From positions 256,001 to 320,000 of the forward strand of contig CAWBZI010000005.1 in the NCBI GenBank assembly GCA_963793265.1: DNA of 64,000 nucleotides, read 5' to 3'. This document shows, in pieces, positions 1 through 64,000 of the stretch. The notes under the pieces are model-generated. The model had not been told where the DNA came from and ran no database searches. It saw only the letters and a list, made by a program, of their open reading frames with translations. Positions within the stretch are counted from its first letter, which is position 1, and every line of letters starts with the position of its first letter. A program made the position numbers and the translations under genes. This stretch comes from an uncultured cyanobacterium. Its GTDB lineage: Bacteria > Cyanobacteriota > Cyanobacteriia > Phormidesmidales > Phormidesmidaceae.

Positions 1-89
1 AAAAGCTGTTCAACAAAGGCTAGCCCAATGCCTTGAGTTGCGCCTACAACCAAGGCATTAATGGCAGGCACAGTCGGGAGTAGGGTCAT
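1..89 (-). CDS. SDR family oxidoreductase, N-terminus only (runs off the window edge)
   Basis: Manual translation MTLLPTVPAINALVVGATQGIGLAFVEQL, with a GxxxGIG Rossmann motif. Confidence 0.75.
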   Translation of the reverse strand, partial: MTLLPTVPAINALVVGATQGIGLAFVEQL

Positions 90-121
90 GAAAACATCTC
101 AAAAGAGGAGTATTCACGAGC

Positions 122-658
122 CTAGCACTTTAGCTGCTGGCATTTCTCTTCAGCAGCTTGCCGCGCTCGAATAGCGACTTCGAGCTGCTGCTGTTGAGAC
201 TGAATAATAGCCTGCTGCGCCTGAAGCTGTAAGCCCTGTTGCCGCATCCTGAGCTGATTTTTAACGCGCGCGAGCACTTCAGCGGGGTGGAAGGGCTTGT
301 GGATAAAGTCAGCAGCGCCCACCTCAAAGGCTTTGATTTTATCGAAGGTGAGATCGAGGGCGCTTAAGAAAATAACAGGAATATCCTGCGTCTCTGGATT
401 AGCTTTAATTTGTGAGCACACTTCATAGCCATCGAGATCTGGCATCATGATATCGAGCAAAACCAGATCGGGTTTGAATCGAGGGATATTACGCAGGCCC
501 ATCGCTCCATCCGGTGCTCTTCTGACTTCGTAGCCTTCTTCCATCAATAGGCTAGAGAGCAATCTTAGATTTTCTAGTAGATCGTCAACAACCAATATCT
601 TAAAGCTGTCTCGTTTGATGGTTTCTTTGGACGATTTCTGATGCAAACTGCTCTCCAT
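122..658 (-). CDS. Response regulator (REC domain plus Gln-rich coiled-coil tail)
   Basis: ILVVDD, LLDIMMP and FIHKPF receiver motifs. Confidence 0.9.
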   Translation of the reverse strand: MESSLHQKSSKETIKRDSFKILVVDDLLENLRLLSSLLMEEGYEVRRAPDGAMGLRNIPRFKPDLVLLDIMMPDLDGYEVCSQIKANPETQDIPVIFLSALDLTFDKIKAFEVGAADFIHKPFHPAEVLARVKNQLRMRQQGLQLQAQQAIIQSQQQQLEVAIRARQAAEEKCQQLKC

Positions 659-1067
659 AACCCTCTAGCGTACCTGTAACAAAGGTGACATGATCTTACC
701 TAGCACCTTCCTACTACCTGATTAAAAAGAGGCATACGAGGCGTAAGGATGTTTGCCTATATTATTCCCAATTCGAGTTTTCTTGATACATAGGATTACG
801 ACGGTAGAAGTTAACAGGCTGCGAATGGGAAACCTGCTGGCATACATTAATTAATTAATATTGATTGAAAGCTAACCATATAAAAACAGGTAAAGTCTGG
901 ATGGAAAGCCGATAGAAACAATGAATGAGGTGCTACATGAGAATGAAGCCTATAAGAGAAAGAATCAACTTCTACTTAATTGTTATTAGAGAACATTGTT
1001 GATAGGTGAAAACCTTCTATTGATTGCTGGCTTATTGAGATTGACTTTTGAGTAAGAGTGAGGAACG

Positions 1068-1499
1068 TTGCGCGTGAATATTTTATTAGTTGAAGACGAT
1101 TATTTGCTCGGACGAGGCACGGCTCGGCTGTTAGAAAAACTAGGTGGGCACCGAGTACGGCTGACTCACAAGGCGGCGGACGTGTTTAAGCACGCTCAGT
1201 CTGGATTAATAGACTTAGTGATTATGGATGTTAATTTACCAGGGACGTTTTGGCAGGGGGAGGAAGTAACAGGGGTCGATCTTTCTCGGCTGCTGAAGGC
1301 TCACCCGACAACGGCCTATCTACCGATTGTGCTGCTTACGGCTCATGCCATGGAGGCAGATCGTACGCGTTTGATCAACGATGCGCAGGCAGATTGCCTG
1401 TGCACTAAGCCGATTGCTGACTATGGCGCTTTTTTATCACTGCTAGAGCAGGTGAAAGCGGGCAACCGGGTTCATAACCTAACTGCTTCGGCTTCTTGA
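1068..1499 (+). CDS. Single-domain DivK/CheY-like response regulator
   Basis: LLVEDD, IMDVNLP, LTAHAM and TKP motifs; TTG start. Confidence 0.88.
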   Translation: MRVNILLVEDDYLLGRGTARLLEKLGGHRVRLTHKAADVFKHAQSGLIDLVIMDVNLPGTFWQGEEVTGVDLSRLLKAHPTTAYLPIVLLTAHAMEADRTRLINDAQADCLCTKPIADYGAFLSLLEQVKAGNRVHNLTASAS

Positions 1500-4159
1500 A
1501 GGGCGTTAAGAATTTGTTTGTAGGCTAGGTTTTTGACGCACTTAGCTACTGCCTGAGCAAGCACATCCTGCTCAGGCGGTAGCTCTGCTGACAGCTCAAG
1601 GATGGCATCATCGTCCAAGTCAAGCGTGGCTTGAGTGAGGGCATATTGCCAGGCGGCGGGCGTTTGCGCAATCAGAGCCGAAGTCAGCGGTTGAGTGGCA
1701 GGCTTTAATATCTGCCCGTCGCCCTTATAGCGAGTTTCATATTGGTAGCGTACACCTAAGTGCTGCGCCATCTTCTCAAATACTTCGGCGGCTTGTACGG
1801 GCTTACTCACAAAATCGTCGCAGCCGCTGTCGAGCGCATCGGCTTTGTTTTCACTAAAGGCGCTGGCTGTCAGGGCAATTAAGACTGTACGCTTTTTGCC
1901 ATCGGCTGTTCTCTCGGCTGATTTTTCTAAAGATCTAATGCGCCGGGTAGCCTCTTCGCCATCTATCACCGGCATCCGCATGTCTATCCAAACCAAATCA
2001 GGCTGCCAGGATTGCCACTGAGCGATCGCCTCTTGCCCATCTACGGCTTCTCTAACATCAAAACCAACGCCTGCTAGCAAATGAGTTAGCAGCTTGCGAT
2101 TGACTGCTACATCATCAACCACTAAAACCTTATAGTTTTGATTCGGCGCAAGCCCAACAATGCGCCCGTTAGGTTCTTGCATCGGCGGGATCAGAAAGGC
2201 TTCTAATGTCGTTAGGGCAATGCTAAACGTAAAGCACGAGCCTTGGCCTAGCGTGGACTGTACGGTGAGTTCGCCGCCGAGTAGCTGCACATATTCGCGT
2301 GAGATCGCCAGTCCTAGCCCTGTGCCTTCGCGAGCAGTCAATCCCGAGTGGGTTTGAACGAAAGCTTCAAATAAACGGGCCTGATCGGAAAAGGAAATGC
2401 CAGCGCCCGTATCGGTGACGGAGAATGTAAGGGTCTGCCTAACGCCTTTCGAGCGTTGGACAGGCTGATCTGCCGGTTTGACGCTTAGGGTAATCGTGCC
2501 GGTGGTGGTAAATTTGATGGCGTTGCTGAGTAAGTTAATCAAAACTTGTCGAAGCTTGAGGCGATCGCTACACACAATTCGAGGCAAATGAGGCGATCGC
2601 TCGACCATTAGCCGGAGCCCTTTCTCAGTCGCTACGTTATGAAACATCTGCCCAAGTTCGTCAATCAGCGTATAAAGGTCAAACTCACCTTCAGCTAAAA
2701 CAACGTGTCCGGCTTCTATTTTTGAAATATCCAGCACATCGTTAATGAGCGCAAGTAAGTGCTCGCCGCTGTTGTAGATAATATCGAGATGTTCTTTTTG
2801 TTCTATAGTTGGCTGAGCGTCTCTAAGAATGTGGGTGAATCCTAGAATGGCATTGAGGGGCGATCGCAACTCATGGCTCATATTTGCTAAAAACTCGCTT
2901 TTCGCCTTGTTCGCAGCTTCTGCCGCCTCAGTCGCATGAGCGAGCTTTTGCACCGCCTGCTTACGCTCAGTAATGTCTTCAAAAACGTACAGGTAGGCGA
3001 AGGTAGAATTCTCTTCTTGAATAGGCCCATAAATTCGCCTGAGCGTCCGTCCATCTAAAAGCGGAACTTCATCTTCAACAATTCTGTTGCCATCGGTAAA
3101 GTCTTCAGCAGTTGAGGTGGCTACAAACGCACTGAGATTGACGCTACTCAGGCATTCGCTTAGTAATTGTTCTCCATTGATTTGGCCGCGCATTACAGAT
3201 TCTTGTAGATGTTCTAGCTGCCAAATGCGATAGAACTCCGAGTTTACAAACAGGGCCTCGTCAGTATCGCAAGCCATCACAAAAATGCCAGTAGGCGGCA
3301 GGTTATTGATCGCTCGCAGCAAAGCCTCGCTGCGCCGGAGCCTACCTTCTGCCTTTTTGCGCTCAGTGACATCTACCAAAACGCCCATAGAGCTACCGTC
3401 ACAGTCATCGCCGTTACAATCTGCAATAGTTGAGAGCAAGACATCCATTAAGTCGCCATTCTTTTTGATGAACTGACAGGAAATGTCTCTATGAACGCTG
3501 CTAACATAAGCATCTTTGACGCTACTCTGAAACAGCGTAGGCGCAACTCTAGCTTGAGAACTCTCGGTTAAAAATACCGATAGCGGCTGTCCAATTACCT
3601 CACTACGCTGGTAGCCTAGCTTCTCTAACCAATAGTGACTGACGCTAACAACCTGCCCTTTGCGGTCGATAGAGTGCAGCATAGCAGGCGTTTCTTCGTA
3701 GAGATACCGATAGCGAGATTCGCTTTCTTGCAGCGCTTTAAAGGTATCTAGGTAATGAGAAATATCAATCTGAGTACCGACATAGTGGGTGATCCTGCCG
3801 GTAGCGTCTGTAAGTGGCGAAAGCGTGATTTCATTCCAGAAAGCCCGTCCACTTTTGTGATAATTGCGCAGCAGTACTTTACAGCCAGTGCCTGCTGCTA
3901 ACGCGTGGCGGATATCGACTGCGCCGAGCTGCTGCGTTTCATCTCCCTGCAAAAAACGACAGTTCTTGCCAATGACTTCTTCAGCGCTGTAGCCAGTGAG
4001 GGCTTCAAAACTAGGGCTCGCGTACACAATTGGAAAATCGGGCTGCTGTGCGTCACAGATGATCAGGCCGTTTGCTGCATGGGCAATGACCTGCCTAAGC
4101 AGCTCCATTGGTAGGGTTTGCGGCACCTTTGAAGCAGCACCCGTGCGGTCAGTTTCCAT
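1472..4159 (-). CDS. LOV-PAS-PAS hybrid sensor histidine kinase with C-terminal REC domain (blue-light sensor)
   Basis: LOV signature GKNCRFLQG; H-box SHELRSPL; N box NLLSNAIKF; G boxes DTGAG and GTGLGL; receiver DMRMP. Confidence 0.93.
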   Translation of the reverse strand: METDRTGAASKVPQTLPMELLRQVIAHAANGLIICDAQQPDFPIVYASPSFEALTGYSAEEVIGKNCRFLQGDETQQLGAVDIRHALAAGTGCKVLLRNYHKSGRAFWNEITLSPLTDATGRITHYVGTQIDISHYLDTFKALQESESRYRYLYEETPAMLHSIDRKGQVVSVSHYWLEKLGYQRSEVIGQPLSVFLTESSQARVAPTLFQSSVKDAYVSSVHRDISCQFIKKNGDLMDVLLSTIADCNGDDCDGSSMGVLVDVTERKKAEGRLRRSEALLRAINNLPPTGIFVMACDTDEALFVNSEFYRIWQLEHLQESVMRGQINGEQLLSECLSSVNLSAFVATSTAEDFTDGNRIVEDEVPLLDGRTLRRIYGPIQEENSTFAYLYVFEDITERKQAVQKLAHATEAAEAANKAKSEFLANMSHELRSPLNAILGFTHILRDAQPTIEQKEHLDIIYNSGEHLLALINDVLDISKIEAGHVVLAEGEFDLYTLIDELGQMFHNVATEKGLRLMVERSPHLPRIVCSDRLKLRQVLINLLSNAIKFTTTGTITLSVKPADQPVQRSKGVRQTLTFSVTDTGAGISFSDQARLFEAFVQTHSGLTAREGTGLGLAISREYVQLLGGELTVQSTLGQGSCFTFSIALTTLEAFLIPPMQEPNGRIVGLAPNQNYKVLVVDDVAVNRKLLTHLLAGVGFDVREAVDGQEAIAQWQSWQPDLVWIDMRMPVIDGEEATRRIRSLEKSAERTADGKKRTVLIALTASAFSENKADALDSGCDDFVSKPVQAAEVFEKMAQHLGVRYQYETRYKGDGQILKPATQPLTSALIAQTPAAWQYALTQATLDLDDDAILELSAELPPEQDVLAQAVAKCVKNLAYKQILNALQEAEAVRL

Positions 4160-4239
4160 CGTTGATATTTCAAGCAGAGTTTATATATGTCTACCCAAAA
4201 CACTATCTACCCAAGACAGTGCTTACGATTTCTTTTGCA

Positions 4240-4923
4240 CTATTTCTTTTGCACGATGGAATTAATCAGGGTGGCAATCAGGCGATCGCTCTCCATGGGC
4301 ATCAGCGTTTTTCCGTGGAGCACTCGCTGCAGCATGACAAAATAGATCAGCGTACCGACAAACATGCGAGCGGTCGCCTCTGGATCGTCTAGCGCCAGCT
4401 CTTGGCGCGAAATTAGATAGCGAGTAATGCCGTCCAGCAGAGGCTTAGCGACATTTTGAATATAGGGTTCAGCAAGTTCTGGAAAGCGCCCTGACTCCCC
4501 AACAATCAACCGCATAAACTCACAGAATTCTGAGTTACAAGCCGCTTCATCCAAGATACTGGTAGCGATCGCTCTCAGCACGTCTTCAGGATCACCTTGC
4601 AGGGGTGCTTTATTACAGGGATCGAATACACTGCGAAACTTATCTTCGGCAAGCTGCTGCACAATCGCCGCAAATAGCCTGGCTTTATCCTGAAAGTGAC
4701 TATAGACCGTCGCTTTAGAAACGCCAGCGGCGGCAGCGACTCTATCCATACTGGTCGCCGCATAGCCATTAGCCAAAAATTCTTGCATAGCACCGTCTAA
4801 GATTGCCGCTGTTTTAGCGACAGACTTCTGTCGGCTTTTAGGAGAAGAGGCAATGCCATCAGGGCGATTAATAAGGGTCACCAAAGGACGGGGGCTATGG
4901 GAAGGCTGAAGTATCAGGGACAA
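4240..4923 (-). CDS. TetR/AcrR family transcriptional regulator (start uncertain)
   Basis: HTH GYAATSMDRVAAAAGVSKATVYSHF. Confidence 0.92.
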   Translation of the reverse strand: MSLILQPSHSPRPLVTLINRPDGIASSPKSRQKSVAKTAAILDGAMQEFLANGYAATSMDRVAAAAGVSKATVYSHFQDKARLFAAIVQQLAEDKFRSVFDPCNKAPLQGDPEDVLRAIATSILDEAACNSEFCEFMRLIVGESGRFPELAEPYIQNVAKPLLDGITRYLISRQELALDDPEATARMFVGTLIYFVMLQRVLHGKTLMPMESDRLIATLINSIVQKK

Positions 4924-5055
4924 GCTGTATCAGCTTAGTACATTCCCCTGCGCTGTACAGCCTGCTATGGACTCATTAGTTGACGAGCTGTCTAGCTCCA
5001 AAGAAGTAAGTCGCCAGAGGTGACTTTGAGCTAGGTAGGTTGTCGTTTTTGATTA

Positions 5056-5093
5056 ATTATGAAACAATTATGAAAAGTGAAACGATTATGAAA
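5056..5093 (+). promoter_or_regulatory. Putative ManR operator (three ATTATGAAA direct repeats)
   Basis: ATTATGAAA at 5056, 5067 and 5085, just upstream of mntC; the first two are 11 bp apart, as for OmpR-family sites. Confidence 0.7.
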
Positions 5094-5113
5094 TCCTCTG
5101 ACTTGAAATTTAT

Positions 5114-6052
5114 ATGGGCCGCTTTCTTTCTACGTTAGGTATCATTTCGCTGGCTTTGGCTTTGGCTGTAAGTGGCTGTGCTACGGCTGACTCGGCTGGG
5201 AGCGGGAATGGCGCGGCTGAGGGCGATCGCAAAAAAGTCCTCACTACGTTCACAATCCTGGCCGATATGGCCCAAAACGTAGCAGGCGATGCCCTTGAGG
5301 TAGAATCGATCACCCGCATTGGCGCAGAGATTCACGGCTACGAGCCCGTCCCGAGCGACATTGCCAAGGCTCAAAATGCCGATTTAATTTTGTATAACGG
5401 CATGGATTTGGAGCGCTGGTTTGAGCAGTTCTTAGGCAGCGTAGACGGCGTACCTTCAGCCACGCTCACCGAAGGCATTGAAGCGATCCCGATTGCCGCA
5501 GGCCCCTACAGCGACAAGCCTAATCCCCATGCCTGGATGTCGCCTCAAAATGCTTTGACATACGTAGAAAATATCCGCAAAGCATTCGTTGAGCTTGATC
5601 CTGAAAATGCAGAGACTTATAACGCCAACGCCGCAGCCTATAGCGAGCAGATCAAAGCAATTGACTCAACGCTTCAAGCAGAACTAGAAACGGTGCCTGA
5701 CGACCAGCGGTATTTGGTGACCTGCGAAGGGGCGTTCTCTTATCTTGCTCGCGATTACGACCTACAGGAAATCTACATTTGGCCCATCAACGCCGAGCAG
5801 CAGTCTACGCCCAAGCAGATCAAGTCGGTGATTGATCAGGTGTCGGACAACGATGTGCCGACTGTGTTTTGTGAGAGCACTATTAGCGATGAGGCCCAAA
5901 AGGAAATTGCTAAAGCAACCGGAGCGACCTTTGGCGGCAATCTGTATGTAGATTCGCTTTCGACTGAATCAGGGCCAGTGCCGACGTTTTTAGATTTGCT
6001 GCAGTATGACGCAGATGCGATCACTGATGGACTCACAGGAGGAGCTTCGTGA
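5114..6052 (+). CDS. mntC: Mn ABC transporter substrate-binding lipoprotein
   Basis: Lipobox VSGC; EIHGYEP, NPHAWM, TCEGAFSY and YVDSL motifs of cluster A-I binding proteins. Confidence 0.9.
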   Translation: MGRFLSTLGIISLALALAVSGCATADSAGSGNGAAEGDRKKVLTTFTILADMAQNVAGDALEVESITRIGAEIHGYEPVPSDIAKAQNADLILYNGMDLERWFEQFLGSVDGVPSATLTEGIEAIPIAAGPYSDKPNPHAWMSPQNALTYVENIRKAFVELDPENAETYNANAAAYSEQIKAIDSTLQAELETVPDDQRYLVTCEGAFSYLARDYDLQEIYIWPINAEQQSTPKQIKSVIDQVSDNDVPTVFCESTISDEAQKEIAKATGATFGGNLYVDSLSTESGPVPTFLDLLQYDADAITDGLTGGAS

Positions 6053-6165
6053 TGGTTTGTTGAACTTAATATCTGCGCAAGGGTACAAGCCCGCCTACTC
6101 CTCCTATGAGAGGTTGCCTGCCCACTCTGTTCTCTACCTTGTTGTTAGCTGATACTTTTTGTCAT

Positions 6166-7047
6166 ATGACTTTTGCAACGACTCAATCCACGAATGCTAA
6201 TGCCTATGGTATCGCCATAGACAATATCAGCGTGACTTACAGCAACTCTCGCCTCGCTCTATACAACGCTAGCTGCTACGTGCAGCCCGGCACAATCACG
6301 GGATTGGTCGGGCCAAACGGCGGCGGCAAGTCAACGTTGTTTAAGTCGATTATGGGCTTTTTATCACCTAGTCAGGGCCGAGTGCACATTGATGATTTAT
6401 CAGTAGAGAAGGCGCAAAAGCAACAGCTTATGGCGTATGTGCCGCAGGCGGACGAAGTGGACTGGAACTTTCCGATTAGCGTGTATGATGTGGTGATGAT
6501 GGGCCGCTATGGATACATGAACATGTTTCGCATTCCTAGCCGCAAAGATCGGCGGATTGTGATGGAGAGTTTGGAACGGGTTGGCTTAAGTGACTTTAAG
6601 AATCGTCAGATTGGTGAGCTGTCGGGTGGGCAAAAGAAGAGAGCATTTTTGGCGCGAGCACTCGCCCAAGAAGGTCGGGTGATTTTGTTAGATGAGCCTT
6701 TTACTGGCGTGGATGTGAAAACTGAAAAGAGCATCATTAATTTGCTGTTGCAGTTGCGAGACGAAGGGCATACGGTGCTGGTGTCTACACACGATTTGGC
6801 TTCGATTTCTACGTTCTGCGATCGCGTCATCCTACTCAATCAAACCATCCTTGCCGCAGGGACTACCGAAGAAACCTTCACCGAAGAAAACCTATCAATG
6901 ACCTTTGGTGGCTTGCCCATCAGCAGTCTTCCTGCTGCAAAAGCCAATCGTTCGCCCGAACACCGCTCCGCTCATCAACCCGGCCACCCGACTACTCAAC
7001 CCGTGAAGGTCAAAGCGCCCGTTGACGCTCGCGGAACCGATACATGA
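6166..7047 (+). CDS. mntA: Mn ABC transporter ATP-binding protein (likely start ATG 6166)
   Basis: Walker A GPNGGGKS, LSGGQ, LLDEPF; operon context. Confidence 0.9.
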   Translation: MTFATTQSTNANAYGIAIDNISVTYSNSRLALYNASCYVQPGTITGLVGPNGGGKSTLFKSIMGFLSPSQGRVHIDDLSVEKAQKQQLMAYVPQADEVDWNFPISVYDVVMMGRYGYMNMFRIPSRKDRRIVMESLERVGLSDFKNRQIGELSGGQKKRAFLARALAQEGRVILLDEPFTGVDVKTEKSIINLLLQLRDEGHTVLVSTHDLASISTFCDRVILLNQTILAAGTTEETFTEENLSMTFGGLPISSLPAAKANRSPEHRSAHQPGHPTTQPVKVKAPVDARGTDT

Positions 7048-7922
7048 TAGCCGTTTGGGACTGGCTAGTTGAGCCCTTTCAGCTAGGCTTTATGATTCAG
7101 GCGCTATGGGTTAGCGCCTTTGTTGGCACGGTTTGCGCGGTGCTCTCCTGCTATATCACCTTGAAAGGGTGGTCGCTAATGGGCGACGCGGTTTCTCACG
7201 CGGTTGTGCCAGGTGTGGTAGTCGCTTATGCGCTAGGGCTTCCATTCTCTTTGGGGGCATTTGTCTTTGGCTTTGGCGCGACGGTAGCTATTGGCTATGT
7301 GAAGTCTAAAACACGTCTAAAAGAAGACGCAGTGATTGGCGTTATCTTCACGGGTTTCTTTGCGTTTGGGCTGGTGCTAGCGACTAAGATTCCAAGCAAC
7401 ATCGACCTCTTTCACATTCTCTTTGGTAATGTGCTGGGCATCTCGACACAAGACATTATCCAAACGCTGATCGCAGGCTTTCTAACGCTGGCGATCATTT
7501 TATTTCGGCGTAAAGATTTACTATTGTTTTGCTTCGATCCAAACCACGCTAAGGCGATCGGGCTTAACACTCAGTTGATGTATTACACCTTACTCTCTGT
7601 GCTGGCACTGACAATTGTTACAGCCTTGCAGACAGCAGGCATTGTGCTAGTTGTAGCGATGTTGATTACGCCTGGGGCTACGGCTTATTTGTTGAGCGAT
7701 CGCTTCGACCATATGCTGATGATTTCTGTGGCTAGCAGCGTTTTATCTTGCCTGTTAGGCACCTATACCAGCTATCATCTTGATGCCTCTACAGGCGGCT
7801 GTATTGTTGTTTTGATGACAACGCTCTTTATTGCAGCAATGGTATTTGGGCCTAAATACGGCATGTTAGCCCAGCAGCTTCAGCGCAAAGCGAACAAAAA
7901 GCGGTTAAATGAGATGTCCTAA
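7044..7922 (+). CDS. mntB: Mn ABC transporter permease
   Basis: ABC-3 motif GDAVSHAVVPG; 4-bp overlap with mntA. Confidence 0.9.
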   Translation: MIAVWDWLVEPFQLGFMIQALWVSAFVGTVCAVLSCYITLKGWSLMGDAVSHAVVPGVVVAYALGLPFSLGAFVFGFGATVAIGYVKSKTRLKEDAVIGVIFTGFFAFGLVLATKIPSNIDLFHILFGNVLGISTQDIIQTLIAGFLTLAIILFRRKDLLLFCFDPNHAKAIGLNTQLMYYTLLSVLALTIVTALQTAGIVLVVAMLITPGATAYLLSDRFDHMLMISVASSVLSCLLGTYTSYHLDASTGGCIVVLMTTLFIAAMVFGPKYGMLAQQLQRKANKKRLNEMS

Positions 7923-7942
7923 CCGCTTTTTGTCCACTTTTT

Positions 7943-9223
7943 ATGAACTCAGATCAGCTCATCGCTCTAGACCGTCAGCACGTATGGCATCCTTACGCAG
8001 CAATGCCAAATCCGCTACCTGTGTTCCCGGTACGTGCTGCTAAAGGGGTGCGAATTGAGTTGGAAGATGGGCGATCGCTCATAGACGGCATTTCTTCTTG
8101 GTGGACATGCATTCACGGTTATAGTCACCCACGTCTAAACGCCGCTGCCCAGCGTCAAATAGAGCGAATGTCTCATGTGATGTTCGGCGGGCTCACGCAC
8201 AGACCTGCAATAGAGTTAGCCACAAAGCTCATAGACATAACGCCTGAGCCGCTACAGCACGTCTTCTTTTCAGACTCGGGCTCAGTAGCAGTAGAAATCG
8301 CTATGAAAATGGCGGTACAGTACTGGCATAACAGAGGTCAGCCTGGTAAAGATCGCTTCCTCACCATTCGCAATGGCTATCATGGTGACACCTTCGCCGC
8401 CATGTCTGCCTGCGATCCGGTGAATGGAATGCACCATCTGTTTAGCGGATTGTTGACACAGCAATATTTTGCAGACGCGCCGCAGGTTTGCTTTGGTCAG
8501 GCGTGGCGAGAGGAGGATATTGAGAGTTTTGCAAGATTGTTGGAGGATAAGGGTGATCGCATTGCCGCTGCTATCTTCGAGCCCATTGTGCAAAACGCGG
8601 GCGGCGTTCGCTTCTATCATCCTGACTATTTGCGTAGAGCCCACGAGCTATGCAAACAGCACAACGTTCTGCTTATCCTAGATGAGATCGCAACTGGATT
8701 TGGCCGCACCGGAAAGCTATTCGCCTGCGAATATGCACAGATCTCTCCAGACATTATGTGCGTAGGCAAAGCGCTCTCAGGCGGCTTTATGTCATTGGCC
8801 GCAACGCTAGCAACAACTCATATCAGTGAGACTTTCTCTGCGGGTGAAGCGGGCGTATTCATGCATGGCCCAACATTTATGGGGAATCCGTTGGCCTGTG
8901 CGGTTGCCCTAGAAAACTTAGAACTATTAGAAAGCTATGACTGGCGGGCTAGGGTTGCCGAGATTGAGGCTCAGCTTAAGGAAGAACTAGAGCCCTGTCG
9001 TCGTTTGAAGGCGGTGAAGGATGTGAGGGTTTTAGGGGCGATCGCAGCCGTAGAACTGCACGATCCTGTAGATATGGCTATCGTGCAGCCGCAGTTTGTG
9101 AAAAAAGGCGTGTGGCTCAGACCGTTTGGGCAACTGCTATACACAATGCCGCCGTATATCATTACGCCTGATGAACTGCGAGCGGTTACGACGGCCATCT
9201 ATGAGGTGGCCACTACTTGCTGA
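7943..9223 (+). CDS. bioA: Adenosylmethionine-8-amino-7-oxononanoate aminotransferase
   Basis: HVWHPY, ISSWW, DSGSVAVE, YHGDT, DEIATGFGRTG, GKALSGG, HGPTFMGNP. Confidence 0.93.
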   Translation: MNSDQLIALDRQHVWHPYAAMPNPLPVFPVRAAKGVRIELEDGRSLIDGISSWWTCIHGYSHPRLNAAAQRQIERMSHVMFGGLTHRPAIELATKLIDITPEPLQHVFFSDSGSVAVEIAMKMAVQYWHNRGQPGKDRFLTIRNGYHGDTFAAMSACDPVNGMHHLFSGLLTQQYFADAPQVCFGQAWREEDIESFARLLEDKGDRIAAAIFEPIVQNAGGVRFYHPDYLRRAHELCKQHNVLLILDEIATGFGRTGKLFACEYAQISPDIMCVGKALSGGFMSLAATLATTHISETFSAGEAGVFMHGPTFMGNPLACAVALENLELLESYDWRARVAEIEAQLKEELEPCRRLKAVKDVRVLGAIAAVELHDPVDMAIVQPQFVKKGVWLRPFGQLLYTMPPYIITPDELRAVTTAIYEVATTC

Positions 9224-9297
9224 TATGCCTGCGCATTCGGTTAAGCCTTTAACTGAGTGAATAGCCGACTGTAGGGTATCAGCCCTCATCATTGATA

Positions 9298-9316
9298 GAT
9301 GATATTCATATTCAAT
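9298..9316. promoter_or_regulatory. Fur-like box upstream of the GCS2 ligase
   Basis: GATGATATTCATATTCAAT resembles the 19-bp TGAnAATnATTnTCA-type palindrome. Confidence 0.4.
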
Positions 9317-9431
9317 AGTGTAATATTGTCAGGTTGAGTTAATAGCGGTTTTGCTATGAAAAACCTGCAAATTCGATTAATAACCTGCTCTATATAGCTT
9401 GAGAAGAAGAGTATTAACAGGAATAATTCTT

Positions 9432-10601
9432 ATGAAATTTAAGTTTGGAATAGAGCACGAGGTCGCTTTCCTACGAGCAGATGGACGATTCGCGGACTTT
9501 GAAAATACGTGCTTCGCTGATTTTGAAGATATCGTAGCTGAGCTGCCTCGGTGCGAGCAAGACTATACTCAACTGCGAATCGGTGATGCTGGCATTAAGC
9601 TAAAGCGGTGGTATGTAGAAGGCTTTGAGCGATTCTCTCAGACTGGCGAGATGATTGACTGTCCACCGAAAGGAATTGAGATTAGGACAACTGTGCATGA
9701 TGGGATTGATGAGGCGATCACACAGCTAAAAGAGAGTTTTCATCTACTGCGCACTCAAGCTGCTAAATCAGGATTTACCCCTGCGCTGACCAGTTTCAAC
9801 CCCTATCAAACCGAATTTATTCCTAATCCACCGCTCAATCTTTATGAACAAAAGCGTCGCCGCGAGTCGCCAGAAATGCTAACAGCGCATATCCCGATGC
9901 TTACGCAAGGGCCAGATCTCAACCTTTCAGCAGAAGAACTCACTACCGAAGAACTAATCGATATTGGCCGCAAGCTGACCTATTACAGCCCATTTATTAT
10001 TCCATTTAGCTACAGTTCTCCTTTTTACGAAGGGGAAGTTTGGTCAGGTCTATCTGTACGCACGTTTTATCGTACGGGCGCTAGACCAGCGGCGATGGTG
10101 TTTGTTGAGAATGAGCGTGATTTGATTGACACCGCACCTTCTCTCACGCAAATAGCACGACTGCCTGCTGAAGTAGGTCGAATTGAGTTCAAAGCCTTTG
10201 ATAGCTGTGGCGACTTTAGTCTATACGCTAGCCTATGTGCACTGCTTAAAGGGCTGGTTTTGGACACCACTTTAAAGGAGAGAAGAACGCTACCGGATGC
10301 AACACTTCATCAGCGGTCAGCGCAATTGGGATTTACTGATGAAGAGATTTATCAGCAGGCTATGGAAGTGGTGAAAGCAGCTTATGTTGCATTAGCAGGC
10401 GATCGCGATCAACAGCGATTAATCAGATTAAAAGAATCTCTTCTCGCTCGGCATAGTCCTGCAAAAGATATGCTAGCGGCATACAAATCAGGACACACCA
10501 TTGAACAAATCCTGCGTCAAGGATACGCTACTGTGGGCTCAGCAAATCGCTTCTCAAGAAGCTTTGAAACAGTGAACTTTCTAGAGATCCCTAACGTGTG
10601 A
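9432..10601 (+). CDS. Glutamate-cysteine ligase family 2 (GCS2)-like carboxylate-amine ligase
   Basis: FGIEHE, IEIRT, SSPFYEG and RIEFKAFD motifs. Confidence 0.75.
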   Translation: MKFKFGIEHEVAFLRADGRFADFENTCFADFEDIVAELPRCEQDYTQLRIGDAGIKLKRWYVEGFERFSQTGEMIDCPPKGIEIRTTVHDGIDEAITQLKESFHLLRTQAAKSGFTPALTSFNPYQTEFIPNPPLNLYEQKRRRESPEMLTAHIPMLTQGPDLNLSAEELTTEELIDIGRKLTYYSPFIIPFSYSSPFYEGEVWSGLSVRTFYRTGARPAAMVFVENERDLIDTAPSLTQIARLPAEVGRIEFKAFDSCGDFSLYASLCALLKGLVLDTTLKERRTLPDATLHQRSAQLGFTDEEIYQQAMEVVKAAYVALAGDRDQQRLIRLKESLLARHSPAKDMLAAYKSGHTIEQILRQGYATVGSANRFSRSFETVNFLEIPNV

Positions 10602-10847
10602 TTTAAGCTGCCAGCTCCGATTGAGGATTGAGGCGATCGCCTGACGCGGCATACATACCTGCCTGGTGACGCTCCAAAGCTGAATCGCCTCCGTAGGCGT
10701 ATTAATCATGACCTGTAAGGGTTCAAAGCTTTTGCACTGGGCCTCAATGCCTAGCGACTGTAAACGATGGTAAACTTGCCAGCGGTCTTCGCAGTCAACG
10801 GTTAGCGCAGTGGGCAACTCTGAATTTGTAGCGTGAGATAAAGACAT
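10581..10847 (-). CDS. Small conserved cyanobacterial protein (Asr1405/Asl0597-like)
   Basis: DRWQVYHRLQSLGI...AIQLWSV pattern; typical neighbour of dps in iron clusters. Confidence 0.65.
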   Translation of the reverse strand: MSLSHATNSELPTALTVDCEDRWQVYHRLQSLGIEAQCKSFEPLQVMINTPTEAIQLWSVTRQVCMPRQAIASILNRSWQLKSHVRDL

Positions 10848-11286
10848 ATAAGAGAAGTCGCTTGTGCTGACTGTGTGGTGGACTACGGTGAAAAAATAAA
10901 CTGTTTCAAACAATAATGAGAAAAGCTTCTGTTAGCTAAACATAAGTAAATCGTATGACTATAAAAGAATTGTTATCAGTTCCCGATATTAATCACGTCA
11001 TAACTAGAAGATAGTTTCAATAACTAATTTCAATGGATATAAGTTGAAAACGCTTTGAAGTCTTCTTATCAAACCGGTTTGAGCACAAAACTCGCGACTT
11101 TTAATGAGAGTTTGTGTCAATCAGACATCTTATGATCCCTTATTCATCAGTGGTTTCAGACATCTGCAAGCAAGCTATACTGACGCTATGAGGCATCTGA
11201 TATCTATACTGCTGAACGCCTTTGTTGTCTGACATCTCTACTGTTGAGAAATTTCACCCGACGCTAACGATAAGGAACGCTATAAC

Positions 11287-11841
11287 ATGCCTATTTCATC
11301 CGCTGTCATTACACCTTTTGGTCAGGTTGCTGACAACGCTATCTTGCTTGAGAAGACGGTAACCGAGCCGGTTACTGAAGGGTTAAATGTTGCGTTGGCA
11401 AGCCTGCAAGGTCTTTATATTCAATATCAAAAACACCATTTTGTTGTTGAAGGCGCTGAGTTTTACTCACTGCACCAGTTTTTTGAAGAGGGCTACGATG
11501 CAACTAAAGGTCACGTGCACGACATTGGAGAGCGCTTAGATGGCTTGGGCGGCGTACCGGTCGCTAGCTTTTCAAAACTAGCTGAGCTGTGTGCTTTTGA
11601 GCAAGAGCCTGACGGCGTTTTTAGCTGCCGTACCATGGTAGAAAACGACCTAAAAGCCGAGCAGTCTATCATTAAGGTGCTGCGCCGCAATGCGTCTCAA
11701 GCTGAGAGCTTGGGTGATAGAGCCACTCGTTACCTATACGAAGGCATTTTGTTAAAAACAGAAGAGCGCGCCTATCACTTAGATCATTTTCTCGCCTCCG
11801 ATACATTGGTTACCTCCCAGTCGATAGTCAACTTAAACTAG
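11287..11841 (+). CDS. dpsA: Dps/DpsA DNA-protection ferritin-like protein
   Basis: [13 protein letters not shown]...LHQFF...HVHDIGERL. Confidence 0.9.
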
Positions 11842-11855
11842 AGAATGCGTCCCTT

Positions 11856-11897
11856 ACACTAAAGACAGAACACTAAAGACAGAACGCTAAAGATAGG
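11856..11897. repeat. 14-bp tandem repeat, three copies
   Basis: acactaaagacaga, acactaaagacaga, acgctaaagatagg. Confidence 0.8.
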
Positions 11898-11961
11898 ATG
11901 GAGCATTACAGGCGCTCTTCATCTGCCTTGTCCAATCTCTACTATTTTGAGTTCCGTATAG

Positions 11962-11992
11962 AGCAGAAGCAATCCGAAGGTTTCTGCTTTTT
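11962..11992 (+). terminator. Rho-independent terminator of dps
   Basis: agcagaagc...gtttctgct hairpin followed by a T-tract. Confidence 0.65.
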
Positions 11993-12220
11993 CATTGGCT
12001 GCTCTTCGCTTTTTTCTCTACTTTTCCTAGATAGGAATTGATATCATCAGTCTATTTATAAATCTAGTTGATAACCAATGTCAAGAAGATTTTACGACTT
12101 TGTAAGAAAAAATTTAAGCCGCGCGGTACATGCTAAACCCTTGCTTAAGGAGGATGATAAAGGGATAGGCTTTTTGGCCTGTTAGTTTAGCTGTGTCGGC
12201 TGCGTCGGCATTTTCCGTCC

Positions 12221-12874
12221 ATGACAAAATCTAGTTCCAACCGCTTCAACTGCTCAGGTCGCTTTTTATCCTTTGCTCCGGGTAAAAAGTCTCCTTATCA
12301 GTACGTCGTTTTGGAGGTGGCTTTTGCTAGCAGTGCGCTCAAAAAGCAGGATGCCGATACTCAAAAGTTTCAAGTCAAGCTCGGCAAGTCGCTCAGGCAA
12401 ATGATATTTACCTACCTTGAACCGCACGATTGGGTGAGCGTGGAAGGTAAGTACAAGCTAGATTCGAGCAGTGGTGAGGTGACTTGGAAGGCGAGTGACA
12501 TTATTAAGCTGTCGCCTAAGCAAATAGAAAAGGTGAAGGCCAAAGCGGCCAAGCAGAAATTGAAGGGCGATCGCGCAACGAAAGACCTAGAAAAACAGGA
12601 GAAGAGAGGAAAGTCAAAGCAGAAGTCTGCAAAGCCTGCACGCGTTTTAATCTGTCAGAAGTCTAGCTGTCGCAAGCGCGGGAGTATGGCGGTGAGCCAG
12701 GCGGTTGAGGATGCGCTAGCTGAGATGGGCTGCGAAGATAAGGTGACGGTTAAGCACACGGGATGTATGAGCCACTGTAAGGCGGGGCCCAATGTGGTGG
12801 TGTTGCCGAAGGGGGGAAGCTACAAGCGGGTGAAGCCTAAAGATGCGCGATCGCTCCTCGAAAACGTCGTATAG
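12221..12874 (+). CDS. IdiC-like thioredoxin-fold (2Fe-2S) ferredoxin domain protein
   Basis: CQKSSC...GCMSHCKAGPN; located between dps and a Crp regulator. Confidence 0.8.
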   Translation: MTKSSSNRFNCSGRFLSFAPGKKSPYQYVVLEVAFASSALKKQDADTQKFQVKLGKSLRQMIFTYLEPHDWVSVEGKYKLDSSSGEVTWKASDIIKLSPKQIEKVKAKAAKQKLKGDRATKDLEKQEKRGKSKQKSAKPARVLICQKSSCRKRGSMAVSQAVEDALAEMGCEDKVTVKHTGCMSHCKAGPNVVVLPKGGSYKRVKPKDARSLLENVV

Positions 12875-12890
12875 CACTCGCGTGTATTTC

Positions 12891-13505
12891 TCACGCTTGA
12901 AATGCACGCCTGTACACAATTTTTTCGCGCTTGCCCCATTTGATTTTATGCTCCTGCTCTAGCGCTTTAAGCAGTCGAGTAACGGTTACGCGCGTTATGC
13001 CAATTGATTCTGAAATCTCTTGATGGGTGAGCTTGATTTGGCTCATATAGTCTCCTTTCTCTAAAGGGCGACCAAATCGTTTTGCAATCCAACAGATAAA
13101 AAGCCGTAGTCGTTGCTCTGCGTTACTGCAATGAGAGATCTGTAGCAGTTCATTAGACTGTCGAATCTGAGAAAGGAGCATGTTGCGAGAGAACGGAGAG
13201 GTAGCGCCTAAGTATTCTGCGGTGACAGCCGAGAGGCACTGCGCTTTGTAGGGGTCGGTTTGTGCGATCGCATACCCCACAACGTCCTTCTCTTGCCAAA
13301 ATCCTAACGGCACAAACTCGCCTTCTGAATCCCAAGTGAGCGTACGCACATAGCCGCTGTGGATCCGCCATAAGCCGTGATTAGGCAAGGCTAAAGACTC
13401 ATGACGCTTAAACTTAAAGATCTTTGGTTGTTGATGAATCTCTGACACCGTAGAGCCAAACATATTAGTGGTAGCAGGTGCAGAGACTGTATTTAGATAG
13501 GTCAT
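12891..13505 (-). CDS. Crp/Fnr family regulator, IdiB-like
   Basis: HTH LTHQEISESIGITRVTVTRLL; iron-cluster context. Confidence 0.85.
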   Translation of the reverse strand: MTYLNTVSAPATTNMFGSTVSEIHQQPKIFKFKRHESLALPNHGLWRIHSGYVRTLTWDSEGEFVPLGFWQEKDVVGYAIAQTDPYKAQCLSAVTAEYLGATSPFSRNMLLSQIRQSNELLQISHCSNAEQRLRLFICWIAKRFGRPLEKGDYMSQIKLTHQEISESIGITRVTVTRLLKALEQEHKIKWGKREKIVYRRAFQA

Positions 13506-13529
13506 AATCGTGGGTTGAATACGGTGTAC

Positions 13530-14363
13530 TTAATACAGCGGGCTCACTTGAGTGATTAGACGGTTGTTTGAACTTTGATGAGTGATATTGTTTGCTGCGC
13601 TACTGTTTGGATCTATCACATTCTTCCAGTGCTCACGAATTACACTCGCGACAGTTGCAGCATGGTAAAAGTGGAAGAAATGGTTGCCCTGAGGACAATT
13701 CCAACGGCGAAATGATGACGAAGCAGCTTGATCTGAAAGCATCCAGCTATTCCACATTTCTTTGTTTTGAGTGCTGGTGATGGCATCGTGATCGCCATTG
13801 CAAACCAGTACTGGAACGTTCAGGCTGCTAGCAGGAATGCGGGCGTGATGGGCCAAAGAATGAAGCGTAAGGTTGCTGTCTAAGTCTTTTGCGAGCAGTT
13901 GAGAGAGGGCTTTGGCAAATCGAGCGGGCTGCTCTCCAAACAACAGCCGGGTCATTTGGGCCAATACCATCTCTCGGCTACAGGGCAAGAGTTGCCTGAG
14001 CGCGTAGTAGTGAGCCTGCCAGTTAATAGCTGGGCGAGCGGCTACCGATAGCATTGTCAGCGAGGCCACTCGCTCAGGATAGCGACGCGCGTACATCATT
14101 CCTACAATGCCACTGACGCCGTGACCGACTAAGTGAACTTTGTACTGGCTACTACCTGAAGTTCTCTCTAGCTCGCTGCGGCTGTCTAGATAGCCATGTA
14201 GCGCATCTACAACCGCTTCAATAGAGCAGGGTTCATCTATGGTTTGGCAGTATTCCCATCTTCTAATGGGCTCTGTTTTGACAAGCTGCGAGAGCAGCCT
14301 TTGGTCAAAGCCTTTCAGGTAAGGACTTACTGACAGCCAAAGGACATTAGGGTCAGAGGTCAT
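13530..14363 (-). CDS. Alpha/beta hydrolase-fold protein
   Basis: HLVGHGVSG elbow (nucleophile Ser absent), GDHD, GNHFFH. Confidence 0.75.
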   Translation of the reverse strand: MTSDPNVLWLSVSPYLKGFDQRLLSQLVKTEPIRRWEYCQTIDEPCSIEAVVDALHGYLDSRSELERTSGSSQYKVHLVGHGVSGIVGMMYARRYPERVASLTMLSVAARPAINWQAHYYALRQLLPCSREMVLAQMTRLLFGEQPARFAKALSQLLAKDLDSNLTLHSLAHHARIPASSLNVPVLVCNGDHDAITSTQNKEMWNSWMLSDQAASSSFRRWNCPQGNHFFHFYHAATVASVIREHWKNVIDPNSSAANNITHQSSNNRLITQVSPLY

Positions 14364-14386
14364 GAATAAAGTTCCGTTGTTTTCTT

Positions 14387-14458
14387 ATTGAATATAAATC
14401 TCGATAGCCGATTGATGCGAGTATACCGTAGATTCCGTTAATAGGAAATACTTTCAAT
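14387..14458. promoter_or_regulatory. Two Fur-like boxes upstream of the hydrolase-idiB unit
   Basis: ATTGAATATAAATCTCGAT (14387) and AATAGGAAATACTTTCAAT (14440). Confidence 0.45.
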
Positions 14459-14512
14459 AAAAATTGCAAACCGTTAGCAGATGGATTAGCCAATGAACCC
14501 TATATATCCTTC

Positions 14513-14542
14513 AAAAAAAGCGGCTCCCACAACGGAAGCCGC
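14513..14542 (-). terminator. Terminator of futA
   Basis: gcggct...agccgc stem with an A7 tract (U-tract on the minus strand). Confidence 0.65.
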
Positions 14543-14585
14543 ACTCTTTGGTACAAGATTTTTAATCGTTGTTGCTCTTTAAAAT

Positions 14586-15650
14586 TTATTCCCAGCCCAC
14601 TCTGTCCATGAGCTTAACGGCCTCAGCCTGATTCTCTCCATAGACAGAAACGTTTACAGCATCGTCTTCAAAGGTACCAAACCCTTCAACGACAGGTGCT
14701 AGCGCTACCCCAGGCACCACAGGATATTCGTTGTTGCCCTTTGCAAAGAATTCTTGAGCTTCGGTACCTGACAAGTACTCTAAAAACTGTTGGGCGGCAT
14801 TGGCATTAGGCGCTGAGGCAACCACGCCTGCGCCGCTGATGTTGACGTGCGTTCCTCGGCCCGCTTGGTTAGGAAAGAAGACGCCTATCTTGTCAAAAAC
14901 AGATTGTTTGGCCGCGTCACCTGTGTTGTCGTAGCGGGGTAGATAGTAGGTGTTGGCGATCGCAAGTTCCCCGAGCCCTGCGGCAACAGCTTCGATTTGT
15001 GCGCGGTCATTTCCTTCGGGCGATCGCGCAAAATTACGCACAAGCCCACGCGCCCATGCTTCCGTTTCGGCCAGCCCATTTGTCTCGATCAAAGCAGCCA
15101 CAAGCGACTGATTGTAGATATTATCTGAAGAACGAACAAGAATTTTGTTACGCCATTTTGGATCGGCCAAATCCTCGTAAGTAGATAGATCCGCAGGATC
15201 GACCTTTGTTTTGTCATACATAATCACGCGAGCCCGCTTGGAAAACCCAAACCACTTACCATCAGGGTGGCGCAGGTTTTCAGGGATAGTTTGAGTCAGC
15301 ACAGTAGACGAAACTGGCGCGAATATACCCGCTTGATCAGCTCGCCACAACATGCCAGCATCCACGGTCATAAACACATCGGCCGGACTATTAGCACCTT
15401 CGTTTTTGATCCTTTCAAGCAGCTCATCGGCCTTGCCCTCTAGCAAGTTGACTCGAATTCCAGTGAGATCAGTAAACGTCTCGTATAGCTCGTCGTCGGT
15501 ATTGTAATGACGAGAAGAATAGAGATTGACTTCACCCGTTTGGGCTCCGGGCTGGGCTTTAATCGCACGTGGGCGCAAAACTTGAGTGGCGGCAAAAGCT
15601 GCAGTTGCTGTAGCGCCACGAACTATTAGGGATCGTCGTGAAAGCTTCAT
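14586..15650 (-). CDS. futA: Fe(III) ABC transporter periplasmic protein FutA/IdiA (Tat-exported)
   Basis: Twin-Arg [38 protein letters not shown]. Confidence 0.93.
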
Positions 15651-15758
15651 AGCGAATCTGTCCTTGTAAATATCGATAAAGTTGAGGGTAATAGCACTCT
15701 ATCACTAATGACATCAATTCTCTTTTAAATATTTTTTTAGCACGGCTGCATAGCAGCT

Positions 15759-15774
15759 TGTATCTGAAGATACA
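15759..15774. promoter_or_regulatory. Crp-family palindrome TGTATC-N4-GATACA upstream of futA (IdiB- or NtcA-type)
   Basis: Perfect GTA-N8-TAC core about 110 bp upstream of the futA start. Confidence 0.5.
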
Positions 15775-16075
15775 CAGACTCAGGGCGAGAAAATTATTGA
15801 CAAATCCCTTTATTCACAAGCTATCTGCAGTATTTTTTCAGGTGGATAAGTAAGACAGCAGGATCTTTCTTATAAATAACTATTGTCATTAACTAAAACC
15901 TAACATAAGGTTAGACCAAGCACAGACAACCTCGCAGACAAAACAGTAGACGCTATCTCACCGAAACTGCACCTACTGTTTGTTTAACAGATGTCCTCTC
16001 AGACAGTGGCCCGTTGCATACTTTTGCAATGGGCTTTTCTTCCGCTTCTCTTCTTTTCTTCTACTTCTTCTTCTT

Positions 16076-16528
16076 CTATATGCGCTGTTGCCTCTCGCTA
16101 CAGTCTTTGCAAATCCCGTATAGCGTTAGCTGACAGTCGAGCACGTGATAGCCTGCCGTCTTCGCTGTTCTCTCTCCAATCTTTGCAACAGAACTTTCTG
16201 CGAACTCTAACGTCGTATTGCAATATACGCACACAATATGGTGATGATCTCGTAGCGGACGATTGAGTTCGTAATGCTTATGGCCTTCGGCTAGCTCTAG
16301 CTCTCGCAACAGTCCCATATAAACCATCAGGTGCAGTGTTCTATAAACAGTCGATAGGCTGATGCGTTCGCCGTCTTGCTCTAAAATATTATGCAAATCT
16401 TCGGCGCTCAGGTGTTCGCCCTGAGTGAGTTCCATGAAGATGCTCAGAACCTTCTTACGCTGAGGCGTCGAACGATATCCGCGAGTATTAAGTTCGGCCT
16501 TGAGGGCTTGATCCGACAGGAAGGGCAT
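16076..16528 (-). CDS. fur: Fur family regulator (paralogue 2)
   Basis: TPQR, HLSAED, STVYRTL, HHHIVCVYC, CKDC. Confidence 0.92.
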   Translation of the reverse strand: MPFLSDQALKAELNTRGYRSTPQRKKVLSIFMELTQGEHLSAEDLHNILEQDGERISLSTVYRTLHLMVYMGLLRELELAEGHKHYELNRPLRDHHHIVCVYCNTTLEFAESSVAKIGERTAKTAGYHVLDCQLTLYGICKDCSERQQRI

Positions 16529-16852
16529 GATGCATTTCGCATGAACTTAGTAATCATTCTTATTTAGGAGGCCAAAAAGGTCAAGTGATTAAGCCTTATT
16601 TCGACAAAATAAATAGATCCCATTCCTCATAGTGCCTGATTTCAGAATGACTTTCAGCGTATATAAAATCGTTAGAAACTGTGTGGCGAGAGGATTATGA
16701 TTGTCATAGGCTCTGAAAACACTAGCAACTTTTGAAAAAATAATTCGATAGGCTATAGATATTTACTACTGTCTATAGTAGATAATCGATATCAACCCAT
16801 CTATCTATTAAATTGGAATACTTCTCAATCAGATTGTGCGCACTATAAGAAA

Positions 16853-16888
16853 TGCCTTGGACTTTAGCGATCGCTAAAGTCCAAGGCA
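16853..16888. repeat. Perfect 36-bp palindrome centred on HIP1; probable terminator of the upstream fur
   Basis: tgccttggactttagcga|tcgctaaagtccaaggca. Confidence 0.85.
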
Positions 16889-16926
16889 ATAATCAAAACA
16901 CAAATTAATCGCCGAACCCTGAAGCC

Positions 16927-17382
16927 CTAAATCGGCAGAATAGAACGCTGACAGGAAGGACAAACCGCGTGAATAGAAAGCTGGCAGTCAAGTAGCTGAT
17001 ATCCAGATTTCTCAGCGGTTTTTGCCCCGACCTTGAGCACCGAATCGTTTTTGAACTCAATCGTCTTATTACAGCGCACGCAAATAAGGTGGTGATGATG
17101 GTGCGGAGAAGGCTGATTAATTTCGTATCGCTTTTGATCTTCAGCTAGCTCTAGCTCGCGCAAAATACCCATCCGCGCCATCAGCTTAAGATTGCGATAG
17201 ATCGTAGAAAGACCAATCGGTTCGCCCTCGTCTTTGAGCATTCCGCAAAGATCTTCAGCGCTAAGGTGCATACCTTCGGGCAAATTTTGAAACGTCTTCA
17301 AGATAGTTTCGCGCTGGGGAGTCATTCGCCAGCCGCGTTCGTGTAGCTCTGCTTTTAAGGCGGCGGGTGTGTAGGCAACCAT
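16927..17382 (-). CDS. fur: Fur family regulator, FurA-like (likely start 17382)
   Basis: LKAELHERGWRMTPQRE, HHHHHLICVRC, CPSC. Confidence 0.93.
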   Translation of the reverse strand: MVAYTPAALKAELHERGWRMTPQRETILKTFQNLPEGMHLSAEDLCGMLKDEGEPIGLSTIYRNLKLMARMGILRELELAEDQKRYEINQPSPHHHHHLICVRCNKTIEFKNDSVLKVGAKTAEKSGYQLLDCQLSIHAVCPSCQRSILPI

Positions 17383-17421
17383 GAATCGCATCCCCTGCGA
17401 AATAATCAATAACGTTATGCT

Positions 17422-17488
17422 ATTGAGAATGATAGCGAATTCACTGACTATTTGCAACAGTCGTTTCTTATTGAGAATAATATCTAAA
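17422..17488. promoter_or_regulatory. Two Fur-like boxes upstream of the furA-like gene (possible autoregulation)
   Basis: ATTGAGAATGATAGCGAAT and ATTGAGAATAATATCTAAA. Confidence 0.55.
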
Positions 17489-17854
17489 AAAGATCGGTTC
17501 GCAATAGCTCATACGCTAGCTGAATCCCAGGCAGCTAAAGGGAAAGGTCGATTCGAGGCTAAGGCAAAATGAGTGTTCCAAAATGTTTACACAGGCATTC
17601 CGATACGGCAATATAGTGTGTGAAATCCGCTGATGGGAGTGTGTTTCAACTGCTTTGCCGATAGAGCATCGTAAATAGCAATGTATAGGTTTGTCTGAAA
17701 ACGCTCAGAAGCTTTGAAAGCCTGAAATCATGGCGATTGATGATTGATTTTTTGAGACATTCGCAGTACTATTAGCGGGAGCAAATCCCAATTAGGCTTA
17801 TCGCTTTATTTGAATTTGCTGTAACTTCGTGTTTTGAGAGCCAGGCAACGTTTT

Positions 17855-18133
17855 ATGGACAATGCAGGTTTTGAGAGTGCTCGTTGGGATCATTGGCTGC
17901 TGGTGGCGTGCTTTTTGGCGATAGCAACCTCTGGCCTCTGGCTCTCGTGGCAATGGACTCAGGCTGAGCGGCAGCAGCGTAAAAAGTCGAGGCTAGCGCG
18001 TCGCCTGGCGATGGAGGTGCATCCTTTGGAGTCGCGATCGCACTCAGGCCGCTATTCGTCTGGGTATTCGTCTCAAAGAAGCCTGGCTTCGGCGCAATCA
18101 CATTCCCGACAGGGTGGTTCGCATCGTCAGTAA
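17855..18133 (+). CDS. Small single-TM hypothetical protein
   Basis: ATG 17855; hydrophobic WLLVACFLAIATSGLWLSW followed by a basic stretch. Confidence 0.5.
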   Translation: MDNAGFESARWDHWLLVACFLAIATSGLWLSWQWTQAERQQRKKSRLARRLAMEVHPLESRSHSGRYSSGYSSQRSLASAQSHSRQGGSHRQ

Positions 18134-18168
18134 ACAGTAGGCATTCAAAAAAATCAGCAGAAAGCAAC

Positions 18169-18966
18169 GTGCAAATTCAAAAGCCAAAGCATTTGTTTTG
18201 GAAGATAGTCTTAGTGTCTTTGGCAGCGCATAGTTTGTTGCTTCTATTGCCGTGGTACAAACCGTCTGTAGATAGTGAGGTGTCAGACAGCGCCCAGGAT
18301 GCGGTAGAAACGGTTGCGGAAGAGAGTGCGATCGCTATCAGCACCCTCCCAACTTCTTCACAGTCAGGTACTCCGCCATCAAAGCCTCAATCTCAACCTG
18401 CTGCTCCGCCATCACCCACCACTGCACCACCTGTACCATCGGTTGCCGAACCGTTGCCGCAGCCTATACCGCAATCCATCCAGCCGCCAGTTCAGCCACA
18501 GCCAGTTCAACCACAGCCAGTTCAGCCACAGCCAGTTCAAGAGCTACCTATTCAGCCAACCCCCGTTGAGCAGCAAGTGATTGAGCGGCCTACTGAATCG
18601 ATAGCTTCAACACCAGATGACAGCATGGTTGTACAGCTGGGCGAGAATTTTCCTCATCTTTTAGGCGCGCAGTCCGGGTGCTACAACCTGGAAAGCTGTC
18701 ACCGGATCACAGGCGAAGGCACCCATCGGCAGGCAGCGAAAAAACTGATTGAGCAGATGCGACAGCAAAACTATCAGGTAGTTGAACGCGATGACATTGA
18801 GAGCCAGGGGCATCAGGTGTTTGCCGTTACGCCACCGCAAGAGCCTGATAAAACCTACTATCTCAACGTTTTTTCGGACAGCTTGAATAGTGCAGTCTAC
18901 GCAATCACGCTAGAGATTGTAAGCCTTGCAGAACTCAAGCAGCTCAGCGGCCAAGCGGCGCTATAA
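18169..18966 (+). CDS. Membrane-anchored Pro/Gln-rich periplasmic protein (TonB-like N-terminus)
   Basis: TM with SLAAH (SxxxH, as in TonB anchors); PVQPQ repeats; C-terminal domain with GCYNLESC. Confidence 0.6.
   Translation: MQIQKPKHLFWKIVLVSLAAHSLLLLLPWYKPSVDSEVSDSAQDAVETVAEESAIAISTLPTSSQSGTPPSKPQSQPAAPPSPTTAPPVPSVAEPLPQPIPQSIQPPVQPQPVQPQPVQPQPVQELPIQPTPVEQQVIERPTESIASTPDDSMVVQLGENFPHLLGAQSGCYNLESCHRITGEGTHRQAAKKLIEQMRQQNYQVVERDDIESQGHQVFAVTPPQEPDKTYYLNVFSDSLNSAVYAITLEIVSLAELKQLSGQAAL
18487..18540 (+). repeat. 15-bp coding tandem repeat (PVQPQ, about 3.6 copies)
   Basis: ccagttcagccacag units. Confidence 0.85.
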
Positions 18967-18992
18967 CAGTGCTTCTACTATTGCTTTAGACT

Positions 18993-19011
18993 ATTAGGAA
19001 CGATTATCAAA
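18993..19011. promoter_or_regulatory. Fur-like box upstream of futB
   Basis: ATTAGGAACGATTATCAAA, 20 bp before the start codon. Confidence 0.5.
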
Positions 19012-19031
19012 CGATTCCATCGCGTTAGTAT

Positions 19032-20759
19032 ATGCCTCGCCTCAGCTCTCTTACCCCTGCTCAAAAAGACGCTAAGTATGGAGCTGAACGAAGCCAGAAA
19101 TCTCGCGTTTGGGATCGACTGAGCGCTTTGCCGAATGGCTGGGCGATCGCAACCTGGATCACCGCCGCCCTAGTCTTCCTCCCAGTATTAGTCGTTGTCG
19201 GCAGCGTGTTTGCCGATGCCGGAGAAATATGGGCACATCTAGCCGATACCGTGCTGACTACGTATGTGACAAACTCGCTTCTATTAATGGTGGGCGTGGG
19301 CATAGGCGTATTAGTCATTGGCGTAGGCACTGCATGGCTGGTGACCATGTGTCAGTTTCCAGGGGCGCGCATTTTTGAGTGGGCTTTGCTGCTGCCATTA
19401 GCTGCGCCTGCTTATTTGCTGGCCTATACCTATACAGACTGGCTGGAATATTTTGGCCCGGTGCAGACGGGACTGCGATCGCTCTTCGGCTGGGAAAGCG
19501 CCACCGACTACTGGTTTCCGAACGTGCGATCTATCGGCGGGGCGATTGCGATGTTTTCGCTCACCCTCTATCCCTACGTCTACATGCTGGCCCGAGTTGC
19601 TTTTTTAGAACAGTCTGTATGTACGCTCGAAGCCAGTCGCTCATTAGGCTGCGGCCCGTGGCGAAGCTTTATAAAGGTGGCTGTTCCCCTAGCGAGGCCC
19701 GCTATTGCTGCCGGGCTTTCCTTGGCCCTCATGGAAACGCTGAACGACTTTGGCACGGTGCAGTATTTCAGCGTAGCGACCTTTACCACAGGGATTTATC
19801 GAACGTGGTTTGGTATGGGTGAGCGGGTGGCGGCAGCTCAGCTATCGGCCATGCTGATGCTATTTATTTTTGTGCTGATTCTATTAGAGCGCTGGTCGCG
19901 GCGGCAGGCCAAGTATTATCAGGCGAACAATAGCTTGCAAACGCCAACAGCTTATCGGCTCGGCTTTTTTCGCGGCTGGCTCGCGACGTTTGCCTGCGCG
20001 CTGCCGATTAGTTTAGGTCTACTTGTGCCTGGCTTGCTGCTAGGGCTTATGGTCAAAGCTAATTTAGACGATGCGTTGGATAATCGATTTGGGGAGCTAG
20101 CCAGCAATAGCCTGATCTTGGCTGGGATGACCGCAGCGATCGCCCTGGTCATTTCCCTCATCCTCGCTTACGGACAGCGGCTAGACGGCTCTGGCCCAAT
20201 TCGTTTAGGCGTACGGCTCTCAGCGATGGGCTACGGCATTCCGGGCGCGGTAATTGCGGTGGGTATTTTAATTCCGGTGACGCGGTTGGATAATGCGATC
20301 GCCAATGGTGTCAAAGCTATCTCCGGCAGTTCACCCGGTCTACTAATCAGCGGCACCATCACAGCGCTAGTGTTTGCCTACCTCGTCAGATTTCTCGCAG
20401 TCGCACTGGGCTCCGTCGAATCTGGCCTGTCAAAGATTAGGCCGAACTTGGATGATGCGGCTCGCAGCTTAGGCTATACGCCGACCAAAACGCTGATCAA
20501 GATCCACACGCCGCTAATGACGAGCAGCTTACTGACGGCAGTGATGCTGGTATTTGTAGACGTGATGAAGGAGCTGCCCGCGACCCTCGTTATGCGACCC
20601 TTTAACTTCGATACGCTGGCAGTTCGGGTTTATCAATATGCTTCAGACGAACGCTTAATTGAAGCAGCAGCCCCAGCCCTGACCATTTTGCTTGTGGGGT
20701 TGTTGCCTGTGATTGTCCTAAGCTGGCAGATTACACAAAGCCGCCGAACCAGTCGATAG
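19032..20759 (+). CDS. futB: Fe(III) ABC transporter permease
   Basis: Duplicated permease with EASRSLG and DDAARSLG loops; METLNDFG, VDVMKELP. Confidence 0.92.
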   Translation: MPRLSSLTPAQKDAKYGAERSQKSRVWDRLSALPNGWAIATWITAALVFLPVLVVVGSVFADAGEIWAHLADTVLTTYVTNSLLLMVGVGIGVLVIGVGTAWLVTMCQFPGARIFEWALLLPLAAPAYLLAYTYTDWLEYFGPVQTGLRSLFGWESATDYWFPNVRSIGGAIAMFSLTLYPYVYMLARVAFLEQSVCTLEASRSLGCGPWRSFIKVAVPLARPAIAAGLSLALMETLNDFGTVQYFSVATFTTGIYRTWFGMGERVAAAQLSAMLMLFIFVLILLERWSRRQAKYYQANNSLQTPTAYRLGFFRGWLATFACALPISLGLLVPGLLLGLMVKANLDDALDNRFGELASNSLILAGMTAAIALVISLILAYGQRLDGSGPIRLGVRLSAMGYGIPGAVIAVGILIPVTRLDNAIANGVKAISGSSPGLLISGTITALVFAYLVRFLAVALGSVESGLSKIRPNLDDAARSLGYTPTKTLIKIHTPLMTSSLLTAVMLVFVDVMKELPATLVMRPFNFDTLAVRVYQYASDERLIEAAAPALTILLVGLLPVIVLSWQITQSRRTSR

Positions 20760-20868
20760 CGAGCATTTAGCGATCCGCCTACGGATAGAATTTAAGCCAA
20801 GTAACAGAATATAAATAGAAGCTGATCGGCTTATGCATACGCCGATATGACCGTGTAAGTTTTTAGAT

Positions 20869-21873
20869 ATGACTAAAACTTCTCCTGCTTCCCAACAGCT
20901 TCGGCAACCGCTGCATCCGTTCAAACAGCCGCTGGCGTGGCTGCGAGCATTTTGGAAATTTTCGCGGCCTCATACAATTATTGGCACCAGCTTGAGCGCA
21001 GCGGCACTGCTTGCGATCGCCCTAGCTGAAGCCACCCAGGGCCTGACTTATCAAGGGCAAATCAGTTTTCCACTTGTCATTAGCTCGTGGCTCATCGCCT
21101 GGATAGCTTGCCTGTGTGGCAACGTCTATATCGTGGGCCTTAACCAAGTAGAAGATATTGCCATTGATCGCATTAACAAGCCTGAGCTACCGATTGCGTC
21201 AGGTGAGTTTACCAAAGATCATGCGCAACGGTTGGTATGGCTGATGGGTGGGATTGCGATCGCACTAGCGCTCATTTCTCAAAACATCTACCTCATCCTC
21301 ACCGTGGGCCTGAGCCTGATTATCGGCACGGCCTACTCACTGCCACCTGTACGGCTCAAGCGTTTTCCCTTTTGGGCGTCGGTCTGCATTTTGACCGTGA
21401 GAGGGGCGATCGTAAACTTGGGGTTGTATCTATACTTTGCAACTCAGTTTGGACTATCTGCAGGTGTGCCTGCTCGGGTGTGGGCGCTGACATTGTTTGT
21501 GTTGGTGTTTAGTTTCGCGATCGCTATATTCAAAGACATTCCAGATCTAGAAGGCGATCGCCAGTTCAACATCTCTACCTATACGCTCAAATTAGGCCGC
21601 AAAAAAGTGTTCAGCCTAGCGCGCTGGGTGCTCACCGCCTGCTATGTCGGCCTGATGGTAGCTGCGCCCTTTCTACCCGGCGTTCAGCCACTCTTTTTAA
21701 TCATTGCACAAGGTCTTGGCATTCTATCTTTTTGGTGGCTTAGCCGCCGCGTCGATCTCGATTCTTCTTCCGGCAAAAAAGATATCTCCTATCCCGATTT
21801 CTATCAGTTTATTTGGAAGCTGTTCTTTGTGGAATACTTCATTTTTCCGTTAGCTTGCTGGCTTGCAACCTAG
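20869..21873 (+). CDS. hpt: Homogentisate phytyltransferase (UbiA family, tocopherol synthesis)
   Basis: FSRPHTIIGT, NQVEDIAIDRINKP, KDIPDLEGD, FYQFIWKLF. Confidence 0.93.
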   Translation: MTKTSPASQQLRQPLHPFKQPLAWLRAFWKFSRPHTIIGTSLSAAALLAIALAEATQGLTYQGQISFPLVISSWLIAWIACLCGNVYIVGLNQVEDIAIDRINKPELPIASGEFTKDHAQRLVWLMGGIAIALALISQNIYLILTVGLSLIIGTAYSLPPVRLKRFPFWASVCILTVRGAIVNLGLYLYFATQFGLSAGVPARVWALTLFVLVFSFAIAIFKDIPDLEGDRQFNISTYTLKLGRKKVFSLARWVLTACYVGLMVAAPFLPGVQPLFLIIAQGLGILSFWWLSRRVDLDSSSGKKDISYPDFYQFIWKLFFVEYFIFPLACWLAT

Positions 21874-22053
21874 CGTCAAAAGCCAGGATAAAAAATCGGC
21901 ACAATTGAATAGTAGAAAGGCTTCGTAGCGACTATTGTTGATGTGAATAGACACGGGATTCTTGATATGAGGCCGGGCAATCTGGAATTATGTCCCCGTG
22001 CAATGTTGGTACAGGGTGACTCTACCGTTGATTTTACTTAGCTAGCGCTACTT

Positions 22054-22365
22054 ATGGATCCTATTGAAGAGATGGAAGAAAAGCTTCGCCGCCGCGAGCA
22101 AGACCTAGAGGCCCGTGAGCTTAAGGCCCGGCTGAAAGAGATTGAGCAGGACTTAGACGAAATACCCGTCACGCCTACAGCCAAAGAAGCGACGGGTGGT
22201 AAAAAGCCGCGCGGCCTCTCACAAAAGGCAAGCGACGTAGCCAAGTTTGTTCTAATGGTTTTTAGCGTCATAGTTGCTATTAGGATTGCTCACTGGGTTG
22301 GTATGGCGATTATCATCACAGGCGTCGTTTGGGTGGCCTACAAAATATTCTTAGAAGACAAGTAA
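22054..22365 (+). CDS. Small coiled-coil protein with two TM helices, upstream of the dynamins
   Basis: Charged N-terminal heptads and two C-terminal hydrophobic helices. Confidence 0.7.
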   Translation: MDPIEEMEEKLRRREQDLEARELKARLKEIEQDLDEIPVTPTAKEATGGKKPRGLSQKASDVAKFVLMVFSVIVAIRIAHWVGMAIIITGVVWVAYKIFLEDK

Positions 22366-22411
22366 ACGCAACTGACCTAACGTTCAATCACTTTTATTAT
22401 TTTCTCTCTTT

Positions 22412-24499
22412 ATGTCTTCTCCTCAGCCAACCAACTTCTTCAATGACCTAGATCGCGTTGCCAAGGTGCGTCATCAAATGGCAGACGATCTAGCCACCAT
22501 GGTAGAAATCGTCACCGATTCAGAGGCAGTAGGCGCTGAGCAGTCAGGTCAAATGGGGCTCACGCAAACCATTGAAGACATGGAGAGCGCGAGTAGAAAC
22601 TTGCGGCAGGGCGTGTTTCGGCTGCTGGTGCTAGGCGACATGAAACGCGGTAAAAGTACTTTCCTTAATGCGCTAGTAGGAGAGAACTTATTGCCTAGTG
22701 ACGTTAATCCCTGCACGGCACTGCTGACTATTTTGCGGTACGGCCCTGAGAAGAAGATTACTGTTCATTTTCTAGACAATAAAGCGCCTGAGACACTGGA
22801 CTTTGTGACCTTCAAGCAGCGCTATACTATCGATCCCGCAGAGGCAAAGCGGTTAGAAGAGAAAGAAGAGCTGGCGTTTCCAAATGTGAGCCATGCGGTC
22901 GCTGAGTATCCGCTACCGCTATTAGAGAAAGGCGTGGAGATTGTTGATAGTCCTGGGCTAAACGATACAGAAGCTCGGAATGCGCTTTCTTTAGGCTATA
23001 TCAATAGCTGTCACGCTATTTTGTTTGTACTTAGGGCAACGCAGCCTTGCACACTTGCCGAGCGGCGCTATCTAGAGACTTATATTAAAGGGCGTGGCCT
23101 GTCGGTATTCTTTTTGATCAACGCTTGGGATCAGGTGAAAGAGAGTTTGCTTGATCCAGAGGATGAGGCTGAGGTGGCTGAGGCTGAGGCGAAGCTGCAT
23201 AAGCTGTTTCGGACGCATTTGGAAGAGTATTGTCGGATAGATGGTGTAGATTGCTATCCCGAAAGAGTGTTTGCGATTTCGGCTTTGCAGGCTTTGAGGC
23301 AGCGGATGAAGTCGCCGGATGCGAGTTTGGAAGAGAGCTTAGCGGGTACGGGGCTGGGGCCGTTTGTGCAGTCGCTTAATCTGTTTTTGACACAGGAGCG
23401 GGCGATCGCTGAACTGCGACAGGCCAGAACGTTAGGCCGAGAAACACGTGATCGCTTTCAAGAGGCAGTCGCTCGCCGTGTGCCTTTGCTCAATCAGGGC
23501 GTGGATGAGCTGAAGCAGCGGATTGAGTCGGTTGCCCCTGAGTTTGAGCAGTTAGGGAGTATTCGCGATCGCTTCCGGGATGACATTAGAGAAATGCGCG
23601 ATCGCAAAGCTCACACGATTGCAACCTCACTTAAAACCTATCTCTACAAGCTAGAAGACACGTTTGAAGAAGACTTTTTGCGCTATCAGCCCGAGCTGGG
23701 ATTAAGCGACTTCATTTCTAGTCAGGGCAGAGAGGCATTTGCAAGCAAGCTCAAAAAAGCCTTTGAACAGTATGCAAACGTGATGTTTTTTCGCTGGGTG
23801 AAAACAGCCGAAGCGGAAATGAAAGAATCCTTTGTAGAGCTTTCTAAAGAAGCAGAACAGTACGGCGCATCCTACCAAAAGATTACGGAGCGCATGACTG
23901 AAAAGCTGACTGGGAATATGCGTATAGACATGCCTAAGCTCAGCGGTGATGATGAGTCTTCGCCTAGCTGGGTGAAGTGGGCGATGGGCCTGATGTTTTT
24001 ATCAACCGGCAACGTGGCGGGCGTAGCAATGACGGCTGTCGGATTTGACTGGCAGAGTATTTTTATCAATATTTTAGCGGTAAGCAGCCTGACGATTGCG
24101 GCCTCTACACTTTTGGGCATCGCGTTAGGGCCAATCGTGCTGATTATTGCGAGCTTTGGCTTTGGCGCTTTGCAGATAGATCGCGCTCGTAAGGAGCTGA
24201 CAAAGGCGATGAAGAAAGAGCTGGTGAAGCACTTGCCTAAGCTGGCCGAGCAGCAACAGCAGCCTGTGTATGAAGGGGTGCAGGGGTGCTTTGATAGGTA
24301 TGAGCAGCAGGTGATGGAGCGGATTGAACAGGATATTAGCGATCGCAAAGCTGAGCTAGACAATCTGCTGGCTCAAAAAGAATCTCGTGAAATTGATCGC
24401 GATGCTGAAGTGGCTCGATTGCAAAGCGCTGATGCTGGCATTAAAGCGGCTAGCGATCGCATAGACTCCGCTTATCAACAGGCGCTCAGCATTTCATAG
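22412..24499 (+). CDS. Bacterial dynamin-like protein (BDLP1-type)
   Basis: G1 GDMKRGKS, G3 DSPG, G4 NAWD; hydrophobic paddle region. Confidence 0.92.
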   Translation: MSSPQPTNFFNDLDRVAKVRHQMADDLATMVEIVTDSEAVGAEQSGQMGLTQTIEDMESASRNLRQGVFRLLVLGDMKRGKSTFLNALVGENLLPSDVNPCTALLTILRYGPEKKITVHFLDNKAPETLDFVTFKQRYTIDPAEAKRLEEKEELAFPNVSHAVAEYPLPLLEKGVEIVDSPGLNDTEARNALSLGYINSCHAILFVLRATQPCTLAERRYLETYIKGRGLSVFFLINAWDQVKESLLDPEDEAEVAEAEAKLHKLFRTHLEEYCRIDGVDCYPERVFAISALQALRQRMKSPDASLEESLAGTGLGPFVQSLNLFLTQERAIAELRQARTLGRETRDRFQEAVARRVPLLNQGVDELKQRIESVAPEFEQLGSIRDRFRDDIREMRDRKAHTIATSLKTYLYKLEDTFEEDFLRYQPELGLSDFISSQGREAFASKLKKAFEQYANVMFFRWVKTAEAEMKESFVELSKEAEQYGASYQKITERMTEKLTGNMRIDMPKLSGDDESSPSWVKWAMGLMFLSTGNVAGVAMTAVGFDWQSIFINILAVSSLTIAASTLLGIALGPIVLIIASFGFGALQIDRARKELTKAMKKELVKHLPKLAEQQQQPVYEGVQGCFDRYEQQVMERIEQDISDRKAELDNLLAQKESREIDRDAEVARLQSADAGIKAASDRIDSAYQQALSIS

Positions 24500-24505
24500 A
24501 AGCAG

Positions 24506-26155
24506 ATGAATTCTTTACAAGATCGGTTACTACTGGCTTTACAGCGCTCAGTCGGACTATTAGATGAGTCTCATGCTGCCCTGCGAACTGAAACAATTGA
24601 GTACTGCGATCGCCTCCAAAACCCCACTTACCGAATCGCCGTCTTCGGCCCCTTCAACTACGGTAAATCCACCCTGCTAAACGCCTTGCTTGGTGAGAAA
24701 ACCCTGCCGATGGATTTGGTGCCGACAACCGGGGCCGCGATTACCGTGAAATATGGTGCTGAGCACCGAACTTGTGTCACGTATGTAGATGGCTCTGTGC
24801 AACAAGAAGACGGCGTTGAAGCGCTACAGCAGTTTGCAGTGCTAGATGAACAGCGGCAAATGCGAGCAGATGTGACGGAGGTTGTGGTGCATTGCCCTCA
24901 TCCCTTGCTGAAGATGGGGTTGGAGCTGGTGGACTTGCCGGGCACTGATGACCAGCAAGCGCAGAATGATTTGGTGCAAGCGCAGTTACTTAGTACTGAT
25001 CTGGTGATTCAGGTGCTAGACGGGCGCAAGCTGATGACTTTGGCGGAAAGAGAGAATTTGCGCGATTGGCTGCTAGATCGCGGCATTAATACGGTTATTT
25101 TTGTGGTGAACTTTTTGAACCTGATGGAGGCGGGCGATCGCCAACAAGTCTCCTCGCGCTTAAGGTTCCTCAGTGAGAGCTTTCGAGCCAGTTTGCCTTC
25201 TGGGGTGAGCAATCTCTATCAGGTAGATGCGCTACCTGCCCTACGCGCTAGGCTGAAAGGAGACATGGCAGCAGCTACGCAAACTGGACTGCCCGCGCTA
25301 GAATCTGCGCTGCAAACGATTGGTCAACAGGTGGATAAAGGACGCCCGCCTGAGCAGACTTTGCCACGAATGAAGGCACTTGCGGTTCGTTTGAGGCCAG
25401 CGTTGCAGCAACAGATTGAGAAGCTGAGCGTAGTAGAGGCTGATTCGGCAGATGTACAGCGGATTGCGATTAAAGAGAAAGCGCGATCGCTCATACAACA
25501 AGGTTTTGATCGAGACGTTGCAAAGCTACAAAGCTGGCTCGCTCCCAAGAACTTACAGGCTCACTATCGGCTCGATCTGGCTCAGGCGCTAAAAACAAAA
25601 ACAACTCAGGACTGGCTGGTGCAAGCCTTGAAGCCTGCCTGGTATGAGCGCCAAAGGCCGATTGTAAACTGGGTGCATCAAGCTTGTGACTTTTTTGAGC
25701 GCGATCGTCCACCCGAACTCTGGATGGCTTTTTCAGCAGGGCCTGAAGTCGCTGAGCCGGTAGCGGCTGAGGTCGTAGAAAACAGGCGCGATCCAGATAT
25801 GGCTCCGGTAGCGATCGCCACCGGCTTAGGCTGGGTGCTTGGTGGCCCTTTAGGCGCAGCCGTGTTTGGTAGTACTAGCCATCTAATTAATAAAGGCGGT
25901 CGTAAAAAGCAAACGGTTTTGACGCCTGAACCGATTGACTTTCAAGCCCAGGCAGATGTTTATCTCGATAGGTTCAGTGTGGAGGCTTTGGAGGCGATCG
26001 CTACTTACAAACAAACAGCACAACCCACCATTCAAACAAAACTATCACCGCCTATCACAACACCCTCGCCCGCTAAGATAGCGCAGATAAATCTGTTAAA
26101 AACAACCGCCGAAGAACTCTCACAGCTTATTGAAGAGAGTCCTTCCTTTGACTAG
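24506..26155 (+). CDS. Second, shorter dynamin-family GTPase
   Basis: GPFNYGKS, PTT, DLPG; GLGWVLGGPLGAA paddle. Confidence 0.88.
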   Translation: MNSLQDRLLLALQRSVGLLDESHAALRTETIEYCDRLQNPTYRIAVFGPFNYGKSTLLNALLGEKTLPMDLVPTTGAAITVKYGAEHRTCVTYVDGSVQQEDGVEALQQFAVLDEQRQMRADVTEVVVHCPHPLLKMGLELVDLPGTDDQQAQNDLVQAQLLSTDLVIQVLDGRKLMTLAERENLRDWLLDRGINTVIFVVNFLNLMEAGDRQQVSSRLRFLSESFRASLPSGVSNLYQVDALPALRARLKGDMAAATQTGLPALESALQTIGQQVDKGRPPEQTLPRMKALAVRLRPALQQQIEKLSVVEADSADVQRIAIKEKARSLIQQGFDRDVAKLQSWLAPKNLQAHYRLDLAQALKTKTTQDWLVQALKPAWYERQRPIVNWVHQACDFFERDRPPELWMAFSAGPEVAEPVAAEVVENRRDPDMAPVAIATGLGWVLGGPLGAAVFGSTSHLINKGGRKKQTVLTPEPIDFQAQADVYLDRFSVEALEAIATYKQTAQPTIQTKLSPPITTPSPAKIAQINLLKTTAEELSQLIEESPSFD

Positions 26156-27062
26156 CGCTCCCACCACTTAGAACTGTTCTCAACCCGACTAAAATCAGCC
26201 CCATACTCACAATCATCCAGGGCGTAACCGGCTCTTGAAAAAATAGCCAGGCTAGCAGTGCGACCCACACTGGCACACCGCCATAAACAATACTGGTCGA
26301 TTTTGTCGGCCCGATTCGCTGAGTGCTAATAGTGAACAACAGATAGCCAATGCCCGATGCGCCGATGCCCATATAAAGTACGCCTAAAATAGATTCCCAT
26401 GATAGGCTAGGCCATCCAGCTTGCAATAGTTCGGGAATGACTAACAAAGAGAGCTGTATGACGCCTGCGATCGCACCATAGTAGCTCATCGCTATGCCGC
26501 TATATCGTTTGCCTAAGTGCCGTAGCAAAATGGAATAGCAGGCCCAGCACAGCACAGCGCATAGCATGAGAATGTCGCCTGCATTGAACTGGAGCTGTAG
26601 CAGGGTAGATAGGTTGCCGTCAGTGAGGAGTACGAGGACGCCGAGGATGGCAATCGCACCCCCTAAATAATTTCTCAGCGCCAAAGTCTCTTTAAGTATC
26701 ACCGTTGCCAAAAAGCCGGTAACCACTGGATTGAAAGCATTGATAATCGCGGAATTCGCGACCGCCGTGTAGCGCAAGCTAGAGAAGAAAAAGAAGTGGT
26801 AGCCGACTACGCCGAAGGTGCCCAACAGAAACAAACATACTTTGTCGAAAGCAGAGGCTTTGTCAATACGCGAGCCGATGTCGCCCCTTTGCCAAACTAA
26901 GCACTGTAGAAAAACGGTCGCAATCACGTAGCGCAGTAGCGTAATTAATAACGGCCCCATTTCGCCAGTCGTGTATTTTCCTGCAACGAAGCTGCCCGCA
27001 AATAGTAAGCTAGTCAGCACAGCGAGTAGGCTTTGTCGCCAGATATTACTTTGAGCGGTCAT
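26127..27062 (-). CDS. DMT/EamA family transporter
   Basis: About ten TM helices in two EamA repeats. Confidence 0.88.
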   Translation of the reverse strand: MTAQSNIWRQSLLAVLTSLLFAGSFVAGKYTTGEMGPLLITLLRYVIATVFLQCLVWQRGDIGSRIDKASAFDKVCLFLLGTFGVVGYHFFFFSSLRYTAVANSAIINAFNPVVTGFLATVILKETLALRNYLGGAIAILGVLVLLTDGNLSTLLQLQFNAGDILMLCAVLCWACYSILLRHLGKRYSGIAMSYYGAIAGVIQLSLLVIPELLQAGWPSLSWESILGVLYMGIGASGIGYLLFTISTQRIGPTKSTSIVYGGVPVWVALLAWLFFQEPVTPWMIVSMGLILVGLRTVLSGGSASQRKDSLQ

Positions 27063-27122
27063 GCTTGATCCTGTCTGTGCGTTAAGGGCTCAGTCCATCA
27101 TACGTTTGCGGCCTCACACACC

Positions 27123-27932
27123 ATGAATCCAATTGCGATCGCGATATTTGATATTGATGGCGTCGTCCGAGACGTGGGCGGCTCATACCGTCGGGCCATT
27201 TCCGATACGGTAGAGCACTACACCAGCGGTCAATATCGCCCGAGCGTTGAGGATATTGATCGGCTCAAAAGTGAGGGCATCTGGAATAACGACTGGCGAG
27301 CCTCAGAAGTGATGATTCAGCGATATTGCGAGCAGCAGGGCCAGCCCAAACCCGACACAAGCTACGAAGAGATTGTTGATTACTTTCAAAAGCAATATCG
27401 CGGCCCTGATACAGAAGACCCTGAGCAGTGGACGGGCTATATTGCCAGCGAGCCTTTGCTGCTTGACGAATCGTATTTGCGATCGCTCTCCGATTCCGGG
27501 CTACCCTACGCATTCTTCAGCGGTGCCACACAAGGATCGGCTAATTTCGTGCTTCAGCGGCGGGTAGGATTAACCGCGCCAATTTTGATTGCGATGGAAG
27601 ATGCGCCGAGTAAGCCCGATCCGACAGGGTTGATAATGGCGGTGCGGCTAGTAGAAGCACAGCTAGAGGAGCAGCTAGAAAAGCAGCCTAATACTGAGCG
27701 GTTATCCGTGGTGTACGCAGGCGATACGGCGGCTGATATGAAAACGATTGTTGCCGCAAAAGCGCAGTTTCCTGAACGTAAATGGTTAGCGATTGGGGTT
27801 TTGCCGCCTCATGCTCAGCAAACTGAGGCATATAAGCAGGCATACGCTGAGAAGCTGAAAGTGGCTGGGGCGATCGCAGTATTAGATAGCGTTCAGCAGC
27901 TAACGGCTGAGCTGATTGCACCTTATATTTAG
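27123..27932 (+). CDS. HAD-superfamily hydrolase (TIGR01548-like)
   Basis: FDIDGV, KPDP, GDTAADM. Confidence 0.88.
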   Translation: MNPIAIAIFDIDGVVRDVGGSYRRAISDTVEHYTSGQYRPSVEDIDRLKSEGIWNNDWRASEVMIQRYCEQQGQPKPDTSYEEIVDYFQKQYRGPDTEDPEQWTGYIASEPLLLDESYLRSLSDSGLPYAFFSGATQGSANFVLQRRVGLTAPILIAMEDAPSKPDPTGLIMAVRLVEAQLEEQLEKQPNTERLSVVYAGDTAADMKTIVAAKAQFPERKWLAIGVLPPHAQQTEAYKQAYAEKLKVAGAIAVLDSVQQLTAELIAPYI

Positions 27933-28042
27933 ACCTTTTGTAGTTCCTCAGTCCATCAGCTTAAGTGAATATGTACGCTGCGTATGGGCATTCTGGAGCG
28001 AAGGATTAGGACACGCGCTTTGTGGGTGCGGAGTAGTTTTAG

Positions 28043-29539
28043 ATGAGTGCGATCGCTCTAACAACCGCGCTATGCTTACCCACGCTCGATCTCGAAGCGC
28101 TCTTACAAGGTCGCACCATTGCGGCCATTTCTAACAGCTTTCGCAATCCATCCCAATTTCTACTGTGTCCCGTAGATACCTCTCTAGAGACATCACGGCT
28201 CGAAAATCGCTATCATCCCGACTTTCTCAAGAGTATCAACCTTAATCAAAGTCTCTACAATATCGACAGCGTTACTATTCAAGCCTGGGCTAGGTGCAAA
28301 ACCTGTCGCATTTTTGGCGAAAAAGACAATCTAGCGGCTCTCTCATCACTCACGGCCTGGTCTGTCGAATATCTTCATGAGCTAGTGCAAGAGAGGCACA
28401 AAATATTTGTTCTCTTCTTACAAATCCATCGCTTTGCCCAGCCTATCGATCTGGCAATGAGCCGACTAAGCGAAGATAATATTGGCAGCTATATTGACGT
28501 GCCAGGCTCTTGGTCAGATCAGGGGGCACTCGCGCTTTTACCAGATGAAGACTTTGCCAAGCGTCAAAAGCAACTGATCAAACTATCGCCGCCAATACAT
28601 CCCGAATTACATAGCCTACAAACGGCATTGGTTGCGCTAAGACAAAACAGTTTAGGCGCGATGGCCCTAGATAGAGACTTACGCTATCTTTTGGGCTGGT
28701 CGCGGGCAGAAGAGACGCAACTGTATGACTCTGATCTTTCGTGGATTCAACGAATAGCGCAGTCGGGCGATACGGATACCGCAGCAGAGTTCAAACGCTT
28801 AGTGTTCAAAAGCTGGATCAAGCTAGGCTTTAGTAATGCTGACGGAGCCTTGAGCATAGAAGATAGTAAGGCAGAAGATAGCGACTTGGATGTATGCTGT
28901 GATGTTCCTTTTGCACTCATCGGGAAGTGTCAGGCTGACCGCCGGGGCGTCGTCGCAAAGTCAGTAATTGAACAGATAATGAAATCGGGCGAGCTGTCTT
29001 TTAGACCTGACGCATTTGAGCAGTCAATTAAAGTGATTTTTACAGCAGGCCCTTTAACCGAGCTTGCTCAGCACTCTGCTAGGGAAAATAAAGTGAACGT
29101 GATGCATCCTGAAACTTTGCAACGACTGACCGAGATGAAGGCACGCTATCCGGGCTCAATTGATTTGCTCAAGCTTAAAGCTTGCTTGCAAAGAGCGCCT
29201 TATGGAGAGGCGGCTGATGAGAAAATAGGTCAATTTATTGAAGAAACTTTTATTCAGCTAAAGATTCGCTCAGCCGTGATTGAGGCGGTGAAACTCTCCT
29301 TAGAAAATGCGGATCAAGAGAGCGTTGGCATAGATTCTGTTTGCGCCGCCTACGCAGCGTTGGCCTCGTTTGGGTTGCCTAGTCTATCGATGGGCGACGT
29401 GCAGGACGTTCTGATTGAGCTGTCTTCACCCGTTGCGGGCTACTTAGGTAAGACTCATGCTGCTGATGGCAGAGAGTTATTTTATTTTCTGAGGGAGCTG
29501 TACGTTGAAGACAATAGCCCCAGCATGGTGATTGGCTGA
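28043..29539 (+). CDS. DUF1802-like N-terminal domain fused to a degenerate restriction-endonuclease-like domain
   Basis: TALCLP..DLEALLQG..IAA N-terminus; FKRLV..SW.KLGF and DLDV..DVPFALIGKCQ resemble an Mrr-like PD-(D/E)XK core. Confidence 0.5.
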   Translation: MSAIALTTALCLPTLDLEALLQGRTIAAISNSFRNPSQFLLCPVDTSLETSRLENRYHPDFLKSINLNQSLYNIDSVTIQAWARCKTCRIFGEKDNLAALSSLTAWSVEYLHELVQERHKIFVLFLQIHRFAQPIDLAMSRLSEDNIGSYIDVPGSWSDQGALALLPDEDFAKRQKQLIKLSPPIHPELHSLQTALVALRQNSLGAMALDRDLRYLLGWSRAEETQLYDSDLSWIQRIAQSGDTDTAAEFKRLVFKSWIKLGFSNADGALSIEDSKAEDSDLDVCCDVPFALIGKCQADRRGVVAKSVIEQIMKSGELSFRPDAFEQSIKVIFTAGPLTELAQHSARENKVNVMHPETLQRLTEMKARYPGSIDLLKLKACLQRAPYGEAADEKIGQFIEETFIQLKIRSAVIEAVKLSLENADQESVGIDSVCAAYAALASFGLPSLSMGDVQDVLIELSSPVAGYLGKTHAADGRELFYFLRELYVEDNSPSMVIG

Positions 29540-29627
29540 CTCTCAAATTAATCTCAACCTGTAGACAGAAGTTAGCGCGACTAAGCGATCGCTATGTTTT
29601 GGGTGAGCGTAGGTTAGGAGAAGCATC

Positions 29628-29935
29628 ATGAAAGTGGCTTTAGTCACAGGTGGCTCAAAAGGTATTGGGCGGGCGATCGCATCCCGATTCGCCCAAGAGA
29701 ACTATAAGGAAAAGATTTAGCCGATCAGAAAGCTCGCTATCAGCAGTTAGATCAAACGCTATCGATGCCTTTTATTGAAAAGCCTGAAGATGTTGCTAAC
29801 GCAGTGTGGAGCGCCATAGAAAACAATGAGGGCGAGCACATTTTAGGAAGTGCAAAGCTGATGAGTGGGCTACACGCTATAGTCCCTAGTTTGACTCAGC
29901 GAATGGTGCGAATGATCTTTAAAAACAAGGATTAG
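29628..29935 (+). pseudogene. SDR oxidoreductase with a large internal deletion
   Basis: RBS aggag; MKVALVTGGSKGIGRAIA... stops after 30 aa; an SDR C-terminus (EKPEDVANAVW...FKNKD*) follows at once in another frame. Confidence 0.8.
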
Positions 29936-30020
29936 AAGAGAATCACCATACACTAGAAAAGAGAATGTACAAGTAGATCGTTGTCTATAGGAGACAACAG
30001 TCTCTTTATTAAGGTGACTG

Positions 30021-30185
30021 CTAAGGTGACTGCTCGCGTAGCCTTTCAACTCGGCTCAGCCGCCGCTGAATATCTTCATCGAGAGACGTTTGATGATCCC
30101 AGTAGTAGGCTAGCGCTGAGTAGATTTTACCTAGAGCGATGTGAGGATATTGGAAGTGAAGTTCTTCAGTGTGAGCTGCTGCAGT
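30021..30185 (-). pseudogene. C-terminal remnant of a DUF433 antitoxin-like gene
   Basis: EELHFQYPHIALGKIYSALAYYWDH with no DUF433 N-terminus. Confidence 0.65.
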
Positions 30186-30226
30186 GACTATTAAGCGAAT
30201 ATAGAGGCTGCAAGACAAGGAACAAA

Positions 30227-31186
30227 ATGGCTAAATCTCATAAGCTCGAAGCAACGATAGATCAGCTAAAAGAGTTTCAGCGATTAGAAATGCTAAGCGA
30301 AGAGAATGTATTCACGCTGCAAAAGATCGTGCGAGGAAAACAATCGATTGCGATCGCACTAGCAACAGAACTTATCATCCATCACAATCTCTCACAGCTC
30401 ATACCAGATCTAATAGAAACATTTGAGAGATTACTAGAGAACGGTAGCTCAACCGATCCAAGCTGTAAGGCAAAGTGGGCGATCGCTAACACCCTCTACA
30501 CTCTAGAAAGGCCAGACGCAGACCTGTTCCTTTCTGGCATTCATCATATTCAGCAAGAACCCGTTTGGGGCGGCTCACAAGATACCGCGCCATCGTTACG
30601 CAGCCTATGTGCTTTGGGCCTAGTGCAGGCAAACTATCCTGACGTGCTTAACGAACTTGCAGATTTGCTTGCAGATGATGAGTACGACGCGAGAGCAGGA
30701 GCCGCTAGGGCAATTGGCTATAGTCAAAATCCGGCAGGCATTCCGCTATTGAGACTAAAAGTGCACATAGGTGACCCAGAACCTGTTGTTTTATCAGAGT
30801 GCTTTGTTGCGCTGTTACAGCTTTCGAGCAAGCAGACTCCGATGGTAATTAGTGCGCTGAGTAGCGGGAGTGAGACTGTGCAGGAGTTGGCGGCGATCGC
30901 CTTGGCAGAAGCCAGGGTGCCTGAAGCGTTTACCGCAATTAAACAACAGTGGCAGCGAACGCGCGATCAGAACTTGAGACAGAGCTTTTTATTAGCGATC
31001 GCAACTCTAAGAACCGACGAGGCGATCACCTTCCTCACCTCACTCATAGAGCGTGGCAACCTCCAAGAAGCCAAAGACGCCATCATCGCATTAGACATTT
31101 ACCGCCACACCCCAAACGTGTGGCAACGTGTCACTAAAACAGCTCAATTACGCGGCGATACTGATCTTATTACCCTGCTGGGCTAA
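30227..31186 (+). CDS. HEAT-repeat protein
   Basis: Repeated helical units LADLLAD..ARAGAARAIG and VQELAAIALAE. Confidence 0.75.
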   Translation: MAKSHKLEATIDQLKEFQRLEMLSEENVFTLQKIVRGKQSIAIALATELIIHHNLSQLIPDLIETFERLLENGSSTDPSCKAKWAIANTLYTLERPDADLFLSGIHHIQQEPVWGGSQDTAPSLRSLCALGLVQANYPDVLNELADLLADDEYDARAGAARAIGYSQNPAGIPLLRLKVHIGDPEPVVLSECFVALLQLSSKQTPMVISALSSGSETVQELAAIALAEARVPEAFTAIKQQWQRTRDQNLRQSFLLAIATLRTDEAITFLTSLIERGNLQEAKDAIIALDIYRHTPNVWQRVTKTAQLRGDTDLITLLG

Positions 31187-31366
31187 ACCCTTCACCGGCT
31201 CCAAACTCCGTATATGCTTCGGTTCTCTTCATGCCAAAAGCTATAGAGAGCAGTGATTTCGCCCATAAGCGCGCATCGGCTTCTCTAAGTCAGGTGGGAA
31301 ATCTTGTATAAAAGGTGACATACAAACCTTTCTTGATACCTAATCTACCGATACTTAGAGACACTT

Positions 31367-31780
31367 ATGAAAGGCTTCAAGCTCTCCGCTTTGATAGGTG
31401 CCATTGCCTGCGTATTCCCAACCGCAGCGATCGCCCAAACCACCCCTTCCGATAGCGCCTACCTCAACGACCTGTACAGCTACCTAGAAGGCGCAGACTC
31501 CATCACCTACACCATGGCCACTCAGGCAATGACGCCCGAAGACAGCGTGTGGGCCGCTCAAATGTTCTGCCAAACCTTCGACTCCGGCGTAGCCCCCGCA
31601 GATGCTTACTCTGTATATACGAACGCTGCTGTGGGCCAGGCTTCTACCTACGGCTCCAACTTTACTGAAGAAGTTGCTTACGCAGTCGGTCTATACGGCG
31701 AAGCTGTGATGAACATGGGCGCAACTCATTACTGCCCCCAGTACAAGGCTCAGGTAGAGCGAGCTTTAAGCGCTCTGTAG
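31367..31780 (+). CDS. Secreted DUF732-like protein
   Basis: Signal peptide ending AIA-Q; FC...YCP cysteine pair. Confidence 0.65.
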   Translation: MKGFKLSALIGAIACVFPTAAIAQTTPSDSAYLNDLYSYLEGADSITYTMATQAMTPEDSVWAAQMFCQTFDSGVAPADAYSVYTNAAVGQASTYGSNFTEEVAYAVGLYGEAVMNMGATHYCPQYKAQVERALSAL

Positions 31781-31861
31781 TCAGAATAATAAGAAGTCAG
31801 AGCAACGACAAGTCAAGATAATAAGAGACGCTTACAGCCTCAAAAGATAGCTGAGTAGAAC

Positions 31862-31914
31862 AACAGGTTATTGTCCCCACGTACTGAGCAACCAGGACAA
31901 TAGCCTGTTTTTTT
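31862..31914 (+). terminator. Terminator between convergent genes
   Basis: aacaggttattgtcc...ggacaatagcctgtt followed by a T-tract. Confidence 0.7.
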
Positions 31915-31919
31915 GTCTT

Positions 31920-32381
31920 TTAAACAGCAGTCTTTAGCCGAGCGTTTTGGAGAGTGCTGTTTTCTTTACGGACGCTAAACTGCCAGGCACTAGAGAACAT
32001 AAAATGAATCTGGTGGTGTAAATCTAGCTGTTTGAGATTTTCCCATTCATTTTGATCGAGCCAAACGCCGTGGCAGTGACTACAGCGGTCGAGATAAAAG
32101 CTGAGGCCGCGACCCACGCGCGCTTTTGTCATCAGGCGATTGCAGTCTGCACAAAAGTTAGCGGTGGCATTGTCAGCAACCGGCAGCAGGCGATCGCTAA
32201 GCACAACCGCCGGACGATTATGAGCTTGCTCGCGCTGTTCGTGCTCCCGGTAGTCTAGCCATTCCCAGTAGCTTTCAGAGGGAACCCAATGACCAAAGCA
32301 CTGCGTACATTGGCGAGCAAGCAGCCCAGTATCAAGGCTAACTTCGTTGAGCGAATGAGTGTGGCAAGTAGGGCATTTCAT
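31920..32381 (-). CDS. Double zf-TFIIB zinc-ribbon protein
   Basis: CPTC..CTQCFGHW and CADC..CSHCHGVWLD. Confidence 0.8.
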   Translation of the reverse strand: MKCPTCHTHSLNEVSLDTGLLARQCTQCFGHWVPSESYWEWLDYREHEQREQAHNRPAVVLSDRLLPVADNATANFCADCNRLMTKARVGRGLSFYLDRCSHCHGVWLDQNEWENLKQLDLHHQIHFMFSSAWQFSVRKENSTLQNARLKTAV

Positions 32382-32553
32382 GACAGTGCGGCTTTAGTGA
32401 CTTTTGTCTTCAGTTAAGAACGTTCCCAATTATTTCAATGGATATTGATATAGTCTTACAAACTTCACAAACTATTTTCATTTCGTCGAAAAAAGAGGGA
32501 AAACGTACGTGTTTCTACGGGATTGAGACTTTGTTGTGGCACTTGCACTCAAC

Positions 32554-33588
32554 CTAGCCAAACCCTTTCCACACGTCAGTTCCGTCTACAGCCTTCACGA
32601 TGTTCATTCCGGCTGCGGCGAACTTTTCATAAGTATCCTCTGCTGCGCTAGTGAAATCGACTACTCCAGGGACGACTACCGGCGAAGTGCAGTCTTCTAA
32701 AAGGTAGATTTTTTGGGCTAGCGTTGGATCAATCGCCTCGATTTCGCTGAGTAAATCGCTCACCGTCCAGGCGACGCAATGGCTCTTGGCCTGTCCGGCA
32801 ATGATAATGGCGTCGAAACTCAGCAGATGATGAATGAGCCGATTATTTTTTTGGGCTATGGGTTGAGCTGCCTCGTTGTTGAGAACTTCGGGCCTCAAGA
32901 CGGAGTAGTTTTCGGTGAGGGGATTGTCTCCTTTGGTTTCAAAGCGGGTTTGGCTAGCGCGGGCCATGTTGTGAAAAAAGCAGGCTTCTTCAAAAGCAGG
33001 CACCAGGGCATGACCAATGCCGCCGAGCATTGAGTGGTAGGGCCAAACGGTTAGCGGATATTTGCCGCTGTCGCTGAGCTGTTTGGCATAGTGACGAGCA
33101 AACGCTTCAATGTTGGCGATGCTGTCGTTGTTGCGCTTAGCGAGACTCTGGGCAACTACTGGATTAACACGCCATTTCTGAGCTGTTACGTCTTCAAAAG
33201 AAATCAGCGTCATGGGATCAGGGTGTTCGCCAGCGCTGTTGATCCAAAAAACGGGATGAAAGATTTGGGTGGCTGCGTGTGTGTCCATCGTCGGGACAAT
33301 CTCGGTGATAATGTCTAGGTGGCGATAGACAAACTCACATAGCCGCTGAGTGTCTTCGACTGCGCCATTGCCCGAGCGTCCGCCGACAAATAGCTCAAAA
33401 TCTGGCAGGCAAAATGTGTTTTGTACGTCGATGGCAAGCAGGCATACTTGGAAGCTGTCAGTGTGAGCAGGCGGGATATTGTTGGCTTGGGCATAGGTGC
33501 TCGCTTGGGTAGCGATCGCCTGATACGGAACCCGACGAATCTCGCCAACAGTCTTGGGATTATAAAATGCTGGAATCGGTGTAGTCAT
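32554..33588 (-). CDS. Isochorismatase/nicotinamidase-family cysteine hydrolase
   Basis: IDVQNTF, DTH, WPYH, TKG, AGQAKSHCV. Confidence 0.82.
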   Translation of the reverse strand: MTTPIPAFYNPKTVGEIRRVPYQAIATQASTYAQANNIPPAHTDSFQVCLLAIDVQNTFCLPDFELFVGGRSGNGAVEDTQRLCEFVYRHLDIITEIVPTMDTHAATQIFHPVFWINSAGEHPDPMTLISFEDVTAQKWRVNPVVAQSLAKRNNDSIANIEAFARHYAKQLSDSGKYPLTVWPYHSMLGGIGHALVPAFEEACFFHNMARASQTRFETKGDNPLTENYSVLRPEVLNNEAAQPIAQKNNRLIHHLLSFDAIIIAGQAKSHCVAWTVSDLLSEIEAIDPTLAQKIYLLEDCTSPVVVPGVVDFTSAAEDTYEKFAAAGMNIVKAVDGTDVWKGFG

Positions 33589-33643
33589 ATACGTAGGGGC
33601 GTCACAGCCGTGCGCCCTCCGGCAGGGTAAACGTCAAACAAAA

Positions 33644-34435
33644 CTAAAAGACATACGGCTGGGTATATTTCTGACAAAATGCTAGCGTTATTTCTCGCAG
33701 TGGGTCATCTAGCCTTTCAAGGGATTGTTGAGCGATCGCATCCGGCACACCCCCATAAAAAGCCTCTGCAATAGCACCGGCAATACAGGCCATCGTGTCA
33801 GTATCACCACCAAGCGAAACCGCATTACGAATTGCATCTTCAAAGCCGGTGGCTTCTAAAAAGGCAATCATGGCTTCGGGCACAGACCCCTGACAGGACA
33901 CATCAAAGCGATAGTTCGGGCGAATTCGATCGAGCGTTCGAGAAAGATCATATCCAAACGTAAATTCAATAGACGCTTTAATTAAATCTTTGTTCTTACA
34001 CTCTCTAGCAAGCAGCACCATCGCCGCCGTAGCTTCAGCACCTTTGATACCTTCAGGATGGTTATGAGTCACAGCAGCAGACTGCCGAGCGACCTTACGA
34101 ACAGTATCCATATCGCTATAGGCAAATCCTACAGGGCTTACTCTCATCGCGGAGCCATTGCCCCAACTGTTGTAGGGTTCTAACGTATCTGAAAGAGCCC
34201 ACTGGTTAAAGGTTTTGCCGTAGCCAGCGTTAGGATAGGCGCGGGCATAGCGCTTGATGCTTTGCGCGAAATCGTGAGGCTGTTCGCTTTTGAGTAGCAC
34301 GTCTGCAACAGCAACAGAAAGTACCGCGTCGTCTGTGAACTGACTCGCGGCTGAGAATAGCTCAAAGTCCTTGCTTTTGATGTGACCTCTTTCAAAAACT
34401 GAGCCAATAATATCGCCTGCGATCGCCCCTAACAT
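33644..34435 (-). CDS. ADP-ribosylglycohydrolase family protein
   Basis: GAIAGD, FTDD, GNGSAMR, GGDTDT. Confidence 0.92.
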   Translation of the reverse strand: MLGAIAGDIIGSVFERGHIKSKDFELFSAASQFTDDAVLSVAVADVLLKSEQPHDFAQSIKRYARAYPNAGYGKTFNQWALSDTLEPYNSWGNGSAMRVSPVGFAYSDMDTVRKVARQSAAVTHNHPEGIKGAEATAAMVLLARECKNKDLIKASIEFTFGYDLSRTLDRIRPNYRFDVSCQGSVPEAMIAFLEATGFEDAIRNAVSLGGDTDTMACIAGAIAEAFYGGVPDAIAQQSLERLDDPLREITLAFCQKYTQPYVF

Positions 34436-34463
34436 AAGCCGTTTTCCTCAGCTATTTTTTGAC

Positions 34464-34484
34464 TTAGTGTCAAATAAACACTAA
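34464..34484. promoter_or_regulatory. NrtR operator
   Basis: Perfect TTAGTGT-N7-ACACTAA (GT-N7-AC core) between the divergent ARH and nrtR genes. Confidence 0.85.
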
Positions 34485-34538
34485 CATACTTTTGTTATAG
34501 CTGCCTTCCCAGCATCGCGTCAAGCTCTATCACGCCTT

Positions 34539-35231
34539 ATGCCCTACACCTACGACTATCCCCGCCCTGCATTGACCGTAGACTGCGTTGTGTTTGGCTA
34601 TGAGGCGAACGCTGCGCTGAAGGTGCTGCTGATTCAGCGAAAGCTGCCGCCTTATGAAGGAAAGTGGGCGCTGCCGGGTGGGTTTGTGCAGATGGCGGAG
34701 TCGGTGGATGCGGCGGCGGTGCGAGAGCTAGCCGAGGAGACAGGCGTGGCAAATGTGTTTTTGGAGCAGCTTTATACGTTTGGGGCGGTGGGGAGAGATC
34801 CGCGTGATCGCATTGTCTCGGTCGCCTACTATGCGCTGATTAATCTGCAAAGCCATCCGGTGCAGGCGGCAAGTGATGCGAGTGACGCGCAGTGGTTTGC
34901 GCTGGCTGATTTGCCGAGTTTAGGGTTTGATCATGATGAGATTTTGAGATGTGCGATCGCCCGACTGCGCGCTAAGATTCGCTATGAACCTATCGGCTTT
35001 GAGCTATTGCCAAACGTCTTCACGCTCTCCCAACTACAAAAGCTGTATGAACAGATATTGGAGCGCGATTTAGACAAGCGGAACTTTCGTAAAAAACTGT
35101 TGAAAATGGATTTGCTGATTGATACAGGAGAGAAGGAGAAAGGCGTTTCACATCGGGCCGCACAGCTCTATGCGTTTGATACGAAAAAGTACAAATCGCT
35201 CAAGCAGCAAGGTTTCAACTTCGATCTTTAA
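34539..35231 (+). CDS. nrtR: Nudix-related transcriptional regulator
   Basis: Nudix box LPGG...RELAEETG; w[20 protein letters not shown]. Confidence 0.9.
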
Positions 35232-35344
35232 GCGCTTGATCTAGCCGCTGGTTGTTTTGTTGGCCGCTCTTGATCTAGTCTTATAGCTAAGAGGCATCAA
35301 AGCACCGAGTTGTTCTTGCTCTAGTCACGCTGAGATTTTATGTA

Positions 35345-36169
35345 ATGACACAGCATTTAGCCGCATTAACAGAAGAACTGGCGGTTTCCGACGAATTGAA
35401 GAAGCAGGCGGCTTGGGCGATCGCTGAAAAATGCAGACAGGTTTTGCTTCAAGACTTTGGTGCAGACGAGGCGATCGTGTTTGGGTCTTTGCGCGGTGAT
35501 GCACCGTGGCATCGCGATTCAGATTTGGATTTGGCAGTACGTGGCCTAGCTGAAGAGGCTCTATTAGGTGCTTATCAGCGGTTGCGGGGAATTGTCCCGA
35601 GCTGGCTACCGTTCGATCTGGTTGCGTTAGAGCGCGTAGATAAGCGGGTTCGCGATCGCATTCTCCAACTCACCCCGCTTCCTAAAAATATGTACCTGGC
35701 GCTCAAAATCCGTCTCGAAGATGAGCTAATTGCTATCGAGCAAACCATCGATACGCTTAACACGCTGCTTGAGCAAGCCGATACCATTCCTGAAATCGCT
35801 TTGATTCCAGCAGCAGCCGGTTATACAGAGGATTTTTATTCTGGCTGTGAACGGTTGGCTCAGCGAGTTGCCGTTGCTTTAGATAATGGCTTACCGGAGG
35901 GTAGAAACTGGCACGAGCAGCTATTACAGCAAATGGCGCAGCCTAGCAGACATGAGCGTCCGCCACTGTGGCCAGAATCATTGCGTGAGGACTTGGACAC
36001 ATACCGCAGTTTTCGTCACCGTGTCCGTCATCTATACAGCATTAACTTGGAGCCGCAGCGTGTTTTAGCGCTAGCGCAACAGGTGCCCGCTACATTTGAA
36101 CAAATTCAGCAGGCTGTCGAGGCATTTGGAGAATGGCTAGCGCAGAAAGCAGACTCAAGACGCTCTTAA
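35345..36169 (+). CDS. Fused MNT nucleotidyltransferase-HEPN (MntA-HepT-like) protein
   Basis: FGS...DSDLDL followed in the same frame by the HEPN motif RHRVRHLY (RX4HXY). Confidence 0.82.
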   Translation: MTQHLAALTEELAVSDELKKQAAWAIAEKCRQVLLQDFGADEAIVFGSLRGDAPWHRDSDLDLAVRGLAEEALLGAYQRLRGIVPSWLPFDLVALERVDKRVRDRILQLTPLPKNMYLALKIRLEDELIAIEQTIDTLNTLLEQADTIPEIALIPAAAGYTEDFYSGCERLAQRVAVALDNGLPEGRNWHEQLLQQMAQPSRHERPPLWPESLREDLDTYRSFRHRVRHLYSINLEPQRVLALAQQVPATFEQIQQAVEAFGEWLAQKADSRRS

Positions 36170-36521
36170 AAGTTTTAGTGACTGAGATCGTCAGCATTTT
36201 GCTTTTGACCACTAAAAAAGAACTTTTCGATAGCACTAGCAATCGGAAAGAAGAATATGAAGAAAATGGTCTGTTGGATGAGAAAACTGTTCAGCAAGCG
36301 CATTCGATAGCCTAGAAGATAAGCCAACCATCGCCCAGTTAGCTGTAAACAGCAGCAGCGTTGGATAGAATTCTTTGAGTTCTGCTTTTGATAGGTCTTC
36401 CATCAAAGCATCCTATCCAATTTAATAGAGGAATTCGTTGAGCATGAGCTAAATATAGCAAGTGGCTGCTGATGCATCATGCTATTAAAGGTTTTCTATG
36501 GCGAAGTGAGGATTGGCTACT

Positions 36522-37682
36522 ATGAGCGAGCGTAATCAGATACGGCGAGTGGGCGTAATTGGCGGGGGACAGCTAGCCTGGATGATGGCGGCGGGCGCTG
36601 AGGCAGTAGGGATCGAGCTGTGTGTGCAAACGCCGAAGGCAGACGATCCAGCCTGTGCGATCGCCTCCAAAACCTTCATAGGTGAAGTTGCTGACGTCTC
36701 AGTGACCGCAGACATGGCTGACGACTGCGATGTGATTACGTTTGAAAATGAGTTTATCGATCTCCCTGCGCTCAAGCAGCTAGCAGAGAAAGGCGTGATT
36801 TTTTATCCGCAGCTCAACTGCCTGGAGCCTTTGTTAGATAAATACGATCAAAGAGAATATTGCGATCGCCTCAACCTCCCCTCTCCCCCTTTTGCCACAC
36901 TCAACAACAAATCCGATCTCTCTCTTCTCACTGAAAAAGTAAATTCCGTCGGCCTTCCGCTAGCGCTTAAAACCCGTCGCCATGGCTATGACGGACAGGG
37001 CACCTTTATTCTTAAAACGCTCGAAGCTGTTGAAGAGACTTGGGAAGCTCTAAACTATCAGCCGATTTTGTTAGAGGCTTTTGTTGCTTTTGAAAAAGAG
37101 CTGGCCGTGATGGTGGCCAGATCTCAAGCGGGCGAAGTGGTGGTGTATCCGGTGGTAGAAACTCAGCAGGTGGAGCAGGTTTGTCGGCGGGTGATTGCCC
37201 CTGCCGATGTGGAGCGTGGGGTGGCGGAAGCGGTAAGAGCGATCGCAACTCAGCTCGTCAATAGCTTAGGCGTGGTTGGCATCTTTGGCATTGAGCTATT
37301 TCTAACCCAGTCGGGCGAGGTGCTCATCAATGAAATTGCGCCTCGCACTCACAACTCAGGGCACTACACACTAGATGCCTGCACCACCTCACAGTTTGAG
37401 CAGCAGCTAAGGGCCGTTTGCGGACTGCCTTTGGGCGCTGCTGAGCTGACGCATCCGGGGGCGGTGATGGTGAATTTGCTGGGTACTGAAGAGGCGGTGA
37501 GTGACTATGCCGAGAAGCGAAAAGCCCTAGCACAAATTCCTCACGCTGAGGTGTACTGGTATGGCAAGCAACAGTCGAGAATTGGGCGGAAAATGGGGCA
37601 TGTGACAATTCTCACGGACGCTAAGGATGACCGTGCAGCAGCGGGTGCAGTCATTCGGCAAGTAGAGCAGATATGGTACTAG
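36522..37682 (+). CDS. purK: N5-carboxyaminoimidazole ribonucleotide synthase
   Basis: GGGQLA, TFENE, GYDGQG, NEIAPRTHNSGH, RKMGH. Confidence 0.95.
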   Translation: MSERNQIRRVGVIGGGQLAWMMAAGAEAVGIELCVQTPKADDPACAIASKTFIGEVADVSVTADMADDCDVITFENEFIDLPALKQLAEKGVIFYPQLNCLEPLLDKYDQREYCDRLNLPSPPFATLNNKSDLSLLTEKVNSVGLPLALKTRRHGYDGQGTFILKTLEAVEETWEALNYQPILLEAFVAFEKELAVMVARSQAGEVVVYPVVETQQVEQVCRRVIAPADVERGVAEAVRAIATQLVNSLGVVGIFGIELFLTQSGEVLINEIAPRTHNSGHYTLDACTTSQFEQQLRAVCGLPLGAAELTHPGAVMVNLLGTEEAVSDYAEKRKALAQIPHAEVYWYGKQQSRIGRKMGHVTILTDAKDDRAAAGAVIRQVEQIWY

Positions 37683-37796
37683 CGAAAGGATGAAAGCTTG
37701 GTGAGTTTTGAATATTTGATTGAAAGGGCGAATATCCGTCATGCTTCTGTATGGATTGCCCCTTGCCGCAACCGGGTAAAGGTTCGCTATGATGAC

Positions 37797-38000
37797 GTCA
37801 GTTCTGCTACGGCGTTGGTGACTGCCAACAACGTTTTCTGATCTATGTTTTTCATTTCAAGGGTGTCAAGATGCCAGAGCAGCAGTATACCGAGCTTGCC
37901 TTCACCGGCCTGTACTCGGAAACTATAAGCTCTGGCCGCGATTCCCACCTGGCGACCCCAGGTCAAAAACTGAGGTAAGACGGCGCTGCGGTTGAACGAC
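37797..38000 (+). ncRNA. ssaA: 6S RNA (6Sa)
   Basis: Downstream of purK as is typical in cyanobacteria; 5' gtcagttctgctacggcgttg pairs with 3' cggcgctgcggttgaacgac; inner tgccagagc/gctctggc stem; -10 TATGAT at 37788. Confidence 0.85.
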
Positions 38001-38147
38001 TCAAGATCCTTGTCCTTTGGGCGAGGATTTTTTGCTGTGTGGGCTTAGTGGAAGGTTCTTTAATAGTTTTGTATCGGGCCATACATACATCGTTCAATAG
38101 CCCGCTAGCATTTTGATGAATGTAAACACAATGCCCGGTACTCATTT

Positions 38148-39428
38148 TTGAACCAGTCTGACGCTATTGCCGCGAACAACGCTATTGCCGCAAATGTAGT
38201 TCGGTTGCCAAACGGACTGACGATTATTCATCAAGAAATGCCTACGACCGCCGTGGTGGTGGATGTGTGGGTGCGGGCGGGCGCGAGCTGCGAGCCTGCC
38301 GAATGGGCCGGGATGGCTCATTTTTTGGAGCATATGGTGTTCAAGGGCACTCAAAAGATCGGCCCTGGTGAGTTTGACTGGGCGATTGAGAGTCAGGGCG
38401 GGATGACGAATGCGGCGACCAGTCATGACTACGCACACTTTTATATAACGGTGGCGGCTTCTGCGCTGCCGCAAACGCTGCCTTATTTGGCAGATTTGCT
38501 GCTGTGTGCGGCGATTCCAGCCGATGAGTTTGTGCGGGAGCGGCAGGTGGTGCTTGAAGAGATTCGGCAGGCGTATGATGATCCTGACTGGGTGGGATAT
38601 CAGGCGCTTTGTGAGCTGATGTATGGCGATCATCCCTATGGGCGGGCGGTGCTGGGGACACCGGAGATTTTGGAGGGGCGATCGCCTGAAGAAATGAGGC
38701 GGTTTCATCAGGCGCACTATCAGCCTGAAAATATGACGGTGGCGATCGCAGGTGGCATTTCCCAGACTCAGGCAACCGATCTGATCGCGCAGTCTTTCAC
38801 CCGATTTGCTGAACCCGTTTGGTGCCCGCAGGTGGAAAAAACAGCCCTGGACTTTTCACCGAGCGCCCAGGTTCACCAGCATCAAACCCTACATCTGCCG
38901 AACTTGGAGCAAAGCCGTCTGACGATGGCCTGGATGGGGCCGGGAGTCAATCAGCTTGCGGCGGCGAGTGGGCTTGATTTGGTGTCGGTGCTGCTGGGCG
39001 GCGGGCAAACATCGAGATTGATTCGTGAGCTGAGGGAGGAAAAGCAGCTTGTGCAGGATTTGGACTGTGGCTTTTCGTTGCAGCAGGACTGTAGCGTGTT
39101 GAGTGTGTCGATGTGGCTAGAGGGTGAGTATGTAGAGGCGGTGGAGAAGATTGTGTGCGATCGCCTCAAAACCCTGGCCACTGAACCGATGACCACCGCC
39201 GAACTGGCCCGTTGCAAAAGGCTTTTGCTCAACGACTACGCCTTTTCGACTGAAACGCCGGGGCAGATTGCCGGGCTGTATGGCTACTACGCGACAATTG
39301 CTGAGCCTGGGCTTGCGATCGCCTATCCCCAGCACGTCCAAGCCCACACCTGCGAGTCTATCCAACAGCTTGCGCGTGACTATCTGAGCAGCGATCGCTA
39401 CACCGCCGTTGTGCTTCAGCCTGCTTAG
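38148..39428 (+). CDS. M16 (pitrilysin) peptidase, catalytic subunit
   Basis: HFLEH inverted zincin motif; NAATS. Confidence 0.9.
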   Translation: MNQSDAIAANNAIAANVVRLPNGLTIIHQEMPTTAVVVDVWVRAGASCEPAEWAGMAHFLEHMVFKGTQKIGPGEFDWAIESQGGMTNAATSHDYAHFYITVAASALPQTLPYLADLLLCAAIPADEFVRERQVVLEEIRQAYDDPDWVGYQALCELMYGDHPYGRAVLGTPEILEGRSPEEMRRFHQAHYQPENMTVAIAGGISQTQATDLIAQSFTRFAEPVWCPQVEKTALDFSPSAQVHQHQTLHLPNLEQSRLTMAWMGPGVNQLAAASGLDLVSVLLGGGQTSRLIRELREEKQLVQDLDCGFSLQQDCSVLSVSMWLEGEYVEAVEKIVCDRLKTLATEPMTTAELARCKRLLLNDYAFSTETPGQIAGLYGYYATIAEPGLAIAYPQHVQAHTCESIQQLARDYLSSDRYTAVVLQPA

Positions 39429-39476
39429 TTGCTATACCTATGAAGGATTTGACAAAACCTTCTTAAGCACGTACCT

Positions 39477-40751
39477 GTGACCTCTTCGACCCTCGCTCAA
39501 AAGCCCGCTACGCTTCGCACCACGCTACCTAACGGGCTGACGGTGATTGCCGTTGAAAACCCAGTTGCCGACATTGTTTCATCTCGAATTTTCATCAAAG
39601 CCGGGCAGCTCAGCGAAACGATGGAAACATCGGGTCTGTTTGACTTGCTCACTGCCGTTTTTGTGAAAGGGACAAAAGCGAAAACGGCACTGGAAATCGC
39701 TGAAGTGGTTGAGTCGATAGGAGCGAGTTTGGGGGCGGATGTGGCCTCAGACTATAGCGTAGTGAGCCTGAAAACGGTGTCTGCTGACTTTGAGACGGTG
39801 CTGGCGCTGGCGGCTGAGATTTTGCGCGAGCCTAGCTTTCCACCTGAGCAGATTGAGCTAGAACGGCGGCTCATTTTGCAGGGACTTAAGTCTATGAAAG
39901 AACAGCCCTTTAGCGTGGCCTACAACCATTTGCGAGAGGCGCTGTTTGCGGGGCATCCTTACGGCCTACCACACGCGCAGTCAGAAAAGCGAATAGCGGC
40001 GTTTACCCGAGCGGATTTGCTGGCTGAGTATCAGCGGTACTTTCGGCCCGACAATATGGTGATGACCGTGGTTGGGCGCATTTCTCCAAGTTTGGCGGTG
40101 AAGCTGGCTGAACAATATTTTGGTGACTGGCAAGCGCCGAGTGAGCCGCTGCCGGTTGCGAGCTTTCCGAGTCTGACGGGGGCCGCTCAGAAAATTGTCA
40201 CTGCTCAAGAAACGAATCAGGCGTTTGTTGCCTTAGGGCATTTGGCGGCTGAGGTGAGCGATCCTGACTATGCGGCGCTGAAGCTGATGAGTACGTATTT
40301 GGGTAACGGGCTCTCTAGTCGGCTGTTTGTGGAGCTGCGGGAGAAGCGAGGGCTGGCCTATGATGTGTCGGCGTTTTATCCGACGCGGTTGGGGCGATCG
40401 CAGTTTGTTGCCTATATTGGCACCGCGCCTGAGAATGTTGGGGTTGCGATCGCTGGCCTTCAGCAGGAGCTAGACCGGCTCAAAACCACGCCGCTCACAG
40501 ATGAAGAGGTTCAGGTTTCAAAAAACAAAATGTTAGGCCAGTACGCTTTGGGCAAGCAAACCAACGGCCAAATCGCGCAAACCTTCGGCTGGTACGAAGT
40601 CCTCGGGCTCGGCATGGAATTTGACGAGGTTTTTCCTCAGCTCATCTCAGCCGTCACCATCTCAGATATCCAAGCTACCGCCCAGCGCTACTTCACCAAC
40701 CAATCCGTTTCTATCCTCGGCCCCGCCGCTGCCGTAGAGCCTCTAAGATAA
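39477..40751 (+). CDS. M16 peptidase, non-catalytic partner subunit
   Basis: M16 fold with SRLF.ELREKRGLAY; no HxxEH. Confidence 0.88.
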   Translation: MTSSTLAQKPATLRTTLPNGLTVIAVENPVADIVSSRIFIKAGQLSETMETSGLFDLLTAVFVKGTKAKTALEIAEVVESIGASLGADVASDYSVVSLKTVSADFETVLALAAEILREPSFPPEQIELERRLILQGLKSMKEQPFSVAYNHLREALFAGHPYGLPHAQSEKRIAAFTRADLLAEYQRYFRPDNMVMTVVGRISPSLAVKLAEQYFGDWQAPSEPLPVASFPSLTGAAQKIVTAQETNQAFVALGHLAAEVSDPDYAALKLMSTYLGNGLSSRLFVELREKRGLAYDVSAFYPTRLGRSQFVAYIGTAPENVGVAIAGLQQELDRLKTTPLTDEEVQVSKNKMLGQYALGKQTNGQIAQTFGWYEVLGLGMEFDEVFPQLISAVTISDIQATAQRYFTNQSVSILGPAAAVEPLR

Positions 40752-40777
40752 AGCGGTACGGTCACTTTCTCATCCTC

Positions 40778-41686
40778 ATGGCAACGACCCAATCTGCTCT
40801 CGCCATTCAGAATGCCACCTGGCAATGGCAGGGGTTCACCATCGGCTACCAGTACGCAGGCACTCACCAAACCAACGCGCCTGCCGTTGTACTCATCCAC
40901 GGCTTCGGCGCGTCGAGCATTCACTGGCGCAAAAACATCCCCGAACTCGCCAAAACCTGCCGCGTATACGCCATCGACCTTCTCGGCTACGGCAAATCCG
41001 CCAAGCCCACCCCCGGCAAGCCCCTTGACTACACCTTTGAAACCTGGGGCCAGCAGATTCGCGACTTTTGCTATGACGTAATCGGAACGCCCGCTTTTTT
41101 GATCGCAAACTCCATTGGCTGCGTGGTCGCCATGCAAGCCGCCGTAGACGATCCCGCCTGGACGCGCGGCGTGGTCATGCTCGACTGTTCTCTTCGCCTG
41201 CTGCACGACCGCAAGCGCCAAACACTGCCCTGGTATCGCAGTGCGCCTACGCCCTACATTCAAAAGGTGCTCGGCTTTAAGCCCATCATCAAACTATTTT
41301 TTGGGCAGCTTGCGAAGCCTAAAGCCGTCAAGCGAATTTTGCGTCAGGCGTACGGTCGTAAGGACGAGGTGACGGATGAGCTGGTATCGCTGCTGCTAGA
41401 GCCTGCTTTTGATGAAGGGGCGGTGGATGTGTTTTTGGCCTTTATTCGCTACTCGCAGGGCCCGATTCCTGAAGATTTGCTGCCACAGCTTCAGTGCCCA
41501 GCGCTTATTCTATGGGGCGCTGAAGACCCTTGGGAGCCGATTGAGCAGGCTCGCGCGTATGGTGACTATCCGGCGGTGGAGGAGTTTATTGAGCTAGAAG
41601 GGATAGGCCACTGTCCGCAGGATGAAGCGCCTGAGGTGGTGAATCCGATTTTGGCGAAATGGGTGGCGAGTAAGGCCAGCGCTTAA
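40778..41686 (+). CDS. Alpha/beta hydrolase
   Basis: HGFGAS, ANSIG, GHCPQDE. Confidence 0.9.
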   Translation: MATTQSALAIQNATWQWQGFTIGYQYAGTHQTNAPAVVLIHGFGASSIHWRKNIPELAKTCRVYAIDLLGYGKSAKPTPGKPLDYTFETWGQQIRDFCYDVIGTPAFLIANSIGCVVAMQAAVDDPAWTRGVVMLDCSLRLLHDRKRQTLPWYRSAPTPYIQKVLGFKPIIKLFFGQLAKPKAVKRILRQAYGRKDEVTDELVSLLLEPAFDEGAVDVFLAFIRYSQGPIPEDLLPQLQCPALILWGAEDPWEPIEQARAYGDYPAVEEFIELEGIGHCPQDEAPEVVNPILAKWVASKASA

Positions 41687-41694
41687 ATTTAGAC

Positions 41695-41732
41695 AAAAAA
41701 ATCCTCCCTGACACGGCCTGACAGGGAGGATT
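41695..41732. terminator. Hairpin terminator with the U-tract on the minus strand
   Basis: A-tract followed by aatcctccctg...cagggaggatt. Confidence 0.65.
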
Positions 41733-42006
41733 GGGCAACAGTTAAACGCTTGTGCTGTGATTAGAATCGCGCTTTGGTCGGGGTAGAGCTAGCAAAGTTG
41801 TGCCGCTTTGTGGAGTGCCACAGATAAGATCTGCTGTGTGTGCTTCGGCTTTAGAAATTGGCGCTGCAAAGATACGTGGATAAAATCATAAACGGGTAAG
41901 AGTACGCTTGGAGAAAGCTACCGATAGATTCTAGTTCTTAGTCGCAGACTAAGCGCGCTAACATAGCAAAGCTGTAGCACTCATATAGCCTCTGTTAAAT
42001 CACCCC

Positions 42007-44013
42007 ATGAACCAAGCTTTTATCGATCTAGATGAACTGATAGTGCGATGTAGAGATAAGTCATCTAGAAAATTCATTCAAGAGGCGGTGTCATGCTATC
42101 GTGCTGGCGCATTTCGCTCTTGTGTTGTCGCCACCTGGAATGCAGTAGTTTTTGATTTTCTTCACAAGCTCAGAGAACTAGAGCTACTAGGTGATAAAGA
42201 AGCCATACAGTTACTAGAGAACTTCGAGAAACTAAGAAGTTCTGGAAATCAGTTCAAAGAACTTTGGCAATTTGAATCCGATATTCCCGATATAGCTCTC
42301 AAAAAATTTGAACTAATTTCTGCTATAGAGAAGTCAGACATTGAAAGATTATTTGAAGATAGAAGTAGGTGTGCTCATCCATCTATGGCATCTCTAGAGG
42401 AACCCTTTGAAGCGACGGCAGAGCTAGCTCGATATCATCTAAGAAGCGCAGTGAAGCATCTGCTTGAACGTCCTCCGGTTCAAGGACGGGCGGCCCGAAA
42501 GAGGATTTTCCAAGATATAAAGTCTGAGTATTTTCCAGTAGATCCAGAGTTGGCGTTGCAGCATTTCAAGAAAAGCCCACTAGCCCGTGCGAGAAGGGTT
42601 CTAATTAAAGACGTTATTATAGGGACGACAAAAGATCTGTTGATAGAAGAACGACAAGAAGATGAAAGATCGCGTCAATTTTCAGCGTTGAATGCTATAA
42701 CAGCTATGTATCCGACAGAAACACGAGAGATACTCAATAGCCAATTATCCAATATCATCCTAAGCAGGGTTACAGACGATGCTTGGGAGAGAGTTATTGC
42801 ATACCTTAGTACAGTTTCCGCATGGGACAGTTTGAGCGAGCCTTGCATTCTAAAGGCGAAAACGTACATAGATAAAATTGACGTTTTCAAAAAGCCTCAG
42901 AGCTACTTCAAGCGGATCTCAGAAGAATCCATTGCTCTATTAGCAGAAGCCTCTCATATCAGTTTTTTGAGAGAAAACGTCTCAAATAAGCTTCAGATAC
43001 CACTACAGAGCCTACTTTCACTAAAAGAATCTTGCACAGATGTTTTTTTCAAGAAGACAATACTCCTTCCCATGTTGAAGGAGCTGTCTCCGTCAGCCAA
43101 TCTGAAAGAGCTTCTCTCCATGAGGTTAGAAGAATCGTTAGCATCTGACGAAACTGTTCAGGCTCATATCAAGCAGAAAGTTCAGAATGCTCTCGCAAAG
43201 GATTTGGTAGCAGCAATAGACACTCATCGCGAAGATGTCTGGCTCGTTCAAATAGCTTCAACCGACCTAGAAACAAAAATTCCAGAATTGGATATAGAGG
43301 ATTTATTGGGGCTTAAGTACAAGTATCAATCGATAGAAGAAGCAAATTCATCGATCCTCGAACTATTTAACGAATCTATTACTAGCAAGGTGCAGCAAGA
43401 GGTAAACTATATATCACTAGAGGAAATTTCGCTACTAATTAGCGAGTACGAAGACGAGTTCTTCATTGACTTAATTAATTCTGACTTTGAGGACAAGATC
43501 GTTACGGCTGGTCTAGAAGATTTGCTATATGCAAAGTCAACATACAAATTGATAGCAAAGCCCAGGGTGGAAGTACTTGAAATGTTAGATAAATCGATTC
43601 TTTCTCAAATTGAGGAAACTGAGTTTGATGATCTCCTTGACCTGAGAAAATACTGGAGTGAAGTTGACAGCGAATTAATAGAGCCGATGTTGAAGAATAA
43701 TATCCCAATAGTCATCGACAGGTTTGCAAAGTCTGGCTCTTTCGATTCTGCCGGACGCAATGCTGAGCTTTTAAACGAAGTTGCAGAACATCTAAGCTTG
43801 GAACAATGGGAAAGTATACTAGAGGCATTCTTCCAAAATGACCAGATTTATTACTCATTTAGATGTTACGAACGTTTTGAATCACTGTTTGAGAAGTCTG
43901 TAGAAGTTAGCGGCTCAGTACAACCATATTGGATTTCCTTTAGAGAAAAGCTTGCCCCCTTTAAGAGTAAGCATAGCAATAGCTTGAAACGTCTAATAGA
44001 CAATAGACAGTAG
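42007..44013 (+). CDS. Hypothetical protein with an N-terminal HEPN-like domain and internal helical repeats; candidate defence gene
   Basis: EA..CY..GAFRS..V..W..V and RSRCAH (Rx4H); AT-rich; no HIP1 site seen. Confidence 0.6.
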   Translation: MNQAFIDLDELIVRCRDKSSRKFIQEAVSCYRAGAFRSCVVATWNAVVFDFLHKLRELELLGDKEAIQLLENFEKLRSSGNQFKELWQFESDIPDIALKKFELISAIEKSDIERLFEDRSRCAHPSMASLEEPFEATAELARYHLRSAVKHLLERPPVQGRAARKRIFQDIKSEYFPVDPELALQHFKKSPLARARRVLIKDVIIGTTKDLLIEERQEDERSRQFSALNAITAMYPTETREILNSQLSNIILSRVTDDAWERVIAYLSTVSAWDSLSEPCILKAKTYIDKIDVFKKPQSYFKRISEESIALLAEASHISFLRENVSNKLQIPLQSLLSLKESCTDVFFKKTILLPMLKELSPSANLKELLSMRLEESLASDETVQAHIKQKVQNALAKDLVAAIDTHREDVWLVQIASTDLETKIPELDIEDLLGLKYKYQSIEEANSSILELFNESITSKVQQEVNYISLEEISLLISEYEDEFFIDLINSDFEDKIVTAGLEDLLYAKSTYKLIAKPRVEVLEMLDKSILSQIEETEFDDLLDLRKYWSEVDSELIEPMLKNNIPIVIDRFAKSGSFDSAGRNAELLNEVAEHLSLEQWESILEAFFQNDQIYYSFRCYERFESLFEKSVEVSGSVQPYWISFREKLAPFKSKHSNSLKRLIDNRQ

Positions 44014-44046
44014 AAAATGGACTTCTTTGAATGAAGCCTCAAAAGA

Positions 44047-44284
44047 GTTGTCATTATCACGATGTATTACAACGATCATACGCCACCTCATTTTCACGTC
44101 CGCTATGGTGGTCAAAAGGCTCTGATCTCAATTGAAAACTTTACAGTCTTAGAAGGCAAGCTCAAGCCTCCGTGCGCTGGGTTTAGTTGTTGAATGGGCA
44201 TCTTTGCATCAAGCCGAGCTGATGAATGATTGGGAGCTGGCTCGCCAACATGCAGAATTAGAGAAAATCGAACCACTGGAATAG
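44047..44284 (+). pseudogene. DUF4160 toxin-like gene, frameshifted and 5'-truncated
   Basis: ITMYYNDHTPPHFHVRYG...LKP, an extra base near 44170, then RALGLVVEWA...KIEPLE*. Confidence 0.8.
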
Positions 44285-44288
44285 AGCT

Positions 44289-44570
44289 ATGCTTAAAGAT
44301 ATTACTGATGTAAAGCTGCTCGATGGGTTTTGCCTACATATCACCTTTGAAGATGATGTAGAAGGGTCTGTCGATATTCAAGAGCTAGTAGACTTTACAG
44401 GGATTTTTTCACCGCTTGCAGACCCAGAGTATTTTGCTCAAGTCACGGTTAGCCCTGATCTAGGAACTATCTGCTGGCCCAATCACGCCGACCTCGACCC
44501 AGATGTGTTGTATTCCATAGTCACTAATTGCCCACTGCCGACCTATCCCAAAGCGACGACATCTTCATAG
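44289..44570 (+). CDS. DUF2442 antitoxin-like protein
   Basis: L.ITFEDD..G.VD, GIFSPL.D..YF..V, TICWPN.ADLDPDVLY. Confidence 0.85.
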   Translation: MLKDITDVKLLDGFCLHITFEDDVEGSVDIQELVDFTGIFSPLADPEYFAQVTVSPDLGTICWPNHADLDPDVLYSIVTNCPLPTYPKATTSS

Positions 44571-44665
44571 GAGATCTTCCGATAAAAGGTCTTCGCCATC
44601 GCGCCAACAATATTCCATACAAGCTAGGCTGCTATACTGGCGAAGAATTAGGCAGGACAAGTGTT

Positions 44666-46378
44666 ATGGGCTTTTCTTCTTGGCGATCTTCCCTTAGAAG
44701 GGCTGCGCGATCGCAACGCTATGCAACCTACCTCTGTGCCTGTCTACTCAGTTGCGTTTTTACGCTTAGTTTGATGGCCCCAGCATCGGCACAAACGACA
44801 GTGACCTGGGATGATTTGCAGTCACACTCTACTCACCTGCGCAATCCATACGAGCATTTGACCACTACGCAAACCTATCAACTCTCTAACCTATATCAGC
44901 TACGAGAATGGATAAAGGTCAATCAGCCCGCACCTGAGAGTTATGAAAGAAAGGAACTTCAGCGGCTAGAAGAATTGTTTGCGGCTGAAGGCATGGATGC
45001 TAATGAGCTGCTGAAGGAGGCAGACGAAGCCCGAGCGTATTGGGCAGCGCAGTCTAGTACGACGAATGCCGATATTACGGAAAGCCCCATCGTTATCGAC
45101 GGCTACATATTGCCATTAGGAGTCAAGGAGCCGGATGCAGGACAAAATAACACTCAGGAAGAGCTGATCAACGAGTTTTTGCTAGTGCCCTACGTGGGGG
45201 CTTGTATCCATGTGCCAGCACCACCGCCGAATCAAATGGTGTATATCAAAACCTCTGAGGCTGTTGAAAATCCAGGTATGTTTTCGCCTGTGCAAGTAGA
45301 GGGTGAGCTACAAGCCCATGAGGGGAGCTATGAGCTGTTTCAAGTAGATGGTTCTCGGACAGTAGAGGTAAGCTACAAAATGACCCTGAGCGCGATCGCC
45401 CCTACGACCAACCAGCCAGTAGCACCTTCGCAAATAGGTGGTTCTCTGCTGACCCTCCAGGGATGGAAGCAGCTCCCTGCGACCATTTCCAATACGTTAA
45501 CCACCGCCCTTAACCGCATACAAGGTCAGAAGTCTCCCCAAGCGATGATTTGGGCGCTGCTACTGTCTTTTAGCTACGGCGTTTTGCATACGCTAGGGCC
45601 GGGGCACGGCAAGGCGGTGATTGTCTCCTACTTTGTAGGACAGGGGGGCAGCTTGCAGCGAGGGCTGCGAATGGGCGGGCAAATTGCAATTTTTCACGTG
45701 CTCTCAGCGGTTTTGCTAGTGATTGTTACCGATACAGTGGTTCGTCAAATAGGCGGTTCGACAGAGCGTAACTATCACGTGGTTCAGCTTATCAGCTATG
45801 GCGCGATCACTCTCTTAGGTGGCTGGATGCTACGGCAGACTTTCACCCAAAAAACAAAGCATCCAATGGCATCCTCTGCTGTAGTACTACCGCCAGATCA
45901 AACCCCAGACGCCTTACTCTATCCGAGCTTAAGCCAACAGATTCAGTCATCTGTTCCACCTGCAAAGCGTCAAACCCCGTCTCAACAAGGCGATCAAAAT
46001 AGCTGGATAAGCTGTAGCTGTTTATCTTGTGAGGACGCCAACAGTGTAAGCGGCTGGCTGGCGCTAGCGGTAGGCGCGGTTCCCTGTAGTGGTGCTTTGT
46101 TGGTGTTGCTATACGGGCTGGCTAATGGCCTGCTGTGGCAAAGTGTGGCGATGGTGCTGGCTATTTCAACAGGGATGGCAATGACGCTTGCCTGCATTGG
46201 CATGATAGCGATTTTTACGCATCAATGGGGCGCTCAGGTGGCTCAGGCGCGACTTGAAAAGAAGAAGGCGATCGCACTGCCAATTCCTTTGGCTCAGCTA
46301 GGGCGAATTATCGGTGCGAGCTGCGTGTGTCTGCTAGGCGTTTCACTCTTTGCGGCCACTTGGATGACGGGCGTTTAA
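44666..46378 (+). CDS. Fusion of a periplasmic DUF3299 domain to an RcnA/NicO-type Ni/Co transporter (likely start 44666)
   Basis: Signal peptide; EFLLVPYVGACIHVPAPPPNQMV; then GVLHTLGPGHGKA and PCSGAL. Confidence 0.8.
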   Translation: MGFSSWRSSLRRAARSQRYATYLCACLLSCVFTLSLMAPASAQTTVTWDDLQSHSTHLRNPYEHLTTTQTYQLSNLYQLREWIKVNQPAPESYERKELQRLEELFAAEGMDANELLKEADEARAYWAAQSSTTNADITESPIVIDGYILPLGVKEPDAGQNNTQEELINEFLLVPYVGACIHVPAPPPNQMVYIKTSEAVENPGMFSPVQVEGELQAHEGSYELFQVDGSRTVEVSYKMTLSAIAPTTNQPVAPSQIGGSLLTLQGWKQLPATISNTLTTALNRIQGQKSPQAMIWALLLSFSYGVLHTLGPGHGKAVIVSYFVGQGGSLQRGLRMGGQIAIFHVLSAVLLVIVTDTVVRQIGGSTERNYHVVQLISYGAITLLGGWMLRQTFTQKTKHPMASSAVVLPPDQTPDALLYPSLSQQIQSSVPPAKRQTPSQQGDQNSWISCSCLSCEDANSVSGWLALAVGAVPCSGALLVLLYGLANGLLWQSVAMVLAISTGMAMTLACIGMIAIFTHQWGAQVAQARLEKKKAIALPIPLAQLGRIIGASCVCLLGVSLFAATWMTGV

Positions 46379-47622
46379 CGACCAATGCTCGCTTTAGTCA
46401 GGGCTGGCACAATGCGATCGCACGCCAGCTTTGCCCCAAACAAGTTCCTGGCCACTGGCCCCACCTGCAACGCACTCCAAGGGCCCATCAAAAACAAATT
46501 ACAGCCGGGCCAGCGTAAGTGCTGATCCAACACGGGCAGTCCATTGACAGTCTCTATAGGGTATTGCGCCAAAATCTCTCCTAGAATAGGCTGCGATGCA
46601 ATATTAAGCTGCGTCCCCGTCGCTAGCCAAATTCGGTCAATGCGCTGATGCTCAAAACAATCATGCACCGCCATATTGTTGCACTGCACTTGCCAGTGAG
46701 TCTTTTGCCAGACCGCATTAGTCACCTCACACTGCTCATAGAGAATAATGCGACCTTCTCGGGAGAGTTTTCGCAACTTTGTGAAGGCTTCTGGGGTAAA
46801 GGAACCCCCGTCACGGGCCTGTTGGATCATCTGCCAGCGTTTGTGCCAGTCGGCTTCCGCCTCAAACGCTTTCAAATATTTTGGCCCTAACCAACCAGGA
46901 GCCGCATCGAAAATCTTCTCCTTAAACGGGCGTCGCCCTAACAACAGAACCTTTGCGCCGCGCTTGATAGCCCCCAGGGCTAGGTGAGCGCTCGTCAGTC
47001 CGCCACCCACAATCAACACCGTTTCTCCCGCTAGCATAGGTAAATCAGGTAGCCTCACCGCTTGCGCATGACAAAGGCGCTCTGGTGGATACTCAGGGGA
47101 GCGATCGCTCAAATGTTTTGCCCAGTCTGGCAGTTTAGGCTTTGCCGAACCAGTTGCGATAATGACTCGCCGGGCGATCGCGGTTCTCCCATCATTTAAA
47201 GTCAAGCAAAATCTCCCCTTCTGAGGCATCAGCCCCACGACCTGAGCCTTCACGACCCGATCACGCAAATGCCATCGGTCAATCACCGTTTCACAAAACT
47301 CTTGAAACAGCGTTGTTCCTGGACGGCCATACGGATTGTGCAGCTCGTCTTGCCGTTTTTCAGCAAAACTTCGCAGGGCATGAGGGTTGCTGTCGGGGTG
47401 GTGAACAGCCGGGGAGCGCAGATGGGGAATTTCCTGGGCGGCAAATTGTCGATGCCACTGAGCTAGCCAGGTGCCGCTCGGATCGAACACCTGAAAGCCA
47501 GGGGAGAGGCCCGCGTTGAGGCGATCGCGCATTTTCTTTTTCTTTTGCAACAGTTGGGTCACCAACGTCAGCGCCTGTGGCCCCGCACCAATAATCGCAA
47601 TATCAGTGTGAACAATGCTCAA
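46375..47622 (-). CDS. FAD/NAD(P)-dependent oxidoreductase (lysine/ornithine N-monooxygenase-like); likely TTG start at 47622
   Basis: GAGPQA, HLRSP..HHPD, IATG, GGGLTS, LATG, GPVARN; RBS aaggagg. Confidence 0.8.
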   Translation of the reverse strand: MSIVHTDIAIIGAGPQALTLVTQLLQKKKKMRDRLNAGLSPGFQVFDPSGTWLAQWHRQFAAQEIPHLRSPAVHHPDSNPHALRSFAEKRQDELHNPYGRPGTTLFQEFCETVIDRWHLRDRVVKAQVVGLMPQKGRFCLTLNDGRTAIARRVIIATGSAKPKLPDWAKHLSDRSPEYPPERLCHAQAVRLPDLPMLAGETVLIVGGGLTSAHLALGAIKRGAKVLLLGRRPFKEKIFDAAPGWLGPKYLKAFEAEADWHKRWQMIQQARDGGSFTPEAFTKLRKLSREGRIILYEQCEVTNAVWQKTHWQVQCNNMAVHDCFEHQRIDRIWLATGTQLNIASQPILGEILAQYPIETVNGLPVLDQHLRWPGCNLFLMGPWSALQVGPVARNLFGAKLACDRIVPALTKASIGR

Positions 47623-47700
47623 ACCCAGCCCTCCTTCTATTTTTGTATTAAAGAAATAAAAATTACTAATTTGCATGAGCGAATACTGCCCAATATAATA

Positions 47701-47715
47701 TGATAATGATTATCA
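47701..47715. promoter_or_regulatory. Zur box in a divergent promoter
   Basis: Perfect 7-1-7 TGATAATGATTATCA. Confidence 0.9.
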
Positions 47716-47741
47716 TTTTCAAATAGTTTCAGAATTTGCCT

Positions 47742-47889
47742 ATGTTAACCGTTGTAGCAGGCGCTTTAGGAGCGGGGAAAACCCACTGGATTCATGAGCA
47801 AATGACCGCGCAAGACGGTTTGGAGCAAGTGCGTGCAGAGTCACTGCTGTACATCAACCCGCTCACGGTTGGGGTCGATGCTTATCGGT
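47742..47889 (+). pseudogene. N-terminal remnant of a CobW/COG0523-like GTPase
   Basis: MLTVVAGALGAGKTHW Walker A; homology ends after about 49 aa. Confidence 0.7.
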
Positions 47890-48723
47890 TTGGCCGCTCT
47901 CGAAGCTGTCCTTACCGATATTGACCAGCAAGGCGCTGACAAAACCTTTTGCCTGGGCGATTTGGTCGGCTATGGCCCTTATCCCAATGAAGTTGTCGAG
48001 GTGATTCGCGATCGCCAAATTCCTTCCTGTCAGGGCTGCTGGGATGAAGACATTATCGACGGCCTCAACGCCTGCGAATGCAGCTACCCCTCACTACTCG
48101 CTGAAAAACGCGGTCATCTCGCCCACCAGTGGACAGACGCCGAAGTCACTGCCGAAACCCGCGAGTACCTGGCCCAAATGCCCCTAGCTTTGCGCCATGA
48201 GAATCTTTGTTTTGTCCATGGCAGTCCCCAAAGCCAGCACGAGTATCTTCTACCCGAAACCAGCGCCTTCATGGCCCTAGAAAGAGTACTCTCAACCGGT
48301 GCCGACGTGCTCTTTTGCGGTCACACCCATGTGCCCTATGTCCGCACGCTCAGCGACGGGCAGCTCCAAATTCGCGTGATTAAAGATGATAAGCCTGCTG
48401 GCAAAAGCACTTCAAAGCCTACTGCAAACCGTCTTGCTAGCAGTGAGATAACAACGCCCAGCCAAACGCTCACCACGCCGCTAAAACGCATTATCAATGC
48501 CGGTTCGGTCGGTGAGCCGAGACACGGCGAACCCCAGGCCACCTATGTCATTTACAACACGCTTACTCAGCAGACAATTTTTCGTGAAGTCGATTATGAC
48601 TACGCCAAAACCTGCGCGGCCATTCTAGAAAAAGGACTGCCGCCCATTTTTGCTTGGCGACTGTCTCAAGGTCTTGAGTTTGCCGAAAAAGCAGACGATC
48701 CGACCCATGTGTGCGAGCGTTGA
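47890..48723 (+). pseudogene. Metallophosphoesterase-family gene lacking its first motif
   Basis: LAALEAVL..ID, CLGDLVGYG, HGSP, CGHTH, NAGSVG; the upstream xIHGN motif is absent. Confidence 0.7.
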
Positions 48724-48783
48724 AGTTGGCATTGAAATTGGCGTTGAGGTTTATTGATCTTTATTCTTGCAGCAGCAGCGATT

Positions 48784-49536
48784 ATGGTTTGGGCAATTTT
48801 GAGCGGTATTGAGGGCAATTTGACGGCTTACAAAGCTGTACTCAAAGATATTCAAAAGCAGTCCGTCAAGGTAGATGAACTCTATATCTTGGGCGATTTG
48901 ATTGGCCCTCGACCAGAGTCAGAAGCCTTAGTGAAGTACGTTCAGCAATCGCAATCGCTCACGCCTCAAATTTGCTTAGGCTGGTGGGAAGAACAACTTT
49001 TTAACCTGTATGGCTCAGGCACCGATCCAGATGGCGTGCAGCTCAGACAAAGGTACGGAGCCGACGCAATTGAGCACCTATGGAAAGCCGTTTCTCGCGA
49101 CAGTGTAAAGTGGTTGCGCGGACTAGACTTTGGCTTTTTCGAGCTAGACTGCCTGCTCATCCACGGCAGCACTCTTGGCTGTGATGACGAACTCACCCCC
49201 AAAACCAATCCACTCACGCTGTTGGATCGCCTACTGCGCTCAGACGCTAATTCTCTTTTCTGCGGACGCTCTGGCTTAGCTTTTCAGTATCAGTTACCCT
49301 CCGCTCAGATCACCTCTACTGTTGAAACCTTAGGATCAGATCAGAGCCCTAGCCTGCCTCAACAGAGTAAGCTGAACCCTCGACAAATTATCGGCGTGGG
49401 CAATGTCGGTCGGTTGGCAGGCTATGCCAGCTACGCGCTGTACAATCCTGGGACAAACATTGTTCAATTTCAGCACGTAAACTACGCCAAAATGCTCAAC
49501 ACTGTTTCCAGCTCTCGTGGAAAAGGTTTTGCGTAG
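48784..49536 (+). CDS. Degenerate metallophosphoesterase-family protein
   Basis: SGIEGN, LGDLIG, LGWWEE, IHGS and FCGRSG replace the canonical metal ligands. Confidence 0.8.
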   Translation: MVWAILSGIEGNLTAYKAVLKDIQKQSVKVDELYILGDLIGPRPESEALVKYVQQSQSLTPQICLGWWEEQLFNLYGSGTDPDGVQLRQRYGADAIEHLWKAVSRDSVKWLRGLDFGFFELDCLLIHGSTLGCDDELTPKTNPLTLLDRLLRSDANSLFCGRSGLAFQYQLPSAQITSTVETLGSDQSPSLPQQSKLNPRQIIGVGNVGRLAGYASYALYNPGTNIVQFQHVNYAKMLNTVSSSRGKGFA

Positions 49537-49602
49537 CTTTCAAAGCGTTGCGTAAGACTCTCTCCAAAGGCGATAACCGTTACTCAACAAGTTACTCTTC
49601 TG

Positions 49603-49634
49603 CGCAAACGTCCTAAGAGGTTAGGGCGTTTGCG
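49603..49634. terminator. Bidirectional terminator hairpin
   Basis: cgcaaacgtcctaa-gagg-ttagggcgtttgcg. Confidence 0.7.
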
Positions 49635-49645
49635 ACATTCAGGTG

Positions 49646-49918
49646 TTAGAAAGTTGCTTTTGAGGTTTGGCGTGCGCGCAAAGCCAGCAGCGCGATCGCA
49701 CCTAGTCCGGCTAAAGCACCCGGCTCAGGTACTTTAGTGGCAATCATTCTTTGTCCGAGTGACTCGCCTGCACCAGGATCTTCCAAAAGCTGTGCCCTTG
49801 TACGGGTAAAGAAAGCCACATCTAGGTGAGGGCCAAAGCCCACAGGCAAATTAGGAAACTCATTGCCAAAATCAGTGAGATGAACGTGAGGGATAGTTGA
49901 GCGATCGCCTAGAACGAT
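49646..49918 (-). pseudogene. C-terminal remnant of a PEP-CTERM protein
   Basis: KVPEPGALAGLGAIALLALRAR sorting signal; the frame is closed upstream by TAA, with no ATG start or signal peptide. Confidence 0.75.
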
Positions 49919-50021
49919 TTACAGACTCATTCAGGCGATCGCCGTTTCTCCCGACGGTCAATATTGGAATAAGGCAAAAGCGCTCAGCCAAATGTTAGAG
50001 GGGCCATAACAAAACGGAAGG

Positions 50022-51113
50022 CTACTGAGTAGGCAACAAAGCCTGAGCTGCCGCCTGATCGCAGGTGCCGCCTAGCCCATTCACAATGGTGCAGGTGTTG
50101 GCCACGAGCATACCCTGATAGCTCGCAGCAGGCGTTCCCGCTTCGCCTAATCCATCGGCATAAATCGGCTCTTCTGAAACCGCAATATCTGTTTCTCTAG
50201 AGACGGTTTCAATCAGGCCCGGATTGCTCGTTGACTCCACAAAAATGCTCGCCACATTCTTATCGGCAACAACATCGGCTAGCCCTTTAATATCTGCGGC
50301 TGAAGGCTGAGCTTCGGTACTAAAGCTATCGAGCGCAGGTTCAATTTCAATACCATAGGCGTTGGCATAGTAGCCCAGCGCACCGTGAGTACTAATTAGC
50401 GTCCGTCCTGTAGCGGGCAACGTATCTACTTGGGTTTGAATCCAGGTGTCAAGCTGTTCTAGCTGAGAAATCAGCGCTGCGGCATTAGTCTCATACAGAG
50501 CCGCATTCTCTGGAAAGGTTTCGCTCAGTTGGTTTGTAATTTCTTGCACCATAGCAACACCATTTTCAGCATCATGCCAAACGTGAGGATCGGCCTCCAT
50601 TTCACCTTCAGCGTGTTCTTCATGATCCTCACCTTCAGCATGGTCGTCATGATCTTCGCCTTCAGCATGGTCGTCATGATCTTCTCCACCGTGATCGTGG
50701 TGCTCGCCCAGTAGTGGGGCTGACACGGCTACTTCGGAAACAGCTACCGTGGGTGCAGAGAGGTCAGTCGCTTCCACCATTTTGATAATTTCGGGCTCAA
50801 ACTCATAGCCGTTGTATAAAACCAAGTCGGCTGCTTCGATAGCTCGTCTGTCTGTAGGAGTAGCGCTGTACACGTGGGGATCTTGCCCCGCATCAATCAG
50901 ACAGGTCACGTCTACAGTGGTCTGAGCAATTTGCTCTGTTAAATCGCAAAGCACGCTGTAGCTGGCAACCACTTGAGGCGTTCCTTCAACAGAGGTTTCA
51001 GACTGTGGCTGACTGCTGGTGTTTTGAGCGCTCTCGGGCTGCGTACAGCTAAGCGCCGTAAACGCCAGGGAAAGTACGGTTAACCTTGAGAAGAGACGAA
51101 GGGATATCTGCAT
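50022..51113 (-). CDS. znuA: Zn ABC transporter substrate-binding lipoprotein with a His-rich loop
   Basis: Lipobox ALSC; DPHVY, DPHVWHD, THGAL; (GEDHDDHAE)n loop; Zur box upstream. Confidence 0.92.
   Translation of the reverse strand: MQISLRLFSRLTVLSLAFTALSCTQPESAQNTSSQPQSETSVEGTPQVVASYSVLCDLTEQIAQTTVDVTCLIDAGQDPHVYSATPTDRRAIEAADLVLYNGYEFEPEIIKMVEATDLSAPTVAVSEVAVSAPLLGEHHDHGGEDHDDHAEGEDHDDHAEGEDHEEHAEGEMEADPHVWHDAENGVAMVQEITNQLSETFPENAALYETNAAALISQLEQLDTWIQTQVDTLPATGRTLISTHGALGYYANAYGIEIEPALDSFSTEAQPSAADIKGLADVVADKNVASIFVESTSNPGLIETVSRETDIAVSEEPIYADGLGEAGTPAASYQGMLVANTCTIVNGLGGTCDQAAAQALLPTQ
50598..50705 (-). repeat. 27-bp coding tandem repeat encoding the His/Asp/Glu loop
   Basis: ccttcagcatggtcgtcatgatcttc-type units, about three copies. 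Confidence 0.8.
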
Positions 51114-51149
51114 GGGGGCACAGCTACTCGCGTAGTCTTGACATTGATT

Positions 51150-51164
51150 TGATAATGATTATCA
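51150..51164. promoter_or_regulatory. Zur box upstream of znuA
   Basis: TGATAATGATTATCA. Confidence 0.9.
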
Positions 51165-51291
51165 TTCTTGAATATATATCAAGAAGCGCCTTTTGCAACC
51201 CGCTTCTTAACAAAATAATGCCGCGACCAAAACAAGGCCGTGTCCGTGGCCCGCTAGAATTGGGCTGTAAACCCTGCACCTGTTTAAACTT

Positions 51292-51657
51292 GTGATCCAA
51301 ACTAAGTCCAGCGACGTTTGCCAGGTTCGGTGCTTTAATGAGGCGCTGGTGGCCCAGGTGGGTGATGCACTGCCCGAAGAGAGTTTGTTGGAAAATGCTC
51401 AAATTCTGTTTAATGCGCTGGCAGATAGGTCACGATTAAAAATTCTCCATGCGCTGAGCGGGGGGCAAGAGCTTTGTGTCTGTGATGTCGCGGCTTTGCT
51501 GAATGTGAAAGTGGCTGCGGCCTCTCACCATTTGCGCAAGCTACGCGATCTTAAAATCTTGAAGCATAGAAATGAGGGCAAGCTGGCTTATTACTCTCTA
51601 AAAGATTTGCGTACTGCCGATATTCTTGGCTACGCGCTGAAGCAGTTAGCCCGATAG
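51292..51657 (+). CDS. ArsR/SmtB (CadC/ZiaR-like) metal-sensing repressor
   Basis: DVCQVRC N-terminus, ELCVCD, SHHLRKL. Confidence 0.9.
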   Translation: MIQTKSSDVCQVRCFNEALVAQVGDALPEESLLENAQILFNALADRSRLKILHALSGGQELCVCDVAALLNVKVAAASHHLRKLRDLKILKHRNEGKLAYYSLKDLRTADILGYALKQLAR

Positions 51658-51671
51658 ACCACTCTATCAAA

Positions 51672-51737
51672 AACATTCTAACGATGGTGAGAACGTATAG
51701 CTGTTTATGATAATATTCAAACGTTCATTAGAATGTT
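51672..51737. promoter_or_regulatory. Two SmtB/CadC-type 12-2-12 inverted repeats
   Basis: AATATTCAAACG-TT-CATTAGAATGTT (51712) and AACATTCTAACG-AT-GGTGAGAACGTA (51672). Confidence 0.7.
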
Positions 51738-51753
51738 TGAGCGAGGGTGGGCG

Positions 51754-52371
51754 ATGAGTGAGGGTTGCTGTCAGCGCAAGGGTGACGATCTTGCAAAGCT
51801 GCAAAAGCATCAGGCTAAAGTGCTTTGGGCTGTTTTGCTGATTAATGGCGTGATGTTTGTGGTTGAATTTGGTGCGGGTATTCGGGCGGCGTCGCTCTCT
51901 TTGACGGGAGACTCGTTAGATATGCTGGGCGATGCGCTAGTATATGCCAGCAGTTTGTACGTGGTGAATAAGGGGCGTAAAGCGCAGGCAGGATCGGCCT
52001 TTTTTAAGGGGGTGATTATGTTTTTGTTTGCGATCGCAGTTTTCGCAAGAGCCCTCTACCAGCTCTCTGTCGAAGTCACTCCGGCTGCCACACTGATGAG
52101 CACGATAGGCGTGGTCGCCTTACTCGCTAACCTCACTTGCCTGCTGCTACTCTCCAGGCACCGCAAAGATAATTTGAATATGTCTTCGGTGTGGCTGTGC
52201 TCTAGAAACGACATCATCGCTAATACGTCCGTGCTGGTGGCGGCAGGGTTAGTATTCCTTACGCAGTCAGTGCTTCCTGACTTAGCAGTTGGATTTTTGC
52301 TGACGGTCGTTTTTGCCAAGTCAGCCGGGAAAGTGCTGACTCAATCGTGGCGTGAGATACACACAGCCTAG
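51754..52371 (+). CDS. Cation diffusion facilitator (CzcD-like, without C-terminal domain)
   Basis: GDSLDMLGD, WLCSRND; MSEGCC N-terminus. Confidence 0.88.
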   Translation: MSEGCCQRKGDDLAKLQKHQAKVLWAVLLINGVMFVVEFGAGIRAASLSLTGDSLDMLGDALVYASSLYVVNKGRKAQAGSAFFKGVIMFLFAIAVFARALYQLSVEVTPAATLMSTIGVVALLANLTCLLLLSRHRKDNLNMSSVWLCSRNDIIANTSVLVAAGLVFLTQSVLPDLAVGFLLTVVFAKSAGKVLTQSWREIHTA

Positions 52372-52473
52372 AGAGCAGATAATCGCCACAAGACGCTGAT
52401 AGAAAGTAATCCCTCTGTAAGTGCTATTGATGAGCGCCGTATCTTGTGACCTAGCTGGCGTTGTACTATAGAG

Positions 52474-52488
52474 TGATAATCATTATCA
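52474..52488. promoter_or_regulatory. Zur box upstream of znuB
   Basis: TGATAATCATTATCA. Confidence 0.9.
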
Positions 52489-52504
52489 GTCGTGTAGTAC
52501 GCCT

Positions 52505-53347
52505 ATGGATTGGCTGTTAGAGCCGTTTAACTATGAGTTCATGCGTCAGGCATTGATGGCAGGTGTGCTCGTCGGCATTTTGTGTCCGGTTATTGGCACC
52601 TACCTGATTGTGCAGCGGATGGCGCTGCTGGGCGATGTAGTGGCTCATGCGGTGTTGCCGGGATTAGCAATCGCGAACTTCCTCAACTTCCCTTTACTCG
52701 CCGGAGCCTTCATCTCCGGCATGTTCAGCACCTTTGTTACCTCTTGGATTCGCGCGCAATCGAAGGTCAAGGTCGATACGGCCATGGCAATTACCTTCTC
52801 TAGTTTTTTCTCGTTAGGCATTACCCTGCTCACGGGCTTGCGCAGCCGTTTGGATCTTGAAGAACTACTCTTTGGCAACATTTTGAGCATTACGCCTGCC
52901 GATGTAAGAGAAATTGGGCTGATAGCGATCGCTGTTTTAATCGCTGTCAAAGTGTTTTACAAAGAGCTGTTGTTCTTCACTTTCGACCGGCTAGGCGCAG
53001 AAGCCGTTGGCCTACCTGTCACTGCAATTAATATTGGACTGATGGCTGCAATTACGCTAACCATTGTGGCCAGTATCAAAACGGTAGGTGTCATTTTGGT
53101 AATAGCGCTGATGGTGAGCCCAGCAGCAGCGGCTTATTTGCTGACCAAAGAGCTGCATTGGATGATGGTCGTCGGCTCGGGGCTAGGTGTGCTCTCTTGC
53201 ATGATTGGGATGTACATTAGCTACTACTTCAATACGCCTTCGGGGCCTGCGATCGCCCTCACCCTATTCACTTGCTTTTTACTAGCGTTGTTGTTTAGTC
53301 CTAGTCAAGGAATCCTGACGCGCAGTCGAAAGCATTCTAAAGCCTGA
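52505..53347 (+). CDS. znuB: Zn ABC transporter permease
   Basis: GDVVAHAVLPG ABC-3 motif; Zur box upstream. Confidence 0.9.
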   Translation: MDWLLEPFNYEFMRQALMAGVLVGILCPVIGTYLIVQRMALLGDVVAHAVLPGLAIANFLNFPLLAGAFISGMFSTFVTSWIRAQSKVKVDTAMAITFSSFFSLGITLLTGLRSRLDLEELLFGNILSITPADVREIGLIAIAVLIAVKVFYKELLFFTFDRLGAEAVGLPVTAINIGLMAAITLTIVASIKTVGVILVIALMVSPAAAAYLLTKELHWMMVVGSGLGVLSCMIGMYISYYFNTPSGPAIALTLFTCFLLALLFSPSQGILTRSRKHSKA

Positions 53348-53410
53348 TGGTAAGTCTTGATTGCAGGGACTTTTCGCATTCGATATAGAATCCGATGAAC
53401 AATAGGCTCG

Positions 53411-53788
53411 TCAAGCTGCGTTAGCTTTACGGAGTTCGACAAAACCACCTTCAAAAATCTGCATCGTCAGTTCATAGTCTTCCATCAAAGACATTCCGAC
53501 CAGTGGCTCTGAGTCAGCTTCATCTACTGGAATAGTGATGAGCGCCTCATCCCAAGCAATGACTGCTTCATAAACATTGAAAACGCATTCACTGCCATCT
53601 CCAAGAATTGCCCTGCCTCGTCCTTTCCATTTCAAATCTAGTTCAGCAATCAAATCAGGCGGTAATGAAAGCCACCCATTAAATCCAGTATCGACGATTG
53701 CATCTTGTATGAAAACTTTACTATCAGAGTGATGGATTGAGAGCGAAATGATCGGTTCAAGTTCTGTGTTGACTGTTCCGGTAATCAT
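53411..53788 (-). CDS. Clan AA (retropepsin-like) aspartic protease
   Basis: IVDTGFNG and LVGM motifs. Confidence 0.85.
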   Translation of the reverse strand: MITGTVNTELEPIISLSIHHSDSKVFIQDAIVDTGFNGWLSLPPDLIAELDLKWKGRGRAILGDGSECVFNVYEAVIAWDEALITIPVDEADSEPLVGMSLMEDYELTMQIFEGGFVELRKANAA

Positions 53789-54058
53789 TTAAGTTTTCCG
53801 GGTTCGTCCACCAAATCGGCGGACGTAGCCAGATCCGATGCGAACGATCCAGACTTGAGCATCGGGTTGACGAGCTTCGAGACGATCGCAAGCAGCAATT
53901 TCGTTCTTGTCAACTTCAAAATCTCCAGTTTCTATGTCGATAGCCACAATCTTTCCTTGGTTGCCTCTCTCGACCTGCTGGCGTATCTGAGACTCATAGA
54001 TTTCATCACCACGTCGAGCAAACTCTTTTCTGCTATAGCGGGGTTGACGAACTGCCAT
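53789..54058 (-). CDS. Small partner protein of the retropepsin (putative TA-like pair)
   Basis: G..IYE..IR...GKIVAIDIETG; abuts the protease gene. Confidence 0.75.
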   Translation of the reverse strand: MAVRQPRYSRKEFARRGDEIYESQIRQQVERGNQGKIVAIDIETGDFEVDKNEIAACDRLEARQPDAQVWIVRIGSGYVRRFGGRTRKT

Positions 54059-54206
54059 CTACTTAACCTTTCTATGACTATACTCCACCATTTTAACCTG
54101 TAGAATCAGCATCACTCTGGCATTAATTATCTGAGGATATAGCTTGACTTATGTCTCCTAGTCTCCAATCTCCGAGGTACGAGATTGAACCATATATTCC
54201 AAGATT

Positions 54207-54272
54207 GCCTGCTTTCTATCAGCGTTATGATTTAGTCCTAGTCAAGGGATTCTGACGCGCAGTCGAGGGTAG
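54207..54272 (+). repeat. Degenerate duplicate of the znuB 3' end
   Basis: 54231-54266 matches 53294-53329 at 34 of 36 positions. Confidence 0.85.
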
Positions 54273-54396
54273 CTCCACTCAAGACTGGTGCAAGATCTGA
54301 GCTATAAACTACGGAAAAGTTAGTCATCCCAGTGTTACCTTTTGAAAGGTTGGCAAATTGACAAGCATGGTCAAATATACTCTCAGGGGAGGCAGG

Positions 54397-54726
54397 ATGA
54401 TGGTTGATCGGGACAATCTGTACGTGGAACAGCGAGATGGAGCTTATTGGATGTCGAATTCTCGGGTTTCTCTCGACTCTGTGGTACTGGCATTTTTGCA
54501 AGGCTTATCGCCAGAGATGATCGCGGCTGAGTGCTTTCCATCGTTGAGTTTAGAACAGATCTATGGCGCGATCGCCTACTATCTTGGCCATCGCACTGAA
54601 ATTGATGACTACTTGCAGCAAGCAGATGCGGAATTTGCCGCCCTTCGAGAGGCCACTCACAACCAAGATCAGCCGTTTTACGAAAAGCTAAGGCAGGCTA
54701 GACGCTTACCTATAGGCCAGCGATGA
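54397..54726 (+). CDS. DUF433 antitoxin-like protein
   Basis: SRVSLDSVV..F.QG.SPE.I...FPSL.LEQIYGAIAYY. Confidence 0.85.
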   Translation: MMVDRDNLYVEQRDGAYWMSNSRVSLDSVVLAFLQGLSPEMIAAECFPSLSLEQIYGAIAYYLGHRTEIDDYLQQADAEFAALREATHNQDQPFYEKLRQARRLPIGQR

Positions 54727-55070
54727 TTCGATTTCAGGCAGATGCAGACTTGAATCAGATTATTGTGAAAGCTTGCCGCCGCGCTGAGCCTGACATAGAT
54801 TTCCAAATTGCTGCGGAGGCCGGGTTGATTGGAATAAGCGATCCAGAGGTTTTAGAAGTTTCAGCAAAGTTAGGTCGAGTACTCGTAACTCATGACCGCA
54901 AAACAATGCCGAAACATTTTGCAGATCGCATTATTAACGTACCTAGTGCTGGGGTGATTGTGGTTCCGCAGTCTATGGCAATTCGAGCTGTTGTAGAGGA
55001 TTTAGTGCTCATTTGGATGGCGAGTGAAGCAGAAGAATGGATTAATCGGATTCGAGCGCTGCCTTTGTAG
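54723..55070 (+). CDS. DUF5615 PIN-like toxin
   Basis: RFQADADL, DPEVL, RVLVTHD; 4-bp overlap with DUF433. Confidence 0.85.
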   Translation: MIRFQADADLNQIIVKACRRAEPDIDFQIAAEAGLIGISDPEVLEVSAKLGRVLVTHDRKTMPKHFADRIINVPSAGVIVVPQSMAIRAVVEDLVLIWMASEAEEWINRIRALPL

Positions 55071-55206
55071 AGCAAGTAGAAGAACCTATAACAACTACTC
55101 AACAAAGAAGCTCTCTCAGTTGTTGAGAGAGCTACTGATAAAAGGATTGCCTGAAGACCGAACTCAAGGCCCCTGAGATTTTTTAGCTGGAACTTTTCAG
55201 CTAATG

Positions 55207-55449
55207 CTAGAAAGCAGGCCGCTGTACTCCACCTGTACAAACCGCGCAACTACAGGTCAAGGCATCTTCGATGGGATTAGATTCGTTTTGAACCAGGGTA
55301 GGTAGGGCATCATCAGAGGCGATCGCTGAATTTGTAGTGACTGGCGCTGCGATCACCGGACTACTCACTACCAATACTGCCGCCAAAGAACCCGCACAGC
55401 CCAAAGCCGTTAATAGCGTTTTTTGACTGGTCATCTGCTGATTGCTCAT
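55207..55449 (-). CDS. Small secreted protein with a C-terminal CSCAVC motif (likely start 55449)
   Basis: Signal peptide ending VIA-A; NPIEDALTCSCAVC. Confidence 0.65.
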   Translation of the reverse strand: MSNQQMTSQKTLLTALGCAGSLAAVLVVSSPVIAAPVTTNSAIASDDALPTLVQNESNPIEDALTCSCAVCTGGVQRPAF

Positions 55450-55559
55450 AAGGCGTACCAAGATAGGTGTGCTTTTAAGCATAGCCAACCCCTCTATTCC
55501 TGACAATAGTCAGCGATACAGTTCCTCAAATTTAGCCACGGTGATCCAACCCGCTGAAT

Positions 55560-56303
55560 TCAGCAAACAAAAGGCATCGGCATACCGCCATTGAGCACCG
55601 ACTGAATATTGGTACCATAAGCCTGCTGAATATTGTCCATAGTCATCACCGCTCGGGGGGTGTCATTAGCCAACACGCGGCGGTTGAGTAGCAGCAAGCG
55701 ATGATAGCGATTGAGCGCCTCGCCCCATTCATGACTGCAAACCAGCAGCGTTTTACCTTGCTCGCTCAGGTCTGCGAAGATGCTCATCATAATCGCCTCG
55801 GTCTTTTTATCAATGCCGTTAAAAGGCTCATCTAGCAAAAATAGGCTGGGCTGCTGCGCGAGGGCGCGGGCCAGAAAAATTCGCTGCTGCTGCCCGCCCG
55901 AAAGCTGACCAATTTGCCGGTGGCGCAAAGGTAGCATTTCCACCCGATCTAGCGCCGCACTAACCTGTCTTTTTGCCCTGGCATCAGGAGAGCGGCCCCA
56001 GCCCAACGCTGCGGTCTGGGCCATCATTACTACATTCCAGGCGGTGACCGGATAGTCCCAGTCAATTTGCGATCGCTGCGGCACATAGGCCACCTGCCGC
56101 CGCTGCCGCTTCAGCGTCGTTCCATTCAGCAAAATCTGTCCTCTGTAGGGTACCAGACTTAAGATCGCCTTGACCAAAGTGCTTTTTCCGGCTCCATTAG
56201 GGCCGATAAGTCCTACCCATTCACCAGGGTTCAGAGTCAACGAAACCCCAGTGAGTGCCTCAATGCCTCGATAGTTAACAGATAGGTCTTGAACCGCTAG
56301 CAT
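55560..56303 (-). CDS. znuC: Zn ABC transporter ATP-binding protein
   Basis: GPNGAGKS, LSGGQ, LLDEPF; Zur box upstream. Confidence 0.9.
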   Translation of the reverse strand: MLAVQDLSVNYRGIEALTGVSLTLNPGEWVGLIGPNGAGKSTLVKAILSLVPYRGQILLNGTTLKRQRRQVAYVPQRSQIDWDYPVTAWNVVMMAQTAALGWGRSPDARAKRQVSAALDRVEMLPLRHRQIGQLSGGQQQRIFLARALAQQPSLFLLDEPFNGIDKKTEAIMMSIFADLSEQGKTLLVCSHEWGEALNRYHRLLLLNRRVLANDTPRAVMTMDNIQQAYGTNIQSVLNGGMPMPFVC

Positions 56304-56312
56304 CTTTAAAAA

Positions 56313-56327
56313 TGATAATCATTATCG
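56313..56327. promoter_or_regulatory. Zur box for znuC
   Basis: TGATAATCATTATCG. Confidence 0.85.
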
Positions 56328-56402
56328 AAACTTACGAAGAAGCATAGCAGATTTCTTTAACGCTGCTGACCATCGTAAGCAATCGGTACTGTGATATAAA
56401 AA

Positions 56403-56417
56403 TGATAATCATTATCA
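56403..56417. promoter_or_regulatory. Zur box for the COG0523 gene
   Basis: TGATAATCATTATCA. Confidence 0.9.
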
Positions 56418-56434
56418 CAGTTTGACCTTTGCCT

Positions 56435-57448
56435 ATGTTAGCCCCAAAAAATAAGCAGGAGCCTGAGCAGGCGCTTGCCATTCCTAAGCAAGGAATGCCG
56501 GTCACGGTGATTACTGGCTTTTTGGGCAGTGGTAAAACCAGCCTGCTCAATCATATTTTGAATAATGCTCAGGGGCTGAAGGTGGCGGTGCTGGTGAATG
56601 AGTTTGGCGATATCAATATCGACGCTCAGCTTTTGGTATCGACCAATCAGAACATGGTGGAGCTGAGCAACGGCTGCATTTGCTGCACGATTAACGAAAG
56701 CCTGGTAGACGCGGTTTATCAGGTGCTAGAGCGAGAAGAGAAAATGGATTATTTGGTGATAGAAACCACCGGACTAGCCGATCCGCTGCCGATTATGACG
56801 ACGTTTGTAGGCACAGAACTAAAGAATGTGACCCGGTTAGATTCTGTTGTAGGCGTGATCGATGCTGAAACGTTTGGCCCCGAGTTGTTGAAGCATTCGG
56901 TATATAGAAATCAGCTTATTTACAGCGATGTGATCTTGTTGAACAAAACTGATTTGGTTAGTGACGATAGATTAGCTGCCGTTGAGCGAGATATTCATCT
57001 ATCGAAATCTGGGGCGCGAATATTGAGCTGTAGCTTGCAAAGCTCGTCTGATTTGCCGCTATCGGCCATTTTAGACGTGGGACTAGCCGATGTGGAAACC
57101 CATACGCTTTCAGAAAGAGAGCTGTCCGATCATCTGGTGAGCGATCGCTTTGTTTCAATTCCTTTTCGCAGCGATCGCCCCTTTGATCTCACCAAGTTTG
57201 AGCATTTTCTCATGCAGCAGCTTCCTGACAATATCTTCAGGGCCAAAGGCATTCTCTGGTTTGAAGGGCAGCCACAGCGATATATTTTCCAGCTAGCAGG
57301 CAAACGATGTAGCCTATCGCTTGATCCTCAGTCGCACCCCCGTGAAAACCAGCTAGTGTTTATAGGTCATCAGCTTAATCCATTACAGCTTCATCAACAG
57401 CTCAACAATTGTTTGACCGGCCAACCCGCTTCTTTGCTAAGCATGTAA
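56435..57448 (+). CDS. COG0523/CobW-family Zn metallochaperone GTPase
   Basis: GFLGSGKT, NEFG, GCICC, ETTG, NKTD, FRAKG. Confidence 0.93.
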   Translation: MLAPKNKQEPEQALAIPKQGMPVTVITGFLGSGKTSLLNHILNNAQGLKVAVLVNEFGDINIDAQLLVSTNQNMVELSNGCICCTINESLVDAVYQVLEREEKMDYLVIETTGLADPLPIMTTFVGTELKNVTRLDSVVGVIDAETFGPELLKHSVYRNQLIYSDVILLNKTDLVSDDRLAAVERDIHLSKSGARILSCSLQSSSDLPLSAILDVGLADVETHTLSERELSDHLVSDRFVSIPFRSDRPFDLTKFEHFLMQQLPDNIFRAKGILWFEGQPQRYIFQLAGKRCSLSLDPQSHPRENQLVFIGHQLNPLQLHQQLNNCLTGQPASLLSM

Positions 57449-57520
57449 CTTTTAAGAGTGTAACAACTTGTTTAGTCTTGCGCCCCGTAAGACAGGTGAA
57501 CGCAATCCTGCTGTATAAAC

Positions 57521-57535
57521 TAATAACGATTATCA
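57521..57535. promoter_or_regulatory. Zur-like box (two mismatches) upstream of the unknown gene pair
   Basis: TAATAACGATTATCA, adjacent to a -10-like TGnTATAAA/TAAACT. Confidence 0.7.
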
Positions 57536-57714
57536 TTCTCGTTTTAGGTCGTAGAGGTCATAGATGTCACCTACGTTTTCTATTCAGCACTGGCCTTGGG
57601 TTAAATCTCCATGTATCGCTTACAGGCGATTTAGAAAGTGCTTGAACAAGTTTGATGTCGTAACAGTTTGATCTCAACCGATTACCAGCATCTACATATT
57701 AGGACAGTGTTTAT

Positions 57715-58539
57715 ATGGCCACTGCCATTGATTCTACTCACGCTCATCTTTCTCCAACAGAGTCAACGCTAGCGCTTTCAGCTAGCACTATCTTGAACGG
57801 CATTGATGCGGTTCCGCTCGATTGCCTACCGCCTGTTTGGCAGCAAATAGCAGCCCGAGAGGTCACGATTGGACATGGCAATCCTGATTTTTTGATTGCC
57901 CTAGCTCGATTGTTTTTTACCAAAGGGACTGACGGGAGTTCCGAAATATTTGGCTCAGAAATATTTCAACAGGAATCTCAGCACACCTCTGGCTTTCAAG
58001 CTTTTTATGCCAAAGGCGTATTTGAGACTTTGGCGTTCTTTGGCCATGACTTTTTGACTACGGCCTATCCTAGTTTTGAGCGATCGCGCCAAACCGCCAA
58101 AGCCCAAGACGGCGCTGAGCGAGTGATCGCATTCGCCCAGTCAGTCTTCGATGACTTTGGCTACGAGCTACCCGCGAGCTTCTACTGGATGCTGCTATGC
58201 CCCATTGAGCGCGACTCCATTTACGAGGCGCGTCCGATGTTTTTTGATCCCCAAATGCAGGGCGTAAAGCGAGCATACGACGCCTGCTTACATGGGTTTA
58301 ACGTAACGGCGATGCTAATGCGGGTGCAGGCTCATGCTTCTCGGCAGGAATTGTTGCTTCAGCATGGCTGCGGCTGCGATCATTCTCTGGCGCAGATGAT
58401 TCCGGGCCAAGCAAGCATCTCTTTTGAGTTTGAAAGTGCCCAGGGAAGGCAGAAGGCGATAACCGCCTATCTCTGGCGCTGTTGGAATGAATATTTGCTC
58501 TTTCCTTTGGGGGTTCATGCTCACACGTTGGCGCTGTAG
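57715..58539 (+). CDS. Hypothetical protein with an HGCGCDH motif
   Basis: 274-aa ORF with an AGGA RBS; no family recognised. Confidence 0.75.
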   Translation: MATAIDSTHAHLSPTESTLALSASTILNGIDAVPLDCLPPVWQQIAAREVTIGHGNPDFLIALARLFFTKGTDGSSEIFGSEIFQQESQHTSGFQAFYAKGVFETLAFFGHDFLTTAYPSFERSRQTAKAQDGAERVIAFAQSVFDDFGYELPASFYWMLLCPIERDSIYEARPMFFDPQMQGVKRAYDACLHGFNVTAMLMRVQAHASRQELLLQHGCGCDHSLAQMIPGQASISFEFESAQGRQKAITAYLWRCWNEYLLFPLGVHAHTLAL

Positions 58540-58647
58540 GTCGCTTTGCTAGAGCGCAACACTATTGAATGATCACACATCCCCTGGCGCTGCTGGGGGT
58601 TTGTTGTTTGGGGCGATGTCCGTAGAAACAGTGATGGAAGATAAGCG

Positions 58648-60177
58648 ATGGTTTTTCAGGTGAATATTGCGATCGCAGGTGCGGGCGTCAGCGGCTTTGC
58701 AACCCTGGGCTACTTAGTAGAGAATTTGCGCACACTGCCCTCGGCTGAAGTGGTTATCTATTGGCTACAGCCGCCTAGAGAGATTCAGCTAGAGAATTTG
58801 AGTGTGGCGCAGCGCGATCGCCTTACCCACCTTAAAAATATCGGTATTGATCCTAGCCAACTGTTTGGCGGCGGGCAGGTCTACCATCCGGCTCAGCCCT
58901 CGCTGTTCACCTTTAATGGCAACAGCACCGCCCGTGGATTTAACTTTGCCGCTCAACGGCACGATACCAACGACTACTTTGAGTGGGTACAGGTCAATCG
59001 CCGCCTGCTCGCTACGCTATATCCAGACTTTGCCCCCGAAAAAGGCCAGCAGCGCCACCGCGATCATACCCTGGACGATATTCAGGGCACAACGCCTCGC
59101 GGAGCCTACGGACTATATCTTCACGCCCAATTTTTAGCGCTTAAGGCTCGTTTGCCTGAGCACATCACACTGCAAATTATTCCTGAAGCGCTGCAAGGGT
59201 TTGCTCAAGCGGCTCGACAGATCACCGTTAATACAAGTACTCGCAAGCTGACCGTTGATTATCTGGTTGAAGCGACAGGGCATCGCTTTGCCAAACTGCG
59301 ACCTGAATGGGCTGGGCGCGTGTTCAAGGCTTATCCGTGCGATCGCTACGGTCAAAATTTGCCGCCACAGATCGCGGTAGTCGGCGCTGGCCCGGCAGGA
59401 ATCGAAGTGGCGCTTCATGCCCTACACAATCTAAATGTAGAACACGTCACGCTAATCAGCCGCTCAGCTCAGTCTCGACTACCTCAAGTAGAGCCGACAG
59501 AATCCTACGAGTGCCAGTGGTTTACTCCTGAGAAAATGCGGCTTCAACCTACCGCAGCCAATGCCAAGAGACTCCTGAACAAAGAGCTAGAAACCTGCTA
59601 TCGAGCCTGCAATTTACCCTATCCGGGTTGGGACGCGCTGTTGCAAATTGAGGATTATCCCACTTTTTTAGCAGATTACCTAGAAACAACAAAACAATCT
59701 CAAAATCACCCCTTTGCTCATCTGATTCGTCCGGTCATGTCTTTTTACGAGCAGGTAAAAGAGTTGTTGTCTGCCGCCGAGCAGATTGGCTTATTGCAGC
59801 TCATTAATCAGGTTAAGCCGCTGTTTGCCACGCAATCTCGACCTTGCGCTGAGCTAATGCTAGCGGCGCTTCAATCAAAGCGCTTAACACTGATGGCAGG
59901 AGAGTTCTTACCCGAGCAGGCAATTCCCACTATTTTGCGTCCCAACGGTACTCATATGTATCCCGACTGCGTAATTCTGGCAACAGGATTCGTTCCGTCG
60001 ATACCGCCTTTTTATCCACAAACTATCGCTACCCGCTGCTACAGCGTAACGGGCACTTCATTAAGTTCGGTGCATAGAGAGGCAGAAAGCGTGGCGGGCC
60101 TCATCACACAGGCGATTAAAATGCAGGCAATCAAGCCCCGGCTGCTTCGTGCTAGCTCTGTAACTCTGCCTAATTAA
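58648..60177 (+). CDS. FAD/NAD(P)-binding protein (YdhS/COG4529-like)
   Basis: GAGVSG, GGGQVY, PRGAYGLYL, EATGH, GAGPAG, LATGF. Confidence 0.8.
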   Translation: MVFQVNIAIAGAGVSGFATLGYLVENLRTLPSAEVVIYWLQPPREIQLENLSVAQRDRLTHLKNIGIDPSQLFGGGQVYHPAQPSLFTFNGNSTARGFNFAAQRHDTNDYFEWVQVNRRLLATLYPDFAPEKGQQRHRDHTLDDIQGTTPRGAYGLYLHAQFLALKARLPEHITLQIIPEALQGFAQAARQITVNTSTRKLTVDYLVEATGHRFAKLRPEWAGRVFKAYPCDRYGQNLPPQIAVVGAGPAGIEVALHALHNLNVEHVTLISRSAQSRLPQVEPTESYECQWFTPEKMRLQPTAANAKRLLNKELETCYRACNLPYPGWDALLQIEDYPTFLADYLETTKQSQNHPFAHLIRPVMSFYEQVKELLSAAEQIGLLQLINQVKPLFATQSRPCAELMLAALQSKRLTLMAGEFLPEQAIPTILRPNGTHMYPDCVILATGFVPSIPPFYPQTIATRCYSVTGTSLSSVHREAESVAGLITQAIKMQAIKPRLLRASSVTLPN

Positions 60178-60298
60178 TAGTCTACAGTCCGCCTCAGAAA
60201 CGGTTGCTTAGAGCAAATACTACATGTAGCGTTCATCAGCCTGATGACACTATCGTCACGCTCGCTGAGTTTGTCAGCCAAGGCGATAGAATAGACGA

Positions 60299-60631
60299 AT
60301 GACTATGCTGATGGTAGAAATACGTCGTAAGTTTGCTGATGAGCAGTTCGAGTTTTCTAAACATGCTGTTGATCAGTCTATCGTGCGCCAAATTCGAGTT
60401 CAAGAAGTTAAAGAGGTCATTGCGAACGGTCAAGTCATTGAGGACTACCCAGAAGACAAGTATGGGCCGAGCTGCCTGATTTTCGGTTCGACCCAAGCGC
60501 AACGTCCTATCCATGTTCAGTGTAGCTATCCTTCTCGCTCGCTTGTTAAAGTAATCACGGTGTACGAACCTAACGCTCAGCAATGGAATAATGACTTTAC
60601 GCAAAGGAGACGTAGTGATGATGGCAAGTGA
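60299..60631 (+). CDS. DUF4258 toxin-like protein
   Basis: FSKHA, IEDYPED..GPSCLI, PIHV.C, VITVYEP. Confidence 0.85.
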   Translation: MTMLMVEIRRKFADEQFEFSKHAVDQSIVRQIRVQEVKEVIANGQVIEDYPEDKYGPSCLIFGSTQAQRPIHVQCSYPSRSLVKVITVYEPNAQQWNNDFTQRRRSDDGK

Positions 60632-60854
60632 TTGGCAAGAAACACTGGTTGAGAAACAGGTAACCTATACCTTAAATCTGAATGGAAAGATTGTTCTCAT
60701 CGACAACGTACCTGCCCGTGTAAACGAAGAAACAGGCGAGCAGTTCTTCTCTCCATCAACCGTAGAACGTTTGCAACAGACTATCTTGGGTGAGAAAGAG
60801 CCTGACCACTTTATCCAGGTTCCTGTGTATAACTACGCTAATAGTGCAGTATAA
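60618..60854 (+). CDS. YgiT-type (MqsA N-terminal-like) partner protein lacking cysteines
   Basis: VTYT...GK...I.NVPA.V..ETGE.FF; overlaps the DUF4258 gene. Confidence 0.8.
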   Translation: MMASDWQETLVEKQVTYTLNLNGKIVLIDNVPARVNEETGEQFFSPSTVERLQQTILGEKEPDHFIQVPVYNYANSAV

Positions 60855-61134
60855 AAGTTCAAGTGCGACAGCGTAGCAGGGATTGATAGCTCATACTAGC
60901 CTGTGCTCTCCATGTTCCGCCAAAGCTATGGAACCAAGCACAAGATTAAATTCATCAACACATCTGTCACTCTGCTATCTTACCTGTTAGGAATAGGAGG
61001 TATAAGACATATGCTTTAAGTGAGTGAAACGTACTACAAAGAAGTTTTCAAGTCATAGTTATTAGCAGCAGGTGTGAGACTACGTCTGTCGCAGAGTCTA
61101 GATACAGCACCACAGAAAGATACCTGTTTGAAGC

Positions 61135-62853
61135 TCAAATATCCTTATTGCTAATTTCTTTTGTAAGCGTTCTAATCAGAGTTTCTGTATCGCTTTCTGT
61201 TTTAAACTGCTTCTTTGAAAGATCAATTCCAGATGTCTCTATGATACTCACTATTTTCTCAAACAACTTCAGACAGGACTCCTCGTCTTCCAAGCTAGAT
61301 ATGAATGTATTAGACTTACTGTCTACCTTGTTACTGTTCAATGGCGGGGGAGAGACTGCCGTCATCGATAACATTCTTGCAAGCATGATCATGTGAAAAC
61401 GAAGCTTTTTGTACTTTCTATCAATAGAGCCGTATCGGAATAATCCTTCTAACCTCTGATAGCACAAAGCGCTTGCATAGTATGGAGCATATTTATGATT
61501 CTTCTCAAAAATCTTTCCATGAAATCTCCTTGCAATAGTTCCGTAGTAACCAGAAACTAAATGAGGAGCGTTCAAAAACGCTGAAGCAAAAGCTTTTATC
61601 TGAATTGGGATAGATATTACCTGAGTCTTTTTAACTCCAGGGGTAGCATGGTATTGCTGTGATCTTCTTTCGTAGTATAGTCCGACATCTTCTCGCATTG
61701 AGTCGTAGTAAAGCTCAAGCTTCTTCTGAAACAAAGTTAAAGAAGCTAGCTGTTCTGGTTTGACTTCGGTTTGACTATTGGTAGCCAAAGTAATTTGGTT
61801 CTTTATATCTTCATCTTCAGTTACTATCACTTTAACTGGAACATTAACTCTCTCCATTCCTCCTACAGATCTGGATTGATGAAGAACGTGACTTGTTTGA
61901 CAACCGTTCACAACTTGATAGTCTCTTAATGTAAACCTATTGCCAGCAGGAGTAAGTGAACTAGCAACAAGAGTAACCCCGTTGTTCAGAACGCAAAACA
62001 AGTCGAATTTTTCTTCCTTCAGCGTAGCTTTGATGCGGGCATTAACTTCGTTATCGCCTTGAAAATCTCTTACATTATCGTAGAATATATTATAGATTGA
62101 TTCGTTAGAGTCTTGAATCAGCTTCAAAAATTCATTGAATGGCAGAACCCCTAAGAAAGCCTCTTTGACTCCATCAATATCTGGCAATGTAATTCTGCTT
62201 TGGAAGTTAACGGTACTCGATAGCTTGTTGCGAGTGTCATGATACAGCTTTTGTAGCTCACTAGCACCATACGGCTGAAACGAAGTACTTTCAAATAAGT
62301 TGCTATCTTCTACTTCTTGCTTTCCTGAAGCGATAACGGCTGATAGATTCTGATCATCTGTCCACTTTCCAGTTGTGACGTAGTACAACTTACAATTTGG
62401 GCGACGATTGGTCATATAGGCAGATTTATTGATAACTTGTTCCCATATTCCCTTAAACTTTTCGATCTGTTCGTTTTGCACCAGTTTTGGTTCGTCAGAG
62501 ATGAAGTCTTTCACTCCAAAGACAAAGGAACCTATGTCTGAACCTTCAAACTTAGACGAACTCTTAGACTGTATAAACGCTACGTCGCAGTCCATATAGC
62601 CGCTATCAGAAACTAGATCATCTAGCTCTTGCACATCAGTCACCAGTCTTCCATTGATAATGACTGCAATTCCATCAATAGCGGAATCTCCTCCTTCACC
62701 TGTATTCAAGGCGTCTAGCTCAAAACTGTTTCTTTGTAGTTTGGACGCTACAACATAGTTTGCAAAGTACTCGAATTGTTTAGACTCAGCTAAATTACCA
62801 AGCTCATTTTCCATCACGAAGTTTTCGAGTAAGTTTTGCGTGATCTTATCCAT
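61135..62853 (-). CDS. AIPR family (abortive infection phage resistance) protein
   Basis: IDG..QSK N-terminal domain; NVRDFQG, NNGVT, VVNGCQT, TNSQT, YYERR; AT-rich. Confidence 0.88.
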   Translation of the reverse strand: MDKITQNLLENFVMENELGNLAESKQFEYFANYVVASKLQRNSFELDALNTGEGGDSAIDGIAVIINGRLVTDVQELDDLVSDSGYMDCDVAFIQSKSSSKFEGSDIGSFVFGVKDFISDEPKLVQNEQIEKFKGIWEQVINKSAYMTNRRPNCKLYYVTTGKWTDDQNLSAVIASGKQEVEDSNLFESTSFQPYGASELQKLYHDTRNKLSSTVNFQSRITLPDIDGVKEAFLGVLPFNEFLKLIQDSNESIYNIFYDNVRDFQGDNEVNARIKATLKEEKFDLFCVLNNGVTLVASSLTPAGNRFTLRDYQVVNGCQTSHVLHQSRSVGGMERVNVPVKVIVTEDEDIKNQITLATNSQTEVKPEQLASLTLFQKKLELYYDSMREDVGLYYERRSQQYHATPGVKKTQVISIPIQIKAFASAFLNAPHLVSGYYGTIARRFHGKIFEKNHKYAPYYASALCYQRLEGLFRYGSIDRKYKKLRFHMIMLARMLSMTAVSPPPLNSNKVDSKSNTFISSLEDEESCLKLFEKIVSIIETSGIDLSKKQFKTESDTETLIRTLTKEISNKDI

Positions 62854-63016
62854 AAATAATCAGCTATTGTTTGTAGTAAGCGTACTATTAGACGACTAAG
62901 CTTCGAAACTATTAGGCGTACTTTAGCTCAAACTTTGCACTGCCTGCCTGAACTTGTAATCTATTGATGTGGGGACACTCAGGACTCTGAAGCCAATTAG
63001 GAATCTAGAATCAACT

Positions 63017-63484
63017 TCAAAACCAATCTTGCACAAACAAAGCAAGCTGACCCGTTCTAATTACCGTTGGCAACCAGCTCAACGCCAGCCCCGCCAACGA
63101 AACAATCAGCATTCCTACAAACGAAATCCCAGCGCCCCCTCTGCCGGTATGAATCTTTATCCGCAGCAATAGCGCTGCTGAGATCATCAGCAAAAAGTAG
63201 CTAGAAACTTTTATCCACACCACCAGCACCACCGCAAAAGAGGCGAAGCCTAAGGCCATCAGTGTGTAGCCTACGTCTGACTGAAAGCCGCTGAGGATAA
63301 AGTCGCAGGTTTGCCGCCAGGCGATGGTTAATACGCTGCACTCCACGATGACGTAGGCAACAGCCGCCCCCCAAATCACCAGCGAACTTCCCTGGTCGTG
63401 TAGAAAAAAGCCGAACGCCATATTCGCTAGCATGAACAGCAGCGCAGATAAAAGGGGCAGTTGGCGTAGCGGGTTTTGTTTCAC
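63017..63484 (-). CDS. Hypothetical integral membrane protein
   Basis: Four to five hydrophobic helices. Confidence 0.65.
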   Translation of the reverse strand: MKQNPLRQLPLLSALLFMLANMAFGFFLHDQGSSLVIWGAAVAYVIVECSVLTIAWRQTCDFILSGFQSDVGYTLMALGFASFAVVLVVWIKVSSYFLLMISAALLLRIKIHTGRGGAGISFVGMLIVSLAGLALSWLPTVIRTGQLALFVQDWF

Positions 63485-63517
63485 AAAGGTTAGGGCATCG
63501 GCGCGATTATCAAAGCG

Positions 63518-63922
63518 CTATAGGTTAGTAGAGATGGCTTGCACCGGGCAGCTTGGTAGGCACTGCTCACACATGATGCAGCGCGATCGCGTAAACATCA
63601 GCTTATGAGTTTGCGGGTCGAGCTGCAAAGATTCGGTCGGGCATACCCCCGTACACAAACCGCAGTGAACGCAGCTATCTTTATCAATCACAATCTCCCG
63701 ATTCACCAGCGACACTTCAATATTGTTATCCCGCATCCAGTTAATCGCTTCGTCAAGCTGATCGATATCGCCCGAAAGCTCTACCAGCAGCTTGCCGACC
63801 TGATCAGGGGCCACGTGAGCCCGAAAAATATTCGCCGCCACGTTGAAGTCTTTGGCGAGCCGGTACGTAATCGGCATGTGAATCGTGCGCTTAGGAAAAG
63901 TGAGCGTCAGTCGTTTTTTCAC
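63518..63922 (-). CDS. NIL-domain 2[4Fe-4S] ferredoxin
   Basis: NIL N-terminus; CVHCGLCTGVCP and CIMCEQCLPSCP. Confidence 0.9.
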   Translation of the reverse strand: MKKRLTLTFPKRTIHMPITYRLAKDFNVAANIFRAHVAPDQVGKLLVELSGDIDQLDEAINWMRDNNIEVSLVNREIVIDKDSCVHCGLCTGVCPTESLQLDPQTHKLMFTRSRCIMCEQCLPSCPVQAISTNL

Positions 63923-64000
63923 GCAGGTTCTCTAGAGTTTTCTATAGGGGTTCTCAAAGTCTCTCGCCTATTTTATCGTCTTGGATTCTCAAACTTTGAG

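Follow-up and report, generated by a model that had tools for sequence, protein, structure and literature searches.

Genes A and B, the last part of a zinc island in the 64,000-nt stretch of cyanobacterial DNA analysed here (the window), form a conserved two-gene unit of filamentous cyanobacteria with a Zur site at its head, and this unit is apparently undescribed. Its main interest is the unnamed, metal-linked family to which A belongs, and A itself is probably an undescribed metal-handling protein. A sequence-only reading of the window had drawn attention to a Zur-like box, a 274-aa reading frame with the motifs HGCGCDH and HAH, a 509-aa reading frame and an upstream COG0523 gene, and all of these are present at the positions it gave. 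The features of the locus are collected in Table 1.

Table 1. Features of the A-B locus (positions in the window)
Feature	Position	Strand	Remarks
COG0523 (CobW-family) metallochaperone GTPase	56429..57448	+	CobW and CobW_C domains; upstream neighbour
Conserved 16-nt element	57459..57474	+	inverted repeat AACAA-C-TTGTT; 49-52 nt upstream of the Zur core
Likely -10 region, TATAAACT	57514..57521	+	conserved in alignment A6; abuts the operator
Zur operator	57521..57541	.	7-1-7 box at 57521-57535 (2 mismatches), overlapped by a weaker half-site; derived from the hemB2 operator
hemB2 (Zn-independent porphobilinogen synthase) deletion scar	57564..57620	+	start codon and first ~10 codons kept, about 950 nt gone
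Gene A	57715..58539	+	274-aa soluble protein, unnamed family; candidate metal site D189, H193, H217, C219, C221
Hairpin, GC-rich, with T-rich tail	58581..58607	+	in the spacer between A and B
Gene B	58648..60177	+	509-aa two-Rossmann FAD/NAD(P)H flavoprotein, PF13454, class B monooxygenase fold

Besides the A-B unit, the zinc island comprises a second FAD protein (46375-47676), two phosphoesterase-like genes, znuA, znuB, znuC and the COG0523 gene. The latter ends 72 nt upstream of the box TAATAACGATTATCA and has a perfect Zur box of its own (56403-56417). No terminator-like site was found on the + strand between the COG0523 gene and gene A, and transcriptional read-through into the A-B unit is possible. 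The window comes from a filamentous cyanobacterium, and the closest homologues are labelled Phormidesmis or Leptolyngbya. Compared with three orthologues, A has a dN/dS of 0.08-0.13 and B one of 0.12-0.19, which places both reading frames under purifying selection.

The operator box fits at 13 of the 15 positions of TGATAATNATTATCA, the letters used for scoring, which we take to be the 7-1-7 Zur consensus. With up to two mismatches to these letters, the genome holds 20 sites where 15.6 are expected, so that the box by itself is at chance level and draws its support from context and conservation. Sites with at most one mismatch number five in the 5.7-Mb genome, and all five lie in the window at 47701-56417. 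The box aligns with the orthologous operators of alignment A6 (six sequences), among which the T>C and A>G changes occur in the window alone. Because the operator is degenerate here and hemB2 has been lost from the island, regulation of this particular copy may be relaxed. The stretch TATAAACT, which a sigma-70 scan did not pick up, is likely the -10 region, placed against the operator as one would expect of repression. The 16-nt element further upstream occurs once in the genome at up to two mismatches and recurs, at up to four mismatches, upstream of the Zur core in 14 of the loci L001-L027; it is possibly the site of a second regulator. The 7-1-7 form is that of the cyanobacterial Zur box in the accessible part of PMC3323870, and, as in the Zur regulon of cyanobacteria, the box overlaps the promoter and the operator is kept with the gene in 20 of 23 paired loci. 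This conservation makes it very probable that Zur represses the A-B unit.

The sequence-only reading had described a leader of ~180 nt between box and gene A. A stretch of 179 nt is indeed there, but it is the scar of a hemB2 deletion, and the operator is therefore that of the hemB2 promoter. Positions 57456-57595 are 82% identical to the hemB2 promoter and start (first ten codons) of locus L001, and positions 57621-57730 are 80% identical to its hemB2-A spacer. The gene before A in L001 encodes an ALAD (porphobilinogen synthase) without the zinc Cys triad, and the sole hemB remaining in the genome of the window retains the zinc cysteines. Rfam gave no match across 44000-64000, so that the supposed leader is not a known riboswitch either. 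The ancestral unit was Zur-hemB2-A-B, an order still whole in L001-L003. In other relatives the same promoter lies directly before A, which indicates that the A-B pair keeps its zinc control after the loss of hemB2.

In the best 80 of 200 relatives found in a species-genome collection, B lies directly 3' of A at 23 loci, all of them among the 27 closest; L022, L023, L026 and L027 are the close loci without B. A Zur box is found directly upstream of the pair at 16 of these 23 loci, before hemB2-A-B at three and before COG0523-COG0523-A-B at one, and is missing in L013, L024 and L021, the contig of the last beginning inside hemB2. The earlier view of an undescribed pair under Zur control is upheld by these counts, which show the pair to be conserved and linked. 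B was detected in 18 of 121 genomes in a survey of the family (A in 47) and in 8 of 301 in a survey of the class (A in 45). All 18 B-bearing genomes of the family carry A, adjacent in 16 and with both genes truncated in two (G053 and G281), in which A and B decay together. A second A paralogue without B occurs in G141, G379, G316 and G332, and the pair is also found on one alphaproteobacterial contig (L024). The hairpin between the two genes has the same form in L002, L003, L004, L007 and L011 and a variant form in L013, L014, L016 and L020, and is missing in loci with a short A-B spacer. It may lower the expression of B by attenuation or make the A message more stable, and owing to its position B is possibly expressed below A.

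Protein A carries HGCGCDH at residues 217-223 and HAH at residues 268-270. Profile searches of Pfam, NCBIfam, PHROGs, the ESM Atlas and plasmids gave no match, and neither did the sequences of the PDB (best E 0.25); a profile search of 1.84 billion representatives retrieved 59 proteins. Its model is confident (pLDDT 90, pTM 0.88) and largely helical; H217-x-C219-x-C221 sits on a hairpin at 213-227, and no membrane span is predicted (maximum hydropathy 1.13). A fold search with this model found no match at E 0.001 in PDB or BFVD, and a wide search of 48,161 chains gave a best Z of 4.2 over 80 residues and none of at least 5. The sequence-only reading was thus right not to assign A to any characterised family, and we note that missing fold and profile matches neither prove a new fold nor exclude a family.

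Conservation in A centres on a D-x3-H...H-x-C-x-C site, which is the signature of the family. In an alignment of 48 rows (about 20-88% identity), 45 rows retain D189, and the same number retain H193 and H217; C221 is present in 44 rows and C219 in 36, four others having Met in its place. As kin are not independent, the motif counts of this analysis overstate. Conserved as well are Y118, P119, P153, Y157 (47/48), R186 (42/48), E259 (37/48, with Q in 9) and Y260. H223 occurs in 21 of the 48 rows and is not a family feature. The C-terminal HAH, which the earlier reading had mentioned, is present in the protein of the window but not conserved (H268 in 14 and H270 in 5 of 48 rows), and it was rejected as a family motif. 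The natural reading of the conserved residues is a candidate His2Cys2 site for a soft metal, and metal binding by A is likely on these grounds.

The A family is wider than the pair and occurs in 45 of the 301 cyanobacteria and in some alphaproteobacteria (4 of 12 genomes in one order and 4 of 401 in the class). Many or most A homologues show no metal gene nearby. Zur boxes are present at A in a second clade without B (L154-L193) and in the L128 group. The second cyanobacterial clade has the order Zur box-A-DUF6171-peptide deformylase, with COG0523 or znuAB near in some loci; COG0523 lies near A in L157, L160 and L186. P1B-1 copper ATPases (CPC, YN and MxxSS motifs) adjoin A in seven inspected loci, four of which also have an Atx1-like gene, although a Cu ATPase lies within 3.5 kb of A in only 11 of 183 unique loci. 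In the alphaproteobacteria, A lies divergently to SCO1 and PCuAC in G402 and G403 and has a CDF gene after it in G774 and G648; near A of G404, on a short contig, no metal gene was seen. Metagenome contigs of non-cyanobacterial origin have the arrangements Fur-CooC-like-A (L209), CooC-like-A (L217) and A-DUF318 (L214 and L216), with DUF1980 in L214.

A further setting is that of the copper regulator PetR. The PetR core GAC-N5-GTC is found in 23 of 69 upstream regions of a Nostocales-type branch, mostly at -93/-94; the share in random windows is 2.4%, and none of the 36 focal loci has the core. Following the motif as defined in the accessible part of bioRxiv 10.1101/2020.07.31.226407, either PetR pattern lies within 450 nt of 52 of 91 Nostocales A homologues after de-duplication. 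Nostocales homologues of A bear GACA-N3-TGTC and the TTTGAC-N9-TTTGAC repeat, on the opposite strand, and thus resemble members of the PetR regulon by their boxes; the A copy of the window has no such box. The orientation of the box does not separate copper induction from copper repression. In Synechocystis, the same source, as far as accessible, gives the PetR regulon as four genes, petE, petJ and slr0601-0602, with Slr0601 and Slr0602 as small membrane or coiled-coil proteins, and A is not among the members it describes.

Taken together, A is flanked by metal genes or boxes of metal regulators in at least five unrelated settings. A FastTree phylogeny of 91 rows (72 left from 183 unique loci after thinning at 84% identity, and 19 further proteins) puts these metal-linked contexts in separate clades, and owing to its many long branches the estimate of two or three independent Zur recruitments is a rough one. 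The sequence-only reading had held that homologues unlinked to Zur boxes or to each other would speak against it. This is partly the case, since most A homologues have neither box nor B, and a Zur box accompanies A at 1 of 53 distant loci without B. The finding nevertheless stands, as such homologues have copper-regulator boxes or metal-handling neighbours instead.

Protein B matches PF13454 (E 5.8e-17) and keeps two Rossmann motifs in one chain, GAGVSG at 11-16 and GAGPAG at 246-251. Its model (pLDDT 87.6) is best matched by FzmM (8cp2/8cp5; Foldseek E 2.8e-14, TMq 0.54; Z 19.9, rmsd 4.5, 431 aligned), followed by PvdA (Z 19.7) and KtzI (Z 18.7), by the thiol reductases Bdr and TrxR (thioredoxin reductase; both Z 18.3) and by SidA (Z 17.1). 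Motifs, Foldseek and VIA matches agree with a class B flavin monooxygenase, but the thiol reductases are within two Z units of the hydroxylases, and an identity of 13-16% to the structural neighbours means that a substrate cannot be transferred. The designation of B as YdhS-like holds at the domain level; against the YdhS equivalog PRK09897, B reaches 13.8 bits (E 0.012) where the cut-off is 783. B thus shares its domain, motifs and best fold match with the FzmM/CreE aspartate N-hydroxylases and the PF13454 (YdhS-type) class B flavoproteins, and differs from them in sequence and in that no partner lyase (CreD/FzmL) recurs within 8 kb across the 80 loci. No Cys is invariant in B.

The A-B unit resembles two known Zur clusters, of which the sources were accessible in part, namely all4725-all4721 of Anabaena sp. 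PCC 7120 (hemB2, FAD oxidoreductase, thrS2, COG0523, folE2) and the hemB-II/folE-II cluster on pAQ7 of Synechococcus PCC 7002. Zur, the position of the hemB2 promoter, a flavoprotein after hemB2 and the vicinity of COG0523, folE2 and thrS2 are shared. The flavoprotein of the Anabaena operon, however, corresponds to the gene at 46375-47676 and not to B. The product of that gene is 55-56% identical to the flavoprotein between hemB2 and thrS2 in L112 and L113, which have no A-like gene between hemB2 and thrS2, and it shows no significant similarity to B (E 0.28). B as an all4724-type orthologue was rejected on this account, and B was not found in five Nostocales genomes.

How would these components work together? 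On zinc shortage Zur would come off its site at 57521, and A would be transcribed from what was once the hemB2 promoter, a step for which the conservation of the operator argues strongly. B would be transcribed from the same promoter, probably less strongly owing to the hairpin. Protein A would be cytoplasmic and, to judge from its conserved residues, would hold a single soft metal ion, Zn2+ or Cu+. H193, H217 and both cysteines of H-x-C-x-C would be the ligands, and D189 would lie in the second shell. The most likely role of A would be that of a metal chaperone or buffer, passing on what the neighbouring transporters take in or barring copper from zinc sites. Different lineages appear to have placed the family under Zur, under PetR or beside genes for copper and cation transport, contexts that are observed and from which the function is deduced. 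B may be an NAD(P)H/O2 flavoenzyme recruited only in the clade with the A-B pair, where it would alter the redox state of the thiols of A or of a small thiol or amine ligand handled by A. This is the weakest step, and an action of B on the thiols or the ligand of A is rather doubtful. The prediction of an A+B complex (score 0.06 against a mark of 0.32) weighs neither way.

We rank first, tentatively and at somewhat less than an even chance, the reading of A as a soluble His2Cys2 metal chaperone or buffer common to zinc and copper regulons, with B as a lineage-specific redox partner. One metal site per 30 kDa would be poor for storage. A resembles Atx1/CopZ, metallothioneins, Csp3 and COG0523 proteins in its solubility, its Cys/His ligands and the company of P1B ATPases and ZnuABC, but neither profile nor fold searches tie it to these proteins, be it of the HMA, G3E, Csp or metallothionein type; it is 260-270 aa long and has a single H...H-x-C-x-C site and no nucleotide-binding motif. 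Of the three functions that had been offered for the pair, a metal/redox module fits best.

Ranked below the chaperone or buffer, and rather unlikely, is a new-fold metalloenzyme with a His/His/Cys metal and an Arg186-Asp189 dyad, which would make or modify a small intracellular metal ligand then oxidised by B, or would replace a zinc enzyme under metal stress. The conserved polar and aromatic residues that are not ligands (R186, D189, Y157, E259) point in this direction, and Y118, P119, P153, Y157, R186, E259 and Y260 would equally suit an enzyme pocket. A also stands among the Zn-sparing paralogues hemB2, thrS2 and folE2, with a peptide deformylase in the second clade, and the fold of B resembles N-hydroxylases. 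On the other hand, Zur-linked A keeps its cysteines, unlike typical Zn-free paralogues such as hemB2, and the neighbours that recur across branches are metal transport and chaperone genes only, none of them metabolic. No longer or fused forms of A were found, a weak test that also tells against an enzyme.

An extension of the chaperone reading is improbable. In it, A would found a family of single-site His2Cys2 carriers of new fold in bacteria and possibly archaea, with copper as well as zinc for cargo and with control passing between Zur and PetR, and B would oxidise the C-x-C thiols and release the metal in zinc starvation, which would amount to an enzyme-triggered switch for zinc mobilisation.

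More improbable still is a role of A as client of the neighbouring COG0523 GTPase, from which it would receive its zinc. The COG0523 gene directly precedes the unit in the window, 10 of the 23 paired loci have one within 8 kb, and L157, L160 and L186 have one close to A; CooC-like ATPases flank A in other clades. COG0523 is not nearby in 13 of 23 paired loci and in nearly all other branches, however, and its adjacency in the window is partly the product of the hemB2 deletion. For thrS2, moreover, the accessible part of PMC4787780 shows that being co-transcribed with COG0523 did not entail an interaction.

We consider it quite unlikely that A and B make a secreted zincophore (an N-hydroxy chelator), as had also been offered. 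The nearest solved folds of B (FzmM, PvdA, KtzI and SidA) and the Zur box of the unit would agree with this, but Bdr and TrxR score nearly as high, most A homologues occur without B, and no NIS or NRPS synthetase, ligase, acyltransferase, lyase, exporter or receptor was found among the recurring neighbours (80 loci, within 8 kb). Least likely of all, A and B would be mere passengers behind hemB2 and unrelated to metals, as the hemB2 origin of the promoter and the missing Zur box at most A homologues might suggest, whereas the pair retains the Zur promoter after hemB2 loss, Zur boxes recur in separate clades and metal genes or regulator boxes flank A in its many unrelated settings.

The reported contents of Zur regulons are uptake systems, COG0523 proteins, paralogues, ZepA and one FAD oxidoreductase (PMC6103462, PMC10957091, PMC4787780, PMC4628125, PMC3323870, PMC12292863, each as far as accessible). 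Literature searches brought up no description of A or of the A-B pair; Anabaena zur or copper transcriptome papers or supplements under closed access may list a homologue as hypothetical.

B is one of three distinct flavoproteins in cyanobacterial Zur units, which points to a recurring and unexplained demand for flavin chemistry in zinc starvation. Few carriers are known that buffer zinc and copper in the cytoplasm and hand them over to proteins. The A family lends itself to direct testing, being soluble and well modelled, with an evident site for mutagenesis and with members in culturable cyanobacteria under two metal sensors. The family would extend the PetR regulon past the four genes of Synechocystis.

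Three distinct flavoprotein types recur in cyanobacterial Zur (zinc repressor) units. Besides the flavoprotein encoded by gene B, the zinc island of the window, which ends in the genes A and B, holds a second one behind its own Zur box, which shares 55-56% identity with the Anabaena/Nostoc gene located between hemB2 and thrS2 (the all4724 position). The third type is found with a FeoB-like protein at homologous loci of gene A in other genomes. Coordinates of these and further features are compiled in the table below.

Features of the zinc island, of the window around it and of homologous loci of gene A in other genomes or contigs (L-numbers)
Feature	Location	Strand	Setting
Second Zur-boxed flavoprotein	window 46375-47676	-	Zur box 47701-47715
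Two metallophosphoesterase-like genes	window 47833-49536		divergent from the second flavoprotein
Pyr_redox_3 flavoprotein (third type) with FeoB-like GTPase/Gate protein	L017 13868-16726; L018 12562-15420; L019 10834-13790		perfect Zur box in front
DUF3299 fused to NicO/RcnA-type transporter domain	window 44528-46378	+	edge of zinc island
Region with a perfect Zur box	window 51150-52371		between znuA and divergent ArsR/SmtB gene with CDF exporter
99-aa ORF	window 55207-55506	-	behind znuC; CSCAVC motif at C-terminus
16-nt element with inverted repeat	window 57459-57474		hemB2/A promoter, ~50 nt 5' of Zur core; conserved
~120-aa FRGP-motif protein	L101 5182-5547; L110 6613-6990; others		adjoining A
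Two further Fur-family genes (assigned by eye)	window 16076-17457	opposite strands	beside iron-uptake genes

The position of the perfect Zur box next to znuA indicates that one operator region is common to the import and export genes. The DUF3299-NicO/RcnA-type fusion likewise occurs 5' of an A remnant in L104, and the 99-aa ORF, which has no Pfam match, has one homologue, in L002. The 16-nt element of the hemB2/A promoter occurs a single time in the genome and is possibly the site of a second regulator.

In Nostocales, the cobalt transporter operon cbiMNQO lies directly 5' of A in several loci (L031, L036, L070, L076). At the Nostoc locus L231, an extended motif of the type bound by the copper regulator PetR, in petJ orientation, precedes a gene for a 423-aa membrane protein with GHCxGMCG at its start, which may be a further PetR target.

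The ~120-aa protein (FRGP...A.CVTD.GSLL.RN), mostly convergent and lacking a Pfam match, adjoins A in 26 of the 34 loci of one A subfamily. In L154, L157, L160, L161, L172 and L186, A forms an operon with downstream genes for a Cys-rich DUF6171 protein of 86 aa and a peptide deformylase. Several of these loci have a Zur box, together with a CooC-like ATPase gene in convergent orientation. We regard this deformylase as a candidate zinc-starvation paralogue.
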